Origin: Candidatus Multivoradales bacterium
GTDB taxonomy: Bacteria; Acidobacteriota; Thermoanaerobaculia; Multivoradales; J023
Assembly (NCBI GenBank): GCA_965248925.1
Contig: CBDFLE010000006.1
Location: forward strand, 4,800,001-4,864,000
Direction: 5' to 3'
Length of the DNA: 64,000 nucleotides
Shown here: positions 1-64,000 of the stretch, piece after piece
How the letters are laid out: each line of letters starts with the position of its first letter
Position numbering within the stretch: the first letter of the stretch is position 1
The notes under the pieces: generated by a model
The model's database searches: none
What the model was told of the DNA's origin: nothing
Seen by the model: the letters and a program-made list of their open reading frames with translations, nothing else
Position numbers and translations under genes: made by a program

Positions 1-260
1 CCTGGGCGCGGGGGGTTCCGGTGGTCGCTTCGCCAGCCGCTGCTCGCGGCTTGCGGGTCGAGGGGGGGCGAGAGCTGCTGCTGGCCGAGGCGACCGACGA
101 CTACCTGTCGGCGATCGAGCGGCTTGCGGCGCAGGAGGATCTACGGTCTGTGCTGGTGCGAGCCGGTCGCCAGCGGTTGCGGGCCGATCACCGGCCGGCG
201 GACCTGGCGGCTCGGCAGCTGGAGCTTTATGAATCGCTGGCGGCTTCGAAGTCCAGCTGA
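1..260 (+). CDS. Glycosyltransferase family 4, C-terminal fragment (gene runs off window start)
   Basis: Frame reads LGAGVPVVASPAAARGL...ELLLA...A..GRQ, a typical GT-B/GT4 C-terminus; stop at 258-260. Confidence 0.75.
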   Translation, partial: WARGVPVVASPAAARGLRVEGGRELLLAEATDDYLSAIERLAAQEDLRSVLVRAGRQRLRADHRPADLAARQLELYESLAASKSS

Positions 261-1039
261 GGGCTAGCGGCGGCCTCCTCCTCGGCAGCTATTTCTCGGG
301 GCCGGTGCATGTGCTCGACATAGCGGCCGACAATCTCCTGGGGTTCTCCGTCATCGACCAGGGCTCCTTTTTCTAGCCACAAGCAGCGGGTCGAATAGTC
401 GAGCAGCATTTCGGCATTGTGGGAGACCAAGACAATGGTGGTGCCCTGGTCACGGAAGCTGTCAATGCGCTCTTTACAGCGGTCGAGAAAACGCACATCC
501 CCCACCGCCAATACCTCGTCGAGGATCAGCACGTCGGGAACCCAGGCGGTGGCGACCGCGAAGCCGAGCCGCGCCAGCATGCCGGAAGAATAGTTGCGCA
601 CTGGCGAGTCGATGAATTGCGACAGGCCGCTGAAGTCGATAATCGCCTCCAGCCTTTCGCTGATCTGCTTCTTGCGTCGGCCGAGCAGCAGGGCATTGAG
701 ATAGATGTTCTCGACCCCGGTGAGCTCATGATCAAAGCCAGTGCCGAGTTCCAAGATCGGCGACACCATGCCCCGCACCTGGCGTTTGCCGTGGGTAGGC
801 GGCAGCACCCGAGCGATCACCTTCGCCAGGGTACTCTTGCCGGCCCCATTGGCTCCCAGGACGCCGATTGTTTCGCCCGGTTGCACCACCAGATCGATAT
901 CGCGCAGAGCCCACAGTTGTTCGTAGGTCAGTGAGCCTTTGACGAAGTGGATGAAGTACTCCTTGAACGAGGAGACTTTCTGCTTCGCCAGGCGGTAGCA
1001 CAGCGAGACGTTTTCGAGTTGGATGGCGGGAGTGGACAT
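227..1039 (-). CDS. wzt: ABC transporter ATP-binding protein, Wzt/TagH type (polysaccharide export)
   Basis: Walker A GANGAGKST, signature YSSGMLARLGF, Walker B ILDEVLAVGD; start placed at ATG 1039 (MSTPAIQLENVS). Confidence 0.9.
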   Translation of the reverse strand: MSTPAIQLENVSLCYRLAKQKVSSFKEYFIHFVKGSLTYEQLWALRDIDLVVQPGETIGVLGANGAGKSTLAKVIARVLPPTHGKRQVRGMVSPILELGTGFDHELTGVENIYLNALLLGRRKKQISERLEAIIDFSGLSQFIDSPVRNYSSGMLARLGFAVATAWVPDVLILDEVLAVGDVRFLDRCKERIDSFRDQGTTIVLVSHNAEMLLDYSTRCLWLEKGALVDDGEPQEIVGRYVEHMHRPREIAAEEEAAASPQLDFEAASDS

Positions 1040-1061
1040 CGGGGTGGTTGGGCGGCGACGC

Positions 1062-1859
1062 TCAGACGTAGAACGGAATCCGGTGACTGCTACGGTGAAA
1101 AACGACCGCGCCCAGCAGTAGGGCCACAATGGCCAGGCCGGTAGCAACGCTGAGATGGCTGATCGGCGGGATCTTGTTGAGGTAGATCGGGTCGCGAAAA
1201 ACCTCCAGGATCGAGCGGATCGGGTTGTAGTGCACCACCCAAAAGAACTTGCTGCCCGAGAGCATTTCTTCGGGATAGAAGACTGGGGTCAGATAGAAGG
1301 CCAGGGTCAGCCCGACCATCACCAATTCGATCACATCGCTGAAGAACACCGCCAAGGGCGACAGCAAGAGGCCCATGCCGAGGGTGAAGGTGGTGATGAT
1401 CAAGATCGACACCGGCAGGAAGAGCAGCGAGGGGCCCACCGGATGGCCGGTGAAAAGCAGGATGGCGGTCAGCGGCACCAGGGCGAAGATCAGGTTGATC
1501 ACCCCGGAAATCACCGCCGTCACCGGGAAGACGCCGGTGGGCACCGGCAGCTTCTGCAACAAGTAGGCGTTGCCCTTGAGGCTGTTCATCGAGGTGATGA
1601 TCGACTGCGAGAAGAAATTCCAGAACAGGATACCGGCCAGGGCGTAGACCGCGAAGTTGCGCACCACGGCACCATTGGGCATGCGCATTTGGAAGATGTG
1701 GGCAAAGACCATTTGCAGCACCAACAGCATCAGCAGCGGTTGCAGCATAGACCACAGGAAGCCGATCGCTGAGCGGCGATAGCGCACCCTCAGGTCGCGC
1801 AGCACCAGCTCGCCGATCAAGTCGCGGAATTGGTAGAGGTCTTGGACCAGGCTCAGCAT
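1062..1859 (-). CDS. wzm: ABC-2 permease, Wzm/TagG type
   Basis: RDLRVRYRRSAIGFLWS motif, multiple TM helices, FYLTPVFYP and YNP motifs; adjacent to wzt. Confidence 0.9.
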   Translation of the reverse strand: MLSLVQDLYQFRDLIGELVLRDLRVRYRRSAIGFLWSMLQPLLMLLVLQMVFAHIFQMRMPNGAVVRNFAVYALAGILFWNFFSQSIITSMNSLKGNAYLLQKLPVPTGVFPVTAVISGVINLIFALVPLTAILLFTGHPVGPSLLFLPVSILIITTFTLGMGLLLSPLAVFFSDVIELVMVGLTLAFYLTPVFYPEEMLSGSKFFWVVHYNPIRSILEVFRDPIYLNKIPPISHLSVATGLAIVALLLGAVVFHRSSHRIPFYV

Positions 1860-1976
1860 GGATTCCCAGGGTTCGGTGGCGCGCGGCGGTGCGCAGCGGT
1901 GCGCGGCGACGCGATTTTGTCACCGAAAGCGGGAGCGAGGCAAGGCGCCATGCGGAGTTGCGACGGCGGTCGGAGG

Positions 1977-2609
1977 TCAGAAGCGGAAGATCAAACCGCC
2001 TCGCAGCTCGCTTTGGGTCAGATAGTCGCTATCGTCGAAGCGGTAGCAATCATTGCGCTCACAGAAGACATCGTCGTCGCGGTCGATCAGGGTGGAGAAC
2101 ACTCGCCCCTCGAGGCGCAGGCCCAGGTGGTTGCTAATGAACATCTTGACCCCGCCACCGAGGCTGACCGAGAAGCGAGTCTCGTCAGAAAAACCGAGCA
2201 CGTCGGGCGAGAAACTGGTGGCGCCGAGGCTGCCGACCACAAACGGTTCGATATGGCCCGGTCGCCATTGATAGAGCAGGCCGATGTGGTAATAGTCGAC
2301 GTCGAGGTCGAGTATTTTGAAGCTGGAGCCGAGGGAGAAGCCGGGATCGACCAACTCGGTCGCCTGGCGACTGGCCATCAACTCGATCATCAGATTGGGC
2401 GAGACGTTGAAGCCCAGGATGAAGCCCAAAGCGTCAGATTCTTCGATCTCGGTGTCGTAGAACCCGGCTCCGGAAACGCGGTCGAACTCACCGTCCAGCC
2501 GATAGCCGACAAAAGGGGTGAACTCGAAATCGCTGGCGCTGGCGGCTGGCAGCCCGATACCGGTGACCAGCAAGGCCGACAGGCATGTCAGGATTATCTT
2601 ACGGTTCAA
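1977..2609 (-). CDS. Outer membrane beta-barrel protein (OmpA/OmpW-like)
   Basis: Signal peptide, alternating beta-strand pattern, C-terminal GLIFRF ending in Phe. Confidence 0.75.
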   Translation of the reverse strand: MNRKIILTCLSALLVTGIGLPAASASDFEFTPFVGYRLDGEFDRVSGAGFYDTEIEESDALGFILGFNVSPNLMIELMASRQATELVDPGFSLGSSFKILDLDVDYYHIGLLYQWRPGHIEPFVVGSLGATSFSPDVLGFSDETRFSVSLGGGVKMFISNHLGLRLEGRVFSTLIDRDDDVFCERNDCYRFDDSDYLTQSELRGGLIFRF

Positions 2610-2813
2610 GGGAACCTCCTAGATTCAGTGGTTGTCGATCGAATGCCCCTCGGTGGACTTTGGCGAACCTAGCCCGAACGGAGGGACTCCTCCTGGTGCG
2701 AGACTATGCTAGATACGTGCCGGCGAACGCTGTGGTGATTGGAACTGTGTTGGAGTTTAGTCGGCTACAATTGATCCGTCGCCATAGCCTATTCGCGAAT
2801 CATTGGAGAGCCC

Positions 2814-3734
2814 ATGTCCCAAGCTGTCGACTTAGCCGCCGCCCGGGCCTACCTTATGGCCTTGCAAGATCAAATTTGTAGCGCTCTCGAAGAACTCGAC
2901 GGGGGTGAGCGCTTCGCAGCTTTGGAGTTGCCCGGTGAGCGGGGTGGGGTGGCGCGGCCGCGAGTGTTGTCGGATGGTGAGGTGTTGGAGCGCGCGGCGG
3001 TGAACTTCTCTCACACCGCCGGTGCCGAACTACCCGCCGCGGCGACAGTGCGGAATCCGCAGCTGGCCGGGTGCGGCTTTGAAGCGGTGTCGACTTCCCT
3101 GATCGTTCATCCGCGCAATCCCTACGCTCCGACCTCGCATGCCAACCTGCGGCTATTTCGGGCTCAGCGCGATGGTGAGGATGTTGCTTGGTGGTTCGGC
3201 GGTGGCTTTGATCTAACCCCCTACTATGGCTTTGCCGAGGATGCGGAGCATTGGCACCGCACCGCCGAGGCCGCTTGCCGGCCTTTTGGCGAGCAGATCT
3301 ACAGCCGCTTCAAGAAAGACTGCGACGAGTATTTCTACTTGCCCCATCGGCAGGAGACTCGCGGTGTGGGCGGCTTGTTCTTTGACGATCTTGACGCGCC
3401 CGACTTTGCTAGCTGCTTCGCCTTGGTGCGGTCGATCGGCGATGCCTACTTGCCCGCCTACTTGCCGATCGTCGAGCGCCGTCAGGGGCAGCCGTGGGGC
3501 CAGCAGCAGCGCGATTTTCAGCTCTATCGTCGGGGGCGCTATGTGGAGTTCAACCTGATCTATGATCGCGGCACGCTCTTTGGCCTCCAGTCCGGCGGCC
3601 GGGTCGAGTCGATCTTGGCCTCTCTGCCGCCCCAGGTCAGTTGGCTCTACGATCCACAGTTTGAGCGAGGTAGCCCGGAGCAGCAGCTCGCTGAGCGCTT
3701 TCTGGTGCCTCGCGACTGGTTGCCTCCCAGCTAA
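2814..3734 (+). CDS. hemF: Oxygen-dependent coproporphyrinogen III oxidase
   Basis: [36 protein letters not shown] and [29 protein letters not shown] motifs. Confidence 0.97.
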
Positions 3735-3816
3735 GCGAAGCTGAATCAGCGAGGTGATCGGTGCAGCGGTGGCCAGCAGCATGGCCACTCCTTGATACAC
3801 TCCGCCGGCCCCTGAG

Positions 3817-5247
3817 TTGGCAGATCATCGCTGGCTCGGGTCAGGAATCTCCAGCGTGTTGTTCAAACCTCTCTCCAGCCGATCCGTTGTCCTCGTCCTG
3901 GCGTCGGTCGTTCTGCTGTGGGGTTGTGAGCAGCCATCGCCTACCCCCGAGCGGATCTTCGACCGCCCGCCGGTGATCCTGATCGACATCGACACCCTGC
4001 GTGCCGACCACCTCGGCTGCTATGGCTACGAGCGTGACACCAGCCCCAACATCGATCGCTTGGCGGAGCAGTCAGTGCGTTTCAACTGGACCTTCAGCCA
4101 GGCTCCTAACACGCCGCCGTCGCAGACTTCGATCCTCACCTCGCTCTATCCCACTGCCCACGGCCGTACAGGCGACAAAAAGCAGCTCGCGAGTGAAGTC
4201 ACCACCCTGGCCGAAGCGCTAGCGGCGGCCGGTTATGCCACCGCGGCGTTTGTCGATGGTGGCTTGATGGCGGCTGGCTTCGGTCTCGAACAGGGCTTTG
4301 AGATCTATGACGACGAGGCCGGTCATCTCAAGAAAATCGGCCCCAAGGTAGACGCTTGGCTGGCCGCTCGGACCGATCCGCGGCCCTTCTTTCTGCTGAT
4401 CCACACCTACGACGTGCATTCCCCCTACGAGCTGTCGCCCGAGCCTCATCGCTCGCGCTACCTGGAGGGGTTGGAGCCGCCTGCGGAATACTTCCGCCGC
4501 AACGTCTCGAAGGTGATGAAAGAGACCTGGGATCGGCGTTTCGAGACTCCGCCGCCGCAGCTCAGCGCGGTCGAGCTGGCCTGGGTCAAGGCGCTCTATG
4601 ATGGCGGTATCCGCCACGTCGACAGCTGGGTTGGAGAACTCGAAGCCGAGCTCCGCCGGCTGGGGTTGTGGGAGCCGTCGTTGGTGATCTTCATTTCTGA
4701 CCATGGTGACGAGCTGGGCGAGCATCAAGATCTATTCCATGAGCGGCTCTACGCGCCAGTGACCCGCATTCCGCTGCTGATCAAGTTTCCCCACCAACGG
4801 GGCGCCGCCGCGCCTCGCCATGGGGTGGTCGAGGCGCTGGCCGAGTCGATCGACTTGATGCCCACGGTGCTAGAGACCGTCGCCGTGGCCGTGCCTGGCG
4901 GTTTGCACGGTGAAAGTCTGCTGCCGGTGATCGATGGCGATGCCAGGGGCCGCCAAGTGGCGATCAGTGAATCCCCCTACCGTGGTCGTCGCATCGCATT
5001 GGCGACCGCTGATTTTCGCTTGCTCTACACGGTCCGGGATGACCGCACCGAACTCTACGATTACCGCCGCGACCCGCTCGAGTTGGTCGACCTCGCGGCC
5101 GATCATCCGAAGGTTGAGCGGCGACTGCGAAAAGGCGTGCGGCGCTGGAACCGTCATATCGAGCAGTACCGTCGCCAATCGACCGAGATCGACAACTTGA
5201 AAGCCGAGACCCTGGAGCAGCTGCGGGCTCTGGGCTATCTCGACTAG
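3817..5247 (+). CDS. Sulfatase-like / alkaline-phosphatase-superfamily lipoprotein
   Basis: ILIDIDTLRADHLG, TPPS motif, HTYDVHSPY, ISDHGDE, C-terminal LRALGY; lipobox LWGC. Confidence 0.85.
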   Translation: MADHRWLGSGISSVLFKPLSSRSVVLVLASVVLLWGCEQPSPTPERIFDRPPVILIDIDTLRADHLGCYGYERDTSPNIDRLAEQSVRFNWTFSQAPNTPPSQTSILTSLYPTAHGRTGDKKQLASEVTTLAEALAAAGYATAAFVDGGLMAAGFGLEQGFEIYDDEAGHLKKIGPKVDAWLAARTDPRPFFLLIHTYDVHSPYELSPEPHRSRYLEGLEPPAEYFRRNVSKVMKETWDRRFETPPPQLSAVELAWVKALYDGGIRHVDSWVGELEAELRRLGLWEPSLVIFISDHGDELGEHQDLFHERLYAPVTRIPLLIKFPHQRGAAAPRHGVVEALAESIDLMPTVLETVAVAVPGGLHGESLLPVIDGDARGRQVAISESPYRGRRIALATADFRLLYTVRDDRTELYDYRRDPLELVDLAADHPKVERRLRKGVRRWNRHIEQYRRQSTEIDNLKAETLEQLRALGYLD

Positions 5248-5254
5248 CCCCACG

Positions 5255-6709
5255 GTGGAACTAGACCCCTTGCCGAACACTAGTACCGCCCGGCGCTTCC
5301 TGCGCTCGACCGCCGCTGCTGCCCTATCCCAAGGCTGGCGGGTGGGGATGACCTTAGTCGCCATGATGGCCCTGCGCCGGCTGGTGGACAAAGATGACTG
5401 GGGGCTCTACACCTGGGCCTGGGTGCTCTTCCTGATCCTCGGTGCGGCCCGCGACCTGGGGCTGATTTACCATGTGCTGCGGATCGAGCCCCGACCCTAC
5501 GGCAACCTGCTGCGCTTGGAGTTGAGCTGGGGACCGCTGGTCACCCTGGCGGCCTTCTTCGGCGCCCCCTGGCTGGCCGGCTTGTCGGCCGAGCCGCACC
5601 CGCAGATCGTGCCAGTGCTGCGGGCGATGTCGTTGCTAGTGCTGGCCGAGGGTCTGGCGGCGGTGCCCAAGACCTGGTTCGAGGGTGAGTTGCAAGTGGG
5701 CCGCACGGTGTTGCCGGAGGTGCTACGCAACCTGGTCTTCGTGCTCCTCTCGGTGACCCTGGCGTGGCGGGGTTGGGGAGTGTGGAGCATGGTGCTGGGG
5801 CAGTTAGCCGGCACCTCTCTCTACGCCGTCTTGCTCTGGCGGCGCGCCTGGGGGCGCATTCCACTGGTGCATCTACCGGGCCAAACCTGGCCTCTGGTGC
5901 GAGCCAGCCTGCCCTTGGCGCTGATTTGGTTCCTGGCAATCCTGTCGCGCCACATCGACCCGTTGGTGCTTGGCCGGCGCTTTGACTTCTCAGTGATCGG
6001 TGAGTACACCTTCGCTTATGAGTGGGCCACCATGGTGGCGGTGCAGGTGCTGCTGCCAGCGGTTCTACGCACCCTCTATCCGGCCTTGCGTCTTTATGCC
6101 GAGCAGCCGCGGCAGATGTTCCACGCCTTCGCTCTGACCGTCAAGTTGATGTTGGCTTTGGAGGTCATCGCCGCCCTGGTGGTCTTTGTCAACGCCGAGC
6201 TAGTGGTGCTGGTGGTGGCCGGTCAACACTGGATGGAGCATGCGCCGGGGTGGTTGCGGATTCTCTGTCTGGCGCCGTTGGTCGATCCCTTCGGACGGCT
6301 GGGAGGCGAGTTGCTCAAGGCGATGCATTTAGATCGGCGGTGGATGGCGTCGGCGCTGCTCACCGTGCTCACCTTCGCGGTCGGCGGTTATTGGCTGACC
6401 GGCCAGGTCGGTGCGGTGGGGATGGCTTGGGTCAACTTACTGGCCCTCGGTGGCCTGCTGATGGGGTGGAATCTTTACCGGATATCCCCCATGGATATGC
6501 GCGCTTTGCTCGCCGATCTACCCTGGATCTATCTCCTACCGTTGCCTCCCTTCGTCGCCATCTGGTGGCTTGGCGAGATTCATCCCTGGCTCCGCCTCGG
6601 TCTCTCGGCGTTGGCCGCAGTATTTGGCCTGGGGGCTATTTGGTGGCGCTTCGGCGGTGAATTCAAAGCCTTCCTCCAGCACGGCCTCAGCGAGTCCCAA
6701 ACGTCCTGA
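5255..6709 (+). CDS. Oligosaccharide flippase (Wzx/MOP family)
   Basis: About 12 hydrophobic helices; WGVWSMVLGQL and D.LVLG....IGEYTFA motifs. Confidence 0.8.
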   Translation: MELDPLPNTSTARRFLRSTAAAALSQGWRVGMTLVAMMALRRLVDKDDWGLYTWAWVLFLILGAARDLGLIYHVLRIEPRPYGNLLRLELSWGPLVTLAAFFGAPWLAGLSAEPHPQIVPVLRAMSLLVLAEGLAAVPKTWFEGELQVGRTVLPEVLRNLVFVLLSVTLAWRGWGVWSMVLGQLAGTSLYAVLLWRRAWGRIPLVHLPGQTWPLVRASLPLALIWFLAILSRHIDPLVLGRRFDFSVIGEYTFAYEWATMVAVQVLLPAVLRTLYPALRLYAEQPRQMFHAFALTVKLMLALEVIAALVVFVNAELVVLVVAGQHWMEHAPGWLRILCLAPLVDPFGRLGGELLKAMHLDRRWMASALLTVLTFAVGGYWLTGQVGAVGMAWVNLLALGGLLMGWNLYRISPMDMRALLADLPWIYLLPLPPFVAIWWLGEIHPWLRLGLSALAAVFGLGAIWWRFGGEFKAFLQHGLSESQTS

Positions 6710-6736
6710 ATCACTTAGGCCTAAGATGCCTGGGCG

Positions 6737-8212
6737 TTAGGGCATGGCAGCCGACCAGGCCGTGGTGTCGCCCCCTTCAAAGCCATTGGCGAAGATCTCC
6801 GCATCGAGGCGCAGGCGCAGGTAGTAGACGTTTTCCTCGCCGGCAAAAGTGGCGGAGTAGGCAATGTGCGCGCCCAGCGAGTCGGAGATCATGTCGTAGT
6901 AATCGCCGATCTTCTGCTGCTGGGGAAATCCCAGATGTGGATCAAAGAGGGGTGATAGCGCCCGGTTGGTCGACCAAGTGAGGCCGCCATCGCTCGACGA
7001 AGCATAGTATAGCTCCGAGGCAAAGGCGCCGCCGGGGCCAAAATCAGCGGCGTTCCGGGTGTCATTCCAGATTGCATCCAGGCGGCCGTCGGGAGCCACC
7101 GCCAGAGTGCCAAACCACTGCCAGGCGTTGGTGGCGCCATCGTCATTAAGAGTAATCGGCGCGCTCCAGGTCAAGCCGCCGTCGCTGCTGCGGGCAAAGC
7201 GCACATCCAGCGGATCTGGCCCAGGGGGATCGACCGAGGCCAGCAGATAGACGTCACCGCGGCTGCGGCTGGGCAGTGGACTGGTGTCGACGGCGATCCA
7301 CACCTGGCCGAGCAAGCCGCCCGGATTTGGACCGCTCGAAACGATCAGAGCCCCTCCCAGATCCACCGTCGCCAGCTGCTCGAAGGCCAGCGTCGCGCCA
7401 TCGTCGGTGGCGTTGGTCGAGCGGCTGACGACGACCTCGGCGAACGTGGCGCCAGCACCCGCGACGTAGACCTCGCCATCGAGACCCACGGCGGTGACTC
7501 CGAACACTGGTTGACCAGGAATCTGGACCGGGTTTTCGAACGACAGAACAGCATCATTCGAGCGATTGGCGATGTCGTCGCCACAGCAGCCAAAAAACGG
7601 TGACCAAGCGGCATAGAAATTCCCCGCTCCGGCACTCACGCCGAGATCGATCTCCACCCACGCCTTATCGCCACCAAAGGCAAACACCGGCGCCTCCCAG
7701 CTGGTGCCGCCGTCGATCGAGCGAAAGCTATCGCACTGCAACCCGCCACCGGGAAGACTCAAGCTGTAGTAGTAAAAATTACCCAGCTGGTCAGCCACCA
7801 GCACCGGGTCCGAGCGGAAAGTGCCAGATTCGATCTCCCCCGCCGTCCAGCTGAACCCCCCGTCCGCCGAGGCAGCGAAACCCGCCTCGCGAAAATCGCT
7901 GAGAATGCTGTCGAACTGCCGCCAGCCGACCACAATCCGCTGCGGGTCGTTGGGATCCACCGCCAGCGAGGGTTCGTTAGCGGCATCGCCGAGAATGTCC
8001 TGGCCGCTGCCATCGACATTCACTTGCACACTGGTAAAGGGGCCCCGCACCACCTTCACCACCGGTGCGACCCGCCGCATCTTTGGCGGAATCGGCTGGT
8101 GAGGATCCCCCTGCACTTCCAAAGGCCCCAGATCGCGGGGACTGAGGGCGGAGTCTTGGGCGAAGGCGGGGGTAGAGACCAGGAGAGCCAGGACAATCGG
8201 CAGGATTCGCAT
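6737..8212 (-). CDS. Secreted BNR/Asp-box (sialidase-like) beta-propeller protein
   Basis: Signal peptide; repeated SxDGGxTW Asp-boxes; IGDY motif; C-terminal IFANGFEGGDTTAWS tail. Confidence 0.8.
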   Translation of the reverse strand: MRILPIVLALLVSTPAFAQDSALSPRDLGPLEVQGDPHQPIPPKMRRVAPVVKVVRGPFTSVQVNVDGSGQDILGDAANEPSLAVDPNDPQRIVVGWRQFDSILSDFREAGFAASADGGFSWTAGEIESGTFRSDPVLVADQLGNFYYYSLSLPGGGLQCDSFRSIDGGTSWEAPVFAFGGDKAWVEIDLGVSAGAGNFYAAWSPFFGCCGDDIANRSNDAVLSFENPVQIPGQPVFGVTAVGLDGEVYVAGAGATFAEVVVSRSTNATDDGATLAFEQLATVDLGGALIVSSGPNPGGLLGQVWIAVDTSPLPSRSRGDVYLLASVDPPGPDPLDVRFARSSDGGLTWSAPITLNDDGATNAWQWFGTLAVAPDGRLDAIWNDTRNAADFGPGGAFASELYYASSSDGGLTWSTNRALSPLFDPHLGFPQQQKIGDYYDMISDSLGAHIAYSATFAGEENVYYLRLRLDAEIFANGFEGGDTTAWSAAMP

Positions 8213-8505
8213 GCGGCGGAGGATATCGCGAATCTGAGATGAGTCCCGATATGCCGTGCGGGATCGTCAGCCGATTTTGCTGACTGCGAGCCGAGCACGC
8301 TGGCTGGTTGTCAAGATGACGGGGATTCCGCTACAGTAGGGTTTCCAACTATTTGGTTGAGAAGGAATGAACAGCGGCGCGGGGGGCCTCGGCCGGTTAA
8401 TCGGCGAGTCCTGAGCGCATTCGGGCGGCTTCTGCGCTGTAGAAAATGGACTGATGTATCTCTGGAGTGACAACTGCTAACTCGTCTACCTGGGGGAGAC
8501 GCCAA

Positions 8506-10959
8506 GTGGCCAAGAAAGTATTTCTCAGTTACAGCCATCGAGATCACAAGCTACGCGACCAACTGCTGCGCTTTCTGCGGCCGTTGGAACGCGGCCAGCA
8601 AGTGAGTTATTGGGACGACACTCGGATCGAGACCGGTGAGATCTGGGCAGACGAGATCAACGAAGCCCTCGAAGAAGCGGGGGCGGTGGTGCTGTTGATC
8701 ACCCAAGATTTTCTTGATTCCGATTTCATTGCCGAGCGCGAGTTACCGCGCATTCTGGCGCGAGCCGAGCTTGGCGAACTCACCGTGTTGCCGGTATTTG
8801 CCGGTCATTCGATCGTCGACTTGGTGGAGTACGCTTTTGTTCATCCCGACACTGCGGAGCGACGTCAGGTCAACTTGAGCCGGTTTCAGGGTTACGGCTC
8901 GCCGGACAAACCGTTGGATCGTTGGCCGGCGCGCGAGCGTGCCTTCGTCAAGCTAGCGGGGCGGCTGGCGGCGTTGCTCGGCGATGAATCGGCGGCAGCA
9001 CGGCGCAGCGTGCCGCGGCGGCCGAGGTTGGAATCCCGGATTGAGGCCGATGAGGTCGAGAGTCACTATCAGCTCACTGTCCAGTTGGAACGTGACGGTG
9101 ACGAGGTAGTCAGTCACTATCACTTGCCTGGTGGCGAGCCGATCGGCCCCTACCGCCGGCCGATGCCGGCGGCGCTGGCCGATGCTCATCTGGCGCTCGA
9201 TCGTGCCGAGCCCGCCGCCTTGGAGCGGTGGATCGACAAGGCTCCCGACACCTTGGGCCCGGCCCTCTTCGAATTGCTCTTCGGTGGCAAGGGCGACTGG
9301 CAGCCAATTTTGCGAACGGTTTTCGGCGCCGTCGAGGGCGCCGCCGGGCCGCTCTCTATCCTGGCGCCTTTGCGGTTGCGTATCGCCAGCGCCGACGGCG
9401 ACTTTCTCGCCTTACCGTGGTCGCTCACCTGCTGGGAACAGCATCTGCTGATCGACGATGGCTGGACTTTCTGCACCACCGATCTGCTGGAGCCGACCCT
9501 CGATCTGGCGACCCCGACCCCGGCGCCTTTCTTGATCATCACCCCCCCTCCCGCCACCGGCGCAGTGGCGCTCGATGGCCACCTGGCGGCGTTGCGCGAT
9601 ACCTTGGAACAGGTCTGGCCACGGGGTGAAGAGCTGCCTATCCGGCTCGCCCATTCGCCAGCGGAGGTCGAGCGGGCGTTGGGCGAATTCAAGCCACGGA
9701 TCATCTATCTCCTCGGCGAGTTGGTGGTTCATCGGGGCCGCCCAGGTCTCAAGCTGGGAGGCCGCAAGGTACTACGACTGGTCGACTTGGCGAAGCGCCT
9801 CGGGGGGGCTGCTGGCGGCCCCCAGGCGGTTTTTCTCAACACTCACGGCTTCGTCCGCCCGCCCGCCCCGGCGCAGATCTTCGGCCGCGAGCTACCCCTG
9901 CTGGTGTGGCGCCGCCTGGCCGCTTGGAATGGGCATACCTCACATAGTGCCATCGCCTGGTTACGGGCCTGGCTCGGTGCTGGGGCGGATCCGGTAAAAG
10001 CCCTAGCCGACCTTGCCACCAGGGAACTCAACCCAGAACTTACCGGCCTGTTGATCCATGCCAACTACCGTAGTTGGAAGACCCACCTCTATCTGCCGCC
10101 AGCGCGGCTGCGCGTGGCGCATTTGCTGCTCGATCGGCGGATTCCCAAGGCGATCGTCAACCGGGAAATCACCGAGCTGGTGCGCTCGGATAGCCGGCGC
10201 GTGTTGGCCCTGGTGGCCTATGGCGACCCCGGCACCGGGGTCGAGCTGCACTGGGAGCAGCTGCAGCACGATCTTGACCTGGAAGCCAAGAATGTCGAGA
10301 TCGACTTCCACCAGTTATCGATTCCTGAAGAGCGGCCGGCCGCGGCCGATGCGATGCAGCGCAGTTTGGAGGAAGCCCTGGCCCTAGATCTGGATGCTCT
10401 GCCGGGAGAAGGCCCGCGCGATCTGTTGCTCCGCCGCGCGCCCCGCGCGGTGGGCGATGACAAAGCGGTGCTGTGGCTGGTCTGGGGGACCTTTGGTCAT
10501 GGTGACGAGCATCAGCCACCGCTCAAGCCGCAGCAGCTTGAGGCCTGGCTGCGTTTCGTGGCCGAGTACCTGGGCCACTACTGCCCGGCCACTCTGCGGG
10601 TGGTGTGCTTTTTGGCACTGGAGGTCGATAGCCGGGGCAGAAAACGCTTGCAAACAGCTCTCGGCGAGCTGCGCCGCCGGCCTTGGGCGAAGAGCCGCGA
10701 CTTCCGTTTTGGCAACGCTTTGGCTTTGAGCACGGTGCCCGAAGATGAGTTGCAAGATTTTCTCAAAGATTCGCGCAACTCCACCTGCCCCGAACATTTG
10801 GCAGTGGAAGCCGCGCAGCTGATCCACCGAGACAGTGGCGGTCACTTCAAAGCTACCGTAGCGCTGATCGAGGAAGCGGAGAAGGGCTCCTGGCTTGCCC
10901 TGCTCGATCGACTGCGCGGCAGCGAGACCATCGTCGAACTCGACGATGAGGCATTCTGA
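8506..10959 (+). CDS. TIR domain + degenerate CHAT-like domain + inactive STAND (iSTAND-like) protein
   Basis: N-terminal VFLSYSHRD...WDD.RI..GEIW...FLDSDFI..RELP (TIR_2); middle LRLRI...LALPWSL; C-terminal LLLDRR...ALVAYGD...LHWEQL...SGGHF. GTG 8506 follows GGGGGAGA; ORF is open from 8467. Confidence 0.75.
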   Translation: MAKKVFLSYSHRDHKLRDQLLRFLRPLERGQQVSYWDDTRIETGEIWADEINEALEEAGAVVLLITQDFLDSDFIAERELPRILARAELGELTVLPVFAGHSIVDLVEYAFVHPDTAERRQVNLSRFQGYGSPDKPLDRWPARERAFVKLAGRLAALLGDESAAARRSVPRRPRLESRIEADEVESHYQLTVQLERDGDEVVSHYHLPGGEPIGPYRRPMPAALADAHLALDRAEPAALERWIDKAPDTLGPALFELLFGGKGDWQPILRTVFGAVEGAAGPLSILAPLRLRIASADGDFLALPWSLTCWEQHLLIDDGWTFCTTDLLEPTLDLATPTPAPFLIITPPPATGAVALDGHLAALRDTLEQVWPRGEELPIRLAHSPAEVERALGEFKPRIIYLLGELVVHRGRPGLKLGGRKVLRLVDLAKRLGGAAGGPQAVFLNTHGFVRPPAPAQIFGRELPLLVWRRLAAWNGHTSHSAIAWLRAWLGAGADPVKALADLATRELNPELTGLLIHANYRSWKTHLYLPPARLRVAHLLLDRRIPKAIVNREITELVRSDSRRVLALVAYGDPGTGVELHWEQLQHDLDLEAKNVEIDFHQLSIPEERPAAADAMQRSLEEALALDLDALPGEGPRDLLLRRAPRAVGDDKAVLWLVWGTFGHGDEHQPPLKPQQLEAWLRFVAEYLGHYCPATLRVVCFLALEVDSRGRKRLQTALGELRRRPWAKSRDFRFGNALALSTVPEDELQDFLKDSRNSTCPEHLAVEAAQLIHRDSGGHFKATVALIEEAEKGSWLALLDRLRGSETIVELDDEAF

Positions 10960-11013
10960 TGCCACTGCGAGCGGCTCCAAGACCAGTGGTAGCCTCTACG
11001 GCGGAAGCAAACT

Positions 11014-11970
<957 letters not shown>

Positions 11971-11982
11971 GGCCCTGGTCCA

Positions 11983-14823
11983 ATGCTCGATGCCGCCGGC
12001 TTCGACCGCCTGTTGAGTGCCCTGCGGGGCGCCGGCTTGCGGATTGGGGTGGCCGAGGTCGAGCGCCTGCACCGGGTCTTCGAGCTGCGGCCAGCCGGCT
12101 TGGCCGAGCCTGGGCGCTTGGCCTCGTTGCTCGCCGCCGTGGTGGCTAAGTCGGTGGCCGAACGGCGCACGGTGGAGCGTCTCACCGCCAGCTTTCTGGA
12201 TCAGCAGTTGGCCAGCCGTGGGGCTACTCCACGGTTTGGCAAGGGGCGTGGCGAGGAGCGCTCAAGGGCCGCTTGGTGGACCGCGAGACGGCATCTGGGG
12301 TGGTCTCTGCTGGTCGTCGCTGCCTTGGCCATTCTGGTTCCTGAAGTGGTCTATCGGTGGGCTGGCCGACCAACGCCGATTCCTGTGACTCGGGCGAGTC
12401 AAGAGCGGCGTCTTTTGAAGCCCGAGCCAGTTGGCCAGCCTTCTCCGATCCGGTCCACGGAAGACGAGGATTGGCGCAACCCGCCCTTTCCGCAAGACCC
12501 ACCAGGCCCCGACCCCTACCGGCCCCAGGCATACTGGGTCGGTGTGGTGTTGGCCACTCTCGGTGGCGCCGCGTCGCTGGCGTTGCTGGCCTACTTCTAC
12601 CGGCGTCGGGGCCTGCCGGCGGTGCCCGAGTTGGTGCTGCGGCGGGGGCCGAGCCAGGTCTATCTCACGGCGGTCGAGTCCACTTGCCACGAGCTTTTGT
12701 CGGCCGATGCCGAGGATGCCCTGGTCTGGGGGGTCGACCGCTACGTCAGCGAGCAACCCACCCGGCGGCTCGACCTCGATGCCACGGTCGAGGCCACCGC
12801 CCGCGATGCCGGCCTGCCGCGGCTGATTTTCGAGCGGGCGAGCTATCCGCGGGAGGTTTGGCTGTGGCTTGACGAGGCCGCCGGCAGGCCGGAGATCGAG
12901 CGCTTGGCGGCTGAGATCGAGAGTTCCCTGCGTGCCCATGGTCTGCCGGTGGAGCGGGCTACCTTCCGCGGCTTACCCGAACGTCTGCTGGCCGACGATG
13001 GCCGGCTCTTTGCCCCCCGCGATGTCGACGACCGCCGTGACACCGCCTGGGTGGCGGTGCTGACTGACGGCCGGGTGCTGATGCGGCGTTGGGCGGCCGA
13101 TGACCAACGTGCCTCAATCGAGGCTCTGCTGCGCACCCTGGCGGGCTGGCCTCGCCTGGCCTGGGTCGACTTTTCGACCTCGGGCGATGCCCTCGCACCG
13201 CTCACCGATCGCCACTCCCTGCGGCACTTGCAGCCCGAGCAGCTCGCCCACTACCTGGGTGGCGCCGCGCGGCCGGCGCAGCCTGCTGCCATGGCCGCCG
13301 CCGAGCGCGCCTGGGCCGCTGCCACCGCCGTGCCGGCCTCGCCAGTGCCGGTGGCGACCGCTCTGGAGCTACGCCGCCACCTCGGCTTGCCGCCCTCGCC
13401 AAGGGCTCTCGCCGAGCTGCGCGCCGCCGCCCCCGGCCCCCCCGGCCGGCTGGCCTTCTCGTCCAAGCGCCGTGCCAGCTTGCTCGGCTGGCTGGGTCGG
13501 TCCGAGCTGCTCGACCGTCAGGACAACGGCCTTCTGCGGCAATCCCTCGACTTCTGGCGCCACCAGTATGACGGCGAAGCTGCCCGCCGCCAGCAGGCCG
13601 CCGGCTTGCAGATCTGGCAAGACACCCCCTCCGAGCTACGCCTGCGGGCTGAGCGCGCCCTGCTCGATCTGTGGCACCGCCCCGCCGTGGCGGTGGAGCA
13701 GCTCCACGACCTCTACCAGGCCCCCACTCGTGCCTTCATCGAGGGTCAGCTGGCGCTCTATGCCCCCCGTGGCGTGGGCCGTGCCAACGGGCAAGTACCC
13801 CTGCCCTGGCACTGGCGTGATCAGCCCGATCTCGACCGAGCCCGCTGGCAGGAGATGGGCCTCGGCGGCCGCCTGCCTGCCGAGCGCTTGCGCCGCCCCG
13901 GGCGCCTGTGGTTGGCTGCAGCGCTGTGCCTGGGTCTGGGTGTGGTGGGTGGTTCGCAGGCCTGGGAGAAGCGCGGCGAGCTGCGCAGCTACCTGGGTGG
14001 TGTAGAGCTGGTTCATGTTCCGGGCGGTAGCTTCCAAATGGGCACGAGTAAGGAAGACGATCGAGGAGATGATGACGAGCGCCCGCCGCATGAGGTCACC
14101 CTTGAGGAGTTCTGGATCATGCCCTACGAGGCTACCTGGGGCGATCTGCGGCGTGCTCTCACAGCAGAACCTCTGTTGGGCGATCACTTGAGGGAATTCA
14201 CGCGGGTGCTAAGTGCAGCCGTGCGCGAGAGGGTTGCCAGCGAAGATCTCTCCGACTTGGCGAACTACTTGGATTGGCCTTATCGAGATCTCGACTGGCG
14301 AGACAAGGATGAGAAACAGCCGATTGCAGGCGTTTCCTGGCCTGAAGCCCTTGCGATCTGCCAAGCATTGGGGATGCGTCTGCCCACTGAGGCAGAGTGG
14401 GAGTTCGCTTGTCGGGCGAACACAGAGACCGCCTGGTCTTTCGGCGACAAGTCTGAAATAGCAGCAGAATTTGCGGTATTCAACCCTGACCCCTTGGACC
14501 TGCTCGATGGGGAGACTGTAGGGAAGTTCTTCGCTGAGCACAGTCCGTCCCGAGTTGGCAGCAAGCGGGCCAACCCCTGGGGCCTGTACGACTTGCACGG
14601 CAACCTTTTGGAGTGGGTGTGGGATTGGTACGGTGATTACAGCGAAGGCGCTCCACCGAATCCGATAGGCCCTGAAGAAGGCGACTTCCGAGTGCTGCGC
14701 GGGGGCTCGTTCATCGACCCGGCCCAGAACCTGCGCTCCGCGTACCGGCTCAGGTACAGGCCCGGGTTCCGGGACAGGTTCATCGGCTTTCGCTGTGTTC
14801 GATCCCCCCGCCGCCAGCGTTGA
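11983..14823 (+). CDS. vWA-like membrane protein with C-terminal FGE-sulfatase/CLec domain; DGR target 1
   Basis: LR..GLRIGVAE N-terminus, LDLDATVEATAR, WLWLDE and VLTDG vWA-type motifs, three hydrophobic segments; FQMG, RLPTEAEWEFACRA, NPWGLYDLHGN, RVLRGGSF...IGFRCV. Confidence 0.9.
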   Translation: MLDAAGFDRLLSALRGAGLRIGVAEVERLHRVFELRPAGLAEPGRLASLLAAVVAKSVAERRTVERLTASFLDQQLASRGATPRFGKGRGEERSRAAWWTARRHLGWSLLVVAALAILVPEVVYRWAGRPTPIPVTRASQERRLLKPEPVGQPSPIRSTEDEDWRNPPFPQDPPGPDPYRPQAYWVGVVLATLGGAASLALLAYFYRRRGLPAVPELVLRRGPSQVYLTAVESTCHELLSADAEDALVWGVDRYVSEQPTRRLDLDATVEATARDAGLPRLIFERASYPREVWLWLDEAAGRPEIERLAAEIESSLRAHGLPVERATFRGLPERLLADDGRLFAPRDVDDRRDTAWVAVLTDGRVLMRRWAADDQRASIEALLRTLAGWPRLAWVDFSTSGDALAPLTDRHSLRHLQPEQLAHYLGGAARPAQPAAMAAAERAWAAATAVPASPVPVATALELRRHLGLPPSPRALAELRAAAPGPPGRLAFSSKRRASLLGWLGRSELLDRQDNGLLRQSLDFWRHQYDGEAARRQQAAGLQIWQDTPSELRLRAERALLDLWHRPAVAVEQLHDLYQAPTRAFIEGQLALYAPRGVGRANGQVPLPWHWRDQPDLDRARWQEMGLGGRLPAERLRRPGRLWLAAALCLGLGVVGGSQAWEKRGELRSYLGGVELVHVPGGSFQMGTSKEDDRGDDDERPPHEVTLEEFWIMPYEATWGDLRRALTAEPLLGDHLREFTRVLSAAVRERVASEDLSDLANYLDWPYRDLDWRDKDEKQPIAGVSWPEALAICQALGMRLPTEAEWEFACRANTETAWSFGDKSEIAAEFAVFNPDPLDLLDGETVGKFFAEHSPSRVGSKRANPWGLYDLHGNLLEWVWDWYGDYSEGAPPNPIGPEEGDFRVLRGGSFIDPAQNLRSAYRLRYRPGFRDRFIGFRCVRSPRRQR
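14692..14817 (+). repeat. DGR variable repeat VR1
   Basis: 126 nt identical to 15904-16029 except 12 positions, all A in the template. Confidence 0.96.
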
Positions 14824-14863
14824 TCCTTGTTTTTTGACCCTTGATGCCTTGCTCTCTGCCTTC

Positions 14864-14888
14864 CGCGGCCCTGCGCAGCAGGGTCGCG
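14864..14888 (+). other. DNA hairpin/cruciform downstream of VR1 (candidate DGR target-recognition element)
   Basis: CGCGGCCCTGC-GCA-GCAGGGTCGCG: 11-bp stem with one G-T mismatch and a 3-nt GCA loop, ~40 nt after the stop. Confidence 0.7.
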
Positions 14889-14959
14889 CGAATTTCGAAA
14901 ACAATCCCAGTTTCCTGACAAAGTAGCGGTTGAGATTCGCACTATGTTAGGAATCGGCC

Positions 14960-15517
14960 ATGCGATTGAGCCTCGATGAAGCCGCCACCCGACTGGGCAA
15001 GACTACCCATCAGCTGCGCTATCTGATCAAGACCGGGCGCCTACAGGCGAGCAAGGTAGCGGGCCGTTGGCAGCTCGAATCCTCTGCGCTGCCGCTCAGT
15101 GAAGGCCAGCAGAAGGCTGTCGCCCGCCGCCAGCGGCAGCTGCGGGCGGCGGTGGAGGAGGGGCTCGGGCTGGCCGGCAGCGAACGCCCGCCGCGCTACT
15201 CGGTGCGCGATCTGAAGGCCTTTCAGATCGCTCTGCCAGTGTACGACAAAGCTCGGAGCGCGCTGGGTGGGGAGCATCCGGCGGTGGTCTCGCTGCGCCA
15301 GGTGCTGGTGCTGCTGTCGCGGGGCTGCCACCGCTACGATCGTGCCGACAAGGCCGAGGCCTACCGCCAGGCTCGCGACGCCGCCAGCCTGGCGGTGTGC
15401 GAGCTGCTGCTGGCCGAAGCGTCGGTCGGTGCCGCGTTGGTACAGCAGATCGAGCAGGAGCTGATGGCCGCTTTCGCCGGCCTGCTGCGGCGCTGTGAGG
15501 CGAAGCGCTCCCGGTGA
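14960..15517 (+). CDS. Excisionase/MerR-like HTH fused to a four-helix-bundle (IVP/Avd-like) domain
   Basis: LSLDEAATRLGKT..QLRYLIKTGRLQASKVAGRWQL (HTH_17-like); then DLKAFQIA...LSRG..R...AYRQARDAA, resembling four-helix-bundle proteins; GTGA overlap with avd. Confidence 0.7.
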   Translation: MRLSLDEAATRLGKTTHQLRYLIKTGRLQASKVAGRWQLESSALPLSEGQQKAVARRQRQLRAAVEEGLGLAGSERPPRYSVRDLKAFQIALPVYDKARSALGGEHPAVVSLRQVLVLLSRGCHRYDRADKAEAYRQARDAASLAVCELLLAEASVGAALVQQIEQELMAAFAGLLRRCEAKRSR

Positions 15518-15843
15518 GCTGCCGCGCGCCTCTCTACACTGACGCTTTCGAGCTTGCCCGCTGGCTGGCCAAACACTTCGCTGACGATCCGCGGCCGCTC
15601 GCCCGCCGCATCTGCCACACCAGCTTGGACTTGCTCGAAGCAGTGACTCTGGCGCTCGGCCGGCAACAGCGCGAAGAGCGGGTCGAGCAAGCTGACGAAA
15701 GCCTCGCCAAGCTGCGCACCCAGCTGCGCCTGGCGGCCGAGCTGGGTGCTCTGTCTGATCGCCAACTGCTCCACGCCCTGGGCTTGGCCGATACTATCGG
15801 CCGCCAGCTCGGCGGCTGGCTGCGCTCGATGGGGCCAGTGTGA
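15514..15843 (+). CDS. avd: DGR accessory variability determinant (Avd-like four-helix bundle)
   Basis: 109 aa helical protein with LAKLRTQLRLA.ELG.L...IGRQLGGWL motif, directly upstream of TR. Confidence 0.88.
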   Translation: MSCRAPLYTDAFELARWLAKHFADDPRPLARRICHTSLDLLEAVTLALGRQQREERVEQADESLAKLRTQLRLAAELGALSDRQLLHALGLADTIGRQLGGWLRSMGPV

Positions 15844-15903
15844 AGGCCGCTGTGAAAAGCGTTGTAAGATCCCTGCGCCGCGCCCGAACAACGCTTTCGA
15901 CCC

Positions 15904-16029
15904 GTGCTGCGCGGGGGCTCGTTCATCAACCCGGCCCAGAACCTGCGCTCCGCGAACCGGAACAGGAACAGGCCCGAGAACCGGAACAGGAACATCGGCT
16001 TTCGCTGTGTTCGATCCCCCCGCCGCCAA
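15904..16029 (+). repeat. DGR template repeat (TR), non-coding RNA template
   Basis: Eight AAC codons and 26 adenines in the VR reading frame; lies between avd and RT; matches both VRs except at A. Confidence 0.96.
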
Positions 16030-16150
16030 CATGCCGCCGGCAGGGCGCCATGCAGGGCGCGGCCGGGGCCTGGCCCCGAAACACCCGGCCCGCCCGCACC
16101 AGTAGTCCCTGGCGACCGTCCGGGCGGGCCATCTTCTCTGGGGACTAGGA

Positions 16151-17140
16151 ATGCGCTCAGTGGCGGTCGGATCGTTTGCACGGCTGAGCGATGTCGCTGC
16201 GCTGTGGAAGGCTTGGCGCCGTTGCCGTCGAGGCAAGCGGCGCCAGCCGCGAGTGGCGGCTTTTGACCTCGATGTGGACCGTCACATCTTCAGCCTTCAC
16301 CGGCAGTTGCGCCGCGGTGGCTGGTGGCCGCGGCCTTTCCGCTTGCAGGTAGTGCAAGATCCAAAGACCCGACTGGTGGCGGCACCGGCGCTTCAAGATC
16401 GCATCGTCCAAGATTCTCTGCTAGCCGAGATCGGGCCGACCTACGAGCGTTCCTTCGTCGACCAGAGCTTCGCTTGCCGCACCGGCCGCGGGCCGCAGCG
16501 GGCGGCGCTGGCTTACTTGAAAGCAATGCGCACCCACCGTTTTCGGATGATCCTCGATGTGCGGCGATACTTCGCTTCGATTGACCATGCGATCTTGCTG
16601 CGACTGTTGGCCCGTCGGCTGCGCGATGCTGACACAGTGGAGCTGCTGCGACGGATGCTCGAAGCCGGGGGGCGGGTCTACCACACCGCCCTGGCCAAGC
16701 GAGTGCTGGGGTTGGAAGGAGAGCCATTGCCGCTGGGGTGTGGGCTGCCGCTGGGCTCACACCTGAGCCATTGGTCGGGTGGCCTCTACCTCGACGGACT
16801 CGATCACCATGTGTTGCGCCAGCTACGGCCGGGGGCCTACCTGCGCTACATGGACGACATGGCGCTATTCGCCAACTCGCGCGGTGAGCTCGAAGACCTG
16901 CGCGTGGCGATCAGCGACTGGCTGTGGCAGCAGCGCGGCTTGCGGCTGAAACGCTCCGGCGACAGCGTGCGGCCGACCAGCGAGGCCGCCACCTACCTGG
17001 GCTGGCGGCTCAGCCGTGCCGGCGTGCTGCCAGGACCCAAGGCCAAGCGGCGGCTGCGCGAGAGGTTGCGAACCGCTCAGGACCCGAGGCGGTTAGCGCG
17101 GCAGCTGCGGTCCTACCGTGGGCTTTTGTTGACAATTTAA
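16151..17140 (+). CDS. DGR reverse transcriptase
   Basis: DPKTRLVAAP..QDRIVQ, SFACRTGRG, LDVRRYFASIDH, GLPLGSHLSH, YLRYMDD, YLGW. Confidence 0.95.
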   Translation: MRSVAVGSFARLSDVAALWKAWRRCRRGKRRQPRVAAFDLDVDRHIFSLHRQLRRGGWWPRPFRLQVVQDPKTRLVAAPALQDRIVQDSLLAEIGPTYERSFVDQSFACRTGRGPQRAALAYLKAMRTHRFRMILDVRRYFASIDHAILLRLLARRLRDADTVELLRRMLEAGGRVYHTALAKRVLGLEGEPLPLGCGLPLGSHLSHWSGGLYLDGLDHHVLRQLRPGAYLRYMDDMALFANSRGELEDLRVAISDWLWQQRGLRLKRSGDSVRPTSEAATYLGWRLSRAGVLPGPKAKRRLRERLRTAQDPRRLARQLRSYRGLLLTI

Positions 17141-17267
17141 GAAGATTTACCAGCTTGTCAGCAAAATTTTCAAAAAAGTTTCCAAACAGATGGGGAATTT
17201 CTTCAATCTTGCCGGCAAATTGTCACCTGTTCTGTCAGCTACTAGACAAAGTTCAAAGGGACAAGGA

Positions 17268-18311
17268 TCAAGGCTGGCGGCGGGGGGATCGAACACAGCG
17301 AAAGCCGATGAGCCAGTCCCGGAACTCGGGCCCGCCCCTGAACCGGATCGCGGAGCGCAGGAGCTGGGCCGGGTCGAAGAACGAGCCCCCGCGCAGCACT
17401 CGGGACTTGCCTTCGTCGGGACCACTCGGGTCTTCCCGAGCTTCAGCGCTGTACTCGCCGTACCAATCCCAGACCCACTCCCAGACGTTGCCGTGCATGT
17501 CGTAGAGAGCCCAGGGATTGGGCTTCTTGGTCCCGACCGGCTGTGGCGCATTGTCCGAGTTGTCGGTGTACCAGGCGTATTTGCCGAGCTTTTCGGAGTT
17601 ATCGCCAAAGGACCACGGCGTCTCGGTGCCGGCCCGGCAGGCATACTCCCACTCTGCCTCGCTGGGCAGGCGGAAACCGTCCGCATCGCGCTGCCACTGG
17701 GGAGGCTGGTCGCCTTCGAGCAGGTAGGCCGGTTGCAGGCGGTGGAGCTTCGACAGCTGGTTGCAAAACTCGGCTGCATCTTCCCAGCTGACCTGGTTCA
17801 CCGGTCGGTCGTCGGCCTCGCCCTCCGGCCAACCGGGGTCTTCTCCGACGACTTTCTGGTAGAGCTGCCGGGTGACCGGCGTGGCCATCATCTCAAAGGC
17901 CGCCAGGGTGACCGGGTGGGCAGGCTTCTCGTCGTCGCGGGCTTGAGGATCGTCGTCGGCCGAGCCCATGGTGAAGCTGCCAGCTGGGATTGGCACCATC
18001 TTCACTTGCAAATCGGCTGGGATCTCGAAATCTGGCGGCTTGTCCTCATCCTCCTCTTCTTCCTCTTGCTCTTCCTCCAACACCGCCACCGGCTCGCTCG
18101 ACCAGGCGAGTAGCGCCGCGGCTGCCACCAGCGCCAGCGCCGTGGCGAAGGCCGCCCACTGCCATGATTCGGCCCAGTGGAGCAGCCAGCTGCCGGCTAA
18201 GCCGCCCAAGGCCAGGCCGAGGGCGATGGCCAGCCAGGTCGGCAGGTAGTCGAGCCGGCGCAGCAGGCCGCGACGGGGAGCGGAAGAGGGACTGGCGGTG
18301 GCGGTGCTCAC
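17268..18311 (-). CDS. Membrane-anchored FGE-sulfatase/CLec domain protein; DGR target 2
   Basis: Two hydrophobic helices, acidic linker, FTMGS, FRLPSEAEWEYACRAG, NPWALYDMHGNVWEWVWDWY, RVLRGGSF...IGFRCV. Confidence 0.92.
   Translation of the reverse strand: MSTATASPSSAPRRGLLRRLDYLPTWLAIALGLALGGLAGSWLLHWAESWQWAAFATALALVAAAALLAWSSEPVAVLEEEQEEEEEDEDKPPDFEIPADLQVKMVPIPAGSFTMGSADDDPQARDDEKPAHPVTLAAFEMMATPVTRQLYQKVVGEDPGWPEGEADDRPVNQVSWEDAAEFCNQLSKLHRLQPAYLLEGDQPPQWQRDADGFRLPSEAEWEYACRAGTETPWSFGDNSEKLGKYAWYTDNSDNAPQPVGTKKPNPWALYDMHGNVWEWVWDWYGEYSAEAREDPSGPDEGKSRVLRGGSFFDPAQLLRSAIRFRGGPEFRDWLIGFRCVRSPRRQP
17274..17399 (-). repeat. DGR variable repeat VR2
   Basis: Reverse complement matches TR over 126 nt with 17 differences, all at template adenines. 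Confidence 0.96.
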
Positions 18312-18347
18312 CTGGTCAGCTTATCGCGTGGGCGGGGTGGCCAAGCT

Positions 18348-18545
18348 TCATTGCAAAACGGTGAGGCCCAGGCCGCGGAAATCCTGGTCGAAGGCGAGGC
18401 AGGGCACGCTTTGAAGCGCTGTGGTCACGACAGCGAAGGAGATGGCGTCGCAGAGCGACAGTCGGTGGTCTTTGCCGTAGGCGCGAAAAACCCGTTCGGC
18501 CTCGGCGCGGACGGTTTCGCCGAGATGGGTGCCAGGCAAATAATC
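18348..18545 (-). pseudogene. C-terminal remnant of a VapC/PIN-domain toxin
   Basis: LSLCDAISFAV....AFDQDF..LGLTVL is the PIN C-terminal half; no N-terminal xxDT motif upstream. Confidence 0.65.
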
Positions 18546-18559
18546 TATTGTGGCATATA

Positions 18560-18588
18560 TTGACACAGAAGAGGAAAGCGAACATGCT
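18560..18588 (+). promoter_or_regulatory. Sigma70-like promoter for parDE
   Basis: TTGACA (18560-18565), 17 nt spacer, CATGCT (18583-18588); ATG follows 6 nt later. Confidence 0.55.
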
Positions 18589-18594
18589 CGCGGT

Positions 18595-18939
18595 ATGGCC
18601 AACCGACAGACTCTGAACGTTTCGCTGCCCCCAGCCCAAGAGCATTTCGTCCGTGATCAAGTCGCGGTGGGCCGCTATCGCACCGCTAGCGAGGTGGTGC
18701 GCCACGGCTTGCGTCTGCTCGAAGAAACCGAGCATCGACGCTTGATGGAGAAGTGGCTCTACAAAGATCTTTCGTCGGACGAGCTGGCGCTGTTGCCGGA
18801 TGAGCACAGGGAACGTGTGCAGGCCCATTTTCGCAGCTTGGTCGAGGATGCAGTCCTGGACATCAAGGGGGGGCACGTTGCCGATGGGCCGAGCGCAGTG
18901 AAGCGGCTGCGGCAGGGTATTGAAGCTCGCCAGAAATGA
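18595..18939 (+). CDS. ParD-family antitoxin (ribbon-helix-helix)
   Basis: TLNVSLPP..E.FV..QV..GRY.TASEVVRHGLRLLEE. Confidence 0.88.
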   Translation: MANRQTLNVSLPPAQEHFVRDQVAVGRYRTASEVVRHGLRLLEETEHRRLMEKWLYKDLSSDELALLPDEHRERVQAHFRSLVEDAVLDIKGGHVADGPSAVKRLRQGIEARQK

Positions 18940-19241
18940 TCCGCTATCTGCTGACCGCGACTGCCGAGGGCGAGCTCGGTGAGCATCTTCGTTTCATCTC
19001 AGAAGGCAGCGGCAAGACGCGAGCGCTGCACGTTCTCGAAAACTTCGAAGAGGCCTTTGAGAGGATTGCCGCATCGCCTGGGATTGGCTACAGGAGAGAG
19101 CAACTCACCGGCCCGGAGCTGCGCTGGTGGCCGGTCTTCCGCTTCTTGGTTCTTTACGATCCCACATCCAAGCCGTTGACCGTATTGCGGGTCCTGCACG
19201 GCGCGCGTGATCTTGAGCGCATTTTTCAGCTCGATAGCTAG
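18936..19241 (+). CDS. ParE/RelE-family toxin
   Basis: YLLT..AE.EL, PGIGYRRE.L, YD....LTVLRVLHGARDL; ATGA overlap with antitoxin. Confidence 0.9.
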   Translation: MIRYLLTATAEGELGEHLRFISEGSGKTRALHVLENFEEAFERIAASPGIGYRREQLTGPELRWWPVFRFLVLYDPTSKPLTVLRVLHGARDLERIFQLDS

Positions 19242-19306
19242 TTGAGCTGGTACGACGAGAGTGCGAGCGGCAAGCGGGGAAGGGCGCCTCTCAGCGCAAT
19301 ACAAAG

Positions 19307-19333
19307 CGGGCGCCCCGGCTAGCGGAGCGCCCG
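19307..19333. terminator. GC-rich hairpin between convergent genes
   Basis: CGGGCGCCCCG-GCTAG-CGGAGCGCCCG; no strong U-tract. Confidence 0.35.
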
Positions 19334-19356
19334 GTTGGGAGGTTCTAGTCGTTACT

Positions 19357-19920
19357 TCAACGCAGCGGGCAGCTGTTGCTGAGCACGCCGATGGCGCTCG
19401 ACTGGCCTTTGCAGGGGCGGGCGATCGACAGCTGCGCCTGGCCGCTCCACAGCACCGAGCCGATGTCGTCGCCGCTCTCATTGTCGCGGGCCGCTTTCGG
19501 CGCGGGGGTGATCTTTACTTGTAGCAGGTCGTCGTCTTGGAGGAAGACCGAAATCGGGTCGCAGAGCAAGGGCGGATCAATGCAGCCCATCGGGATGCCT
19601 TCGAGGGTGACGCAGAGCTTGCCCGGCGGGCAGTTGCAGCCGAAGGCGGCGGTCTGCGGCGGGTAGGCCTGGATGTCGAAATGCTGACGCTCGACTTCTT
19701 GACCATTGACCAGGAAGGAAACGTCAGTCGACAGGTCCACCGGACCGCGGGTCGGGTTGGCGGTGGCCGAGAAGAAGGCGGTCACCATGGTGTTGCCGTC
19801 GGCGGTGGGGGCGGCGGAGATGGCTTCCACCATCCGGTTGACTTCGTTCTTGCTTTGGGCGGCGGCCGGCAGAGTACAGATCAAGGCGATTAGGGCGAGG
19901 ACTAGAATCTGGGTGCGCAT
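19357..19920 (-). CDS. Secreted cysteine-rich hypothetical protein
   Basis: ATG 19920 after AAGGA; signal peptide ending AAA-Q; CNCPPGKLC...C...C...C...C. Confidence 0.7.
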   Translation of the reverse strand: MRTQILVLALIALICTLPAAAQSKNEVNRMVEAISAAPTADGNTMVTAFFSATANPTRGPVDLSTDVSFLVNGQEVERQHFDIQAYPPQTAAFGCNCPPGKLCVTLEGIPMGCIDPPLLCDPISVFLQDDDLLQVKITPAPKAARDNESGDDIGSVLWSGQAQLSIARPCKGQSSAIGVLSNSCPLR

Positions 19921-20050
19921 GGTTTTGTTCCTTATCCGAAGGGTCGTTGTTTTCGCTGGCACGGCGCGGGCCGTGTCGCTTTCGGGATCAGGAACGAACG
20001 GGGGGTGAGTTTCTCCTCAAAAATTCTCGATATTTCCTGGTGTCGTCTTC

Positions 20051-22858
20051 TCAAACCCGTCGCCGTCTGAGCCACTCACCCAACACCAGCAGTCCGCTCA
20101 GCGCAGCAGCCACCCACCACCAGAGATAAGTCTGCCGGCCACCTGGCAATGGCGTCGTAGCACCATCGCCCAGGGCCACCATGCCGGCCCAGGCGGCGGC
20201 CGGGGCACCGGCTGCGCGGCGGTCGCGCTTGGCCTCGGCGAGGGCGGTGGCGACATCGGCGCCATCCGCTAGGTGGCTGGCGAAGCGTTCCATCAAGCGG
20301 GCGGCTTCGTCGTCGCGCAGTGGCCACAGGCTGGCGACCACAGCTTTAGCGCCGGCTTGGAAGAAGGCGCGGGCGAGGCTCATCGGCCCTTCGCCCTGGA
20401 GCACGGCGCCAGCGCCGGTCTGGCAAGCCGAGAGCACCACCAATTGGTCGGCGAGGGGCAGGCGGTGGATCTCGTGCGGCTGTAGCAAGCCGTCTTCGTC
20501 GTCGCTGCCGGGAGCTAGTAGGACCGCCGACCGCCAGCTGCGTTCGCTGTCGATGATGGCGTGAGCCGCCAGGTGCAGCACCGTGTGTTCGTCGCCAGCG
20601 CTTTTCAGCCGGCTCTCGCTAGCCGCTGCGCCGCGGTGCAGATGGCCGCCGAGAAGGCGGCGGACGGCCCGCCCTTCGTGACCCGCCCAGGGCAGCGGGC
20701 CGAGGGCCAGGCCGCTTTTGAAAAGCGCCCCGCGCTCGCTAGCGACAGCAGTTGCAGGGGCGGCGGCGCTGGGCAATTCAGGGTTGGCCAGCACCAGGGC
20801 GCCGCCGTGCCGTTTGCTGACCGGTCGATCTCTCCACTGCTGCCAAAGGCTGGCCGAAGGCACGATCGACAGGGCGTATTTTTCAACCAACGGCGGTCCC
20901 TCCACCTCGGCTCGTAGGGCGTCGAAAGGCAGCAGGTGGAGAATGCCATCGGGGACGATCACCAGCCGGTTGATGCTGGGCGGTAGCTGGGCTAGGGCAG
21001 CGGCCAGCAGGTCTTGATAGAGGCGCGCCGCTGCTCGCTGCTCGCTGCCGTCGCGGCGCTTGAAGAGGCCACGAAAGAGGGTGATGGCGGGCTCTAGCAC
21101 CGCCCGATCGGGCAGGCGATAGAGCTGCCGGCCGGCGTGGCTGATCACCATCAGCCACGCGCCGCCTGCCTGGTGACCGAAGATGTCTTCCCACAGCCCG
21201 ATCTGGAACGACAGCAGGGCTTCGTCGGGCCGCAGGCTGGTCTCGATGGTGCTGAGTTCAGCCAGCGGTGGTGGCGGCCGTTCGGTGCCTTGCTCGGCTC
21301 TCTGGCGGATGCCGGCTAGCTGACCTTCGACCCGCGCTAGTTCGGCCTCGGTGGTAGCTCGCTGGTTGTTGTCAAGTGGGGTTAGCAGGCGGCGATTGAT
21401 CGCTACTTGCTGTCGTAGCAGCCGTTCTTCGGCTGGGGTCGTCGAGGGTCGTTGCCTTGCCAGGGCCTGGCGCAGCACCCGGCCGCGCATTTGTTCGACC
21501 ACTTGAAAGGCCAGCTCGATATCGTCTTTGCGAGGACTGCCGCCGGGATCGTCGTCGAGCAGGCGGCTGGCAATCCAGCGGTAGGCGTCGGTCCACACGG
21601 CGAGGTAGTTGGCGCGGCCAAAAGTCTCGTCTTGACGATCACTGGTGCCTTCGAGGAGATCGAGCAGGCGCAGGGAATCGGCGATCGCCGCGCTGCGGGG
21701 CAGGGTGGCCCAGCGGACTCGTAGGCGATCGGACCAGGCGTAGGTCTCGATCCGTGGCTGGCCGGAAGAACGGGCCAGGGAGAGGATCTGGTCGATGCGC
21801 GCGGCAGCACCCTCGGGATCGTCGATCAAGGTGTGACTGGCCAGGGCACCAAGACTGTTGGCTAGCAGCAGCGGGTTGCCGAGCCGCCGAGCGATGTCGA
21901 AGGCTTGGTGCAATTGCTCGCTGCCGTCTTGACCCAGCAGTCGGCCGAGGTTCTGGCGGGCAGCAGCTTCGGTCGACTGATCGCCAGCCAAGACCGCTTG
22001 GTCAAGGGCGCGGTGCAGGGCCCGCTCAGCCAGCGGTCCATCGGCCGGGATCTGGCGCTCGGCGATTTGTACTAGGGCCAAGTCGAGCAGCGCGGTAGCT
22101 TCGGCAGTCGGGTCTTCGGCACCCTTGGCCGCGCCGGCCAGGCGCTCAAAGGACAGCCGCGCGCGGTGGTAGCGCCCGAGGCTGAAGTCGACCTCGCCTA
22201 GAGCTAGCAGGACATCGCGCTCCAGGGAGTAGACGGTGAGTTCGGCGGCGATGCTTTGGGCTTCTTCGAGTAGCCGCCGGGCGCGCCCAAGATCACCGTC
22301 GTGGCCGGTCAGCAATCTTGCCTCTTGTACTTTGATCGCGCCGATCAGTTCGGCGGTAGCGGCGAGTTTGGCGGCGTCGGTGGCGCGGCGAAGCTGGTCG
22401 AGGGCGGCCAATCGATCGCCGTGGGCATGCAACATCCGAGAGAGGTTGATGTGACTGTAAGCGGCGCCCAGAGGGTTGCCGCTGGAGGTGAAGGTTTGGG
22501 CGGCCGTGGTGAGGTGCTGCTCGGCATCCGCCTGGCCGAGGTCATTCGCTAGGGCGCCAAGGTAGAAGTGCAGCCAAGGCAGCTGGGGATGGACCGCGAG
22601 GAGGGATTCGAGCTGCTCGGCTGCGGTGGACTTGTCGTTGTCCCTAGCTCGTGCCGCCTGATACAGGCAGTCGCCCACCGCCCGGCCGCCATCGGCTATC
22701 GACAACAGATGGTGACAATCGGACCCCGGTTGGCCGCTAGGAGTCCCCGTCGCTGCTTGGCAGATCATCGCGGCGGCGGTGAGGAACGTCGCCGCCGCAA
22801 CAGAGGAGCGCTCAGCCACCCGAGTTGTCCGGCGGCGGTGGCACCGCTGAGCCGGCAT
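20051..22858 (-). CDS. TPR-repeat + CHAT (caspase-like) domain protein
   Basis: TPR-like helices; IVPDGILHLLPFDAL, VLHLAAH, VVLSACQTG, VVASLWPLRD; C-terminal TM helix; start uncertain. Confidence 0.9.
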   Translation of the reverse strand: MPAQRCHRRRTTRVAERSSVAAATFLTAAAMICQAATGTPSGQPGSDCHHLLSIADGGRAVGDCLYQAARARDNDKSTAAEQLESLLAVHPQLPWLHFYLGALANDLGQADAEQHLTTAAQTFTSSGNPLGAAYSHINLSRMLHAHGDRLAALDQLRRATDAAKLAATAELIGAIKVQEARLLTGHDGDLGRARRLLEEAQSIAAELTVYSLERDVLLALGEVDFSLGRYHRARLSFERLAGAAKGAEDPTAEATALLDLALVQIAERQIPADGPLAERALHRALDQAVLAGDQSTEAAARQNLGRLLGQDGSEQLHQAFDIARRLGNPLLLANSLGALASHTLIDDPEGAAARIDQILSLARSSGQPRIETYAWSDRLRVRWATLPRSAAIADSLRLLDLLEGTSDRQDETFGRANYLAVWTDAYRWIASRLLDDDPGGSPRKDDIELAFQVVEQMRGRVLRQALARQRPSTTPAEERLLRQQVAINRRLLTPLDNNQRATTEAELARVEGQLAGIRQRAEQGTERPPPPLAELSTIETSLRPDEALLSFQIGLWEDIFGHQAGGAWLMVISHAGRQLYRLPDRAVLEPAITLFRGLFKRRDGSEQRAAARLYQDLLAAALAQLPPSINRLVIVPDGILHLLPFDALRAEVEGPPLVEKYALSIVPSASLWQQWRDRPVSKRHGGALVLANPELPSAAAPATAVASERGALFKSGLALGPLPWAGHEGRAVRRLLGGHLHRGAAASESRLKSAGDEHTVLHLAAHAIIDSERSWRSAVLLAPGSDDEDGLLQPHEIHRLPLADQLVVLSACQTGAGAVLQGEGPMSLARAFFQAGAKAVVASLWPLRDDEAARLMERFASHLADGADVATALAEAKRDRRAAGAPAAAWAGMVALGDGATTPLPGGRQTYLWWWVAAALSGLLVLGEWLRRRRV

Positions 22859-23822
22859 CGTGGGCTGGTGGTGGCTGGTTGATGCTGCCGGACGTTTCGA
22901 TGCGGCGGACTTCGAAGTCGATCAAGTGCAGCGGGTTGCGCTTTCGTTCGATCTCTTCACGGCGTTTCAGCAGCTTGGATCTCGAAGTTTCGGCGAGCAG
23001 CCAATACTCTCCGTCCAGCTGGCGCCAGATGGCGGCGAAGCGGGGCGTACTTGAGTTCTTGTCGTAGTAGACCTCGATGTCTTCAAGCATCAACCCGGAT
23101 TTGCAGGCGTCCTCGAGGCGGCTGTCGAAGGTGGTCTGGTCGAGGTCGAAGACCACCTGCTGGCGGCCACCAGCGGGTTGCCAGATGGCCGACCAGCGAC
23201 GCTCGCCGCCAGGTTCTAGCCAGGTTTCGAGGTCCAGCATCCGCAAGCCCCGGCCGCTGAGCTGAGCGTGACGCTGGCGCAGCTCGGCGCGCCGCACTCC
23301 GAGTTCTAGCTGATGCTGACCACGGCTGGGAGCGAAAATAGCGTCGTAGCGGCGACGACCACTCTTGGTAACCCAGGACTCGATGTCGATCAACTGAAAG
23401 TGGGAAGCGGATTGCCGCCGCGAGATGCGTCGCAGCCTGGTTCGTGAAAGACCCAGAAAGACGTGACTCGTGGCCTGTTGCCGGCGCCACAATCCGGAGT
23501 AGAGGCGCCCGTCGCGGGCGGATTCGCTCTCGATGTCGATCAGCTCGAAACCGCGGCGATGCAGCTGCTTGGTACGTCGTTCAAAGGCTCGGCCGGACAG
23601 GGACCATGCCAGGCGGTCTTGGTCGCCACCCGAGCGCCACAGGCCGCTCACTATCTGGGAGACGAAGATTCGATCCTCTGCGGTCAAGGTATCGCCAGGC
23701 CCCTGGTGGGGCTGGGCGCCGGCCGCCGCGGTAAACAGCAGGGATGAAACGAGGCTCAACAGCAACAGGGTGCGTAGTCGCTGTTCGAGACGGGTGATTT
23801 GCAAGGCTATTCGATCGCGCAT
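22812..23822 (-). CDS. Secreted protein with tandem ~50-aa repeats (BTRD1 / polyglycine-hydrolase-like)
   Basis: Repeats G(F/L).L.D.E......R.Y/W.(A/G)(I/L)W; signal peptide; ATG 23822 after CAGGAG. Confidence 0.7.
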   Translation of the reverse strand: MRDRIALQITRLEQRLRTLLLLSLVSSLLFTAAAGAQPHQGPGDTLTAEDRIFVSQIVSGLWRSGGDQDRLAWSLSGRAFERRTKQLHRRGFELIDIESESARDGRLYSGLWRRQQATSHVFLGLSRTRLRRISRRQSASHFQLIDIESWVTKSGRRRYDAIFAPSRGQHQLELGVRRAELRQRHAQLSGRGLRMLDLETWLEPGGERRWSAIWQPAGGRQQVVFDLDQTTFDSRLEDACKSGLMLEDIEVYYDKNSSTPRFAAIWRQLDGEYWLLAETSRSKLLKRREEIERKRNPLHLIDFEVRRIETSGSINQPPPAHDAGSAVPPPPDNSGG

Positions 23823-23958
23823 GGCGTTTTGCTCCTGGGGGGACGACCGGGTCGTCGGGTGGTTTGCTCTCTCTTCCCTCAGTTCAACGCTGGCTCGGTT
23901 GTTTTCCCTCACTCCGCAGTACCGAGTGCCCATTTCCTTCTAGGTACAAGTCTGGATT

Positions 23959-24669
23959 TCATTGCAGGCGTTGTACGAAGGTCTCTGAGATCAAGCGCTC
24001 GCCGCTGGGCAGAATGGCTTCGACTTGCCACAAGATCTCGCTGCCGGCGGGCAGCTGGTCGAATAACTCAGCGGGCAGCTCGAAACGGGGCTCGGCGAAA
24101 TCGCGGCCTTCCGCCAAGAGCACCAGCTCCAGGTTGCTGACCCGCAGGTCGTAACGCGCTCCCTCAAGACCCTGCCAGCGCAGGACGGGAGCTTGGCGTG
24201 ACAATAGAGCATCGGCGGGGAGCAATGAGCTGAGTTTCTTGCCGCCGCTGTTGCGAACGATCGGCTCGCCGCCGCTTGCTGGGCCGGGCTCGGTCTGCCA
24301 GTCGCTCAGCAACCACAGGCCGACAGCGGCTAGTAGCAGGGCGGCCAGCGCCAGCTGCCAAGGCCGTGGTGAGGCGCGGGTGAAGGCGGGATGGCTGACC
24401 GGCGCCCGCTCGTCGGCTGCGCGGATTTCGTCTTGCAGTGCTTGGGCCAGCCGCCATTCTTCGGCTAGTTCGGGAGAGGCGGCGGTTTGTTCGATCAGCT
24501 CGCGCCTTTGATGCGGTTTGAGTTCACCGCTGAGGGCGTCCCACAGCCGGGCCGGCGACGGCAGCTCGGTCGGATCGGAGCTGATGGGGCGTTGGCGAAA
24601 AGCACGCCGCAGCGCTTCAGTGTCGGGGGGGTCGTGAGTGCCGGGGTGGTCTTTAATCTGATCGTTCAT
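23959..24669 (-). CDS. Anti-sigma-factor-like single-pass membrane protein
   Basis: N-terminal domain resembling zf-HC2 without Cys, one TM helix, beta-rich C-terminus; ATGA overlap with sigma gene. Confidence 0.65.
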   Translation of the reverse strand: MNDQIKDHPGTHDPPDTEALRRAFRQRPISSDPTELPSPARLWDALSGELKPHQRRELIEQTAASPELAEEWRLAQALQDEIRAADERAPVSHPAFTRASPRPWQLALAALLLAAVGLWLLSDWQTEPGPASGGEPIVRNSGGKKLSSLLPADALLSRQAPVLRWQGLEGARYDLRVSNLELVLLAEGRDFAEPRFELPAELFDQLPAGSEILWQVEAILPSGERLISETFVQRLQ

Positions 24670-25211
24670 GGCGAGAAACCTTTCCGTTGCAGGCAACTAC
24701 GCAGGTCCGCCAGGCCGCGATAGGTGAGGTTCTCCACCCGTTTGGCGGTCCAGCCGAGTAGCTCGGCCGCCTCGCGGACCCGGTGTCCCTGCAAATGAAG
24801 CGTCACCGCCAGCTGCCGGGGTCGAACCAACTGTGCCAGGCAACTGTCGAGCGCGCGGCCAATCTGCCGGCTAGCTCCCACCCTCTCGGGGCCGGGCTCA
24901 GGGTCCGGCAAGGGAGACTCGCTTTCACCGTCGTCTAGCGGTACCTCGCCACGGCGGCGGTGGCGCCGGATTTCGTCGATCAGCGCGCTGTAGGCGGTGC
25001 GCCACAGATATGACGATGAGAAGGTACGTTCTCCCTCACTTCGGCGGCGAATCTCCATCACCTTGATCAGCGCCGTCTGCACCAAGTCTTCCTTCTGATC
25101 GGCTAGCCAAGGGGGGCAAGAGCGAGCCAGGGCGCGTTCTAGACGTTGCCGCATCCAGGCGTAATCATCCTCCTCGGTCGCGGCCGCGGTGAGTGATTCG
25201 TCGATCGACAA
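24666..25211 (-). CDS. ECF sigma-70 factor
   Basis: EDLVQTALIK, SYLWRTAY..LIDEIRR, region 4 EAAELLG...KRVENLTYRGL; TTG 25211 after GAGGA. Confidence 0.88.
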   Translation of the reverse strand: MSIDESLTAAATEEDDYAWMRQRLERALARSCPPWLADQKEDLVQTALIKVMEIRRRSEGERTFSSSYLWRTAYSALIDEIRRHRRRGEVPLDDGESESPLPDPEPGPERVGASRQIGRALDSCLAQLVRPRQLAVTLHLQGHRVREAAELLGWTAKRVENLTYRGLADLRSCLQRKGFSP

Positions 25212-25401
25212 TGAGGTTCCTCGAGAGAAAGTAGTGGCTCTAGAGGCCGCTAGCGGCTCGCCCGCCTGCTGGGGTCTGGGAGCCCTTTGCTGCCTACCTA
25301 CCCCGAGTAGCACTCTGAGATTAGCATGCGTCCTATCTGGCAAAGAATGGGGCTGGCAGCCGGTCGGCCGCGGGCGCTAGTAGACGGGTAATTCTTGATA
25401 G

Positions 25402-25439
25402 CTTGTGCTGGAGCCAACTCCTTGTGCTGGAGCCAACTC
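25402..25439 (+). repeat. Perfect 19-bp tandem duplication
   Basis: CTTGTGCTGGAGCCAACTC at 25402-25420 and 25421-25439. Confidence 0.9.
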
Positions 25440-25547
25440 AAGAAAGGAGAGCAGGATGCAAGCCACCGATGGATTCAACGGACCGGACAGGGTCGCCAGA
25501 GACTCGGTTTCGTTGCCGGTCTACACCAGTGAGCGGGGTACCAGCTG

Positions 25548-25749
25548 TTGGCGCTGAAACCAAGGATCTTCCTCTTGCTTCTTGGTTCTGCTCAACGGCC
25601 CGGGGCACGGCTACGCACTGATGAAAGAGGTCGAGCGACGCTCGGTCGGACAGGTGCGGATGCAGCCGGGAATCCTTTACCGACTGCTCGCTGGCCTGCT
25701 TGAGGACGGTTGGATCGAGGAGTTGGTGGAGCGCCAGGAGCCTGGATGA
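25548..25749 (+). pseudogene. PadR-family regulator pseudogene
   Basis: LALKPRIFLLL, frameshift near 25581, then LVLLNGPGHGYALMKEVERRSVGQVRMQPGILYRLLAGLLEDGWIEE; lacks the C-terminal RRYY wing. Confidence 0.75.
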
Positions 25750-26731
25750 ACGGTTGGTGCGGAACCTGCTGACGGCCTTCAAGGGGTTGTTGTCCCGTGA
25801 AGGTCACGTAGTCGACTTCGGACAGCTGATCAAGGGTGTCGCTATGTTTGCGGTTAATTTGGCGGCGCCCGGTGCCGGTGCGGTGGCTGGAGCCGCCGCC
25901 GGGATGGCCGATGCGGTGAGCGGAGCTGCTGGCGACCGCGCCAAGATCTCCTTTCGCCGCCAAGCCAAGCTCGGCGGTTTGACCCGGCCAGTGAAAGAAG
26001 GGGAGCCGGATTTCGAGAGGCTGCGGGAAGCGGTGGACGAGATCCTGCTGGATCTTCGCCGGTTGCAGTGTCCCGTGGTGCTGGTCGATGGGCTCGACAA
26101 GGTGCAGGATCTGAGGGCAATTCGCGACCTCTTCTCCAGCAATCGAATTCTCGCTCTACCGCGAGCACAGGTGGTCTACTCGGGACCGATCACGCTGATG
26201 TTGGCCACCGAGTGGCAAGCCGCCGGCGGAGCCTTCAAACGCGAGCGGCTGACCAACGTTACCGTCCAAGCTCCGGATCTCGATTGGGTTTCTCTGCCCC
26301 AAGAAGTGGTCGAGGAGGGTCAGCGAGCGGTGGCCGATGTAGTTCGGCGGCGGTTGAGCCGTTTACAGTTGGATGAGGAGGACGTCTTCGAGTCCGACTG
26401 CTTGGAGCGCTTGACCCAGGCTTCGGGTGGTCTGCTGCGGGATCTGGTTCACCTGGTCAATCGGGCGATCCGCGACGCTCTCCGGCGATCGGCACTGCGC
26501 ATCGATGTCCGCGCCGCTGAGGCGGCGATCGAGGAGATTCGCAAAGAATACGAGGTGACTCTGAATACCCGCCGGGTCGACGAGCTGCGCCACGTTCGCA
26601 AGACTGGCGAGCCGAGTGGTGCCGAAGGGTCTCTAGAATTGCTCTTGGGGGGCTATGTGCTGCCCTACAGCAATGGCCGGGTTTGGTTCGAGCCCCATCC
26701 GATCCTTCGCGATCTCCGCCCAGGAATCTGA
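25746..26731 (+). pseudogene. N-terminally truncated P-loop (AAA/STAND-like) ATPase
   Basis: Walker B VVLVDGLDK, SGGLLRDLV, C-terminal YSNG..WFEPHP; no Walker A in the ORF. Confidence 0.65.
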
Positions 26732-26741
26732 AAGCTTTCGC

Positions 26742-28580
26742 ATGACCCCCTCGCCCTCTGCCAGCTCTGCTTGGGACGCGGCTGTTGGCTCGTTGCAACA
26801 GGTGGTTGACCTTGCGGAAGGTCTGGCCCTGGTGCTGGTGTCGGGGCCTGGAACCCATGCTCGCGAAGGGTTGAAACGCCTTCGTGCCGGCCTCACAGAA
26901 GATCCTCGGGCGACCTGGCACCACGTCGACCGGCAAGGTGCGGATCTGGCATCGACGCTGGCGGATTCGGGGGGCCCACGCCTACTGCTGGTTGATGGTC
27001 TGGAACGTCTCGGCGACACCGCTCGCCAAGACCTCACTATCAGGCTGAATCTCCTACGCGACACCCTGAGTACTTTTCCCACCGTCATCATCCTGTGGGT
27101 TCCCAGGGATTTCTTGGAGTCGTTTCGGCAGCTTTGTCCGGATTTGTTTCACTGGCGTTCGTTGTTATTGCTGCTGAGCGCGGAGGACATTCCGCTGCCG
27201 TTAGAGATAGTAGCGCGCCGACGGTTGGCGCAAGCAGTGGAGAGGTACGTCGCCGGTTTGCGGCCAGCGCTCAGCCAAGAGAGGGCGTTGGAATCGGTTT
27301 TGGTCGAGACCCGAGTCGTGGACCAGATTGAGGGTACCGAGTTGCCTTTCTTGGAGTGGGCCGAAGGGGTGCAGCGGGGGCTCTTGTTGGGGCAGCCAGG
27401 AAGTGGGAAAACCACCGCTCTACAGATCTTCGGACGAGATCTTGCTCGCCGAGCTGCTGACAATGCGACGGCACCAGTTCCGATTTTTCTTTCCTGGCGT
27501 CACCTCGTACGCGAGCGGAGGGCAGAACAACCACCAACCATGACCACCCTCATTCCTGGCGAGATGGCGGTCGGCCAACTCGATCAGGAAAAGCGAGAAG
27601 TTCTGGCGTCGGGCAGACTGTGCCTGCTGCTCGACGGGCTCGACGAGGTTCCCGCACCCTTTCGCAACACTTGTCTCGAGTGGTTACGCGTTCAGCTTTC
27701 GGAACGGCCCGACTGGAGCTGCATTGTCACCTCGCGCTGTACCCGCGATTGTGAACTGAGTTTCAGCGACTGGCAGACAGCCCATATGCGGCCCTGGTCC
27801 GCGGCTGATGTAGATGCTTTCTTGCACCGCTTTTTCTCCGGCCTCGAAGGTCGGGCCCGCGAGCTCAGTTCAGCAATTCGTCGCAGCCCAACCCTCCGAG
27901 TCTTTGGCGGCTCACCCTTGCTTCTCTCAGTTCTTGCTGAGTTGAGCCTTCGCTATGGCGCTCTACCTCCGTCGCAGTTTCAGCTGTTCGAGAAAGCCGC
28001 TCAGCTGCATTTGGTGGGCTGGGACCGGGCCAAGGAGCTCGGTCGTCTCCGATCGACGGTTCCACCTTCCCGTTTGCACCGGAACCTTGCCTATCTTGCC
28101 TTGCGAATGCTCCGCGTGGAGCGCCGCGAGGCGTCGATCGGAGAGCTGGCCAATACCAATTTGGCGTTTGAGGATTTTCTTTACCTCGACGAGCGGACAG
28201 GACTGTTCCTGAGGGTCGCAGAGAACAAATTCTCGTTCAGCCATCTAGCCTGGCAGGAGTACTTCGCTGCAAGTGCCCTGAGCGAGGATAGCCCGGAGAG
28301 GGTTCTGGCTGAGCTGCGGCAGCACTTCGATGATCCGGCTTGGCGAAGCGTCATTGTGATGGCAGCTGGAGACTTGACCCGGAATCTGGGCGCAGAGTGG
28401 CTTTGGCAGCAATTTTGGCCCGAGTCAACAGAGTCTTCGGCTCGCGAGCAGATCGAAGATCAGATGACCTTGGTATTGGACATCGCTGCGGAAGCCGGAG
28501 TGAGTGACGGCTACCAGGAGCATCAAGCGGTGCTGAAACGCTTCAGGGAGAACGCCACTGCAAGCCCGGATGCCGGTTGA
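26742..28580 (+). CDS. NACHT NTPase protein with N-terminal inactive P-loop-like domain
   Basis: LNLLRD...LWVP...PDLFHWRS domain; GQPGSGKTT, LLLDGLDEV, VTSR, SPLLL, FSFSHLAWQEYFAA. Confidence 0.85.
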   Translation: MTPSPSASSAWDAAVGSLQQVVDLAEGLALVLVSGPGTHAREGLKRLRAGLTEDPRATWHHVDRQGADLASTLADSGGPRLLLVDGLERLGDTARQDLTIRLNLLRDTLSTFPTVIILWVPRDFLESFRQLCPDLFHWRSLLLLLSAEDIPLPLEIVARRRLAQAVERYVAGLRPALSQERALESVLVETRVVDQIEGTELPFLEWAEGVQRGLLLGQPGSGKTTALQIFGRDLARRAADNATAPVPIFLSWRHLVRERRAEQPPTMTTLIPGEMAVGQLDQEKREVLASGRLCLLLDGLDEVPAPFRNTCLEWLRVQLSERPDWSCIVTSRCTRDCELSFSDWQTAHMRPWSAADVDAFLHRFFSGLEGRARELSSAIRRSPTLRVFGGSPLLLSVLAELSLRYGALPPSQFQLFEKAAQLHLVGWDRAKELGRLRSTVPPSRLHRNLAYLALRMLRVERREASIGELANTNLAFEDFLYLDERTGLFLRVAENKFSFSHLAWQEYFAASALSEDSPERVLAELRQHFDDPAWRSVIVMAAGDLTRNLGAEWLWQQFWPESTESSAREQIEDQMTLVLDIAAEAGVSDGYQEHQAVLKRFRENATASPDAG

Positions 28581-28595
28581 GGCTCGGCATCAGCC

Positions 28596-29963
28596 TCACA
28601 AATACCCCAACGCCTGCAAACGCTCGCGCTCTTCTTCAGTCATCGCCACCTCCCGCTGCTCGAGCCCTTCTCCCAGCTTGGGCTGGGCCTGGCGCCAGGC
28701 TTCGAGGGCGGCGTGCATGCGCTCGACACGGCGGGGGAAGGTCTTGGAGGCATCGCGGCGCTCGTGGGGGTCGCGGTAGAGGTCGAAGAGGCGGCGGCTG
28801 CCGTCGCGGGTCGATTCGATCAACTTGAAGCGTCGGTCGCGCAAGCTGTAGAGCAGGCCCGAATACTGGGAGAAGACGTAGCCGCTGGCCCGTTGGGGGT
28901 CGTGCTTCAGGTCGAGCAAGTTGCGGCCTTGCATCCAGCTGGGTGCTTCGAGGCCGGCGGCGGCGAGCAGGGTGGGGGCGATGTCGATGGTGCTTACCAA
29001 GCGGTGATCTACCAGAGCTTCTTCGACTCCCGGACCGCTCAAGATCAGTGGCACATGGAGCAATTCTTCGAACAGGGTTAGACGGTGCAGCAGACCACCG
29101 TGCTCGCCGAATTCTTCGCCGTGGTCGGAGGAGATGATCACCAGGCAGTTGTCGAGGAAGCCGATCTGGCGCAGCTCGCTGAAGAGTTCGGCGAGTACAT
29201 CGTCGGTGTAGCGCAAGCCGCGGTCGTATTGAGCCGAGAGGTGCTGTAGATCAGCGCCGATCAGCTCTCTGGCGCGGTGACGGTATTCGAGCAGGTTGGC
29301 GCTGGTCGCCGCCAGACCGGCGGTGGCACCGAAGAGGTCTTGGTAGCCCTCTGGTGGCTCGTAAGGTGAATGCACCTCGTAGGTGTGGAAGAAGACGAAG
29401 CTGGGTCGCTCGGGGCGGTGGTGGCGGCGCAGCATGCGCAGCAGCCTGTGCCGGCCCGAGTCGATTCCTTCGCCTTCGTCGTCGAAGTGGTCGAAGCCTT
29501 GGCCAAAACCCAGCCGCGGGGTCATGAAGCCGCCATCGGTCACCGCCAGGGTGCGATAGCCGTGCTCCTGCAGCAGTTCTTGCACCATGGTTAACTCGTC
29601 GGGGACCCGGTGTTGGGACCAGCCGTCGGGGCGGTGCTCGAAGCTCACCCGATGACTCTCCTGGTACAGCGACGACAGCAGGGTGGTGTGGGATGGAGGG
29701 GTGCCGTGGGTGTTGACGAAGGCATTCTCGAAGCGCAGCCCGCCGCGCGCCAGCTGATCGAGGAAGGGGGTGGTTTGGCGGGCGTAGCCGTAAGCTCCCA
29801 GGCGGTCGGCGCGCAGGGCGTCGAGGGAGATCAGCAGCAGGTTGGGGGCTGAGGCTGGCGGTGGCGGTGGCTCGCTGCAACCGGTGCTTAGCGTAGCAAG
29901 GATCCACAGCAGAGCGCATGCCGAGGCGGATCTCGACCCACTGCGCTTCATGGGTTCTCTCAT
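28596..29963 (-). CDS. Sulfatase-like lipoprotein
   Basis: PNLLLISLDALRAD, TPPSH, HTYEVHSPY, SSDHGEEF, LQALGYL; lipobox STGC. Confidence 0.85.
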   Translation of the reverse strand: MREPMKRSGSRSASACALLWILATLSTGCSEPPPPPASAPNLLLISLDALRADRLGAYGYARQTTPFLDQLARGGLRFENAFVNTHGTPPSHTTLLSSLYQESHRVSFEHRPDGWSQHRVPDELTMVQELLQEHGYRTLAVTDGGFMTPRLGFGQGFDHFDDEGEGIDSGRHRLLRMLRRHHRPERPSFVFFHTYEVHSPYEPPEGYQDLFGATAGLAATSANLLEYRHRARELIGADLQHLSAQYDRGLRYTDDVLAELFSELRQIGFLDNCLVIISSDHGEEFGEHGGLLHRLTLFEELLHVPLILSGPGVEEALVDHRLVSTIDIAPTLLAAAGLEAPSWMQGRNLLDLKHDPQRASGYVFSQYSGLLYSLRDRRFKLIESTRDGSRRLFDLYRDPHERRDASKTFPRRVERMHAALEAWRQAQPKLGEGLEQREVAMTEEERERLQALGYL

Positions 29964-31069
29964 GCTGTAGGCAGCCGGCAGAGGGCGTCGAGATCCGCTC
30001 GTGGATGGGGTTGCCCGGCAGCTCGCAGGCGCTGACGCATCTCCCCGGCAGCGCTCGGCAGCAGATCGAGAAAGAGGGTTGCAACCAGCCGCTCGGCGGT
30101 CGCTCGAGGATAGAGGGCGGTGGCCAGGCCAGCGACAAAGCCAAGCTCGAACAAAGGTTGCAACAAGCTGTCGACAGCCGCGAAAGGCAGCGGGTCGAAG
30201 AAGTCAGCCAACCGCAGGGCGCGATCGCGCCAGCTAACCAGATGGTTGCCGCTGGGCTCGCCTCGACCCCCGAGACGGGCACTGAGTAGGCGCAGGCGGA
30301 GCTGCTCGATGCGGTCGAGCTGGAGGTACTGGCGCAACTCAGGGAACTTGCGCCAGAGAATGGCCGCCATCTCGCCGCAGCGTTGCTGCCGACGGTAGAA
30401 GTCCGAGGCCCGGTAGGGATGGTGGTGAAGGGCCTCGGCGGCGGCGCGGTAGCGGATCCGCAGGCCGTGCCGCGCCAAGCGATAGGCCAACTCGGCGTCT
30501 TCGAAGGCGGCGGCCGGGAAATCGGTGCTGAAGTAGCTTGGTTCGCGGTCGAGCAAGGAGCGGTACACGCTTAGATTGGAAGTATAGAAGTGGCGAAAGT
30601 CGTATTCGCCGCCGTCTTCGAAAAAGTGATAGCTGAACTGCTGCGCGCCAGGGCCGTCGATGTGGCGCATGGTGGCGGTCAGGGTTTGATTGTCGGCCCA
30701 CCGGGTCAGGCCGACGACGGCGAGTAGGGGATCGTCCCAAGCCTGGTGGGCGGCCAGGTGCTCGGCGAGCAGCGTGGAGGTGGGCTCGATATCGTCGCCG
30801 GTGAACAGCACCAACTCGCCGCTGGCGATCTTGAGCGCCTGGTTGCGGGCGGCTGCGGGTCCCTGGTTGGACTGCGCGGCATGGCTCAGGGTGTAGTTCC
30901 GTGGCTGCCAGCCGGCGAGCAATTCGGCGGTGCCGTCCTCAGAGCCGTCATCGACCACCACCAGCTCGACTTCGACATCGGCGATGCCTTGCTGCCGATC
31001 ATAGGCTGCCAGCACCCGGCGCAGGGTGGGGGCGCGGTTGTAGGAGGGAATCAAGATGCTGAACTTCAT
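29960..31069 (-). CDS. Glycosyltransferase family 2
   Basis: FSILIPSYNR, VVVDDGSEDGT, NQGPAAARN, FTGDD, FEDAEL. Confidence 0.9.
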   Translation of the reverse strand: MKFSILIPSYNRAPTLRRVLAAYDRQQGIADVEVELVVVDDGSEDGTAELLAGWQPRNYTLSHAAQSNQGPAAARNQALKIASGELVLFTGDDIEPTSTLLAEHLAAHQAWDDPLLAVVGLTRWADNQTLTATMRHIDGPGAQQFSYHFFEDGGEYDFRHFYTSNLSVYRSLLDREPSYFSTDFPAAAFEDAELAYRLARHGLRIRYRAAAEALHHHPYRASDFYRRQQRCGEMAAILWRKFPELRQYLQLDRIEQLRLRLLSARLGGRGEPSGNHLVSWRDRALRLADFFDPLPFAAVDSLLQPLFELGFVAGLATALYPRATAERLVATLFLDLLPSAAGEMRQRLRAAGQPHPRADLDALCRLPTA

Positions 31070-33252
31070 GACTCTCCCTCCATGCCGAGGCCCAGGGCAC
31101 GGCGCCAAGCCTGGGTGGTGAGAGCTGGGTGGTGAGCGGCCAGTCGGCGGCGGGCGTTGGCGCCGCGCCGCCGGCGTTCGCCGTCGTCGGTTAGCTGCTC
31201 CAGGGCGTCGGCGAAGCTGGCGATATCGCCAGCGGCGACTGCGCAACCGCAGCTGCCGTCGTCGAGCAAAGGGCTGAGACCGCTGCCGATCACCGGTAGG
31301 CCGCTGGCCAAGGCGTCGAGAGGGAAAAAAGGCAGCGCTTCCGGCTCGGCCATCGACAGCACGATGTCGGCGGCGGCGAGCACTTCGTCGGCGGCGTTGG
31401 CGAGGCGGCGGAAGCGGCGCAGACCGAGGTAGCCGGCCAACTCGTCGATCGACCCGGCGAGGGGGCCGCGGCCAGCGAGCAGGAAGACCAATCTCGGCTC
31501 TTCGCGCAGCTGGTGGGCCAGGGCCAGCAAGTCTTCGGCTCGCGAGGTGGCGACCAGATCCGCGATCAGCACCACCGCCAAGTCTGCTTCAATCAAGCCC
31601 AGGCTCTTTCGTGCTGAGTCCCGCAGTGCTGCTTGTTGGTCGCTTTGCGGCTGCGGTCTTGGCACCAGTGGCAGGATCTCGCGCGCTTGCTCTTCGCGGT
31701 CGCAGGACCAACTCAGGATGGTGGTGGCGTGGACGCTGGCCGACGCCGTCAGCGGCAAGTGCAGGCGCTCGCCGTCAGGCAGGTTCTTGGCGAAAGGGGC
31801 CAGTAGGTCGTTGTTGTCTGACGGCTGTCGATCTGTCGGTGGGTCGCCAATCCAGAGTACCTTGGGCGCCGCGTAGCGCTGGGCCAAAGTGATCAAAGCG
31901 GCGTCCTGAGCGGCCTGGGCGACGACCCCGTCCAGGCGGTAGATGTGCGGTGTGGTGCGGCCGAGCAGGCGCAGGCGTTGGCGACTCAAGGCAGATCCTG
32001 CCGAGCAAGCGGCGACGATCCAACGCACCTCGCTGCCCAGCTGGAGCAAGACGTCCGCCAGCAGTCGGTCGACGCCTGCCCAGGGGGGGCTCGACAGGAT
32101 CACCAGCACGGTTTCTCTAGCCGCGGCATCTGGTCTTGGGGAGCCGGTGGCAAGTCGCAGCCGGTGGCAGATTTCACCAGTGCCAGTGCCTGCGCCGAGG
32201 GTCAAACCGAGAGTCAAACCGAGAGTCAAACCGAAAGTCAAATAGGGGCCGACGCGGCGGATCGCGGCCGGCAGAATGAGTCGGCTGATCGGGACTTGGC
32301 CGTCTGCGCCCAGAGTCGCGGGGTTGTAGCTCACTATCTTGCCCACCAGCCGTTGGCCACTCCTCTTGGCCAGCGATTCGATGGCTGGCGCATCGAGCCC
32401 CCGCTGCGGCTGCCAGAAGGGGGCGCGAACCAACAGCAGACTGGCGGGAGGTAGGCCTCCAGCGGCCGGCAGCTGTAGTTCGACAAAGAGCAGGTTTTCG
32501 ATTTGCAAGCTCAGCAAGGCGGTTTCCAAACCGCTGGCCGGTAGCCTCTGCACCAACACGGCGTCGGTCACCACGACGGTGTCGGCGCGATCCTGAATCT
32601 CTCGACTGCTGAAGACCTGCCCCGCTAGCGGCTGGCCACTCCGCGGGTCGACAGCCATCCAGGTTTGGCCATCGGCCTGCAGCAGCTCGCAGCCGGGAGC
32701 GGTTTGAGCGGCCCATGCGGCCAGCTGTAGCTCGCTCGGTTCTTGCTGAGTCAACGCCAGCAAACGTGGCATTGGTCTGGCGTGGTGGTGCCCAGGCCGG
32801 AGTCGGATGCTGCTGGCGGGGCGGTGCGAGGCGCGCCAGGCTTGGCGGGCCATGCCGACGGTGGCGCGCAGCATGCGGCCGACCAGGCGACGCAGCGGAT
32901 TGCCGCCGGCTGGCCGCAGCTCGACCGTGCTCAATGGCGGCGGGTCAGCCGGGATGGTTGGGCTGGCGAGAGTTTCCAGGGCCGCGATCACAGCCGCCAG
33001 TTGCAGGTGTAGATTGCGGTTGTCGGCCGCCAGATCGGCCAGCGCGGCACCTAGATCGTCGACCTTGGCGGCTGCCGCTGGCGGCAGGTCGGCGGCCAAC
33101 TGGCGAGCCTGCCGCCGGCGTTCGCCGAGACTTCGATCGAGCCGCTGCAGATCTTGCTCTAGCCGCTGCAACCGGCGGCGAGAAGTCGCTGGCTGGCGGT
33201 CGCTGTCATCGGCGCTGCCAGGGCGGCGCTCTGAAGTGGGCTGGGAACTCAT
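31066..33252 (-). CDS. Coiled-coil + GT4-like glycosyltransferase
   Basis: C-terminal LAGRGPL, AADIVLS..EPEALP...LDALASGLPVI; N-terminal coiled coil. Confidence 0.7.
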   Translation of the reverse strand: MSSQPTSERRPGSADDSDRQPATSRRRLQRLEQDLQRLDRSLGERRRQARQLAADLPPAAAAKVDDLGAALADLAADNRNLHLQLAAVIAALETLASPTIPADPPPLSTVELRPAGGNPLRRLVGRMLRATVGMARQAWRASHRPASSIRLRPGHHHARPMPRLLALTQQEPSELQLAAWAAQTAPGCELLQADGQTWMAVDPRSGQPLAGQVFSSREIQDRADTVVVTDAVLVQRLPASGLETALLSLQIENLLFVELQLPAAGGLPPASLLLVRAPFWQPQRGLDAPAIESLAKRSGQRLVGKIVSYNPATLGADGQVPISRLILPAAIRRVGPYLTFGLTLGLTLGLTLGAGTGTGEICHRLRLATGSPRPDAAARETVLVILSSPPWAGVDRLLADVLLQLGSEVRWIVAACSAGSALSRQRLRLLGRTTPHIYRLDGVVAQAAQDAALITLAQRYAAPKVLWIGDPPTDRQPSDNNDLLAPFAKNLPDGERLHLPLTASASVHATTILSWSCDREEQAREILPLVPRPQPQSDQQAALRDSARKSLGLIEADLAVVLIADLVATSRAEDLLALAHQLREEPRLVFLLAGRGPLAGSIDELAGYLGLRRFRRLANAADEVLAAADIVLSMAEPEALPFFPLDALASGLPVIGSGLSPLLDDGSCGCAVAAGDIASFADALEQLTDDGERRRRGANARRRLAAHHPALTTQAWRRALGLGMEGES
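32195..32242. repeat. In-frame 12-bp tandem repeat x4
   Basis: (CCGARRGTCAAA)x4, encoding LTFG-LTLG-LTLG-LTLG on the minus strand. Confidence 0.85.
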
Positions 33253-33386
33253 CAGCGGGGTTGATCGTCGGGTCCTGAGGTTAGGATCTGGGATGCGCGC
33301 GGAGCATATCGTAGTCAGCCCGACCCAATGCTAAGCTGACCGTCTCTTCACCCAAGTTCAAAGATCAGCCCACCAAACCTCCGACG

Positions 33387-34301
33387 ATGACCCAAGTTCG
33401 CCGCCACGATCGTCTGTTGCGCTGGCTCGGCGGGGTCGCGGTAGTGCTCAGCCTGGTGTTGCTGAGTCGCCAGGCCCTGCGCCATGCTGGCGAGCTGCCG
33501 CCGATTGAGTGGCGGCCGGCGCTATTCGGGGTGGGCCTGGCAACCCTGGGCCTCTACCTGCTGGCGCGGCTGCTCCAGGCCCTGGCTTGGCGCTGGCTGC
33601 TGGCGGCGGCGGGGCAGCCGAGCCGCTGGTGGCAGTTGCTGCGCATCGGCTTGCTCACTGAAGTGGGTAAGTACGTGCCCTCCAACTTGGCCCACTACGC
33701 CGGCCGAGTGGAGTTGCTGCATCGCCAGGGACCTTCCCGTGCGCTGGTCTTGCGGACCATGGTGCAAGAGGTCGCGTTGCTGGTGGTGGCGGCGTTGGCG
33801 GTAGCCGGAGCCGCGGCTTGGTGGTGGCCGGCGGTGCTGGCACCGCTGACCGCCCACCTGCCGCGGGGGCGAATCGCTATTGCGCTGGCGGGGTTGGCGG
33901 TACTGGTGTTGGGGCTTGGCTGGTTCGGTTGGCGCGGTCGTCGGCCAGAGCCGCGACGGCTGGGTCGTACGGCTCTTCGCCTGCTGCCTTGCTGCGGTCT
34001 TTATGGTCTGTTCTTGATCCTCAATGGTCTGCCTCTCGGCCTGCTGGCCGGCAGTCTCTATGGCCTGTCGGTACCGTGGGGGGCCCTGATCGGGGTCTGG
34101 GCGGTGGCCTGGGTGGTTGGCTTCGCGACCCCTGGTGCGCCCGCTGGGCTGGGGGTGCGGGACTTGCTCTTGTTGACTGCCCTCAGCGGATTCTGGGGGT
34201 CTGGACCGGCGCTGGCCATCACCGCTGGTCACCGCCTGTTGCTGACCGTCGCCGATGGCTTGGCTTTTTTCCTCGGCTTGCTGCTTGGTAAGTGGCGCTA
34301 G
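33387..34301 (+). CDS. Lysylphosphatidylglycerol-synthase-TM (YbhN/flippase-like) membrane protein
   Basis: GKYVPSN, PGAPAGLGVRD motifs; multiple TM helices. Confidence 0.8.
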   Translation: MTQVRRHDRLLRWLGGVAVVLSLVLLSRQALRHAGELPPIEWRPALFGVGLATLGLYLLARLLQALAWRWLLAAAGQPSRWWQLLRIGLLTEVGKYVPSNLAHYAGRVELLHRQGPSRALVLRTMVQEVALLVVAALAVAGAAAWWWPAVLAPLTAHLPRGRIAIALAGLAVLVLGLGWFGWRGRRPEPRRLGRTALRLLPCCGLYGLFLILNGLPLGLLAGSLYGLSVPWGALIGVWAVAWVVGFATPGAPAGLGVRDLLLLTALSGFWGSGPALAITAGHRLLLTVADGLAFFLGLLLGKWR

Positions 34302-34391
34302 GTTTCTTGGTGTTTATGCCGCATTTTCGCCTTCTAGGGTGAGAATCCGCTAGACTGGCAAGTCCGTCGGGCGGCCTGCTTCTGACCTGAG

Positions 34392-37300
34392 TTGCACTTG
34401 GTGATCCTGAATGTGAGTGATTCCGCGATATCTCCTCCTCGGCAGTCCATAGTTTCGCTAGTCGAGTCAATCCTGGCCGAGCCACGCCTTGCTGGCGAGG
34501 TCGTGCATCACGAGAAGCTGCCGGCGAGCCCGGCGAAGTTCGGTGCGGTGGAGCTGGCAGCGCCGCTGCGCCGGGCTTTGGCCAGCCGCGGAATCGACCG
34601 CCTATGGAGCCACCAAGCGGCGGCGATTGCTGCTGTTGAGCGGGCGCAAGACGTGTTGGTGACGACGCCGACGGCCTCTGGCAAGTCGCTGATCTTTCAG
34701 CTGCCAGTGTTGAGTGAAGCCGTTGCGGGCGGTGCGGGCAGAGCGCTGTTTCTTTTTCCCCTCAAGGCTCTCGGCCAGGATCAGAAAGTCAAATTCGACG
34801 AGTTGCGCCAGGCCGCCGGGCTGACCGAGGAGCAGGCCGGTTGCGAGATCTACGACGGCGACACCAAGGCCAAGCGGCGGACCGAGATCCGCCGCCGGCC
34901 GCCGCGGGTAGTGGTGACCAACCCGGACATGCTGCATCTTGGGCTGCTGGCCCACGCCGACAGTTGGTGGCCGTTTTTCTCCCAGCTGCGCTTCTTGGTA
35001 CTCGATGAACTGCACACCTACCGCGGGGTGTTCGGCAGCCATTTTCATCATGTTCTCCAGCGACTGTTCCGGATTTGTCGGGCGGCAGGCTCCAACCCAC
35101 GGGTGATCGCCTCTTCAGCCACCGCTGCCGGTGCTGGTGAATTCGCCACGGCGTTGGTCGACCGCCCTTTTCGCCATCTCGAACAGTCGGGAGCGCCGCG
35201 AGCGGAACGTCATTTCTTGTTGCTCAAGCCCCGGCGCAGCCCTTACACCAGCACCCTGGAATTGCTGGTCATGCTGTTGCGGGCCGGTCTCAAGACCATC
35301 GTCTTCACCAAGGCGCGGCGAATCACTGAGTTGCTCTACACCTGGCTGCGCGAACAGCAACCCAAGCTGGCGCGACGGGTGTCGAGCTATCGCTCTGGTT
35401 TCCTGGCTGGAGAACGTCGGCGCATCGAGCGGCGCTTGGCCACCGGTCGTTTGGATGGGGTGATCTCGACCTCGGCGCTGGAGATGGGGATTGATATCGG
35501 TGGCTTGGACGCTTGCCTGTTGGTCGGCTATCCGGGCAGCGTGATGGCGACTTGGCAGCGATCCGGCCGTGCCGGGCGCCAGGACCGCCCCTCGTTGACC
35601 GTGCTGGTGGCGCTGCCCGATGCCCTCGATCAGTATTTTCTTGAGCACCCGCGGCAGCTGTTGCAGCGCCCTTGCGAGTGCTTGGTGGTCGATCCGGACA
35701 ATGAGCAAGTCAGCCGCCTGCATCTGCTGTGCGCCGCCGCCGAGCGACCGCTGGACTGCACCGTGGATGCTGATTATCTGGCTCGCCACGCGCCGGCTGC
35801 TGGCGGTCTACTGATCGACGGTGAGTTGCTCGAGGGGGAAAGGGGAGCGGAACTCTTCGCCGCCGCCAGCCGGCCCCACCGCCACGTTCAGCTTCGTGGC
35901 GGCGGCGGTAGCTTTCACATTGTCGACGCGGCGAGTGGGCGGCGGGTGGGCACTGTGGGTGGCAGCCGAGCCTTGCACGAGTGCCACCCCGGAGCGATCT
36001 ACCTGCACGCCGGCCGCCAGTATCTGGTTCGCGAACTCGATCTCGAGGCGCGGCGGGCGCGGGTTGAGCGGGTGTCCGAGGACTACTTCACCAGCCCTCT
36101 GACAGAAAAGGAAACCGAGATTCTGGAAGTTCTGGAGCGCCGCGAGGACGGTCTCCTGCACGCTTGGCTGGTGCGGCTCGAAGTCACCGAAAAAGTGGTG
36201 GGTTGGGAGCGCAAGCGCCTGCACGGCCAGCAGGTGCTCGACCGTCACCCGTTGCAGTTGCCGGAAAGTACCTTCGAAACCGTCGGTTTGGTGTGGGCGG
36301 CGCCGCGGCCGCTAGAGGAAGAGCTGCGGCGGGCAGGCCACCCTTTGCTCGGCTCACTCCATGCCGTCGAGCATGCTTCGATCGCCCTGATGCCGTCGCT
36401 GGTGTTGGCCGATCGCAACGATATTGGCGGCATCTCGTTTCCTTTTCATCCCCAAGTTGGCTGTGGAGCGGTATTCATCTACGACGGTCACCCCGGAGGG
36501 ATTGGCCTGAGCCGCCGCGCCTTCGACGACCTGCCCGAGCTGCTGCGACGGGTCGGAAGCCTGTTGGCGAGCTGCGAGTGCGAGGCCGGTTGTCCCTCCT
36601 GCGTGCAATCGCCGAAGTGTGGCAATGGTAATCGGCCCTTGGACAAGAGGGGAGCCCTGGCGGCTCTGAGGATGTTGCTCGGTGAGCTGCCCCTGGCCTT
36701 GCCGGCGGCGCGGCCCGACTGGGTTAGCGTAGCGCCAGCAGAGGAAGTCCGCGGCGGTCGAGCTTCGCGGCGAGTGGCACGGATGCAAGTGACGGGTAAG
36801 CCCCTGGTGGCCGGGGGCGAGGGGGCGGTAGAGCAAGCCTCGGTGCCAGCGCCACCCGCGGCTCGCCAGCACCAGCGCCAGGTGCTGAATACCGCTTTGT
36901 TCGATCTCGAAACCCTGCGCTCGGCGGCTGATGTGGGTGGGTGGGGCAATTGCCACCGCATGGGGGTGGCGGTGGGAGTGGTTCTGCAGCTCGAAGAAGG
37001 CCGCTTCGAGGTCTACTACGAGGACGATGTGGAGTCGCTAGTGCAGTCGTTGGCGGCTGCCGACTTGGTGGTGGGTTTCAATGTCGAGCGCTTCGACTAT
37101 CGGGTACTCAAGGGCTACACCGGCGTTGACTATGGGCGCCAATGGCCGACCCTGGACCTGTGTTCGGACATCCACCGTCGCCTCGGTCGCCGCATCGGTC
37201 TCGGGCATCTGGTGCAGGCGACCCTGGGACTGACTAAATCGGCCGATGGATTGCAAAGCCTGGAGTGGGTCCAGCAAGGGCGGTTCGATCTGGTCGAGGC

Positions 37301-37421
37301 TTACTGCCGGCGTGACGTCGAGGTGATGCGCGACCTCTTCCTATTCGGTCGCCGGGAGGGCTATGTTTGCTATCTCGATCGGGGCAGCGGACACAAAGTC
37401 CGGCTGCCGGTCGATTGGTAG
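34392..37421 (+). CDS. DEAD/DEAH helicase with DUF1998 (MrfA/YprA-like) fused to a YprB/RNase_H_2-like exonuclease
   Basis: TPTASGKS, LDELHTYRG, SAT, QRSGRAGR, CECEAGCPSC; C-terminal FDLET, GFN..RFDY, YC..DV. Confidence 0.9.
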   Translation: MHLVILNVSDSAISPPRQSIVSLVESILAEPRLAGEVVHHEKLPASPAKFGAVELAAPLRRALASRGIDRLWSHQAAAIAAVERAQDVLVTTPTASGKSLIFQLPVLSEAVAGGAGRALFLFPLKALGQDQKVKFDELRQAAGLTEEQAGCEIYDGDTKAKRRTEIRRRPPRVVVTNPDMLHLGLLAHADSWWPFFSQLRFLVLDELHTYRGVFGSHFHHVLQRLFRICRAAGSNPRVIASSATAAGAGEFATALVDRPFRHLEQSGAPRAERHFLLLKPRRSPYTSTLELLVMLLRAGLKTIVFTKARRITELLYTWLREQQPKLARRVSSYRSGFLAGERRRIERRLATGRLDGVISTSALEMGIDIGGLDACLLVGYPGSVMATWQRSGRAGRQDRPSLTVLVALPDALDQYFLEHPRQLLQRPCECLVVDPDNEQVSRLHLLCAAAERPLDCTVDADYLARHAPAAGGLLIDGELLEGERGAELFAAASRPHRHVQLRGGGGSFHIVDAASGRRVGTVGGSRALHECHPGAIYLHAGRQYLVRELDLEARRARVERVSEDYFTSPLTEKETEILEVLERREDGLLHAWLVRLEVTEKVVGWERKRLHGQQVLDRHPLQLPESTFETVGLVWAAPRPLEEELRRAGHPLLGSLHAVEHASIALMPSLVLADRNDIGGISFPFHPQVGCGAVFIYDGHPGGIGLSRRAFDDLPELLRRVGSLLASCECEAGCPSCVQSPKCGNGNRPLDKRGALAALRMLLGELPLALPAARPDWVSVAPAEEVRGGRASRRVARMQVTGKPLVAGGEGAVEQASVPAPPAARQHQRQVLNTALFDLETLRSAADVGGWGNCHRMGVAVGVVLQLEEGRFEVYYEDDVESLVQSLAAADLVVGFNVERFDYRVLKGYTGVDYGRQWPTLDLCSDIHRRLGRRIGLGHLVQATLGLTKSADGLQSLEWVQQGRFDLVEAYCRRDVEVMRDLFLFGRREGYVCYLDRGSGHKVRLPVDW

Positions 37422-37531
37422 AGCCTTGCCGCAGCCAGCCGTTTGCTCCGCACGCCCAGCGTAGTAAGATCCGCCCTTCGCAGGCCGGTCCGGATAGGCG
37501 GAACGCGGATCCTGCGAAACAGCAACAACAA

Positions 37532-38224
37532 ATGGCAAGCAAGCAAAGAAACATCCTGATGATCGGCGTTCGCGCCGACGAATTCGAGCATGTGGCGCCG
37601 TTTCTCGATCGGGATACCTTCGATGTCGACCGCTTTCCCAGTGCTCGCGGCTCCCTCGAATTGCTGTCGAGCATTGCTTTCGAACTGCTGATCGTCCGTT
37701 TTCCCCTCTTCGACATGGTGCTGGAAGAGTTTCTCGGCGCCGTTCGCAGCGACCAGAGCACCTGTCTCAAATCACCGATACTGCTGCTGGCCACTGACGG
37801 GCGCCAAGCTGAGGCCGAAACACTTATCGGCCGTGGGGCCAATCGGGTAGTCAGTCTGGAAGAATCCGCCACCCTGGTGCAGGGCCTAGTCTCCGAACTG
37901 CTAGCGGTGGCGCCGCGCAAGTCTGCTCGATTCATGGCCCGCCTGGAAATCCGGCTCGGCGGAGCCAAAGACATGATTCTCTGCGAGACCGAGAACCTCA
38001 GCGCCAGCGGCATGCTGATCAAGACCGACCGGCAATACGGCAAGGGTACCCGGCTGGAGTTCGAATTCACCTTGCCCAAAGAGCACCGGCCAATCGCCGG
38101 TGTTGCTGAGATTGTCCGCGTTGCCGGCTCGCTGGCCAGGGAAGCCAAAGGCATCGGGGTCCGCTTCTTAACTTTCGCCGGTGATTCTCAGCGCCGCTTC
38201 GAAACCTACCTGTCCCACATCTGA
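37532..38224 (+). CDS. Receiver-like + PilZ domain protein
   Basis: RKSARF (RxxxR) and NLSASGM (D/NxSxxG) PilZ motifs; GIGVRF. Confidence 0.8.
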   Translation: MASKQRNILMIGVRADEFEHVAPFLDRDTFDVDRFPSARGSLELLSSIAFELLIVRFPLFDMVLEEFLGAVRSDQSTCLKSPILLLATDGRQAEAETLIGRGANRVVSLEESATLVQGLVSELLAVAPRKSARFMARLEIRLGGAKDMILCETENLSASGMLIKTDRQYGKGTRLEFEFTLPKEHRPIAGVAEIVRVAGSLAREAKGIGVRFLTFAGDSQRRFETYLSHI

Positions 38225-38435
38225 ACCTACCCGCTTCCCTCGCCCGCTCTGTAGCCGCGACTGGTATGGGGGTAGTGGCCATTTCCTTCCCGGGAGAAAT
38301 TCCTGGGTGCGTGCTTATTCCCGGTTTTACTAGTCCGTCTCCGAGCACCAGGGTCACCCGGAGACGGCGTCGCAAACGGGTGAAAAATAAGGACTTGGAG
38401 GTTTTTTCGAGAATTTCACCAAGGTTTACTGCGGT

Positions 38436-38451
38436 TGGTACGGGCCATGCA
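38436..38451 (+). promoter_or_regulatory. Candidate sigma54 (-24/-12) promoter
   Basis: TGGTACGGGCCATGCA: GG-N10-GC spacing, preceded by an AT-rich tract. Confidence 0.5.
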
Positions 38452-38815
38452 ATAGATCCCTGTTGTCTGAAGAACGAGCCCAGAGTAGGGAGAGCGCGGC
38501 GAGTGGAAGAGAGAGGAGAGGGGCTCGTTCCAAGACACAGACCGTCAATAGTCTAGAGAGTTTGGCGGCCATCGTTGCGGGTCTGAATCGCCGGGAGAGA
38601 TGTTGAGAGCGGGAATGGCGGTTTTTCTTGCGATGGTGGTCGCCAGCTTCTTCAGAGTTCCCTTTGACCGCACTGCCCCCTGCATCCCCTGTAGGTCAAG
38701 AGGTAGGTGCGGTACTTTTTTGCCCACTTGAGAATCGAAGTCAGCCGAGGGGCTGGCGGCGCTCCCCAGTGAATCTCAATCGCCAGCCGCCGACTGTGGC
38801 TTGAAGGTGTTTGGC

Positions 38816-39529
38816 TCAGCGATCCTGATGCAGCGTACGGAGAAGTCGCTCGGCGTAGCGATAGCGCCCACGGGCGGCAGCCCAAGGGTTGCCGGAACCG
38901 AGGAAGATCGGCACCTGAGCGGTGAAGAAGCGCTGCACAACTGGCAGCGAGGGACAACGGTGGCGCTCATTGATTAGTAACGCGGAACCGGAAAGCTCCG
39001 TCGAATCGACGAGCAGATCGAGCAATTCATCCCCCAAGCTATCTTCTGCAATTCCTAGGGCCTCGAGATTGCAGAAGAGATCGGCGAGGATGACGTTGCG
39101 ATAGCGCTTCATCGCCCGCACGGCGGCGATCAGGCTGATCTGCAGGAGATGGAGCGGATGGAACGGCCCGCCGCCGGTCAAATCGCTAACCTGCCGGCTG
39201 CCATAGGTCTGGCTGCCCAGCACCAGGCGACGGGTTGAGAGCAGGAGGAAGTCGACTTCCTTCTGCTCGATCGGTAGGTCGATCCGACCTTGCTCGTCGG
39301 CGACCTCGACCAGCAGGCCACTGTAAAGTTCGGCCGTAGCCCAAGTAGCCGCCTGTTTGATCTCCTGCAACCAGAGGCGCAACTCCTCCTGATGCTGGCT
39401 GGCTGGCCGCACGCAGCACACTCGCTCGAGCCCTTGATCGGCTACCTGGCGAATGAGCTCGCGGACCGACCCAGGAGTTCCCGAGTCCAGCACCAGCATG
39501 TCTTCCTTGGTCGTCAGTAGCCCGGTCAT
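38816..39529 (-). CDS. Degenerate PHP-domain-like protein
   Basis: GLERVCC, G.IDLP, INERHRCPS, IFLGSG resemble a PHP fold with the metal-binding His residues lost. Confidence 0.5.
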   Translation of the reverse strand: MTGLLTTKEDMLVLDSGTPGSVRELIRQVADQGLERVCCVRPASQHQEELRLWLQEIKQAATWATAELYSGLLVEVADEQGRIDLPIEQKEVDFLLLSTRRLVLGSQTYGSRQVSDLTGGGPFHPLHLLQISLIAAVRAMKRYRNVILADLFCNLEALGIAEDSLGDELLDLLVDSTELSGSALLINERHRCPSLPVVQRFFTAQVPIFLGSGNPWAAARGRYRYAERLLRTLHQDR

Positions 39530-39813
39530 TGAGACTTCCGGAAGCGATGAACGTTGTTCGCGACGGTCGCATCGAGGGGCGACATGTAGGGTTCGCTGAT
39601 CGAGGAACCGGGCAGCTTGCAGGAGCTTTCCGGGCGACCGAAGATCCCTGCACCGAGTGGATCCAGGTAGAATCCAGCTCCCGCCCAGGAGGGATTAGCC
39701 TTGCATTTGGGGTTGGGCAGACTTAGAACCAAGCCGATCTCATCGCACTGAAGACCCCGCTCCCTCTCCTGCTCGGCGGCCAGCTGGAGGGGGCGGTCTT
39801 GGGCGAATCGCAT
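39526..39813 (-). CDS. Hypothetical protein
   Basis: GAGGA before ATG; ATGA overlap with the downstream gene. Confidence 0.3.
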   Translation of the reverse strand: MRFAQDRPLQLAAEQERERGLQCDEIGLVLSLPNPKCKANPSWAGAGFYLDPLGAGIFGRPESSCKLPGSSISEPYMSPLDATVANNVHRFRKSQ

Positions 39814-40038
39814 CCGATCCTCGACGCAACAGGTCCAGGAAGCCCTCCCTTTCGCCGCGGGTCGCTGACCTTCGATTAATTGTTGTACTGAGTATATATG
39901 TTTTCAGTGAGAGAATCCCCTACTCCTATGAGAAGCATGAGGCTGTTTGTTCGTCGGCTGCCGAGCGGCGGGTTACAATTCCCGCCTCAGCTGCCGAGGA
40001 AAACTTCGACACCGCTACCCTAAGAGGTCCACCGTCCG

Positions 40039-41619
40039 ATGCGACACTGCTTGTTCCCACCCAGGTTGGCGGCATCTTCGCGGCTGCTTCGCCACTGCGG
40101 CAGGCCCCTGCACCGCGCCGTGGCTCTCTATGCGACAGTGCTGTGCGCCGCTGCCATCTGCTGCCAAAGCGGCGCGCTGGCTGATGTCCGCAGCCCTCCC
40201 TTCGAAGTCGAGCTCGAGGCGGTCGGCCTGATCCTCGAGCTGGTGCTGGCGGATGTCGAAATCGTGGTGCGGCCGGGAGCGCCTATATCACTGCGATTTC
40301 TAGCCACCGATTCCGGGCCAGCAGTGCCCAAGGTAGAACTCCGCCGCGAGGGTGCGGGTTGGTGGGTGGGCCGGGCCGCAGATGATCCGGCCCCAGCCAC
40401 CGAGTTGCGGCTGCAAGCCACCCTGCCGGATGGCCGCGGTTTGCGGTTGCATGGCGAGGGTTTGCGGCTGAGTTTGAGTCGCCAACAGGTCGAGCCGCAG
40501 ACCTCGACTGCGGAGGATGAAGAAGAGCAGGCGAAGAAGAACGCAGCGGAGGAGGAGCCCTCGGCCGCCGAGGTCCTGTTCGTTGCCGTGGCTCCAGGAC
40601 CTCCAAGACTGCCTCTAGAGCTCGATCTATTTGGCTCCGTGGCGAGCCTCACCAACTTGAACGAAGTCGACTTGCAGGCCGAAGAAAGCGATGTAGTGGC
40701 CACTGGCGGCCGGGGCAAGCTCGACGCGGCGCTGATTTCCTCGACTCTGGCGATCAGCGAGACCCGAGCCGAGATCGCGCTGCAAGCGCAAGGGTCGGAT
40801 ATCACGGTGGTCTCCTCCCGCGGCGAACTGAGGATCGAGTTGCGAGGTTCGAGCCTGGTGGCCGAGCACCAAGGGAGAATCCAAGGTCAAGTCGAAGACA
40901 GCTTCGTACGCTTGAGCGAAGGGCTAGGGCGGGTCGAGCTACGCGGCTCGGGAAGCACTGTCGAAATGCGTCAGGCCAAGTACGGTCAAGTGCGGCTGCA
41001 AGGTACGGATTTGGTGGTCCATGGCGATGATCTCACCGCCTCGCTCGACGTTTCCCTGGTCGGTGGCAGCTTGACCTTGACCGGCTGTACAGGAGCCGCC
41101 AAAGTGGTCGGCCAAGGTGGCCTAGAATTTCAGCTCGAAGGATGGCAGGGTGGCGTCGAGCTGGGGCTCAGCGAAGATTCCAGCGCGCACCTGCAGGGGA
41201 TTCGTGGCCTGATCAAAGCGCAGTTGGAAGATGCATTTTTCGAACTCAGCGACAGCAATGAGCTGGATCTTTCAGCCCTGCGCTCACAGGTCTCGGTTAG
41301 CGATCTGCGGCGCTTGCGCCGGCTGGTGGCTACCGACAGCCAGCTCGAATTGGATTTGACCGGCTTGCGCCACAACCCGACTCTGGTCTTGCAAGGAGCC
41401 AGCGAGGCCAAAGTCGAGCTGGACTATCCCTGTGCTGTGCGCCTGGCCGGTGGCGACGAGACCTTCGATGGACGTCTGCGCGCTTCTGGCTGTGGTCTCG
41501 ACAATGCAGCCCACGGTCGCAGCCGTTTTGATCGCTTCGGGCTGGACGGGCAACGAACAGTGCGGATGAGCGTGGCCTTGAGTTCTGAGAGCAGCTTGAA
41601 AATCGAATCTTCCCAATGA
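40039..41619 (+). CDS. Exported beta-strand repeat protein (DUF4097/adhesin-like)
   Basis: Signal-like N-terminus; long repetitive G.l.l...gs.l beta-helix pattern. Confidence 0.5.
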   Translation: MRHCLFPPRLAASSRLLRHCGRPLHRAVALYATVLCAAAICCQSGALADVRSPPFEVELEAVGLILELVLADVEIVVRPGAPISLRFLATDSGPAVPKVELRREGAGWWVGRAADDPAPATELRLQATLPDGRGLRLHGEGLRLSLSRQQVEPQTSTAEDEEEQAKKNAAEEEPSAAEVLFVAVAPGPPRLPLELDLFGSVASLTNLNEVDLQAEESDVVATGGRGKLDAALISSTLAISETRAEIALQAQGSDITVVSSRGELRIELRGSSLVAEHQGRIQGQVEDSFVRLSEGLGRVELRGSGSTVEMRQAKYGQVRLQGTDLVVHGDDLTASLDVSLVGGSLTLTGCTGAAKVVGQGGLEFQLEGWQGGVELGLSEDSSAHLQGIRGLIKAQLEDAFFELSDSNELDLSALRSQVSVSDLRRLRRLVATDSQLELDLTGLRHNPTLVLQGASEAKVELDYPCAVRLAGGDETFDGRLRASGCGLDNAAHGRSRFDRFGLDGQRTVRMSVALSSESSLKIESSQ

Positions 41620-41811
41620 AGTGAGCCTCCCTCCCAGCTCCGGCCAGATACAAGAGTAGAAACCCCTTGGAATCAGTGAATTAGTAGGTGGAAGTGAGGT
41701 CATTTTGTGTTGGACTTACGCTTTATTTACGCCTATACTTTGAAATCCATTTGCGGTTCCGGGCAGCCATGGAGCTCGGTCGCAGTCATGTAGGACCAGG
41801 AGGAACTTGTC

Positions 41812-42219
41812 GTGCAAACTGCAGAGGTTGGAAAAGAACTCGTCGCCTTGTGTGTCGAAGGACGCTTCTTGGAAGCGGTCGACAGGCTCTATGCCTCGGA
41901 AGTGGTCAGTCAGGAACCCACGGCGACGGAAGGTCGGCCGCTGCGGGTGCAAGGGAAGCGGGCGGTGCGGGGCAAGAACGCTGCCTGGATGGCGGAGCAC
42001 GAGATCCTCATCGCGCGCATCGAAGGCCCATTTCTAGCCTCGGGAGGCGATTTGTTCGCGGTCTACTTCTACTTTGACGTGACTCACCGGCGAAGCGGCC
42101 AACGCCGCCAAGCAGCGGAGATTGGTCTCTACACGGTGGCGGACGGGGTGGTCATCTGCGAGCAGTTCTTGGCCGACAGCAGCCGCAAGCCCTCGACCCA
42201 CGGTTTTCCGCCTTCTTGA
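41812..42219 (+). CDS. SnoaL/NTF2-like family protein
   Basis: LVALC.EG...EA...LYA..VVSQEP, EGPF, EIGLYTV.DG....EQF; strong RBS AGGAGG. Confidence 0.8.
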   Translation: MQTAEVGKELVALCVEGRFLEAVDRLYASEVVSQEPTATEGRPLRVQGKRAVRGKNAAWMAEHEILIARIEGPFLASGGDLFAVYFYFDVTHRRSGQRRQAAEIGLYTVADGVVICEQFLADSSRKPSTHGFPPS

Positions 42220-42918
42220 GGGATGGCCCTTACTACTGTGACAGCGGCTCGCTTGCCTCTCCCCTTTTGAGAATTTGCCTGTGCCAAGGGTGAAGCGGTA
42301 GAGACTAGGCGCGTCTTTTCCAATCACTTTTTGGCTTGAGTTAGCGGTCAATCACGCGCGGAAGTGTAATTCTCCCGAGACCTGAGTGAATTCAGGGATC
42401 GGGCGCGGGCTGCTGTGCTTACTCGTGCCGAGTTCCGCACTTCGAGAGATCGGCTAGGGTCTTGCCGCCAACTTTGGTAGTTGGGCGTCGCCAATCTCCT
42501 CAGACGAGGAAATGCTCAACAAGGCGCTGAGTCGGAGCCTAGGTTTTGTGAAAGGAGAAGATGTTCGCCTGGCAGAGATTGTGCTTCTGCTTGGAATCGA
42601 GTGAAACTCAGGATCAGCGGGCGGAGGTTTTCGAGTCCCTCCACCCGCTCGAATGTCGGAGTGCCGGCGAGCCGGTAGCCTGCCCGGTGCGAGGGGAACC
42701 TGTTAAGCGATCCCCGTGCCTGGCCTTGGTCACCCTCTTGCGGCTGTTGCTGTTCTATGGATTGCAGCGGTGGATGGATTCTCGCCATACCGCGAGAAAA
42801 TCTGCCCCTGGGCCCTCCTCCTGAACCTGAAGCTATTTGAATTCTGCTCGGAGCACCGATGCTCCGACTTCAGCAGCCCGTGCTTGCCGCGCGGGTTCGG
42901 CCTTGAAAGGAGTCGCTT

Positions 42919-43740
42919 ATGGTTCTTGCAAGGAGCCTGGCTGGCGGAGGAAGCCGTCGGGGTATTGTCGCGGGTTTGTTTCAGGCATTGGTCTTGGGGT
43001 TGGTTTTGCCGTTGGCGGCAGAAACGGGTGCCGAGGAGCTGCCGATTAGGCCACGGGATCGGGCGGCGGCCGAGGCTTGGTGGGTGATGATGGAGAATAT
43101 GGGGGCCATTCCCCAGGGTTCTCCGGTTCTTGAAGCCCTGCGTCGCCGCGGCGTTGAGCCAGCGCCGATGCGCCAACTCGACACCCACGATGGTCCAGGC
43201 CATCAACAGCATGCAGAGCGCTAACCCGAGGTGCGAGTGTGGAGTGAGCGAGAGTACATCGAGCATTACAGCCGGCTCGGTACGACGCCGCCCGCCGACG
43301 GTTATCAGGCCTACCTCCTGCGGGCCAATGCGGGCGCGGGCGGCGCGGCGGACGCCGTCGCTAGTGCCCACGAGGGACACTAATTCCCGCTGGATGATGC
43401 GGACCGCATGGGCCGGATGGCAGCCGACTTTGGCATGTCAGGGGCGAAGGCCAAGCGCGGCCGGACCGAGGCTTCGCCGGCGGTCGAGATGGTGATCTCG
43501 CGCCATGGCGAGCCAGGTTTCCGACCCAAGTCGAACACTACCAGCACGCAGGCCGGACAGATTGGTCTGAGCAAGACCAAGGTCTACCATGTGGTCGCCA
43601 TTCGCAAGGATGTCGCTTACACCCGCTTTGGCGATCACGATCCGGAGGGGGCCCTCTTCGTGCTGGCAGAGGACTAGGCGCGGGTCGAGGCTCGTCGCGG
43701 TTTCGAGTGTGGTCATGATCCGTTGTTCTTCGGCTCTCGC
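42919..43740 (+). pseudogene. Decayed exported protein with a multicopper-oxidase (MnxG-like) fragment
   Basis: GAAAGGAG RBS and signal peptide at 42919; in-frame stops at 43381 and 43675; KVYHVVAIRKDVAYTRFGDHDPEGALFVLAED. Confidence 0.45.
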
Positions 43741-43746
43741 ATTGAT

Positions 43747-44894
43747 TCCAGAACTCCTGACATTCCCTTTTTCTCAAATGTCCGGTTGAGCCTCTCCGGA
43801 GGTGTTCCGAGGGCCTGGGAAGGCCAGGCTCCGGGGTGGCGCTGGCTTGATCGCGAACCGCATCCGTAGCTCGGTGCCGGGGAACTGGGTGGCGGTAGCG
43901 TTGAGTTCTTCGCCGCCGGCCGCGAAAGCGCTTTGGATCAGGGTGCGTCCCTCCTGCTCGCTGCGGCGGTAGTGGGGTGATAGGAGCCGCAGAAGATCAC
44001 CTGCGGCCTGGTAGGCAACCATCTTGAGAATATCGGTGAGGTGCTTGCGCTCGACCGACAGCTTGATGACATCCGCTTCGACGACCTCCTGGACCGGGAC
44101 GCGGACAGGGAGGGTCGCGCGCTGGTTCTTGAGTTCGGTGATCTGCTCTATCGCTGCCCGGACCCTGGCGGAGGTTGCTGCGTTGGCGATCTTGAATCCA
44201 CGCATCGTAGGCCGCCGATCCTCTCGGTTCTCGAGAGCTGCGATCCCGCAATGGGCCTGGATCTGCTCGAGGTGCGCTTTGGCTTTACGCAGCTCTGCGT
44301 TGATCTTGCTGCGCTCGGGGTTCGGCACCTCGCGGGCAGCATCTGCCGGCTCGGTGCCGTAGTCCACCAGCGCATCGAGGGCGAATTCTTCGCGCAGTCG
44401 GTTGCCAGGCCATGCGCTGCGAGCCGAGCAAGCTTGTTGCGCAAGGTTTTCACCTCCGGCGCTCGGTCGAGCCCGAGAGCTTGACCCAGATACCGGGGTG
44501 AGTGCTCCTTGAGCCCTTCGGGGCGCTTGATCCGCAACAGTGCCATCAGCAGCAGGGTTACCAGAGTGGTGCGCAGCCCATAGAAGGCTGGCCCGATGCT
44601 GCCGTACAGCTCGCGCGCGATGGCAAGCACGCCGCTGTCCACCAGGGCGGGCATCGCTAGCAGAACACCAAGGCCCGTGAGTTGCCTCGCCGCGCCAAAG
44701 ATCGGCGGCGCGTCCTCGAGGAATCCCAACCACCCCAGCAGCCGGTCGCCAGCGCGATTCGCCGGATCGAGGTCCAGCGAGAAGGGAACCTGAGCTTGCT
44801 CGGGCGCCGAAGCGGACAGGTTTGGGTCCGCCCCTCGTCTGAGGGCGGTCCCGTGTTTTCAGAGGGTTAGGAGGGGTGGGTCAGGAGGTCTGGA
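43747..44894 (-). mobile_element. Internally deleted insertion sequence with terminal inverted repeats
   Basis: TCCAGAACTCCTGAC (43747-43761) vs reverse complement of 44880-44894, TCCAGACCTCCTGAC (14/15); transposase fragments GLDRAPEVKTLR and FALDALVDY...KMVAYQA in two frames. Confidence 0.8.
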
Positions 44895-44898
44895 GTCG

Positions 44899-46875
44899 GT
44901 GCCAGGGCAATACAAGACCAAGCGGCTACGCTGCACTGGTGAGCAGCGTGAGAATTGGAAGGGCGACGGCACGATGGTCAACCTGTGGCAGGCCGATGTG
45001 ATGCACTTCTGGTACGGTCAGCAGTTCGACTCCGATACCTTCTTGGTTTATATGCCGACCCAGGTCGACTGCGATGGCACGATGGTGCAAGTCAGCCCAG
45101 ACGATGCCTTGGAGCTCAACTGGACGGTCTTTTCGCTGGTTGAGGAAGACTTCGCTCCGACCTCGGTGATGCGCGATGTGCAGGTCAACATGCCACAGTT
45201 GCCAGCCGGCGAAGTCGACGCTCCGGGTAATCGAGGCGGGATGGTGCGTTTTCCGTTCAAGGGTTTCGATTCCGTTTGGGTGCGGATCAATCCACGCACT
45301 AAAGTGTCGATGCGGCTCGCCATGCCGGCGCTGCGTTTCATCCGCGGCATTTACACCTGGGGTTGGAACGTCCATCCGCCCCGCATCCAGTTTATCCAGC
45401 CAATCGGTGAGCTGATCGACAAGAACGGTGACCGAGTGCCCGACTGGCAAGCGCACTCATTTATGCAACTCAATGCCGCGCTAACCCTCGACACCATCGG
45501 TGAAGCGGCGCCGGAGAAGAAGCTCTACCGAGTCGCCATGGCGGCCCTCGAAGACGGCGTTGATGCGGCGGCGATCGTCGCCATGCTGAACGATCCCGAG
45601 GTGGCGCCCAAGGTGGGAGTTTGGACCGGTTGGCTGAACATCATGGAGGACCAGCGGCAGCTGCCACCCGAAGCTCGGACGGTACTCGAAGCCGACGGCA
45701 AATCGGTTTCAGACTACGACTTCGTCACCGTCTACATGAACGACGAGATGTACGGCCAGAGCACCTTGTGCCACACCGTTCGTCAATGGTCGCAGGGCGA
45801 GGAAATGACCGTCCGGCTGATCAATCTCGACGCTCACACCCACTACTTTCGCAATGTTGGTTTCAGTGCGCCGCTCAACAACGAGGTCGCTAACGCTCTG
45901 GATGACGGCATCTTCAGCTTCGAGATCATGAATTTCAAGCCCCTCTACGTCTACGGCGCTCCCAAGGTGGCCGAAATGCAGTGGAGCGCCGGCTGGGGTT
46001 TTCGCCCGCACTACAGCACGGTGCAGCAAAAGGGGGTTTTCTCGCCTTCATCGGACCAGCGGGCTCTCAAGCCTTACTACGCTTGGAAGTTCGGTTTCCC
46101 ACTAAACGCCGCTGGCAACGAAACCAAGGCCGGCAAGGGTGGGATTTACTATGGCTATCAGTTCAAGAATGCCGCTACCCGGCCATTCTCCTTCAATCCA
46201 CCGGACTTCATTGTTGGCACGGTCGCCGATCGGGCGCCGGAGAAGTTGTGGGACCTGGGATATGCGCCACGGCGATTCGAAGGCGACGACTTGATCTACC
46301 GCCAGGTTTTTCTCAATCGAGCGCGGACTGACGTGCGGCAATTCGAGGACAAGCTCAGCCAGAGCGGTCAATTGCTAGTGCGGCCGGGACTGGTGATCGG
46401 CCAGACTACCGAGGGCTATGGTCAGGCGCAATTTTGTCCCGAGGCTCCGGCCGGCTTCTGCGACTTCGATGCCGCCCCGGCCCATCCGCTGGGATTCATG
46501 AATTACCCGGAGCCGACCAATCCGGACCTTGAGAAGACCGAGTTGCGTTTCCCGCCCTTCCTGCGCAGTCCGGCGCAGGGCGACCCCGAAGCCGGTGACA
46601 TCATTCCACCGACTCCGACTTGGGAACCGTTTCTATTCCTCAACCCGCGCAATGGCACGATTTGGAACGATCCTGACGATCCCTCCAAGGGCTATTGGGC
46701 CGACCACACCTACGCTCATGGTGCACCTCTCTTTGCGGGAGAGGTCAAGGACATTGTCATCGAAATGCCGCGCGCTCGCGGCCAGCTGTTCTATCAATTC
46801 GACGATCTATTCCACGACAACGCGATCTTCACGCCGCACCCGATCACCGATTCGGGTCTGACCGGCAACCAATAG
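44899..46875 (+). CDS. Hypothetical protein, probably N-terminally truncated by the IS
   Basis: Long ORF with coding-like codon use starting right at the IS end; YTWGWNVHPPR and FDDLFHD motifs. Confidence 0.65.
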   Translation: MPGQYKTKRLRCTGEQRENWKGDGTMVNLWQADVMHFWYGQQFDSDTFLVYMPTQVDCDGTMVQVSPDDALELNWTVFSLVEEDFAPTSVMRDVQVNMPQLPAGEVDAPGNRGGMVRFPFKGFDSVWVRINPRTKVSMRLAMPALRFIRGIYTWGWNVHPPRIQFIQPIGELIDKNGDRVPDWQAHSFMQLNAALTLDTIGEAAPEKKLYRVAMAALEDGVDAAAIVAMLNDPEVAPKVGVWTGWLNIMEDQRQLPPEARTVLEADGKSVSDYDFVTVYMNDEMYGQSTLCHTVRQWSQGEEMTVRLINLDAHTHYFRNVGFSAPLNNEVANALDDGIFSFEIMNFKPLYVYGAPKVAEMQWSAGWGFRPHYSTVQQKGVFSPSSDQRALKPYYAWKFGFPLNAAGNETKAGKGGIYYGYQFKNAATRPFSFNPPDFIVGTVADRAPEKLWDLGYAPRRFEGDDLIYRQVFLNRARTDVRQFEDKLSQSGQLLVRPGLVIGQTTEGYGQAQFCPEAPAGFCDFDAAPAHPLGFMNYPEPTNPDLEKTELRFPPFLRSPAQGDPEAGDIIPPTPTWEPFLFLNPRNGTIWNDPDDPSKGYWADHTYAHGAPLFAGEVKDIVIEMPRARGQLFYQFDDLFHDNAIFTPHPITDSGLTGNQ

Positions 46876-46975
46876 CGAGAGACCTTACCTGGAGGGCCGC
46901 GATCGCGGTCCCCCCAGGTTCCACCACTGAGCAGCTACCGCTGCGTTGCCAGCAATGTCGACCAGGGTTTGGCAA

Positions 46976-47590
46976 TCACTCGCGGGTGGAGATAATCTCC
47001 ATCGTCTTCACCGCCTCACCGCTGCGCAGGTCGAACATCTCGATCTCTTCTTTGCCATCGCCAGAGTTGCGGACGATGCTTTTTACTTTGGTCATCTCGC
47101 CGCTCATCGGGTCGGGGCTCGTGCCGTAGTACACCACCCCTCCCTCCTTCTCGCTCCATTTGCCCCACATGACGATGACGCCGGTGCTCATGTTGTCGGT
47201 CCAGGTCGTCCACCAGCGGTGGGTGGCGTTGTCGAAGCCGCTTTGGCTGGAGCCGCGGAAGGGTTGGCCGCCGAAGGATCCTTCGAAGCTTTCGAGCATG
47301 ACACGGCCATCGAGCGTCAGCTCGCGGTGGAACTTGCCCTGATTGATCTGCGGCTCGGCGCCGGGGGCCATCCAGACTTTGACCGTGGCCTGCCAATCCC
47401 CGGTCTGCTTGGCGAGTTCGGCGTGTTGCTCGCCAGGAGTGGCCGCTTTCTGCCAGGCAGCCATCATCGCCGCCGGGTCGGTGCTTTGGCCGTCGCCGTG
47501 GTCGTCGTCGCCATGGGCTTGGACTGCATTGGGCAAGGCGAAAAGGCTGAGCAGGAGGATGGCAAGAGAGGTCAAGGTCGTTCGGTACAT
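46976..47590 (-). CDS. DUF1579-family exported protein
   Basis: TPGEQH..L....G.W, GFDN......TW.DNMSTG; signal peptide. Confidence 0.8.
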   Translation of the reverse strand: MYRTTLTSLAILLLSLFALPNAVQAHGDDDHGDGQSTDPAAMMAAWQKAATPGEQHAELAKQTGDWQATVKVWMAPGAEPQINQGKFHRELTLDGRVMLESFEGSFGGQPFRGSSQSGFDNATHRWWTTWTDNMSTGVIVMWGKWSEKEGGVVYYGTSPDPMSGEMTKVKSIVRNSGDGKEEIEMFDLRSGEAVKTMEIISTRE

Positions 47591-47773
47591 AGCGGGCTCC
47601 TATTGAGTTAGTCTAGATTGGCGGATGGGTAGTAGATCCCGAATGGCAAGTGCTTGCCAAAGTTCCGCTTCTTTTACGCCCCCATTCAACACCAGCCTTT
47701 GTCTCATGTCAATCCGAGACCGAGATCTTGGGTTCGCGAGGGCTGCGGTCGGCGGCGAGGGAGGAAGGACATC

Positions 47774-50344
47774 ATGAAGGGACAACGGGCTGGATGGGGG
47801 TGGCGTTGCGCCATCTATTTGCTCTTGAGCTGGTGGGCGACGCCGCTACCGCCCGCCGCGCTGCTGGCAGCTCGGGCCTGGCGAGTCGGACGCCGCCGGC
47901 TGGCCGCCACCGTGGCCGGTTTGAGCTTCTTGGCCAGTCTGGCGGGCTGTTGTTGGGTGCTGCTGGCGCCAGTGGGCGCGATGGCGGCTTTTCTCGGTAT
48001 CTCGGTACTGTGGGCGTTGGCCGGCGTTCTGCTGGCCGTGATCGAGCGTCGCTTTGATTTGGCGCCGCGCCTGGCGCCGGTGACCGAGTCGCGGCTGGTC
48101 TATGTCATGGCCTGGAGCCTGTCGCTGACGGTCTCTTTTATGTGGCTTGCCTTTTTCCTGGCGCCAGCCCTCTACTCAGCGGGAATGGCTCTCTACACCA
48201 AGCCGTCGATGCCAGGACGAGTCTTGTTGGTGGGTTGTTTGAGCTTGCTGCCTTGCGGCGCGTTGGTCGGTTGGTGTTTGCGAGTCTTGCGGGCGCCGCT
48301 ACGGCTAGGCGCGGCGGCGCACCTGCCGTTCGCGGGCTGGACAACCATCACCCTCGGCATTCTCACAGTGGGTTTCGTCAGCCTGGTGCTGCGGGAAGTG
48401 GGCAGGATGCAGGAGATTGAGAGTTTTGAAGGCATCTGGATCTTCCGCGTCTGCGGCGGCGTCTTCTTTACGTTGGCTTGGCCGGTTGGCGCTTTGTGGG
48501 TCGCCCATGCTTGGGGATTCAAGAGTTACTGTCGTCGAGTTCTTGCCTTTACTGGCTTGGCGACTGCCTGTGGCTGCGTTCTGTTCTTGATGTCCGGCGC
48601 CCTACCCGCAAATCGGGCACTCGATGGGGCCGAGAAGGCGGCAGGTGCAGGCAACCATCGCGCTTCGGCCCGCGGCTATCGCTGGCTAGTTCGGCGACTT
48701 CCGTCGAGCGTTGAAGTAGCCAACACCGCTCTGCTCGGTGCCCGCGAGGCGTTTTTGGCGGGTGAGGTCGAGACCGCCAGGGAGTTCTTGGGCCTGGTTA
48801 GCGAGCAGCAAGACGAGCTGCCGCTGGGGCGGCAAGCAGCCACCGCCGACGCCCTCCTCCTCGCTACGTCTGGGATTGCTCCCGACCTTGGCAACCTGGA
48901 GAAGGTCGATGTAGAGCCGCTGGCAGTGGGCAACCAGCTGCCCCGCAAGTGGGCACTAACCTTGACCGCTCTGCGCACTCTCGAGCCGACCTTGGTGGAA
49001 AGCCGAATCAAGGCACGGCTGCAACAGATCTCTGGCTCGGCGGAGGAGCTAGAACTCGCCGAGCAGGTGGTGGTCGAGCAGATGTTGACCGCCGCCTCAC
49101 TCTTTGACGCCCGGCTGTTGGTCGTCGAATGGAGGCACCTGGGGGCGTTGTTGCAACGGGGCTTGCCGGTTCTGGCAGAGTTGGGCATTGACGATTGGCG
49201 GCTTATCTACTGGCGGGCCGCTGCCGCCGACGCGATTCTCTATCTCGACTACCTGAACTGGTCGACCGATGACCAGCCGGCAGATGCCGAGGAGGTGGCG
49301 CGGATCATCTCTGCCGACGAGTCGTCTGGCTCCGAGATTGGCGAGCGCCTGGCAATGCTGGCCAGGCTGGATGCTGAGTCGCGGGTGAAGGATGCGATGG
49401 CCACGCGGGGTGGCGCTTTGGTGGTCTTGGTTGCTGCCCAGGAGGCCGAGGGGCTGATCGCCGATCTGGATCTCGATCCGGCTGCCAGTGAACGATTGTT
49501 GACCTTGCGCCGAGCCCAGAGCGCTTTCGATGATGGTGATGCTGAGTACGCTTACCAACTAGCCATGCAATTGCCCGAGGGGCAGCCGCGGCGCGAGATT
49601 CTGGCCCTTTTGGCGCCGCGGGCGGAGTGGTTGCGACAAGCTGACGAGCTGGCGGTTGGGCGCAGCCAAGACGCTTTAACTAGCATTCGTGGAGAGCTCT
49701 CCGACGGCCATGGTTCGGGCTGGTTTCTCCACCGGGCCGTAGCGACCTTCGGCGCCGAGAATCCGCCGGACTGTAGCTTGATCCAGCAACTGCGGGGGTT
49801 ACGCACGGCGCGGATTCCTAGCCGCCAGCAACTGGCGACGCTGGCTACTGCTGCCTCCCGTCGCGGCGACCTCAAGGCTCTCGACCGGTGGGCTAGACAG
49901 CTGCTGCTTTTCGCCGCTGACGACGATGAGCAGCTGCTCGCCCTCTTAGCAACGGTGGCGAAGGCACCTGGAGTGGAGGCAGATCCCGAGCTGCGCGATC
50001 TACTGCAAAGAGTGCTCGGCAAGATCAGCTTTTGGGTGATTGATGCCGAGAGCGATTTCGGTTCCTTGCGTTCAGGTTTTTTTGGCTACCGCGCGGCGCG
50101 GGCGGTACTGGCGGATTCACCGGGCCAGCGGCTGCGATGGTGGCGGCGAGCGGCCGAGCAGGAGCCCAAGGATGCGGTGATTTGGCAACGTCTGGCCGCG
50201 GCCCTGGACGAGTTGGGTTTGGCGGCTGAAAGCGCCACGGCGGCACGGCACGCGCGGAGCGTAGCCATCCAGCTGCCCTGCTCAGCGCCACATTTGGCCG
50301 CTGCCGCTGGCGCGGATTCGATTCCTGGAGGGGCTCACTCATGA
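47774..50344 (+). CDS. Multi-pass membrane protein with TPR-like repeats and a degenerate C39-like domain
   Basis: About 10 hydrophobic segments, then helical repeats; LLQRGLPVLA segment parallels the neighbour gene. Confidence 0.6.
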   Translation: MKGQRAGWGWRCAIYLLLSWWATPLPPAALLAARAWRVGRRRLAATVAGLSFLASLAGCCWVLLAPVGAMAAFLGISVLWALAGVLLAVIERRFDLAPRLAPVTESRLVYVMAWSLSLTVSFMWLAFFLAPALYSAGMALYTKPSMPGRVLLVGCLSLLPCGALVGWCLRVLRAPLRLGAAAHLPFAGWTTITLGILTVGFVSLVLREVGRMQEIESFEGIWIFRVCGGVFFTLAWPVGALWVAHAWGFKSYCRRVLAFTGLATACGCVLFLMSGALPANRALDGAEKAAGAGNHRASARGYRWLVRRLPSSVEVANTALLGAREAFLAGEVETAREFLGLVSEQQDELPLGRQAATADALLLATSGIAPDLGNLEKVDVEPLAVGNQLPRKWALTLTALRTLEPTLVESRIKARLQQISGSAEELELAEQVVVEQMLTAASLFDARLLVVEWRHLGALLQRGLPVLAELGIDDWRLIYWRAAAADAILYLDYLNWSTDDQPADAEEVARIISADESSGSEIGERLAMLARLDAESRVKDAMATRGGALVVLVAAQEAEGLIADLDLDPAASERLLTLRRAQSAFDDGDAEYAYQLAMQLPEGQPRREILALLAPRAEWLRQADELAVGRSQDALTSIRGELSDGHGSGWFLHRAVATFGAENPPDCSLIQQLRGLRTARIPSRQQLATLATAASRRGDLKALDRWARQLLLFAADDDEQLLALLATVAKAPGVEADPELRDLLQRVLGKISFWVIDAESDFGSLRSGFFGYRAARAVLADSPGQRLRWWRRAAEQEPKDAVIWQRLAAALDELGLAAESATAARHARSVAIQLPCSAPHLAAAAGADSIPGGAHS

Positions 50345-52800
50345 CCGAGGCCAATCAGCGCCTACCGCTTCTTCGCCTGTTGATCTGTGGCATGTTCGCC
50401 AGCCCGGCCGTGGCGGTGGTCGAGGCGACGCGGGTCTGGCCGGCGAGGCGGGCCCGTTGGGCGATTCGCATCGTCACCGCGACACTGACTCTGCTGGTGG
50501 CCGCGCTGCTCTTTCTGCGGCCGATGCGCTGGCCGGTCGCCGCTGTTATCTGGGCGGCATTCTGTTTGCTTGGTTGTGGGGTGGCGCTGGTGGTGGCGTT
50601 TCGTGGCCGCTGGCCAGCGGCGGAGGCGTCCCGGGGGGGCTGGGGCCGCCAGTTTTTACAGGCCGCCGTGCCGCTGACCGTGGCGGTCATCAGTTTGCAG
50701 CTGGTCTGCTGGCTGATCGGCTGGGCGGTCATGGGCGAGTTGTTGGCGCGCTTCAGTCCGGAGCCAAAGGATCTGGGCGAATCGATGAGCAGCTTGTTCA
50801 TCGACTCGCTGTGGGCGGTGCCGGCGATGTGGATTTTTGCTGCCCTGGCTTTGCGTCGTGGGCGGCTGGATTCGGGGGTCGCGTGGCTGCGCGCGGTGGC
50901 CGCCTGGACGGTCTTTCTGGTCTTGCTCGAGCTGATCATGCTGGCGACCTTCGGGGTGTTGCGGACGCAGCTGATCGCGGTGGCGGGCTTTGACGACGGT
51001 GGTACCCAAATGTGGGTCATCAGACTGCTGCTGGGATTGAGTTCGGTGGCTTTTACTTCGCTGTTGGCTTGGGGACCGGGATCTTGGCCGCGGCGTTTGG
51101 TTGCCACAGTGGTCGCCATGCTGCTGGCGGTGTTGTCGTTGGGCATTCTCACCGGGGGCACGGGGCGGGTTCAGCTCGCCGTTGGCCGGGTGCTCGATCG
51201 GCAAGGTGAAATCGAAGCCTCCCTCACATGGTATGGACGGGCCTTGGTAGCCGGCGGCGGGGCGCCATTGCGCTCATATCTTCAGCATCGCATTGGCATT
51301 CTGCAGTACCGCCGCGGCAACCTCGAGCAGGCGGCGACCGCTTTTCGCTTGGTCAGCTCGACCCATGACGCCAACAGTACCTTGGTTCGCGAGAGTAACT
51401 ATTTTCTAGAACGTCTCGCGGTAGCCGGCAACAGTGAGGAAGCGGTCGCCGGTCGCCGGGTAGCGTTGGATGGTGTTGGCGTGACCACCCAGCGCCGTGC
51501 TGCCTATTGTGCTCCCAACACCATGGCGCTGGTGGCCAACCATTGGGGAGTTGGTTTGGATGTCGACACCATTGGCGAGCAGGTGGCGGCGATCGGCGGT
51601 GGAACCCATGCCTCGGCGATGCGTTTCTTATTCGCCGATCTGGGCTTGGAAATGTATCTCTATCCGCTGGCGTCCTTTGACGATGTGCGTTGGTTGATCG
51701 ATCATGGCTTGCCGGCTATGCTCTTCTTGCCCGGTCATGTAATGGCGGTTTATGGCTACGACGACCTGCTGGGTACTGCAGTGACTTACGACACCGCAAC
51801 CTGGGATCTGTGGGCGGAACAACCCTACCCAGACTTGCTAAGCCCTTGGTCGAATATGTTTTTCTTGCTCGGGGTGGTAGTGCCACGCGACGACTCGTCG
51901 CCGGCCGTGGTGGCAGCTCGTGATCGTTTCGGCGGTGCCCGCGCGGCGGCTGCTTGGCAGTGGTCATTGTACCGTGAAGAACCCAGCGGCACTGACCGAG
52001 AGCTGGCCTATCTAGAACGCGGGATTGTCGAGGATCCCACCTTGCTGCTCAACTCTTTCTATTTATTGGAACACACTGGCCTGACGCCGTGGATCGAGCA
52101 GCACGCGGACTACGCCGCCGTGACCGACCAGGCGCGGGCCATGCCCGATCGCCCGTTTGGCAGCAAGAGCCTGTTCTTCCGGGGCCTGGCCAGTTGGCAT
52201 TTTGATGCCGGGCGTTATCAGGATGTCTTGGCGGTAGCAGAGGATTTGCAACGCCGCGAGGGGCGGGTAGCGGAAGTCTCATCGCTTGCCGGGCGGGCGG
52301 CCGCCAAGCTCGGGCGCTGGCAGGAAACGACCTACTACTTGACAGAAGAAATCGCCAAAGTGGACGAGTATGGCGAAGAGACTCAACTCGGTCCGCGGGC
52401 CCATGCTGCTCTGGTGCGCGCTTACCATCAGCTCGGCGACCACGACCGGGTGGTTGCCGAGTTGCCCACCCTGGTATCGGCCAGCCAGGGCAAGGCGCTG
52501 ATAGAGGCGGTGAAGTTGGCGGAAACCTTGGCGGTGGATCGCAACAAAGGGTTCCTGGAAGACGTTTACTTCTACTATCTGGCCAAGCGGCCCGATGATG
52601 CCGAGCGCCAGCTCCGGTTCGCCAAGTTGATGCAGCACAGCGAGCGCAGTGTCGAGAATCGGCCCCACCGTCTGCAACTCGCTCGCCGGGCGGTGGCGTT
52701 GGCTCGTGCGCTGACCGACGATGCGGATCTGCGGCTCCGCTCCGAGTTGCTGGCGGCGGAGATCGACCAGGAACGGGCAGCCTTGCGGTTGGATCTCTAG
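50341..52800 (+). CDS. Multi-pass membrane protein with TPR repeats and a peptidase C39-like domain
   Basis: TM bundle; Q...YCAPNT, LIDHGLPAM..PGHVMAVYGYDD, YDT (Cys-His-Asp); ATGA overlap. Confidence 0.75.
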   Translation: MTEANQRLPLLRLLICGMFASPAVAVVEATRVWPARRARWAIRIVTATLTLLVAALLFLRPMRWPVAAVIWAAFCLLGCGVALVVAFRGRWPAAEASRGGWGRQFLQAAVPLTVAVISLQLVCWLIGWAVMGELLARFSPEPKDLGESMSSLFIDSLWAVPAMWIFAALALRRGRLDSGVAWLRAVAAWTVFLVLLELIMLATFGVLRTQLIAVAGFDDGGTQMWVIRLLLGLSSVAFTSLLAWGPGSWPRRLVATVVAMLLAVLSLGILTGGTGRVQLAVGRVLDRQGEIEASLTWYGRALVAGGGAPLRSYLQHRIGILQYRRGNLEQAATAFRLVSSTHDANSTLVRESNYFLERLAVAGNSEEAVAGRRVALDGVGVTTQRRAAYCAPNTMALVANHWGVGLDVDTIGEQVAAIGGGTHASAMRFLFADLGLEMYLYPLASFDDVRWLIDHGLPAMLFLPGHVMAVYGYDDLLGTAVTYDTATWDLWAEQPYPDLLSPWSNMFFLLGVVVPRDDSSPAVVAARDRFGGARAAAAWQWSLYREEPSGTDRELAYLERGIVEDPTLLLNSFYLLEHTGLTPWIEQHADYAAVTDQARAMPDRPFGSKSLFFRGLASWHFDAGRYQDVLAVAEDLQRREGRVAEVSSLAGRAAAKLGRWQETTYYLTEEIAKVDEYGEETQLGPRAHAALVRAYHQLGDHDRVVAELPTLVSASQGKALIEAVKLAETLAVDRNKGFLEDVYFYYLAKRPDDAERQLRFAKLMQHSERSVENRPHRLQLARRAVALARALTDDADLRLRSELLAAEIDQERAALRLDL

Positions 52801-52853
52801 GAGCCCCTATCGACCTCCGCCGAGCTGAGTAGGTCCATCAACCAGGAGAATCG

Positions 52854-55800
52854 GTGAGAATTCTACGACCGTTGACCGCATTGCTAGCCCTCATAATCTT
52901 GTCCGTGTTGGCCCCACTAGCGGCCGCGGCCGAGGAGGGCTATTACCGTTTCCCGGCGCTGCGGGGCGATACCGTGATCTTCACTGCCGAGGGAGACTTA
53001 TGGCGGGTGGCGGCCGCTGGCGGCGAAGCCCGGCGTCTGACCACCCATGCGGGCGAGGAGTCCCATGCGGCGATTTCCGCCGACGGTTCGCAAGTCGCAT
53101 TCTCGGCCCGTTACGAAGGGGGGCGGGAGGTCTATGTCATGGCCCTCGACGGTGGCTTGCCCAAGCGCCTGACCTGGCATGGTGACGACGCTCGGGTGGT
53201 TGGCTGGACGCCGGCTGGCCGAGTGCTTTATGCCACCGGCCATTTCGCCTCCCTGCCGACCATCGAGCTGGTGGAGATTGATCCGCGGAACGGTCGACGC
53301 TACCGCCTGCCCTTGGCCCAGGCCGACGAAGGGACCTACGACCCGCTCAGCGGCAGCTTGTACTTCACCCGTTTCCCCTTTCAAGGTAGCCACACCAAGC
53401 GCTACCGCGGGGGAACCGCGCAGAGCTTGTGGCGCTATGATCCAGGGGCCGAGGAGGCCCAGCCGCTGACCGCCGAACATGCCGGCACTGACCACCGGCC
53501 GCTGTGGTGGCGAGACCGCTTGCTCTTTGTCAGCGATCGCGACGGCACCCTCAATCTGTGGTCCATGGCTGGCGATGGCGGTGATCCGCGCCAACACACC
53601 CACCACGCCGACTGGGATGTGCGCTGGCCGGATCTGGATGGCGATCGGGTGATCTATCAACTCGGCGCCGACCTCTGGTTGCACGATCTGGCCAGCGGCA
53701 GTGAACGGCGACTGGAGATCCGCTTGATGTCGGATTTCGATCAGCAGCGCCAGCGCTGGATTCGTCATCCGTTGGAGTATCTGAGTGCCGCCCATTTGTC
53801 GCCCGATGGTGAGCGAGTGGTGTTGACCGCCCGAGGGCAGATTGTTGTCGTACCTCGGCGGCAGGGACGCCTGGTCGAAGTCGGTCAGTCCGGTTTAGAG
53901 CAACAGGCGGCGGTCCGCTACCGCAGTGCACGCTTCCTGGCCGCCGGCCAGTCGCTGGTTGCGCTGTCGGACGAGAGTGGTGAAGTTGAGTGGTGGCAGC
54001 TCGATGCCCGCGGTGTCGAAGCGCCGCGGCAGCTCACTCGCGACGGTCACACGCTGCGATTCGATGGTCTGCCGTCTCCGGATGGTCGGTTCTTGGCCTA
54101 CTACGACAAGAACGATGAGTTATGGCTCTTGGAACTTGCCACGGGCGATCAGAAGCGGCTCGCCAGCTCGCCTTATTTCGGTTTTGGCGACCTGGCCTTC
54201 TCAACCGATGGCAGTTGGCTGGCCTACGTCGTTCCGGCGGACAATTTCTTTACTCAGATTCGTCTCTATGAGCTTGCCACGGGCCGTGATTTGGCGCTGA
54301 CCAGCGACCGCTTCAACAGTGCCAGCCCGGCGTGGAGCCCGGACGGTCGCTGGCTCTACTTCTTTTCCGATCGTCATCTCGAATCGATCGTCCAGAGCCC
54401 CTGGGGCGCTTATGCGCCGCAACCCCACCTAGATCGCCGGACGCGGTTGTTTGCCATCTCGCTGCGGGCCCATGGGCGGCCCCCATTTGCTCCCGCCACG
54501 GAGTTGGTCAAGGAAGCGGAGGGTGAGGATCAAGAGGACGACAAGGCCAGGGCGCATCCACGGTCGGTTCCAACAGAGCCTCTGCAGATCGACCTCGAGG
54601 GTCTCGTGGGACGCCTCTGGGAGGTGCCGATCGAGCCTGGAAACTACCGCCGTTTGGCGGCCGGCGAGCGCCATCTCTACTGGCTCGCCCGTCTACCGCA
54701 GCTCAAAGACTCGACCCTCTTGGCGCTAAGACTCGGCCGCCAGGAGCTCAAACCGCGCAAGATCCTCGATCGCTTGCTCGACTATGAACTCTCGGCCGAT
54801 GGCAAACACCTACTGCTACGTCGCGAGCAGGGGCTGTGGGTCGTGCCGGCCAAGGGTAAGCCGCCAGAGAAGCTCGCCGAACACCGGCTGGCGCTCGACG
54901 ATTGGCACCTCTCGCTCGATCCGCGTCAGGAATGGCGGCAGATGTTTGTCGATGCCTGGCGGTTGATGCGCGACTATTTCTACGATCCCGGCATGCATGG
55001 GGTGGACTGGTTGGCGATGCGTGACAAGTATCTGCCCCTGGTCGATCGAGTGGCCGACCGCCGGGAGCTGAGTGCGCTGCTCGCCGAAATGGTGGGTGAG
55101 CTGTCGGCATTGCACCATTTTGTGCGCTCGGGAGATCCCCGTCAGGGTGAAGAAGAAGACATCCTACCGGCTTCCTTGGGCGCGCTGCTCGAGCCCACGG
55201 CCGAGGGACTGCAGGTGGTACAGCTCTATGACGGCGATCCAGACATGCCGGGAGAGCTCTCGCCGTTGTCGCGGCCGGGCGTCGAAGTAGGTGTCGGCGA
55301 TCTGATCGTGACCATCAATGGTGCCTCCACCATGGCGGCGACCGAGGTCGGCGAGTTGCTTCGGCGCCAAGCTGGCCGACAAGTTCTGCTCGGTGTTCGC
55401 GCGGCGCAGAACTCAGCACAAGACTCAGGGCCGCGGCAAGTGATCGTCGAGCCGCTGACACCGCGCCAAGCCTCCCGCCTACGCTACGCTCATTGGGAGT
55501 TTCAGCGCCGGCTACGGGTCGAGGACCTTGGCGATGGCAAGATCGGCTATGTCCATCTGCGGTCCATGGGTCGGCGCAGTTACAGCGAATGGGCGCGGCA
55601 CTATTTTCCGGTGGCGCAACGCCAGGGCTTGGTGATCGACCTGCGTCGCAACCGCGGTGGCAATATCGATAGCTGGATTCTCGGCAGCCTGCTGCGCCGC
55701 CCCTGGATGTGGTGGAAAGCTCGGACCGGTAAGTCGTATCCCAACATGCAATGGTCGTTCAGAGGTCACTTGGTGGTGCTGGTGGACGAGCGCACCGCTT

Positions 55801-56192
55801 CGGACGGCGAAGCCTTCGCCGACGGATTCCGCCGTCTGGGTCTCGGCTCTATCGTCGGCACACGGACTTGGGGAGGGGAAATCTGGCTCACTTCGTCCAA
55901 CCGGTTGGTCGATCGTGGCATCGCCACGGCAGCCGAATTCGGGGTCTATGGGCCAGAAGGGGAGTGGCTAATCGAAGGCCATGGTGTCGACCCTGACCTG
56001 GTGGTTGACAATCTGCCGCGCGCGACCTGGCAAGGCCAGGACGCGCAGCTCGAGGCGGCGGTCCAACACCTGCTGCGGCGGATTGCCGCGGAGCCCGCGC
56101 AGGTGCCACCGGCACCACCCTATCCGGACAAGTCTTACTCGGCCGAGGAGGGAGGCTCGCTATCGTCGCCGGTGGTGAGCAACCGGCGGTAG
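52854..56192 (+). CDS. Tricorn protease (peptidase S41)
   Basis: GYYRFP...IFTAEGDLW, PD40 propellers, PDZ, IDLRRNRGGN, ASDGE, GTRTWGG, IEGHGVDPD. Confidence 0.95.
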   Translation: MRILRPLTALLALIILSVLAPLAAAAEEGYYRFPALRGDTVIFTAEGDLWRVAAAGGEARRLTTHAGEESHAAISADGSQVAFSARYEGGREVYVMALDGGLPKRLTWHGDDARVVGWTPAGRVLYATGHFASLPTIELVEIDPRNGRRYRLPLAQADEGTYDPLSGSLYFTRFPFQGSHTKRYRGGTAQSLWRYDPGAEEAQPLTAEHAGTDHRPLWWRDRLLFVSDRDGTLNLWSMAGDGGDPRQHTHHADWDVRWPDLDGDRVIYQLGADLWLHDLASGSERRLEIRLMSDFDQQRQRWIRHPLEYLSAAHLSPDGERVVLTARGQIVVVPRRQGRLVEVGQSGLEQQAAVRYRSARFLAAGQSLVALSDESGEVEWWQLDARGVEAPRQLTRDGHTLRFDGLPSPDGRFLAYYDKNDELWLLELATGDQKRLASSPYFGFGDLAFSTDGSWLAYVVPADNFFTQIRLYELATGRDLALTSDRFNSASPAWSPDGRWLYFFSDRHLESIVQSPWGAYAPQPHLDRRTRLFAISLRAHGRPPFAPATELVKEAEGEDQEDDKARAHPRSVPTEPLQIDLEGLVGRLWEVPIEPGNYRRLAAGERHLYWLARLPQLKDSTLLALRLGRQELKPRKILDRLLDYELSADGKHLLLRREQGLWVVPAKGKPPEKLAEHRLALDDWHLSLDPRQEWRQMFVDAWRLMRDYFYDPGMHGVDWLAMRDKYLPLVDRVADRRELSALLAEMVGELSALHHFVRSGDPRQGEEEDILPASLGALLEPTAEGLQVVQLYDGDPDMPGELSPLSRPGVEVGVGDLIVTINGASTMAATEVGELLRRQAGRQVLLGVRAAQNSAQDSGPRQVIVEPLTPRQASRLRYAHWEFQRRLRVEDLGDGKIGYVHLRSMGRRSYSEWARHYFPVAQRQGLVIDLRRNRGGNIDSWILGSLLRRPWMWWKARTGKSYPNMQWSFRGHLVVLVDERTASDGEAFADGFRRLGLGSIVGTRTWGGEIWLTSSNRLVDRGIATAAEFGVYGPEGEWLIEGHGVDPDLVVDNLPRATWQGQDAQLEAAVQHLLRRIAAEPAQVPPAPPYPDKSYSAEEGGSLSSPVVSNRR

Positions 56193-56617
56193 AGTTCCTC
56201 GTACTCGTCGATGCGTGAGTGCAAGCTCTCGTAGTCGGCGCGGGCTTGCTTGCGCAAGCGTCTCAGGATGGGGCGAAAGCGAGCCATCAGGGCGGGTTCG
56301 AGTTGGCCGATGGCGTCGAGCCGTTCGCCGATGCCACGGTGCAGCAGCTCCGGTTTGCCCAGCAGATCGCCGACTTTAGTGTTTGGAAAGTGCTGCTTGG
56401 AAAGGTCGAGGGTGAACTCACGACTGAGTTCCTCGATGGTGCAATCGATGCCTTCCAACAAGCATATGAACATCTTTGGCCGCGGCCAGTGCTTACCGGT
56501 CTCCCAGCCATTCCATGTGCCGTGATTGACTTTGCCGCGGTCAGCAGCCTGTTCTTGCGACATGCCTAGTCGCTCGCGTAACCGGCGGATCGTGCCTCCC
56601 AGAACCTCCTCGAACAT
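56135..56617 (-). CDS. XRE-family HTH transcriptional regulator
   Basis: IRRLRERLGMSQEQAA......WETGKHWP. Confidence 0.8.
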   Translation of the reverse strand: MFEEVLGGTIRRLRERLGMSQEQAADRGKVNHGTWNGWETGKHWPRPKMFICLLEGIDCTIEELSREFTLDLSKQHFPNTKVGDLLGKPELLHRGIGERLDAIGQLEPALMARFRPILRRLRKQARADYESLHSRIDEYEELYRRLLTTGDDSEPPSSAE

Positions 56618-56876
56618 GCGGCGATCATACGCGGGCGATAGATGTAGAACAATTGTGATTTATTTCACATTCTTGGATAGTGAAAACAAGAGACTTCTCT
56701 ATTTACTCAGCTTATTCTTGTTTAGAGAAGATTTCTATCTAAGTATTGGATGCTTTGGTAAGAGAATATTTCAAATGAATCATAGATAGAAATCTCCGAT
56801 ATTCGGTCAAAGGACCTCGCTATTCAGAGAAAGAGGCGGTGCCGGTCTACCGGCAAGCTCGCTTTCTCGGCGGGGC

Positions 56877-57473
56877 TCAGCTGGTGGCCAGTCGACCGTC
56901 GAGTTCGAGCGCCTCGGCCTGGCCTTTCATCGCCTCCAGCACGTTGCCAATGTGCGGCCACAACTCCAGCTTGCCGCCCCAACAAAACTGGCTGAAGTCG
57001 GCGGTGGCCTGCTCGATCTCAGCTCGGTCGATAGCGGCGGCGAAGAGCTTGTCCTTCCAGTTGCGCTTGACGGACTTAGGCTTCATCAAGCGGATGTCCT
57101 TTTTCGGCCTTACCAGAGTGGCGGCGATCACTAGGCCGGTGATTTCGTCGCAGGCCAGCAAAGCAAAGTCCATCGGCCGCGAGCGCTCGACACCACTGCC
57201 GATGGTGTTGTGCGACAGGATTGCCTGAATGATCTCCTCGTCGACTCCGCGTTGGCGCAGCATCGGCGCACCGTCGGCGGGATGGGCTTCAAGAGTGGGG
57301 TGAAGCTCCCAGTCGAAGTCGTGCAGCAGGCCGGCCAGGCCCCAGTTGTGGGGATCCTGGTCGAGCCGTTCGGCGTACCAGCGCATCGCCGCTTCGACCG
57401 CCAGCATGTGCCGCCGAAGACCAAACTCTTGAACATGCTCACAGACAATTTTCCAGGCGGTTTCCCGTTCCAT
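56877..57473 (-). CDS. HD-domain (HDIG) hydrolase
   Basis: HMLAVE, GLLHDFD, AILSH, ACDEITG. Confidence 0.9.
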   Translation of the reverse strand: MERETAWKIVCEHVQEFGLRRHMLAVEAAMRWYAERLDQDPHNWGLAGLLHDFDWELHPTLEAHPADGAPMLRQRGVDEEIIQAILSHNTIGSGVERSRPMDFALLACDEITGLVIAATLVRPKKDIRLMKPKSVKRNWKDKLFAAAIDRAEIEQATADFSQFCWGGKLELWPHIGNVLEAMKGQAEALELDGRLATS

Positions 57474-57709
57474 GCTCTCTCCTCTAGATGTGGGTTGTCG
57501 CAGCAGGATGCATGCTACCAGTCGCCGAGCTTGGGACTCCTAGGAGCCCGGACCTGGACTCCCGGGGCGAGCAAGAAAGTCGCGGTTGCTTTCAGCGAGC
57601 GGCGAGCTGGTGATATCTTCAACGGACTATCGATAATGCGGCTGCTGTGCGGTACCGAGTTCTTCGGTGTCCGAGTGGGAAGTGAGTGCCGCGGGCACAG
57701 GAGGAGATC

Positions 57710-59203
57710 ATGAGCCGAGCGAACGAAGTTTCAACCTCAGTTTGGCAGCGCGGGTCGCTGCTTGCTGGTTGCTTGCTGCTGGCCTTGCCACTGACCCATT
57801 GCGCCACCAATCCGGCGACGGGCAAGAAGCAGCTAGCGCTGATCAGCGAGGCGCAGGAGATCGAGATCGGTCGTGGCGCGGACCAGCAGGTCGTGGCCCA
57901 ATACGGCCTCTATCCGGACCAGCAGTTGCAAGACTATGTGCAGCGTCTAGGTTCGGAATTGGCGCGCAGTTCTGAGCGACCCCATCTGCCGTGGACCTTC
58001 CGGGTGGTGGACGATCCTGTGGTCAACGCCTTTGCCCTTCCCGGTGGCTATATCTACATCACCCGCGGCATCCTCTCGCACATGAGTTCGGAGGCCGAGT
58101 TGGTAGCCGTGCTGGGGCACGAGATCGGCCACGTCACGGCTCGGCACGGAGTCAATCAGATGTCCAAGGCGCAGCTGGCGAACATCGGTCTAGGTGTCGG
58201 TATGATCTTGAGCCCCGAACTCGGCCGTTACGGCCAGGAGTTGCAGCAGGGTTTGGGCTTGATGTTCCTCAAATTCGGCCGCGATGATGAGCGCCAGGCC
58301 GACGACCTGGGATACCGCTATGCCACCGGTCGCGGCTATCCTCCTGGGGCCATGGCGGAGATGTTCTCGACCTTGAACCGGGTTGGCAACGCGGCGACCG
58401 CCAAATCCGGCTCCGGTCGCTTGCCGAATTGGTTGTCGACCCATCCCAATCCGGTCGATCGGCGGCAGCGGGTCGAGGAGCGCATGGCCGCGGCACCGCC
58501 CGAGGTGTTGGCGGCATCATGGAACCGTGCCCCCTACTTCGATCGCTTGCAGAACTTGACCTATGGCGCCAATCCTCGTGAAGGCTTCTTCCGCGACTCC
58601 CGCTTCTATCATCCGGAAATGGCTTTTCAGGTCGACCTGCCGCCGGGTTGGACAACCCAGAACAGCCGCCAAGCGGTGGTGGCGGTGAGCCCGAAAAAGG
58701 ACGCCTACTTCCAGCTCTCCCTGGCTCAGCAGAACTCCCCCGACTCGGCCTCTCAGGCATTTTTTCAACAACAAGGAGTCGAAGTGGGCAACACCTGGGT
58801 ACGCAGCCTGCGCGGTAGCGTGGCGCGCACCTTTCGCGCCCAGGTTTCGCAGACCCAGCAGCTGGATGGTGGCGTGGCCTTCGTGCCGTGGAACGATTTG
58901 GTGTTGCAGTTGCTCGGCTTCAGTCTGTCGGAGAATTGGCCCCGGGGTTACGACCGTGAAATCAGCTCCACCGTGCGCAGTTTCCGCCGGCTCACCGATC
59001 GTCGCTATCTCGAGATCCAGCCGATGCGGCTCGAAGTGATCACTCTGTCGCGGGATATGTCGCTCGAGGAATTCAACCGGCGCTATCCGTCGTCGGTGTC
59101 GATCGACAAGATCGCGCTGCTCAATCATCTCGAACCCGGCGGCACGCTGCGCCGTGGTACCCGCGCCAAGCGAGTTGTCGGCACCAACCCCGACAGCCTC
59201 TGA
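57710..59203 (+). CDS. M48-family metalloprotease lipoprotein
   Basis: CATNPATGK, NAFALPGG, HEIGH, ERQAD, LSTHP. Confidence 0.92.
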   Translation: MSRANEVSTSVWQRGSLLAGCLLLALPLTHCATNPATGKKQLALISEAQEIEIGRGADQQVVAQYGLYPDQQLQDYVQRLGSELARSSERPHLPWTFRVVDDPVVNAFALPGGYIYITRGILSHMSSEAELVAVLGHEIGHVTARHGVNQMSKAQLANIGLGVGMILSPELGRYGQELQQGLGLMFLKFGRDDERQADDLGYRYATGRGYPPGAMAEMFSTLNRVGNAATAKSGSGRLPNWLSTHPNPVDRRQRVEERMAAAPPEVLAASWNRAPYFDRLQNLTYGANPREGFFRDSRFYHPEMAFQVDLPPGWTTQNSRQAVVAVSPKKDAYFQLSLAQQNSPDSASQAFFQQQGVEVGNTWVRSLRGSVARTFRAQVSQTQQLDGGVAFVPWNDLVLQLLGFSLSENWPRGYDREISSTVRSFRRLTDRRYLEIQPMRLEVITLSRDMSLEEFNRRYPSSVSIDKIALLNHLEPGGTLRRGTRAKRVVGTNPDSL

Positions 59204-59249
59204 AATGCTGCTCTGAGGTCGGCGATTCAGTCCCGGGCCTTCGCCGATC

Positions 59250-60938
59250 TCAGGAATCCAGATTCTTCTTCTTTTTCGATTTGCTGGGTTTGCCGATCAG
59301 CAAGGCTTCGCGGGCGTAGGACTCGGCACCGGAGAGTTCGTCCCAGACGCTGATCGCAATCACCTGCTGACCGGCGCGGGTTTGCAGCGCGGTCTGGAAG
59401 TTGATCGTGCCGGCCTGGGTTTGCTCCAACTCGTCGATCGGCACGCTGATCGGATACGGCAGATCGCGAACCGCCGACACCGCGCCGTCCTCACTCTGCA
59501 CGGCGACAAAGATCCGCAACCGCGCTTCGGCAGTAGTTTCAGTGGGCAGGAAGGTGACCGTGCTGGCCGGTATGTTGACCGTCACCGGCAGCAGATAGTT
59601 GCCGCGTCGCTTTTCTGCCGGTGCGAAGGTCAGTGAGACCCTCAGAGGATTCTCATAACGCTCGAGCAGCAGCGACGACAATGTGCGGTCGGCAACCCTC
59701 TCGGTCGGCTTCTTGGCGGTGTAGCTGGTGCGGTGGCGAGCCCGCAGGCCGGGACGTGTGACCTTGACCTCGACCCGATGCACTTGGCCATGGCCGGCTT
59801 CGGTGGCTTGGTAGCCCAAGGAGTAGAAGCTGCCGAAGTCGGCGCTCAGGGTCTCAAGAGCCCCCGCAACGTTGCCCGAACCCAAGAAAGCTCTGCCGCC
59901 GGTGGGCTCGGACATGCCGATCAGCGGTTCTTGTAGGTTTTCGTTGCGGATCGCGTCGATGGTGGTGCGATTTGCGCCGCCGGTTTGGTTGGCCGAGAGT
60001 TCGGACGAAGAGGCCGAGCCCACGGCTCCCCGCGCGTCCAGGGTGTAGAAGGTGATTTGCGCCGCGTTGGCGGCCAAGCTGATGCGCTGAAAGATATTGG
60101 CGCCGGTGTCCCGCAATCTGGCACCGCCGAAAAACTGTTCTTCGAGGTCGGCTCCGGGCTGTTGCTCCAAGCCATCGCTGACGTAGAGCAGAGCCTTGCG
60201 TCCCGGCACCGCCGCCAGTGCGCGGAGCACAGTTTCCAGAGCTTGCACCGACTGCTGCAGCTCGTTACGCACCGTCTGCTTGTACTGCTCCAGGAAGCTG
60301 CGCGCCTGGTCCGGATCGCCATCGAGAAACGCCTGGCTGACCCGGCGTCGCAGAATTCTCTTTTCCATGCCCTTGCGCGAACCGCCGGCGGCGGCTTGGC
60401 GCAGTCGATCCAGGCCGCTGTTAATCAGCTCGGGATCGTTGGTCAGCGGTTGCTCGATGGTCAGGCCGCGGGCGTGACCGACCAGCATCACCCGATCGCC
60501 GGCCTGGGCGCGCTGAGGCAGAAAGGCCTCGAGTTGATGGAGCGCCTTCTGGCGATTCGTCGGGTGGATGTTGATGTGATCGACATAGACCACTAGATTG
60601 AGCCGCCGCTGCTCATCGACCACCGGTTGGCTAGTGGGCTCGGCCGCTAGTTCCTCCGGGGTCCCGGCTGTGGCTGGCGGCGTTGGTTCGATGATTTCGC
60701 TGTAGAAATTTGAGATCTCGACTTGCTTGCCGTCGACCCAGATTTCGAAGTCCTGACGCTGTAGGTCGTTGACCCGCTGGCCGTCGCCATCGGTGACGAA
60801 TACTTCGAGGTTGACCAGATCGACATCCACTCGGTCGACGAAGATATTTCCTGAAGCTTCCTGAGCGGCGCTCGGTAGAGCGAGCCCGAGTAGCAGCAAC
60901 AGCAGAGTCGTGAATTGGCGAAGACGATTGGTAATCAC
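59250..60938 (-). CDS. VWA-related domain protein (acidobacterial type)
   Basis: VDLVNLEVFVTD..G..V.DL...DF, PGRKALLYVSDG, TGGRA, YSLGY. Confidence 0.85.
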   Translation of the reverse strand: MITNRLRQFTTLLLLLLGLALPSAAQEASGNIFVDRVDVDLVNLEVFVTDGDGQRVNDLQRQDFEIWVDGKQVEISNFYSEIIEPTPPATAGTPEELAAEPTSQPVVDEQRRLNLVVYVDHINIHPTNRQKALHQLEAFLPQRAQAGDRVMLVGHARGLTIEQPLTNDPELINSGLDRLRQAAAGGSRKGMEKRILRRRVSQAFLDGDPDQARSFLEQYKQTVRNELQQSVQALETVLRALAAVPGRKALLYVSDGLEQQPGADLEEQFFGGARLRDTGANIFQRISLAANAAQITFYTLDARGAVGSASSSELSANQTGGANRTTIDAIRNENLQEPLIGMSEPTGGRAFLGSGNVAGALETLSADFGSFYSLGYQATEAGHGQVHRVEVKVTRPGLRARHRTSYTAKKPTERVADRTLSSLLLERYENPLRVSLTFAPAEKRRGNYLLPVTVNIPASTVTFLPTETTAEARLRIFVAVQSEDGAVSAVRDLPYPISVPIDELEQTQAGTINFQTALQTRAGQQVIAISVWDELSGAESYAREALLIGKPSKSKKKKNLDS

Positions 60939-61150
60939 GGCAACATCTCCTCGAGAGTCAGACCTGGGCGAAGCAAGACTGGCAGTCTACCAGTGGTGCC
61001 GAGAGAGGGTTCGGGCATGAGGCCGAAGCCTGGCCTGGGCCGGCGAGTAGGCGCTACCATGGGTAGCGACCACCCACACCTGTGGCTGCGTCAAGGCCCC
61101 GCCGGCCTGCTAGCGGAGATTCCTGACCGTCGCCGAGAGGAAGAAGCTAC

Positions 61151-61666
61151 GTGAAACGACCCGAGAACAGCGAATACGAAGCCTACTACCGGCTCTATGT
61201 CGGCCAAGTCCCCGACGGCGACATCCTCGACACCCTGGCCAGCAGCAGCCGGCAGACCGCAGAACTTCTGATCGACCTAGAGGCAGAGCGCAAAGATCAC
61301 CGCTATGCCCCTGGCAAGTGGACCCTAGGTGAAGTGCTAGGCCACATGATCGACACCGAATGGGTATTCGCTTTCCGCGCCCTGGCCATCGCCCGCGGGG
61401 AGACCGCCGATCTGCCGGCGATGGACCAGGATGCCTGGGCCGCGGCCTCGGATCTCGGCGGTCGTACCCTGGTCGGGTTGGCCGACGACTTGGTCGGTGT
61501 TCGCCTGGCCACCCTGTCGCTCTTCGCCAGCTTCGATCCGGCGGTCTACCGGAGCTCTGGCAGGGCGAGCGGCTTTCCCTTCACCGTGCGCACCTTCCCC
61601 TGGATCATCGCTGGGCATGAGATCCACCATCGGCAGGTGATCAAAGAGCGCTACCTGGACGACTAG
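61151..61666 (+). CDS. DinB-family protein
   Basis: RYAPGKWT..EV.GH..DTE, GHE.HH. Confidence 0.9.
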   Translation: MKRPENSEYEAYYRLYVGQVPDGDILDTLASSSRQTAELLIDLEAERKDHRYAPGKWTLGEVLGHMIDTEWVFAFRALAIARGETADLPAMDQDAWAAASDLGGRTLVGLADDLVGVRLATLSLFASFDPAVYRSSGRASGFPFTVRTFPWIIAGHEIHHRQVIKERYLDD

Positions 61667-61752
61667 GGGTTGTAGGTCTGACGTGAATCCTCCCTAAACC
61701 GGAGGATTCGCTCTTACGGAATCTGGATCGTGGCGGAACTGTTAAACCGGTC

Positions 61753-62055
61753 ATGGAAGAAACCGAACTAGAGCTACCGACAGTCAACCCGGTGGGAGTT
61801 CTCGAGCGGCCAGCTGGGGTCGGTGGTGAGCCGCTACCGCGGCCGCTGTGGCTACGATTGCTGGCGTTACTCTTCCTCACCTTCTTTTTCTTCGCCACCG
61901 TACTCAGCTCGATCCTCAGTAGCGGCGCCTACTGCCTGACCTCGGACGGTGGCGATACTCGGGCGCTGCACAGCAGCCCGGTGTATCAGCGATTGGCGGA
62001 GACGACCGAAAAAGGCTCTGGTCGGCCTGCCGAGGATCCCCGGAAACGGCCCTGA
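61753..62055 (+). CDS. Small membrane hypothetical protein
   Basis: One TM helix followed by YCLTSD. Confidence 0.45.
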   Translation: MEETELELPTVNPVGVLERPAGVGGEPLPRPLWLRLLALLFLTFFFFATVLSSILSSGAYCLTSDGGDTRALHSSPVYQRLAETTEKGSGRPAEDPRKRP

Positions 62056-62111
62056 CGGCTTGTGGCGAAGAAGGGCTGCTCTGAGCTTGGCGAGACTATT
62101 GCCACAGGTTG

Positions 62112-62561
62112 CTAGCTCTTGGCCAATCGTCGAGTCCCCCAAGCCATCGCCGCCGCCGCCCCCAGCACCAGCAGTGCCCCCGTCGGCACCGACAGGATGA
62201 ATAGCGAAGGATCCCCCTCAGCGGCACCGATCGCCCCCAACAGGAAACCCAAGGGCAGCAGCAGGGCGCCAACGCGCAGCGCCAAGGAGGCACGCTGGCG
62301 CCCCTTGGCGCTGCTTAGGCAGTGTTCGGCGGTGAGGGCGAAGACTACGTTCAAGATGCCGAGCAGGGTGCCGTGGGCATGGGCCAGGGTGCATAGTTCA
62401 CGGCGCAAGTGGAGATCGAAGTAGAAGGGCGCCTTGATCAGGTGGAAGGACTCCAATACCAGGCCGAGCAGCAAGAAGGCGGCAATGGCCGTCCAGCCGA
62501 AGCGCAGGCAACTCTGGCAGGCCGGGTCGAGCGGGGAGTGGGATGGAGCGGTGTTTTTCAT
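62112..62561 (-). CDS. Four-TM membrane protein with HAHG motif
   Basis: LGLVLE..H, LAHAHGTLLG; overlaps the cytochrome stop codon. Confidence 0.7.
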   Translation of the reverse strand: MKNTAPSHSPLDPACQSCLRFGWTAIAAFLLLGLVLESFHLIKAPFYFDLHLRRELCTLAHAHGTLLGILNVVFALTAEHCLSSAKGRQRASLALRVGALLLPLGFLLGAIGAAEGDPSLFILSVPTGALLVLGAAAAMAWGTRRLAKS

Positions 62562-63922
62562 TCGCCGATATGAATCCTTTCGGAACGTTGCCGGCCCAGC
62601 GCTCGCCAGTCGCGGATGAGTTCGTTGCGGAAGCTGTGGTCGGCTTGCAAGGCGCTACCGGTAGGCGGGGGTGGTAACCGGGTGTGGTCAAGCTTGGCCC
62701 AGGCCGAGGCCAATTCGCCGAGCTGGCGGTTGCGCTGTTTCTCGGCGGCCATGAAATCAAAGTCGGCGAGCTGACGGTTCCAGTCAGGATCGAAGCCGTT
62801 TTGGCTTAGCTCGAGGGTTAGCGTGCGCAGGCTTTTGTGGGCGAAACGGCGCACCGCTGGGTATTCGTCGGTAAGTGCCAGCAGCAAATGCGGAATCAGA
62901 AAAGCGCGGTTGGACGCTCCTAGGGGGCTGTCCTGGCGGCCGGCCAGGCGGGCGGCGACGGCTCGTTCAACCGGATCGCCGGTGTGCAGGGCAGTGATGC
63001 TCTCGACCGCGGTGGCGGCAATTCCGTCGCGGAGCTCGAGGGCCGGTTGGACGCCACCCCACAGCCGGGCAGTGTGCTCGACCGCCCATTGCCGTGAGCG
63101 GTCGAGATGGCAGGAGGTGGCGCCGCGCATCGCCGGTTCGATCTGGCCGCGGATGTCGCCGCCGTGCATGCTGTGGCAGGAGATGCAGGTCAGGCCCCCA
63201 CCCTTGAAGCAGGCCGACTGCGTCAGCTCTTGGTATTCAAAGGCGGTTAGGCGCGGCGTGCCGTCGTTCCAAAAACGACGGCGGTAGAGATTTGGGTCGA
63301 CGCCATGGGGGATCTGGCTGTCTAGACGCAGCGGTTCGACGTGCGCGGCCAGGCGTTCACCGGCGCGATAGCTGGGGCCTTGGTGTAGGGCTTCCACCAG
63401 TTTGGCCTGGGGTGTGAACAGACGTTGGCCGTGGCATTGGCCGCAGATGTCGGCGCTCGATTGCGGGTCGAGCCGGGCGGGGTTGACGAGGGTCGGATCG
63501 GCGCCGCCTTCGGGCAGCCGCGCCAGGTACTGCTGGTAGAGTCGCAAACCCACCGTGCGCTCGATCAGTAGTCGCGAGCTACCGCCGTTGGGATTTTCGA
63601 TCTCGAAGTAATAGTCTTCTCCTTGCTGTAGCGGTCGCACCGTTATTCCTTGATAGGTCACCGGCTGGCCGTCGAAAGCGCCAACGACGCTGTGGCGGCC
63701 GGCCTGCTGGGTCATGGTGCGGTGAAAGGTGCGCTGCAAACTGGCATGGTGGTCGGGGTGGCAGGAGCGGCAGGTGGTGGAACCAGCCCAAGGGGCGTCG
63801 CGGTGGGCAACGGGAGTCGCCAGGTCGGCCTCAAAGGCGCGCGGGGTTAGCCAAGCAAGGCCAACCATCGCGGCGGCCAGCGGCAGGGCCGAGAGGGCAG
63901 CATATTTCAGCAAGCGGGGCAC
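62558..63922 (-). CDS. Multiheme c-type cytochrome (c554-like), apparently internally deleted
   Basis: CRSCH, CGQCH, CISCH and a broken ATSCH motif; C-terminal HEAT-like region. Confidence 0.7.
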   Translation of the reverse strand: MPRLLKYAALSALPLAAAMVGLAWLTPRAFEADLATPVAHRDAPWAGSTTCRSCHPDHHASLQRTFHRTMTQQAGRHSVVGAFDGQPVTYQGITVRPLQQGEDYYFEIENPNGGSSRLLIERTVGLRLYQQYLARLPEGGADPTLVNPARLDPQSSADICGQCHGQRLFTPQAKLVEALHQGPSYRAGERLAAHVEPLRLDSQIPHGVDPNLYRRRFWNDGTPRLTAFEYQELTQSACFKGGGLTCISCHSMHGGDIRGQIEPAMRGATSCHLDRSRQWAVEHTARLWGGVQPALELRDGIAATAVESITALHTGDPVERAVAARLAGRQDSPLGASNRAFLIPHLLLALTDEYPAVRRFAHKSLRTLTLELSQNGFDPDWNRQLADFDFMAAEKQRNRQLGELASAWAKLDHTRLPPPPTGSALQADHSFRNELIRDWRALGRQRSERIHIGE

Positions 63923-64000
63923 GGCGCGATTCTATCCGCCGCGGCGAGATGCCGCGGGCTGACCTGTCTGCTAAGCCCCTTGGCGGCCCGCAACAGACTG

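Follow-up and report, generated by a model that had tools for sequence, protein, structure and literature searches.

Background

In the Bordetella phage BPP-1 system (mtd-avd-TR-brt), a mutagenic retroelement (DGR) combines Avd with an RT and transfers sequence in an adenine-specific fashion from a template repeat (TR) with AAC-rich codons to a variable repeat (VR) located where a gene for a C-type lectin ends (3' end). Its 3' segment is rich in GC and poor in adenine, and an inverted repeat follows the VR. The Treponema denticola protein TvpA and other FGE-type DGR proteins display the FGE-sulfatase subtype of the C-type-lectin fold, which is also that of the targets described here. TvpA is a lipoprotein that is not known to have vWA or membrane-spanning modules or to be linked to MoxR or TIR genes.

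Two-target DGRs make up 50 of 372 in the survey by Wu et al. (PMC5758913). For the DGR loci of clade 5A, which belong to multicellular or aggregate-forming bacteria, Dore et al. (2024, PMC10907252) describe a long target that is preceded by a MoxR gene and extended at its N-terminus by a stretch with no predicted domain; a short target consisting of the CLec alone is present too, and genes for TIR or peptidase proteins lie close by. The corresponding account of iSTAND systems by Kaur, Burroughs, Iyer and Aravind (2020, PMC7159879) presents membrane-associated vWA components, with FGS as the commonest effector, and iSTAND proteins bearing TIR or caspase domains, and itself states a link between MoxR-vWA-iSTAND systems and DGRs.

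We analyzed a window of 64,000 nt from Candidatus Multivoradales bacterium (GCA_965248925.1, contig CBDFLE010000006.1, positions 4,800,001-4,864,000 of the forward strand), in which the locus at 11,983-18,311 comprises two DGR targets with a cassette between them, and the context genes begin at 8467 (Table 1). An earlier note on this DNA had recognized a complete DGR in which a single TR serves two convergent VRs, both adenine-specific and located in CLec (FGE-sulfatase) domains, a description that our analysis supports. The locus fits both the MoxR-vWA-iSTAND systems and the clade 5A DGR loci, and the best explanation of the whole is an intact chromosomal DGR with target 1 as a probable diversifiable sensor, to which we give a probability of about 0.85.

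Table 1. Features of the locus and its context genes (window positions)
Feature	Position	Strand	Description
TIR protein	8467-10959	+	830 aa; TIR, then CHAT/separase-like, then STAND/AAA+-like
MoxR-type AAA+ ATPase	11014-11970	+	318 aa; Pfam AAA_5 7.8e-14
Target 1	11983-14823	+	946 aa; Pfam FGE-sulfatase 2.1e-48
VR1	14692-14817	+	42 codons ending two short of the end of target 1; 12 mismatches to TR
Post-VR1 flank	14819-14887	+	five phased TTG, then hairpin
HTH gene	14960-15517	+	185 aa; HTH_17 (excisionase/MerR-like) N-terminus; precedes avd
Avd	15514-15843	+	109 aa; Pfam bAvd 50.6 bits (cut-off 40)
TR	15904-16029	+	26 A, eight AAC
TR-to-RT spacer	16030-16150	+	conserved sequence; stems predicted, among them an invariant GC stem of 9 bp
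DGR RT	16151-17140	+	329 aa; YMDD at 233-236; Pfam RVT_1 3.2e-14
Post-VR2 flank	17204-17273	-	four phased TTG, then palindrome
Target 2	17268-18311	-	347 aa; Pfam FGE-sulfatase 5.7e-57
VR2	17274-17399	-	42 codons ending two short of the end of target 2; 17 mismatches to TR

Template and variable repeats

Realignment reproduced exactly the repeat coordinates and mismatch counts of the earlier note, as well as its tally of adenines and AAC codons in the TR, all of the latter lying in the reading frame of both targets. Its claim that every mismatch lies at a TR adenine holds for 29 of 29, with none at other template bases; the hypergeometric probability of such a distribution over 26 adenines in 126 positions is 5e-10 for VR1 and 7e-15 for VR2. 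The 100 non-adenine positions are, as had also been claimed, the same in all three copies, whereas the two paralogous target genes agree at 102 of the 138 positions just upstream of the VRs. The last mismatch, at TR position 126, is an A in the TR and a G in both VRs, and the same fixed end difference (CCAA in the TR, CCAG in the VR) is seen in the five related cassettes compared. Judging from this pattern, position 126 more likely represents the end of TR/VR homology than a mutagenized adenine, in which case the mutagenic differences would number 11 in VR1 and 16 in VR2. Sixteen TR codons can vary, so that each target has access to about 10^13.9 different proteins; a stop codon cannot arise from any A-to-N change. 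An adenine-poor 3' segment of 34 nt is common to the TR and both VRs.

A TR was located in five related cassettes, out of 12 RT-bearing loci, and in these the two convergent VRs likewise diverge from it almost only at adenines (17/19, 16/17, 20/23, 13/19 and 11/16 A-site differences per VR pair, against 1/0, 0/0, 3/1, 0/1 and 2/0 at other bases, plus some gaps). The genome holds three DGR-like loci with adenine-rich repeat families; the check that mismatches are specific to adenines covered the present locus and, by visual inspection, a single pair on C5.

Downstream of VR1, TTG recurs at 14820, 14827, 14834, 14841 and 14849 with a phase of 7-8 nt, followed by an imperfect 10-bp GC-rich hairpin at 14865-14887; downstream of VR2, on the minus strand, it recurs with the same phase at 17271, 17264, 17256 and 17249, with a palindrome at 17204-17222 beyond the array. 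Such an array and hairpin follow each VR, with none after the TR, and thus they probably help distinguish recipient from donor.

All the BPP-1 features outlined above recur at this locus. In contrast to BPP-1, it is chromosomal rather than phage-borne, serves two convergent targets, includes an extra HTH gene and has its hairpin about 48 nt after the VR, beyond the phased TTG array. Moreover, the identity of TR and VR extends as far as the last base that they share, and internal IMH/IMH* mismatches of the BPP-1 kind are therefore absent.

The DGR cassette

The cassette reads HTH gene, avd, TR, spacer and RT, which bears out the assertion that avd and a YMDD-containing RT flank the TR. Avd scores above the cut-off of the Pfam model but at 50.3 bits lies under the cut-off of 80 for NCBIfam DivGenRetAVD. 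The closest solved relative of the RT is the Bordetella DGR RT (8ub7, E 1e-23), with whose IGSLTSQ motif the LGSHLSH at residues 201-207 aligns. RNAalifold on five cassettes predicted 37 pairs in the spacer, 10 of them with compensatory change, and no Rfam family matched there; this spacer is likely the counterpart of the spacer part of the BPP-1 DGR RNA.

The HTH_17 match of the first gene product (2.5e-4) is below the cut-off of the model, and its C-terminal part is helical and conserved. The gene is found in 10 of 39 related loci, all ten of which have RT or Avd, and in none of the 26 loci that lack them; a second copy lies within the C5 cassette of the same genome. The HTH gene hence travels together with the avd-TR-RT cassette, and is a candidate lineage-specific DGR accessory gene that forms the first gene of the cassette.

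Targets and neighboring genes

Target 1 combines a conserved N-terminal region of ~75 aa, hydrophobic segments at 105-123, 185-203 and 642-660 by hydropathy, and an FGE-sulfatase/CLec domain (675-940) ending in VR1. Its AF2 model (pLDDT 92.9; 117 homologues for residues 205-650) suggests that the middle of the protein, about residues 233-433, is a degenerate vWA domain, with a helical region between it and the third hydrophobic segment. VIA matched the model to the MDN1 MIDAS (Z 8.6), the NorD vWA (8.4) and a bacterial vWA (8.4), values that, according to VIA itself, are often reached by models lacking a true match; Foldseek retrieved NorD (E 3e-3, prob 0.98), and the fold matches include NorD bound to its MoxR-class partner. 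Target 1 carries a degenerate MIDAS motif (DEAAG at 297-301) and, within the same vWA-like region, LTDGR at 360-364; none of 45 target-1 family members matched a Pfam vWA model at E <= 0.1. Target 2, which draws on the template that also diversifies target 1, is a small lectin with a predicted membrane anchor; two hydrophobic segments at its N-terminus (26-44 and 53-71) are followed by an acidic linker and then by the FGE-sulfatase/CLec domain (104-341). Topology is ambiguous by hydropathy: the third segment of target 1 scores 1.59 and is flanked on both sides by basic residues, and the two segments of target 2 would place its lectin domain in the cytoplasm.

The ATPase gene, which ends 12 nt before target 1, encodes both Walker A (GEPGTGKT) and Walker B (LIDEID) motifs, and the closest solved sequence relatives of its product are midasin AAA domains (1.5e-9). 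The TIR domain of the upstream protein (residues 18-113) matches Pfam TIR_2 (1.4e-11) and the PADLOC ThsB-like TIR (2.6e-20). Its AF2 model (pLDDT 84.6; Foldseek match E 1e-8) suggests that it continues as a CHAT/separase-like caspase fold (about 199-544), whose customary His/Cys sites lack conservation, and then as a STAND/AAA+-like domain (about 547-820), in which GDPGTGVE replaces the Walker A lysine motif. VIA gave Z 19.8 to the Csx29 TPR-CHAT and 18.8 to separase over model residues 69-412, and 12.2 to ORC/Cdc6 over 417-690. Pfam CHAT, iSTAND and VMAP did not match this protein, nor did these models or vWA match any other protein of the window; a CHAT match was present in two of 23 relatives. 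The protein is likely the third, iSTAND-type component and effector.

This gene order recurs across 39 related loci, which were selected for their homology to target 1 and do not form an independent sample, drawn from Holophagales, Thermoanaerobaculia, Myxococcales, Competibacteraceae, Accumulibacter, Entotheonella, Phycisphaeraceae and others. A same-strand MoxR gene lies directly upstream of the target-1 homologue in 30, a CHAT-iSTAND-like gene is present in 29 (16 with a TIR N-domain), a CLec follows the module in 31, and 22 have a convergent second CLec gene.

Alternative explanations

That the repeats are ordinary paralogous gene ends under gene conversion, next to an RT of group II intron or retron type, is next to negligible in our estimate. 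The top NCBIfam model for the RT is indeed a group II RT/maturase (1e-30), and the GsI-IIC RT is its second-best solved relative (1e-20); yet the scores of 107 bits for group II (cut-off 300) and 35 for retrons (cut-off 235) uphold the earlier assignment to the DGR type, no intron RNA family matched within 8000-20000, the third copy of the repeat, situated between avd and the RT, does not code for protein, an Avd gene is present, and all differences sit at the adenines of that non-coding copy. A different possibility, that the DGR diversifies two surface or periplasmic ligand binders such as adhesins or nutrient binders and is functionally unrelated to MoxR and TIR, appears quite improbable. 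It draws on the fact that classic DGR targets (Mtd, TvpA) are binding proteins, with TvpA (2y3c) matching the target family profile at 2.9e-48, on the hydrophobic segments of both targets, and on the polysaccharide, sulfatase and outer-membrane genes also found within the window. Against it stand the recurrence of the upstream MoxR and CHAT-iSTAND-like genes over several phyla, the close spacing of MoxR and target 1, the vWA/MIDAS fold matches of the latter, and the two other DGR-like loci of the genome, which likewise target NACHT, TIR, trypsin or MoxR-linked proteins.

Retrohoming might instead have ceased in a cassette that merely looks whole, leaving VR1 and VR2 as fixed alleles from past activity, which we consider unlikely though worth some weight. 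Contigs of four runs yielded a single sequence for each VR (one VR1 and one VR2 in runs X1-X3, and an identical 151-nt VR1 contig in X4), with no variant letters listed within either and hence no sign that diversification is ongoing; nevertheless, contigs drop rare variants, and the runs all stem from one sample, possibly the source of the assembly itself. S-Q is found in the Bordetella RT and in most relatives, and S-H takes its place in this RT, but two of eight aligned relatives share the S-H variant and both have A-diversified VRs. Nine related loci retain the target pair without RT, Avd or HTH in the fetched flank. Here, on the other hand, the element is intact, as had been proposed, with all ORFs open, the YMDD present and the spacer RNA structure conserved, and the VRs show no differences at 100 non-adenine positions, against 36 in the 138 adjacent ones. 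Recent activity is a reasonable inference from this homogenization.

Functional implications

Like clade 5A loci as portrayed in PMC10907252, this one has a MoxR-like ATPase directly upstream of a long target with no sequence-predicted domain in its N-terminal extension, a short CLec-only second target, adjacent TIR or peptidase effector genes, an HTH gene, several DGR loci per genome, and relatives in Accumulibacter and Competibacter-like bacteria; its membership in clade 5A is by layout rather than RT tree placement. It differs in that predicted structures give the N-terminal extension a degenerate vWA fold and the TIR protein a TIR / CHAT-like / STAND-like architecture, and in that the HTH gene, taken there as a stand-in for the VMAP effector, here accompanies avd-TR-RT. 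With the MoxR-vWA-iSTAND systems, as set out in PMC7159879, it shares a three-gene logic: one gene encodes the MoxR ATPase; another a vWA component that has a helical domain at its N-terminus, transmembrane segments, and an FGS/CLec domain at its C-terminus; and the last a protein in which N-terminal TIR or caspase-like domains accompany an inactive STAND core. This assignment rests on predicted folds and motifs, since neither the iSTAND nor the vWA model of Pfam recognizes these proteins. In contrast to those systems, the MIDAS motif is degenerate, the caspase-like domain is apparently catalytically dead, and the cassette also serves a second, free-standing target. The layout of DGR and conflict genes is real and well preserved, yet already described in other bacteria, with published accounts in PMC10907252 and PMC7159879. 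The present data establish the anatomy of the DGR, its adenine-specific substitutions, the domains of the proteins and the conservation of gene order, and from these we infer current activity, topology, signaling and the immune role.

We propose that RT and Avd would reverse-transcribe the TR RNA with random bases inserted opposite template adenines, and that the cDNA, guided by the shared 34-nt segment and with the TTG arrays and hairpins probably marking the recipients, would replace the final about 125 nt in both targets, so that each C-type-lectin domain could present its ligand-binding face in as many as about 10^14 versions. The locus is an intact mutagenic retroelement that would rewrite two membrane proteins at their binding tips; one of the two belongs to a TIR/ATPase "conflict" gene set. 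Rather than a free adhesin, target 1 would be the (degenerate) vWA component of a ternary conflict system of the MoxR-vWA-iSTAND type, spanning the membrane with the variable lectin domain at one end and the vWA-like domain at the other. Most likely it acts as a diversifiable sensor, which may have an immune role, with the binding of a foreign ligand being relayed via vWA and MoxR to the TIR effector.

Anatomy of the element and adenine-specific transfer

Realignment of the template repeat (TR) with the two variable repeats (VR1 and VR2) returned exactly the positions and counts that the earlier note had given for a DGR with one template and two convergent targets, and independent repeat finding recovered identical TR/VR pairs. 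The TR differs from VR1 at 12 positions and from VR2 at 17, and all of these mismatches (12/12 and 17/17, 29 together) fall on TR adenines, with none at a non-adenine template position. With 26 adenines among 126 positions, chance alone would place every mismatch on an adenine with a probability of 5e-10 (VR1) or 7e-15 (VR2). The other 100 positions are the same across all three copies (100/100), and the TR is in frame with both target genes. Compared with each other, the VRs agree at 100/100 non-adenine positions and at 14/26 adenine positions, whereas the 138 nt directly upstream of them, which belong to the same two paralogous lectin genes, match at just 102/138 positions; hence, the VRs have been homogenized by a process that spares adenine columns only. 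The substitutions are distributed over codon positions 1, 2 and 3 in the numbers 17, 10 and 2, respectively. Sixteen TR codons are variable, so that each target could exist as approximately 10^13.9 protein variants, and it is impossible for any A-to-N change in the TR to generate a stop codon.

The 3' ends of the TR and VRs comprise a 34-nt identical adenine-poor segment, with divergence starting at position 126, a boundary conserved in the 5 relatives examined. Position 126 itself is A in the TR and G in both VRs, a fixed CCAA/CCAG difference that recurs in all five of the related cassettes inspected; this position is more plausibly the first one past the TR/VR homology. Both VRs stop two codons short of the target stop codon. 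The genome-wide search for remote targets that the earlier note had suggested uncovered none: with the TR as probe, the only matches in the organism's own genome were the TR and one VR of a second DGR. Shown directly are the anatomy of a DGR, its adenine-specific transfer to two targets and a conserved gene order. It is an intact one-template/two-target element, clean and complete, with every gene open and with relatives in many phyla.

Coordinates of features in the window
Feature	Position	Strand	Remarks
Sulfatase gene	3817-5247	+	
TIR protein	8467-10959		830 aa
MoxR-type AAA+ ATPase	11014-11970		
Target 1	11983-14823	+	946 aa, ends in VR1
VR1	14692-14817	+	
TTG array after VR1	14820-14849		five TTG
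GC hairpin after VR1	14865-14887		
HTH_17 protein	14960-15517	+	cassette, between the targets
Avd	15514-15843	+	Pfam bAvd 50.6 bits (cut-off 40); NCBIfam DivGenRetAVD 50.3 bits (below cut-off 80)
TR	15904-16029	+	26 A, eight AAC
TR-to-RT spacer	between TR and RT	+	121 nt; conserved sequence and predicted stems
RT	16151-17140	+	329 aa; RVT_1 53.6 bits (cut-off 29.6), YMDD
Palindrome after VR2	17204-17222		
VR2	17274-17399	-	
Target 2	17268-18311	-	347 aa, ends in VR2
ORF	18316-18876	-	186 aa
ORF	19357-19962	-	
Sulfatase gene	28596-29963	-	
DEAD-box helicase	34392-37421	+	1009 aa

The stretch is contained in four public sequencing runs of a single sample from a single study, three of which contain 0.99 of its words; these runs may be the source of the assembly. 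Their Logan contigs carry one VR1 and one VR2 sequence with no differing letter or listed variant, and are interrupted at 14789-14809, 15999-16022 and 17282-17302, i.e. in the shared 3' repeat. Given that such contigs drop rare variants, they neither show nor exclude ongoing diversification. The interpretation given in the earlier note is supported, with the recent activity that it proposed as a reasonable presumption. In one run (X1) a contig of depth 26 departs from the TR at 15976-15982 by one deleted and one inserted nucleotide, and another run (X4) reaches depth 27 over the TR bin 15914-16064 with almost no other part of the locus represented. This coverage probably stems from another organism of the sample that carries a related TR.

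The reverse transcriptase and its cassette

The genes for Avd and a YMDD-bearing RT flank the TR as previously reported. Among solved structures, the RT is closest to that of the Bordetella DGR (bRT; 8ub7, E 1e-23), with a group II RT slightly behind (1e-20). An origin from a group II intron or a retron was considered as an alternative; the scores for both curated families are far under their cut-offs (group_II_RT_mat 107.1 bits versus 300; retron_St85_RT 35.3 bits versus 235). The RT has no maturase or endonuclease extension, and there is no intron or retron RNA, or indeed any Rfam family at E <= 1, within 8000-20000. Sequence comparisons thus favor a DGR-type enzyme, in agreement with the original assignment. 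At the site of the Bordetella IGSLTSQ motif the RT has LGSHLSH. This S-H variant recurs in 2/8 aligned relatives, both of which possess adenine-diversified VRs, and is therefore a subclade trait rather than a defect.

Over five cassettes the predicted stems of the TR-to-RT spacer comprise 37 pairs, 10 of them with compensatory change. A promoter and terminator scan of 14600-17500 returned nothing exceeding shuffles, and there is no PADLOC family for Avd. In the related cassettes with a located TR (5 of 12 RT-bearing loci), nearly all differences between the TR and either convergent VR fall on adenines.

A predicted vWA domain in the first target

Both targets terminate in an FGE-sulfatase domain (PF03781; residues 675-940 of 946 in target 1 at 2.1e-48, and 104-341 of 347 in target 2 at 5.7e-57), with the VRs at the gene ends, which bears out the proposal that diversification is directed at CLec-fold (FGE-sulfatase) domains. 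Membership in the FGE and EgtB/SenA/PvdO/GldK enzyme families was rejected, as the NCBIfam scores of both targets are far under cut-off (EgtB 82.6 versus 360, GldK 106.1 versus 350); by this measure the targets appear to share only the fold with FGE-type enzymes. Two true sulfatase genes do occur in the window, set among genes for polysaccharide synthesis and glycosyltransferases, and nothing links them to the DGR targets. The window also codes for a DEAD-box helicase that carries the Zn-binding domain of MrfA (MZB) and, at its C-terminus, a weak Cas3-like match; it could be a repair or defense helicase.

In target 1 the FGE-sulfatase domain is C-terminal to a hydrophobic segment (642-660). 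Residues 205-650 have no Pfam, NCBIfam or PADLOC match and fall only in unnamed Atlas clusters; neither target has a PADLOC family. This region defines a family of 117 proteins, the majority of which have a terminal FGE-sulfatase domain. In one homolog (P0054) OmpA and NMT1-like domains replace it, which fits the peptidoglycan-associating effectors that Kaur et al. list for iSTAND systems. An AlphaFold model of residues 205-650 (pLDDT 92.9, built on 112 sequences) contains a segment, model residues 28-228 (approximately 233-433 of the protein), whose best structural matches are vWA/MIDAS domains: the human MDN1 MIDAS (Z 8.6), a bacterial vWA (Z 8.4) and the vWA of NorD bound to its MoxR-class partner NorQ (VIA, Z 8.4; Foldseek NorD E 3e-3). 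The superpositions have an rmsd of 3.2-3.6 across 130-151 residues, and Z values of 8.4-8.6 are at a level that the tool calls common for models lacking a true match. Of the vWA motifs the family keeps TDG (LTDGR, 360-364) and has DEAAG (297-301) in place of DxSxS. The Pfam vWA model matches 0/45 family members, and the family profile run against PDB sequences retrieves FGE/CLec chains only and no vWA chain. Weighing the modeled fold against these sequence results, we propose that residues 233-433 or thereabouts form a vWA domain, with a probability of about 0.75.

Upstream of target 2, the ORF at 18316-18876 ends 4 nt before the target start. It lacks a Pfam, NCBIfam or PADLOC match and fails a coding-composition filter (GC3 > 0.72, GC3 > GC1 > GC2). 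It probably does not represent a gene, and target 2 may in fact start elsewhere. Both this ORF and that at 19357-19962 were discarded as parts of the locus, having no family match and no tblastn match in 39 related loci.

The MoxR-type ATPase and the TIR protein

Target 1 starts 12 nt after the gene for a MoxR-type AAA+ ATPase (AAA_5 at 7.8e-14) with intact Walker A and B motifs. The Pfam bpMoxR model matches it weakly (E 0.03), and its best solved sequence relatives are the AAA domains of midasin. The ATPase is in turn preceded by a protein with a matched TIR domain. A model of the part beyond the TIR domain (pLDDT 84.6, 23 sequences) reveals a CHAT/separase fold (Csx29 Z 19.8, separase Z 18.8, Foldseek 1e-8) followed by a C-terminal domain closest to ORC/Cdc6 (Z 12.2), with other AAA+/STAND folds at Z 10-12. 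The P-loop site reads GDPGTGVE, without the Walker A lysine, and the strands that bear the caspase His and Cys read YLLGELVV and FLNTHG. As the P-loop lysine and the His/Cys sites are lost, the CHAT-like and STAND-like domains identified in the model look inactive, leaving the TIR as the only evident catalytic part.

The Pfam iSTAND model (PF19995) does not match this protein, and an Atlas cluster neighboring the protein carries CHAT at 79% and iSTAND at 60% (score 0.90). A VMAP ternary system was considered and set aside: no VMAP-C or VMAP-M model matches the protein at E <= 5 or its 23 relatives at E <= 0.1. Among relatives the N-terminal TIR is sometimes swapped for another short domain or missing. 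In five loci of Myxococcales-type and other origin (L035, L039, L041, L044 and L052) the CHAT-STAND-like protein begins with a …LRRVLxDVLxTDxDLxAFC… domain instead of TIR, which may be of the adaptor/Death-like kind described by Kaur et al.

Related loci and other DGRs of the genome

A scan of one genome per species identified 39 loci with a target-1 homolog, in which features were counted by tblastn with the proteins of the window; the loci were selected by that homology, and kin among them are not independent. They come from Holophagales, Thermoanaerobaculia, Myxococcales, Competibacteraceae, Accumulibacter, Entotheonella, Phycisphaeraceae, a methanotroph and others.

Features of the locus in the related loci
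Feature	Loci	Qualified count
MoxR directly upstream, same strand	30/39	26/32 with at least 2.5 kb upstream
CHAT-STAND-like gene	29/39	24/29 with at least 4.6 kb upstream
TIR N-domain detected	16 of the 29 CHAT-STAND-like genes	
CLec domain after module	31/39	28/32 with at least 1.5 kb downstream
Convergent second CLec gene	22/39	19/25 with at least 5 kb downstream
RT	12/39	
Avd	7/39	
HTH	10/39	

A convergent target pair with no RT, Avd or HTH gene between its members is found in nine loci that extend at least 5 kb downstream. When the target ends of ten RT-less loci were compared, the final 135 nt agreed far better than the 135 nt before them in 9 (for example 115 versus 37, 117 versus 59 and 113 versus 47), the exception being L028; the comparison was ungapped, and indels may depress the upstream figures. 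The last 135 nt are VR-like in L020, L025, L026, L027, L029, L031, L033, L039 and L043, with identical constant positions and differences in AAC-like slots. These nine loci are devoid of RT, Avd and HTH both between the targets and throughout the fetched flank. The RT-less target pairs appear either to depend on a template located elsewhere or to have been orphaned recently.

The organism's own genome has three DGR-like loci, namely that of the window, one on contig C5 and one at 1.66 Mb on C6. The C5 DGR (approximately 141846-151275; L058: 1846-11275) has the order HTH-Avd-TR-RT, with an RT 43% and an Avd 44% identical to those of the window. Its convergent targets are TIR-NACHT-CLec (1109 aa) and Metallophos-NACHT-CLec (1207 aa) proteins; a YhgA-like transposase gene adjoins it, and 300-nt direct repeats approximately 10.6 kb apart surround the locus. 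The third, DGR-like locus on C6 (approximately 1659700-1667650; L057: 6720-14644) encodes on one strand a trypsin-like peptidase (521 aa), a MoxR-like AAA_5 ATPase (322 aa), a 908-aa target that combines a CLec domain with an N-terminal part lacking annotation, an RT, a TR and a 301-aa CLec-only target. Its RT is 32% identical to that of the window and has IGALTSQ and YMDD motifs, and its three 134-nt repeat copies have 86-90% identity. No HTH or Avd homolog was detected there.

The HTH gene and a phased TTG array

All loci that carry the HTH gene also have RT or Avd (10/10), and it occurs in 0/26 loci without them. The C5 DGR shares the HTH-Avd-TR-RT order although the N-terminal parts of its targets are unrelated to those of the window. 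In a phylum sample of 401 genomes, assembled independently of target 1, 6 genomes have an HTH match, the own genome counted. Outside the own genome there are 7 matches: 4, from 2 genomes, are flanked by the end of a CLec gene and an RT, and the remaining 3 cover the first 46-67 residues only, on loci of 2.6-3.2 kb with no match to a DGR part. From gene order and co-occurrence we assign the HTH gene to the retroelement cassette. A relationship between the HTH and Avd families was considered and rejected (hhalign probability 0.3), and the HTH family profile finds only the phage excisionase-like Gp37 among PDB sequences (E 0.29). The accessory DGR genes named by Wu et al. are avd, HRDC, MSL and CH1, and the term "HTH" is absent from that paper (PMC5758913). 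Dore et al. note an HTH gene at two loci, taken as a replacement of the VMAP effector (PMC10907252).

The TTG triplets after VR1 are spaced by steps of 7, 7, 7 and 8 nt and are followed by the GC hairpin; after VR2 there are four, in steps of 7, 8 and 7 nt, and then the palindrome. There is nothing of that kind 3' of the TR. When 57 target ends are pooled (the 2 of the window and 55 of related loci), 58/83 TTG-to-TTG gaps are of 7 or 8 nt, and at least three TTG occur in 48 nt at 27/57 ends, versus 2.6% of random same-locus windows and 12.5% of shuffles. Phage BPP-1 tells donor from recipient by IMH/IMH* mismatches, whereas the TR and VRs of the window are identical to the last shared base. 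According to Wu et al., recognition must reach downstream where TR and VR are thus identical (PMC5758913). Given this identity, recognition would extend downstream, and the TTG flank is the obvious candidate; the accessible portions of the literature on DGR target recognition yielded no description of a phased array after the VRs. It is conceivable, if rather unlikely, that the HTH protein is an undescribed accessory factor that reads the 7-8-nt TTG array, with donor and recipient in this large cellular DGR lineage being told apart by this protein-DNA mark downstream of the VR and not by IMH/IMH*. If true, this would account for the service of two targets by a single cassette here, and also for the possibility that targets with no cassette in the fetched flank could be served from elsewhere.

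Functional implications

Kaur et al. 2020 define MoxR-vWA-iSTAND ternary systems and link them to DGRs. The vWA components begin with a helical domain, frequently contain TM segments and have FGS as the commonest C-terminal domain (~22%), and the iSTAND proteins have TIR, caspase-like or adaptor domains (PMC7159879). Dore et al. 2024 describe "clade 5A" DGR loci in which MoxR directly precedes a long target, and no domain is predicted for the N-terminal extension of that target; there are also a short CLec-only second target, nearby TIR/peptidase genes and several DGRs per genome (PMC10907252). In the window the MoxR-class ATPase likewise adjoins a putative vWA component, with the FGE-sulfatase (FGS) domain behind a hydrophobic segment, and the locus fits both descriptions. 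It is ordinary for its lineage and sharpens the published picture without changing it; what is added here is a fold-level reading for both regions without annotation, the assignment of the HTH gene to the cassette and the phased TTG array. If the vWA reading is true, the "domain-less" clade 5A extension would be a cryptic vWA, placing these loci among the iSTAND ternary systems.

By analogy with the BPP-1 model, the RT together with Avd would copy the TR RNA with errors at adenines, and the cDNA would replace the VR. In light of the gene context and of Kaur et al. 2020 and Dore et al. 2024, the variable lectin domain would then bind a foreign ligand, and the signal would be relayed via vWA and MoxR to the TIR effector. 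DGR-diversified lectins wired to MoxR, vWA, TIR and STAND are the best current candidates for somatically diversified bacterial receptors. We know of no bench tests of such systems, for which the present locus offers as handles a probable vWA-MoxR contact in a formerly unannotated region, an HTH gene in the cassette and a repeat array that may mark the recipient.
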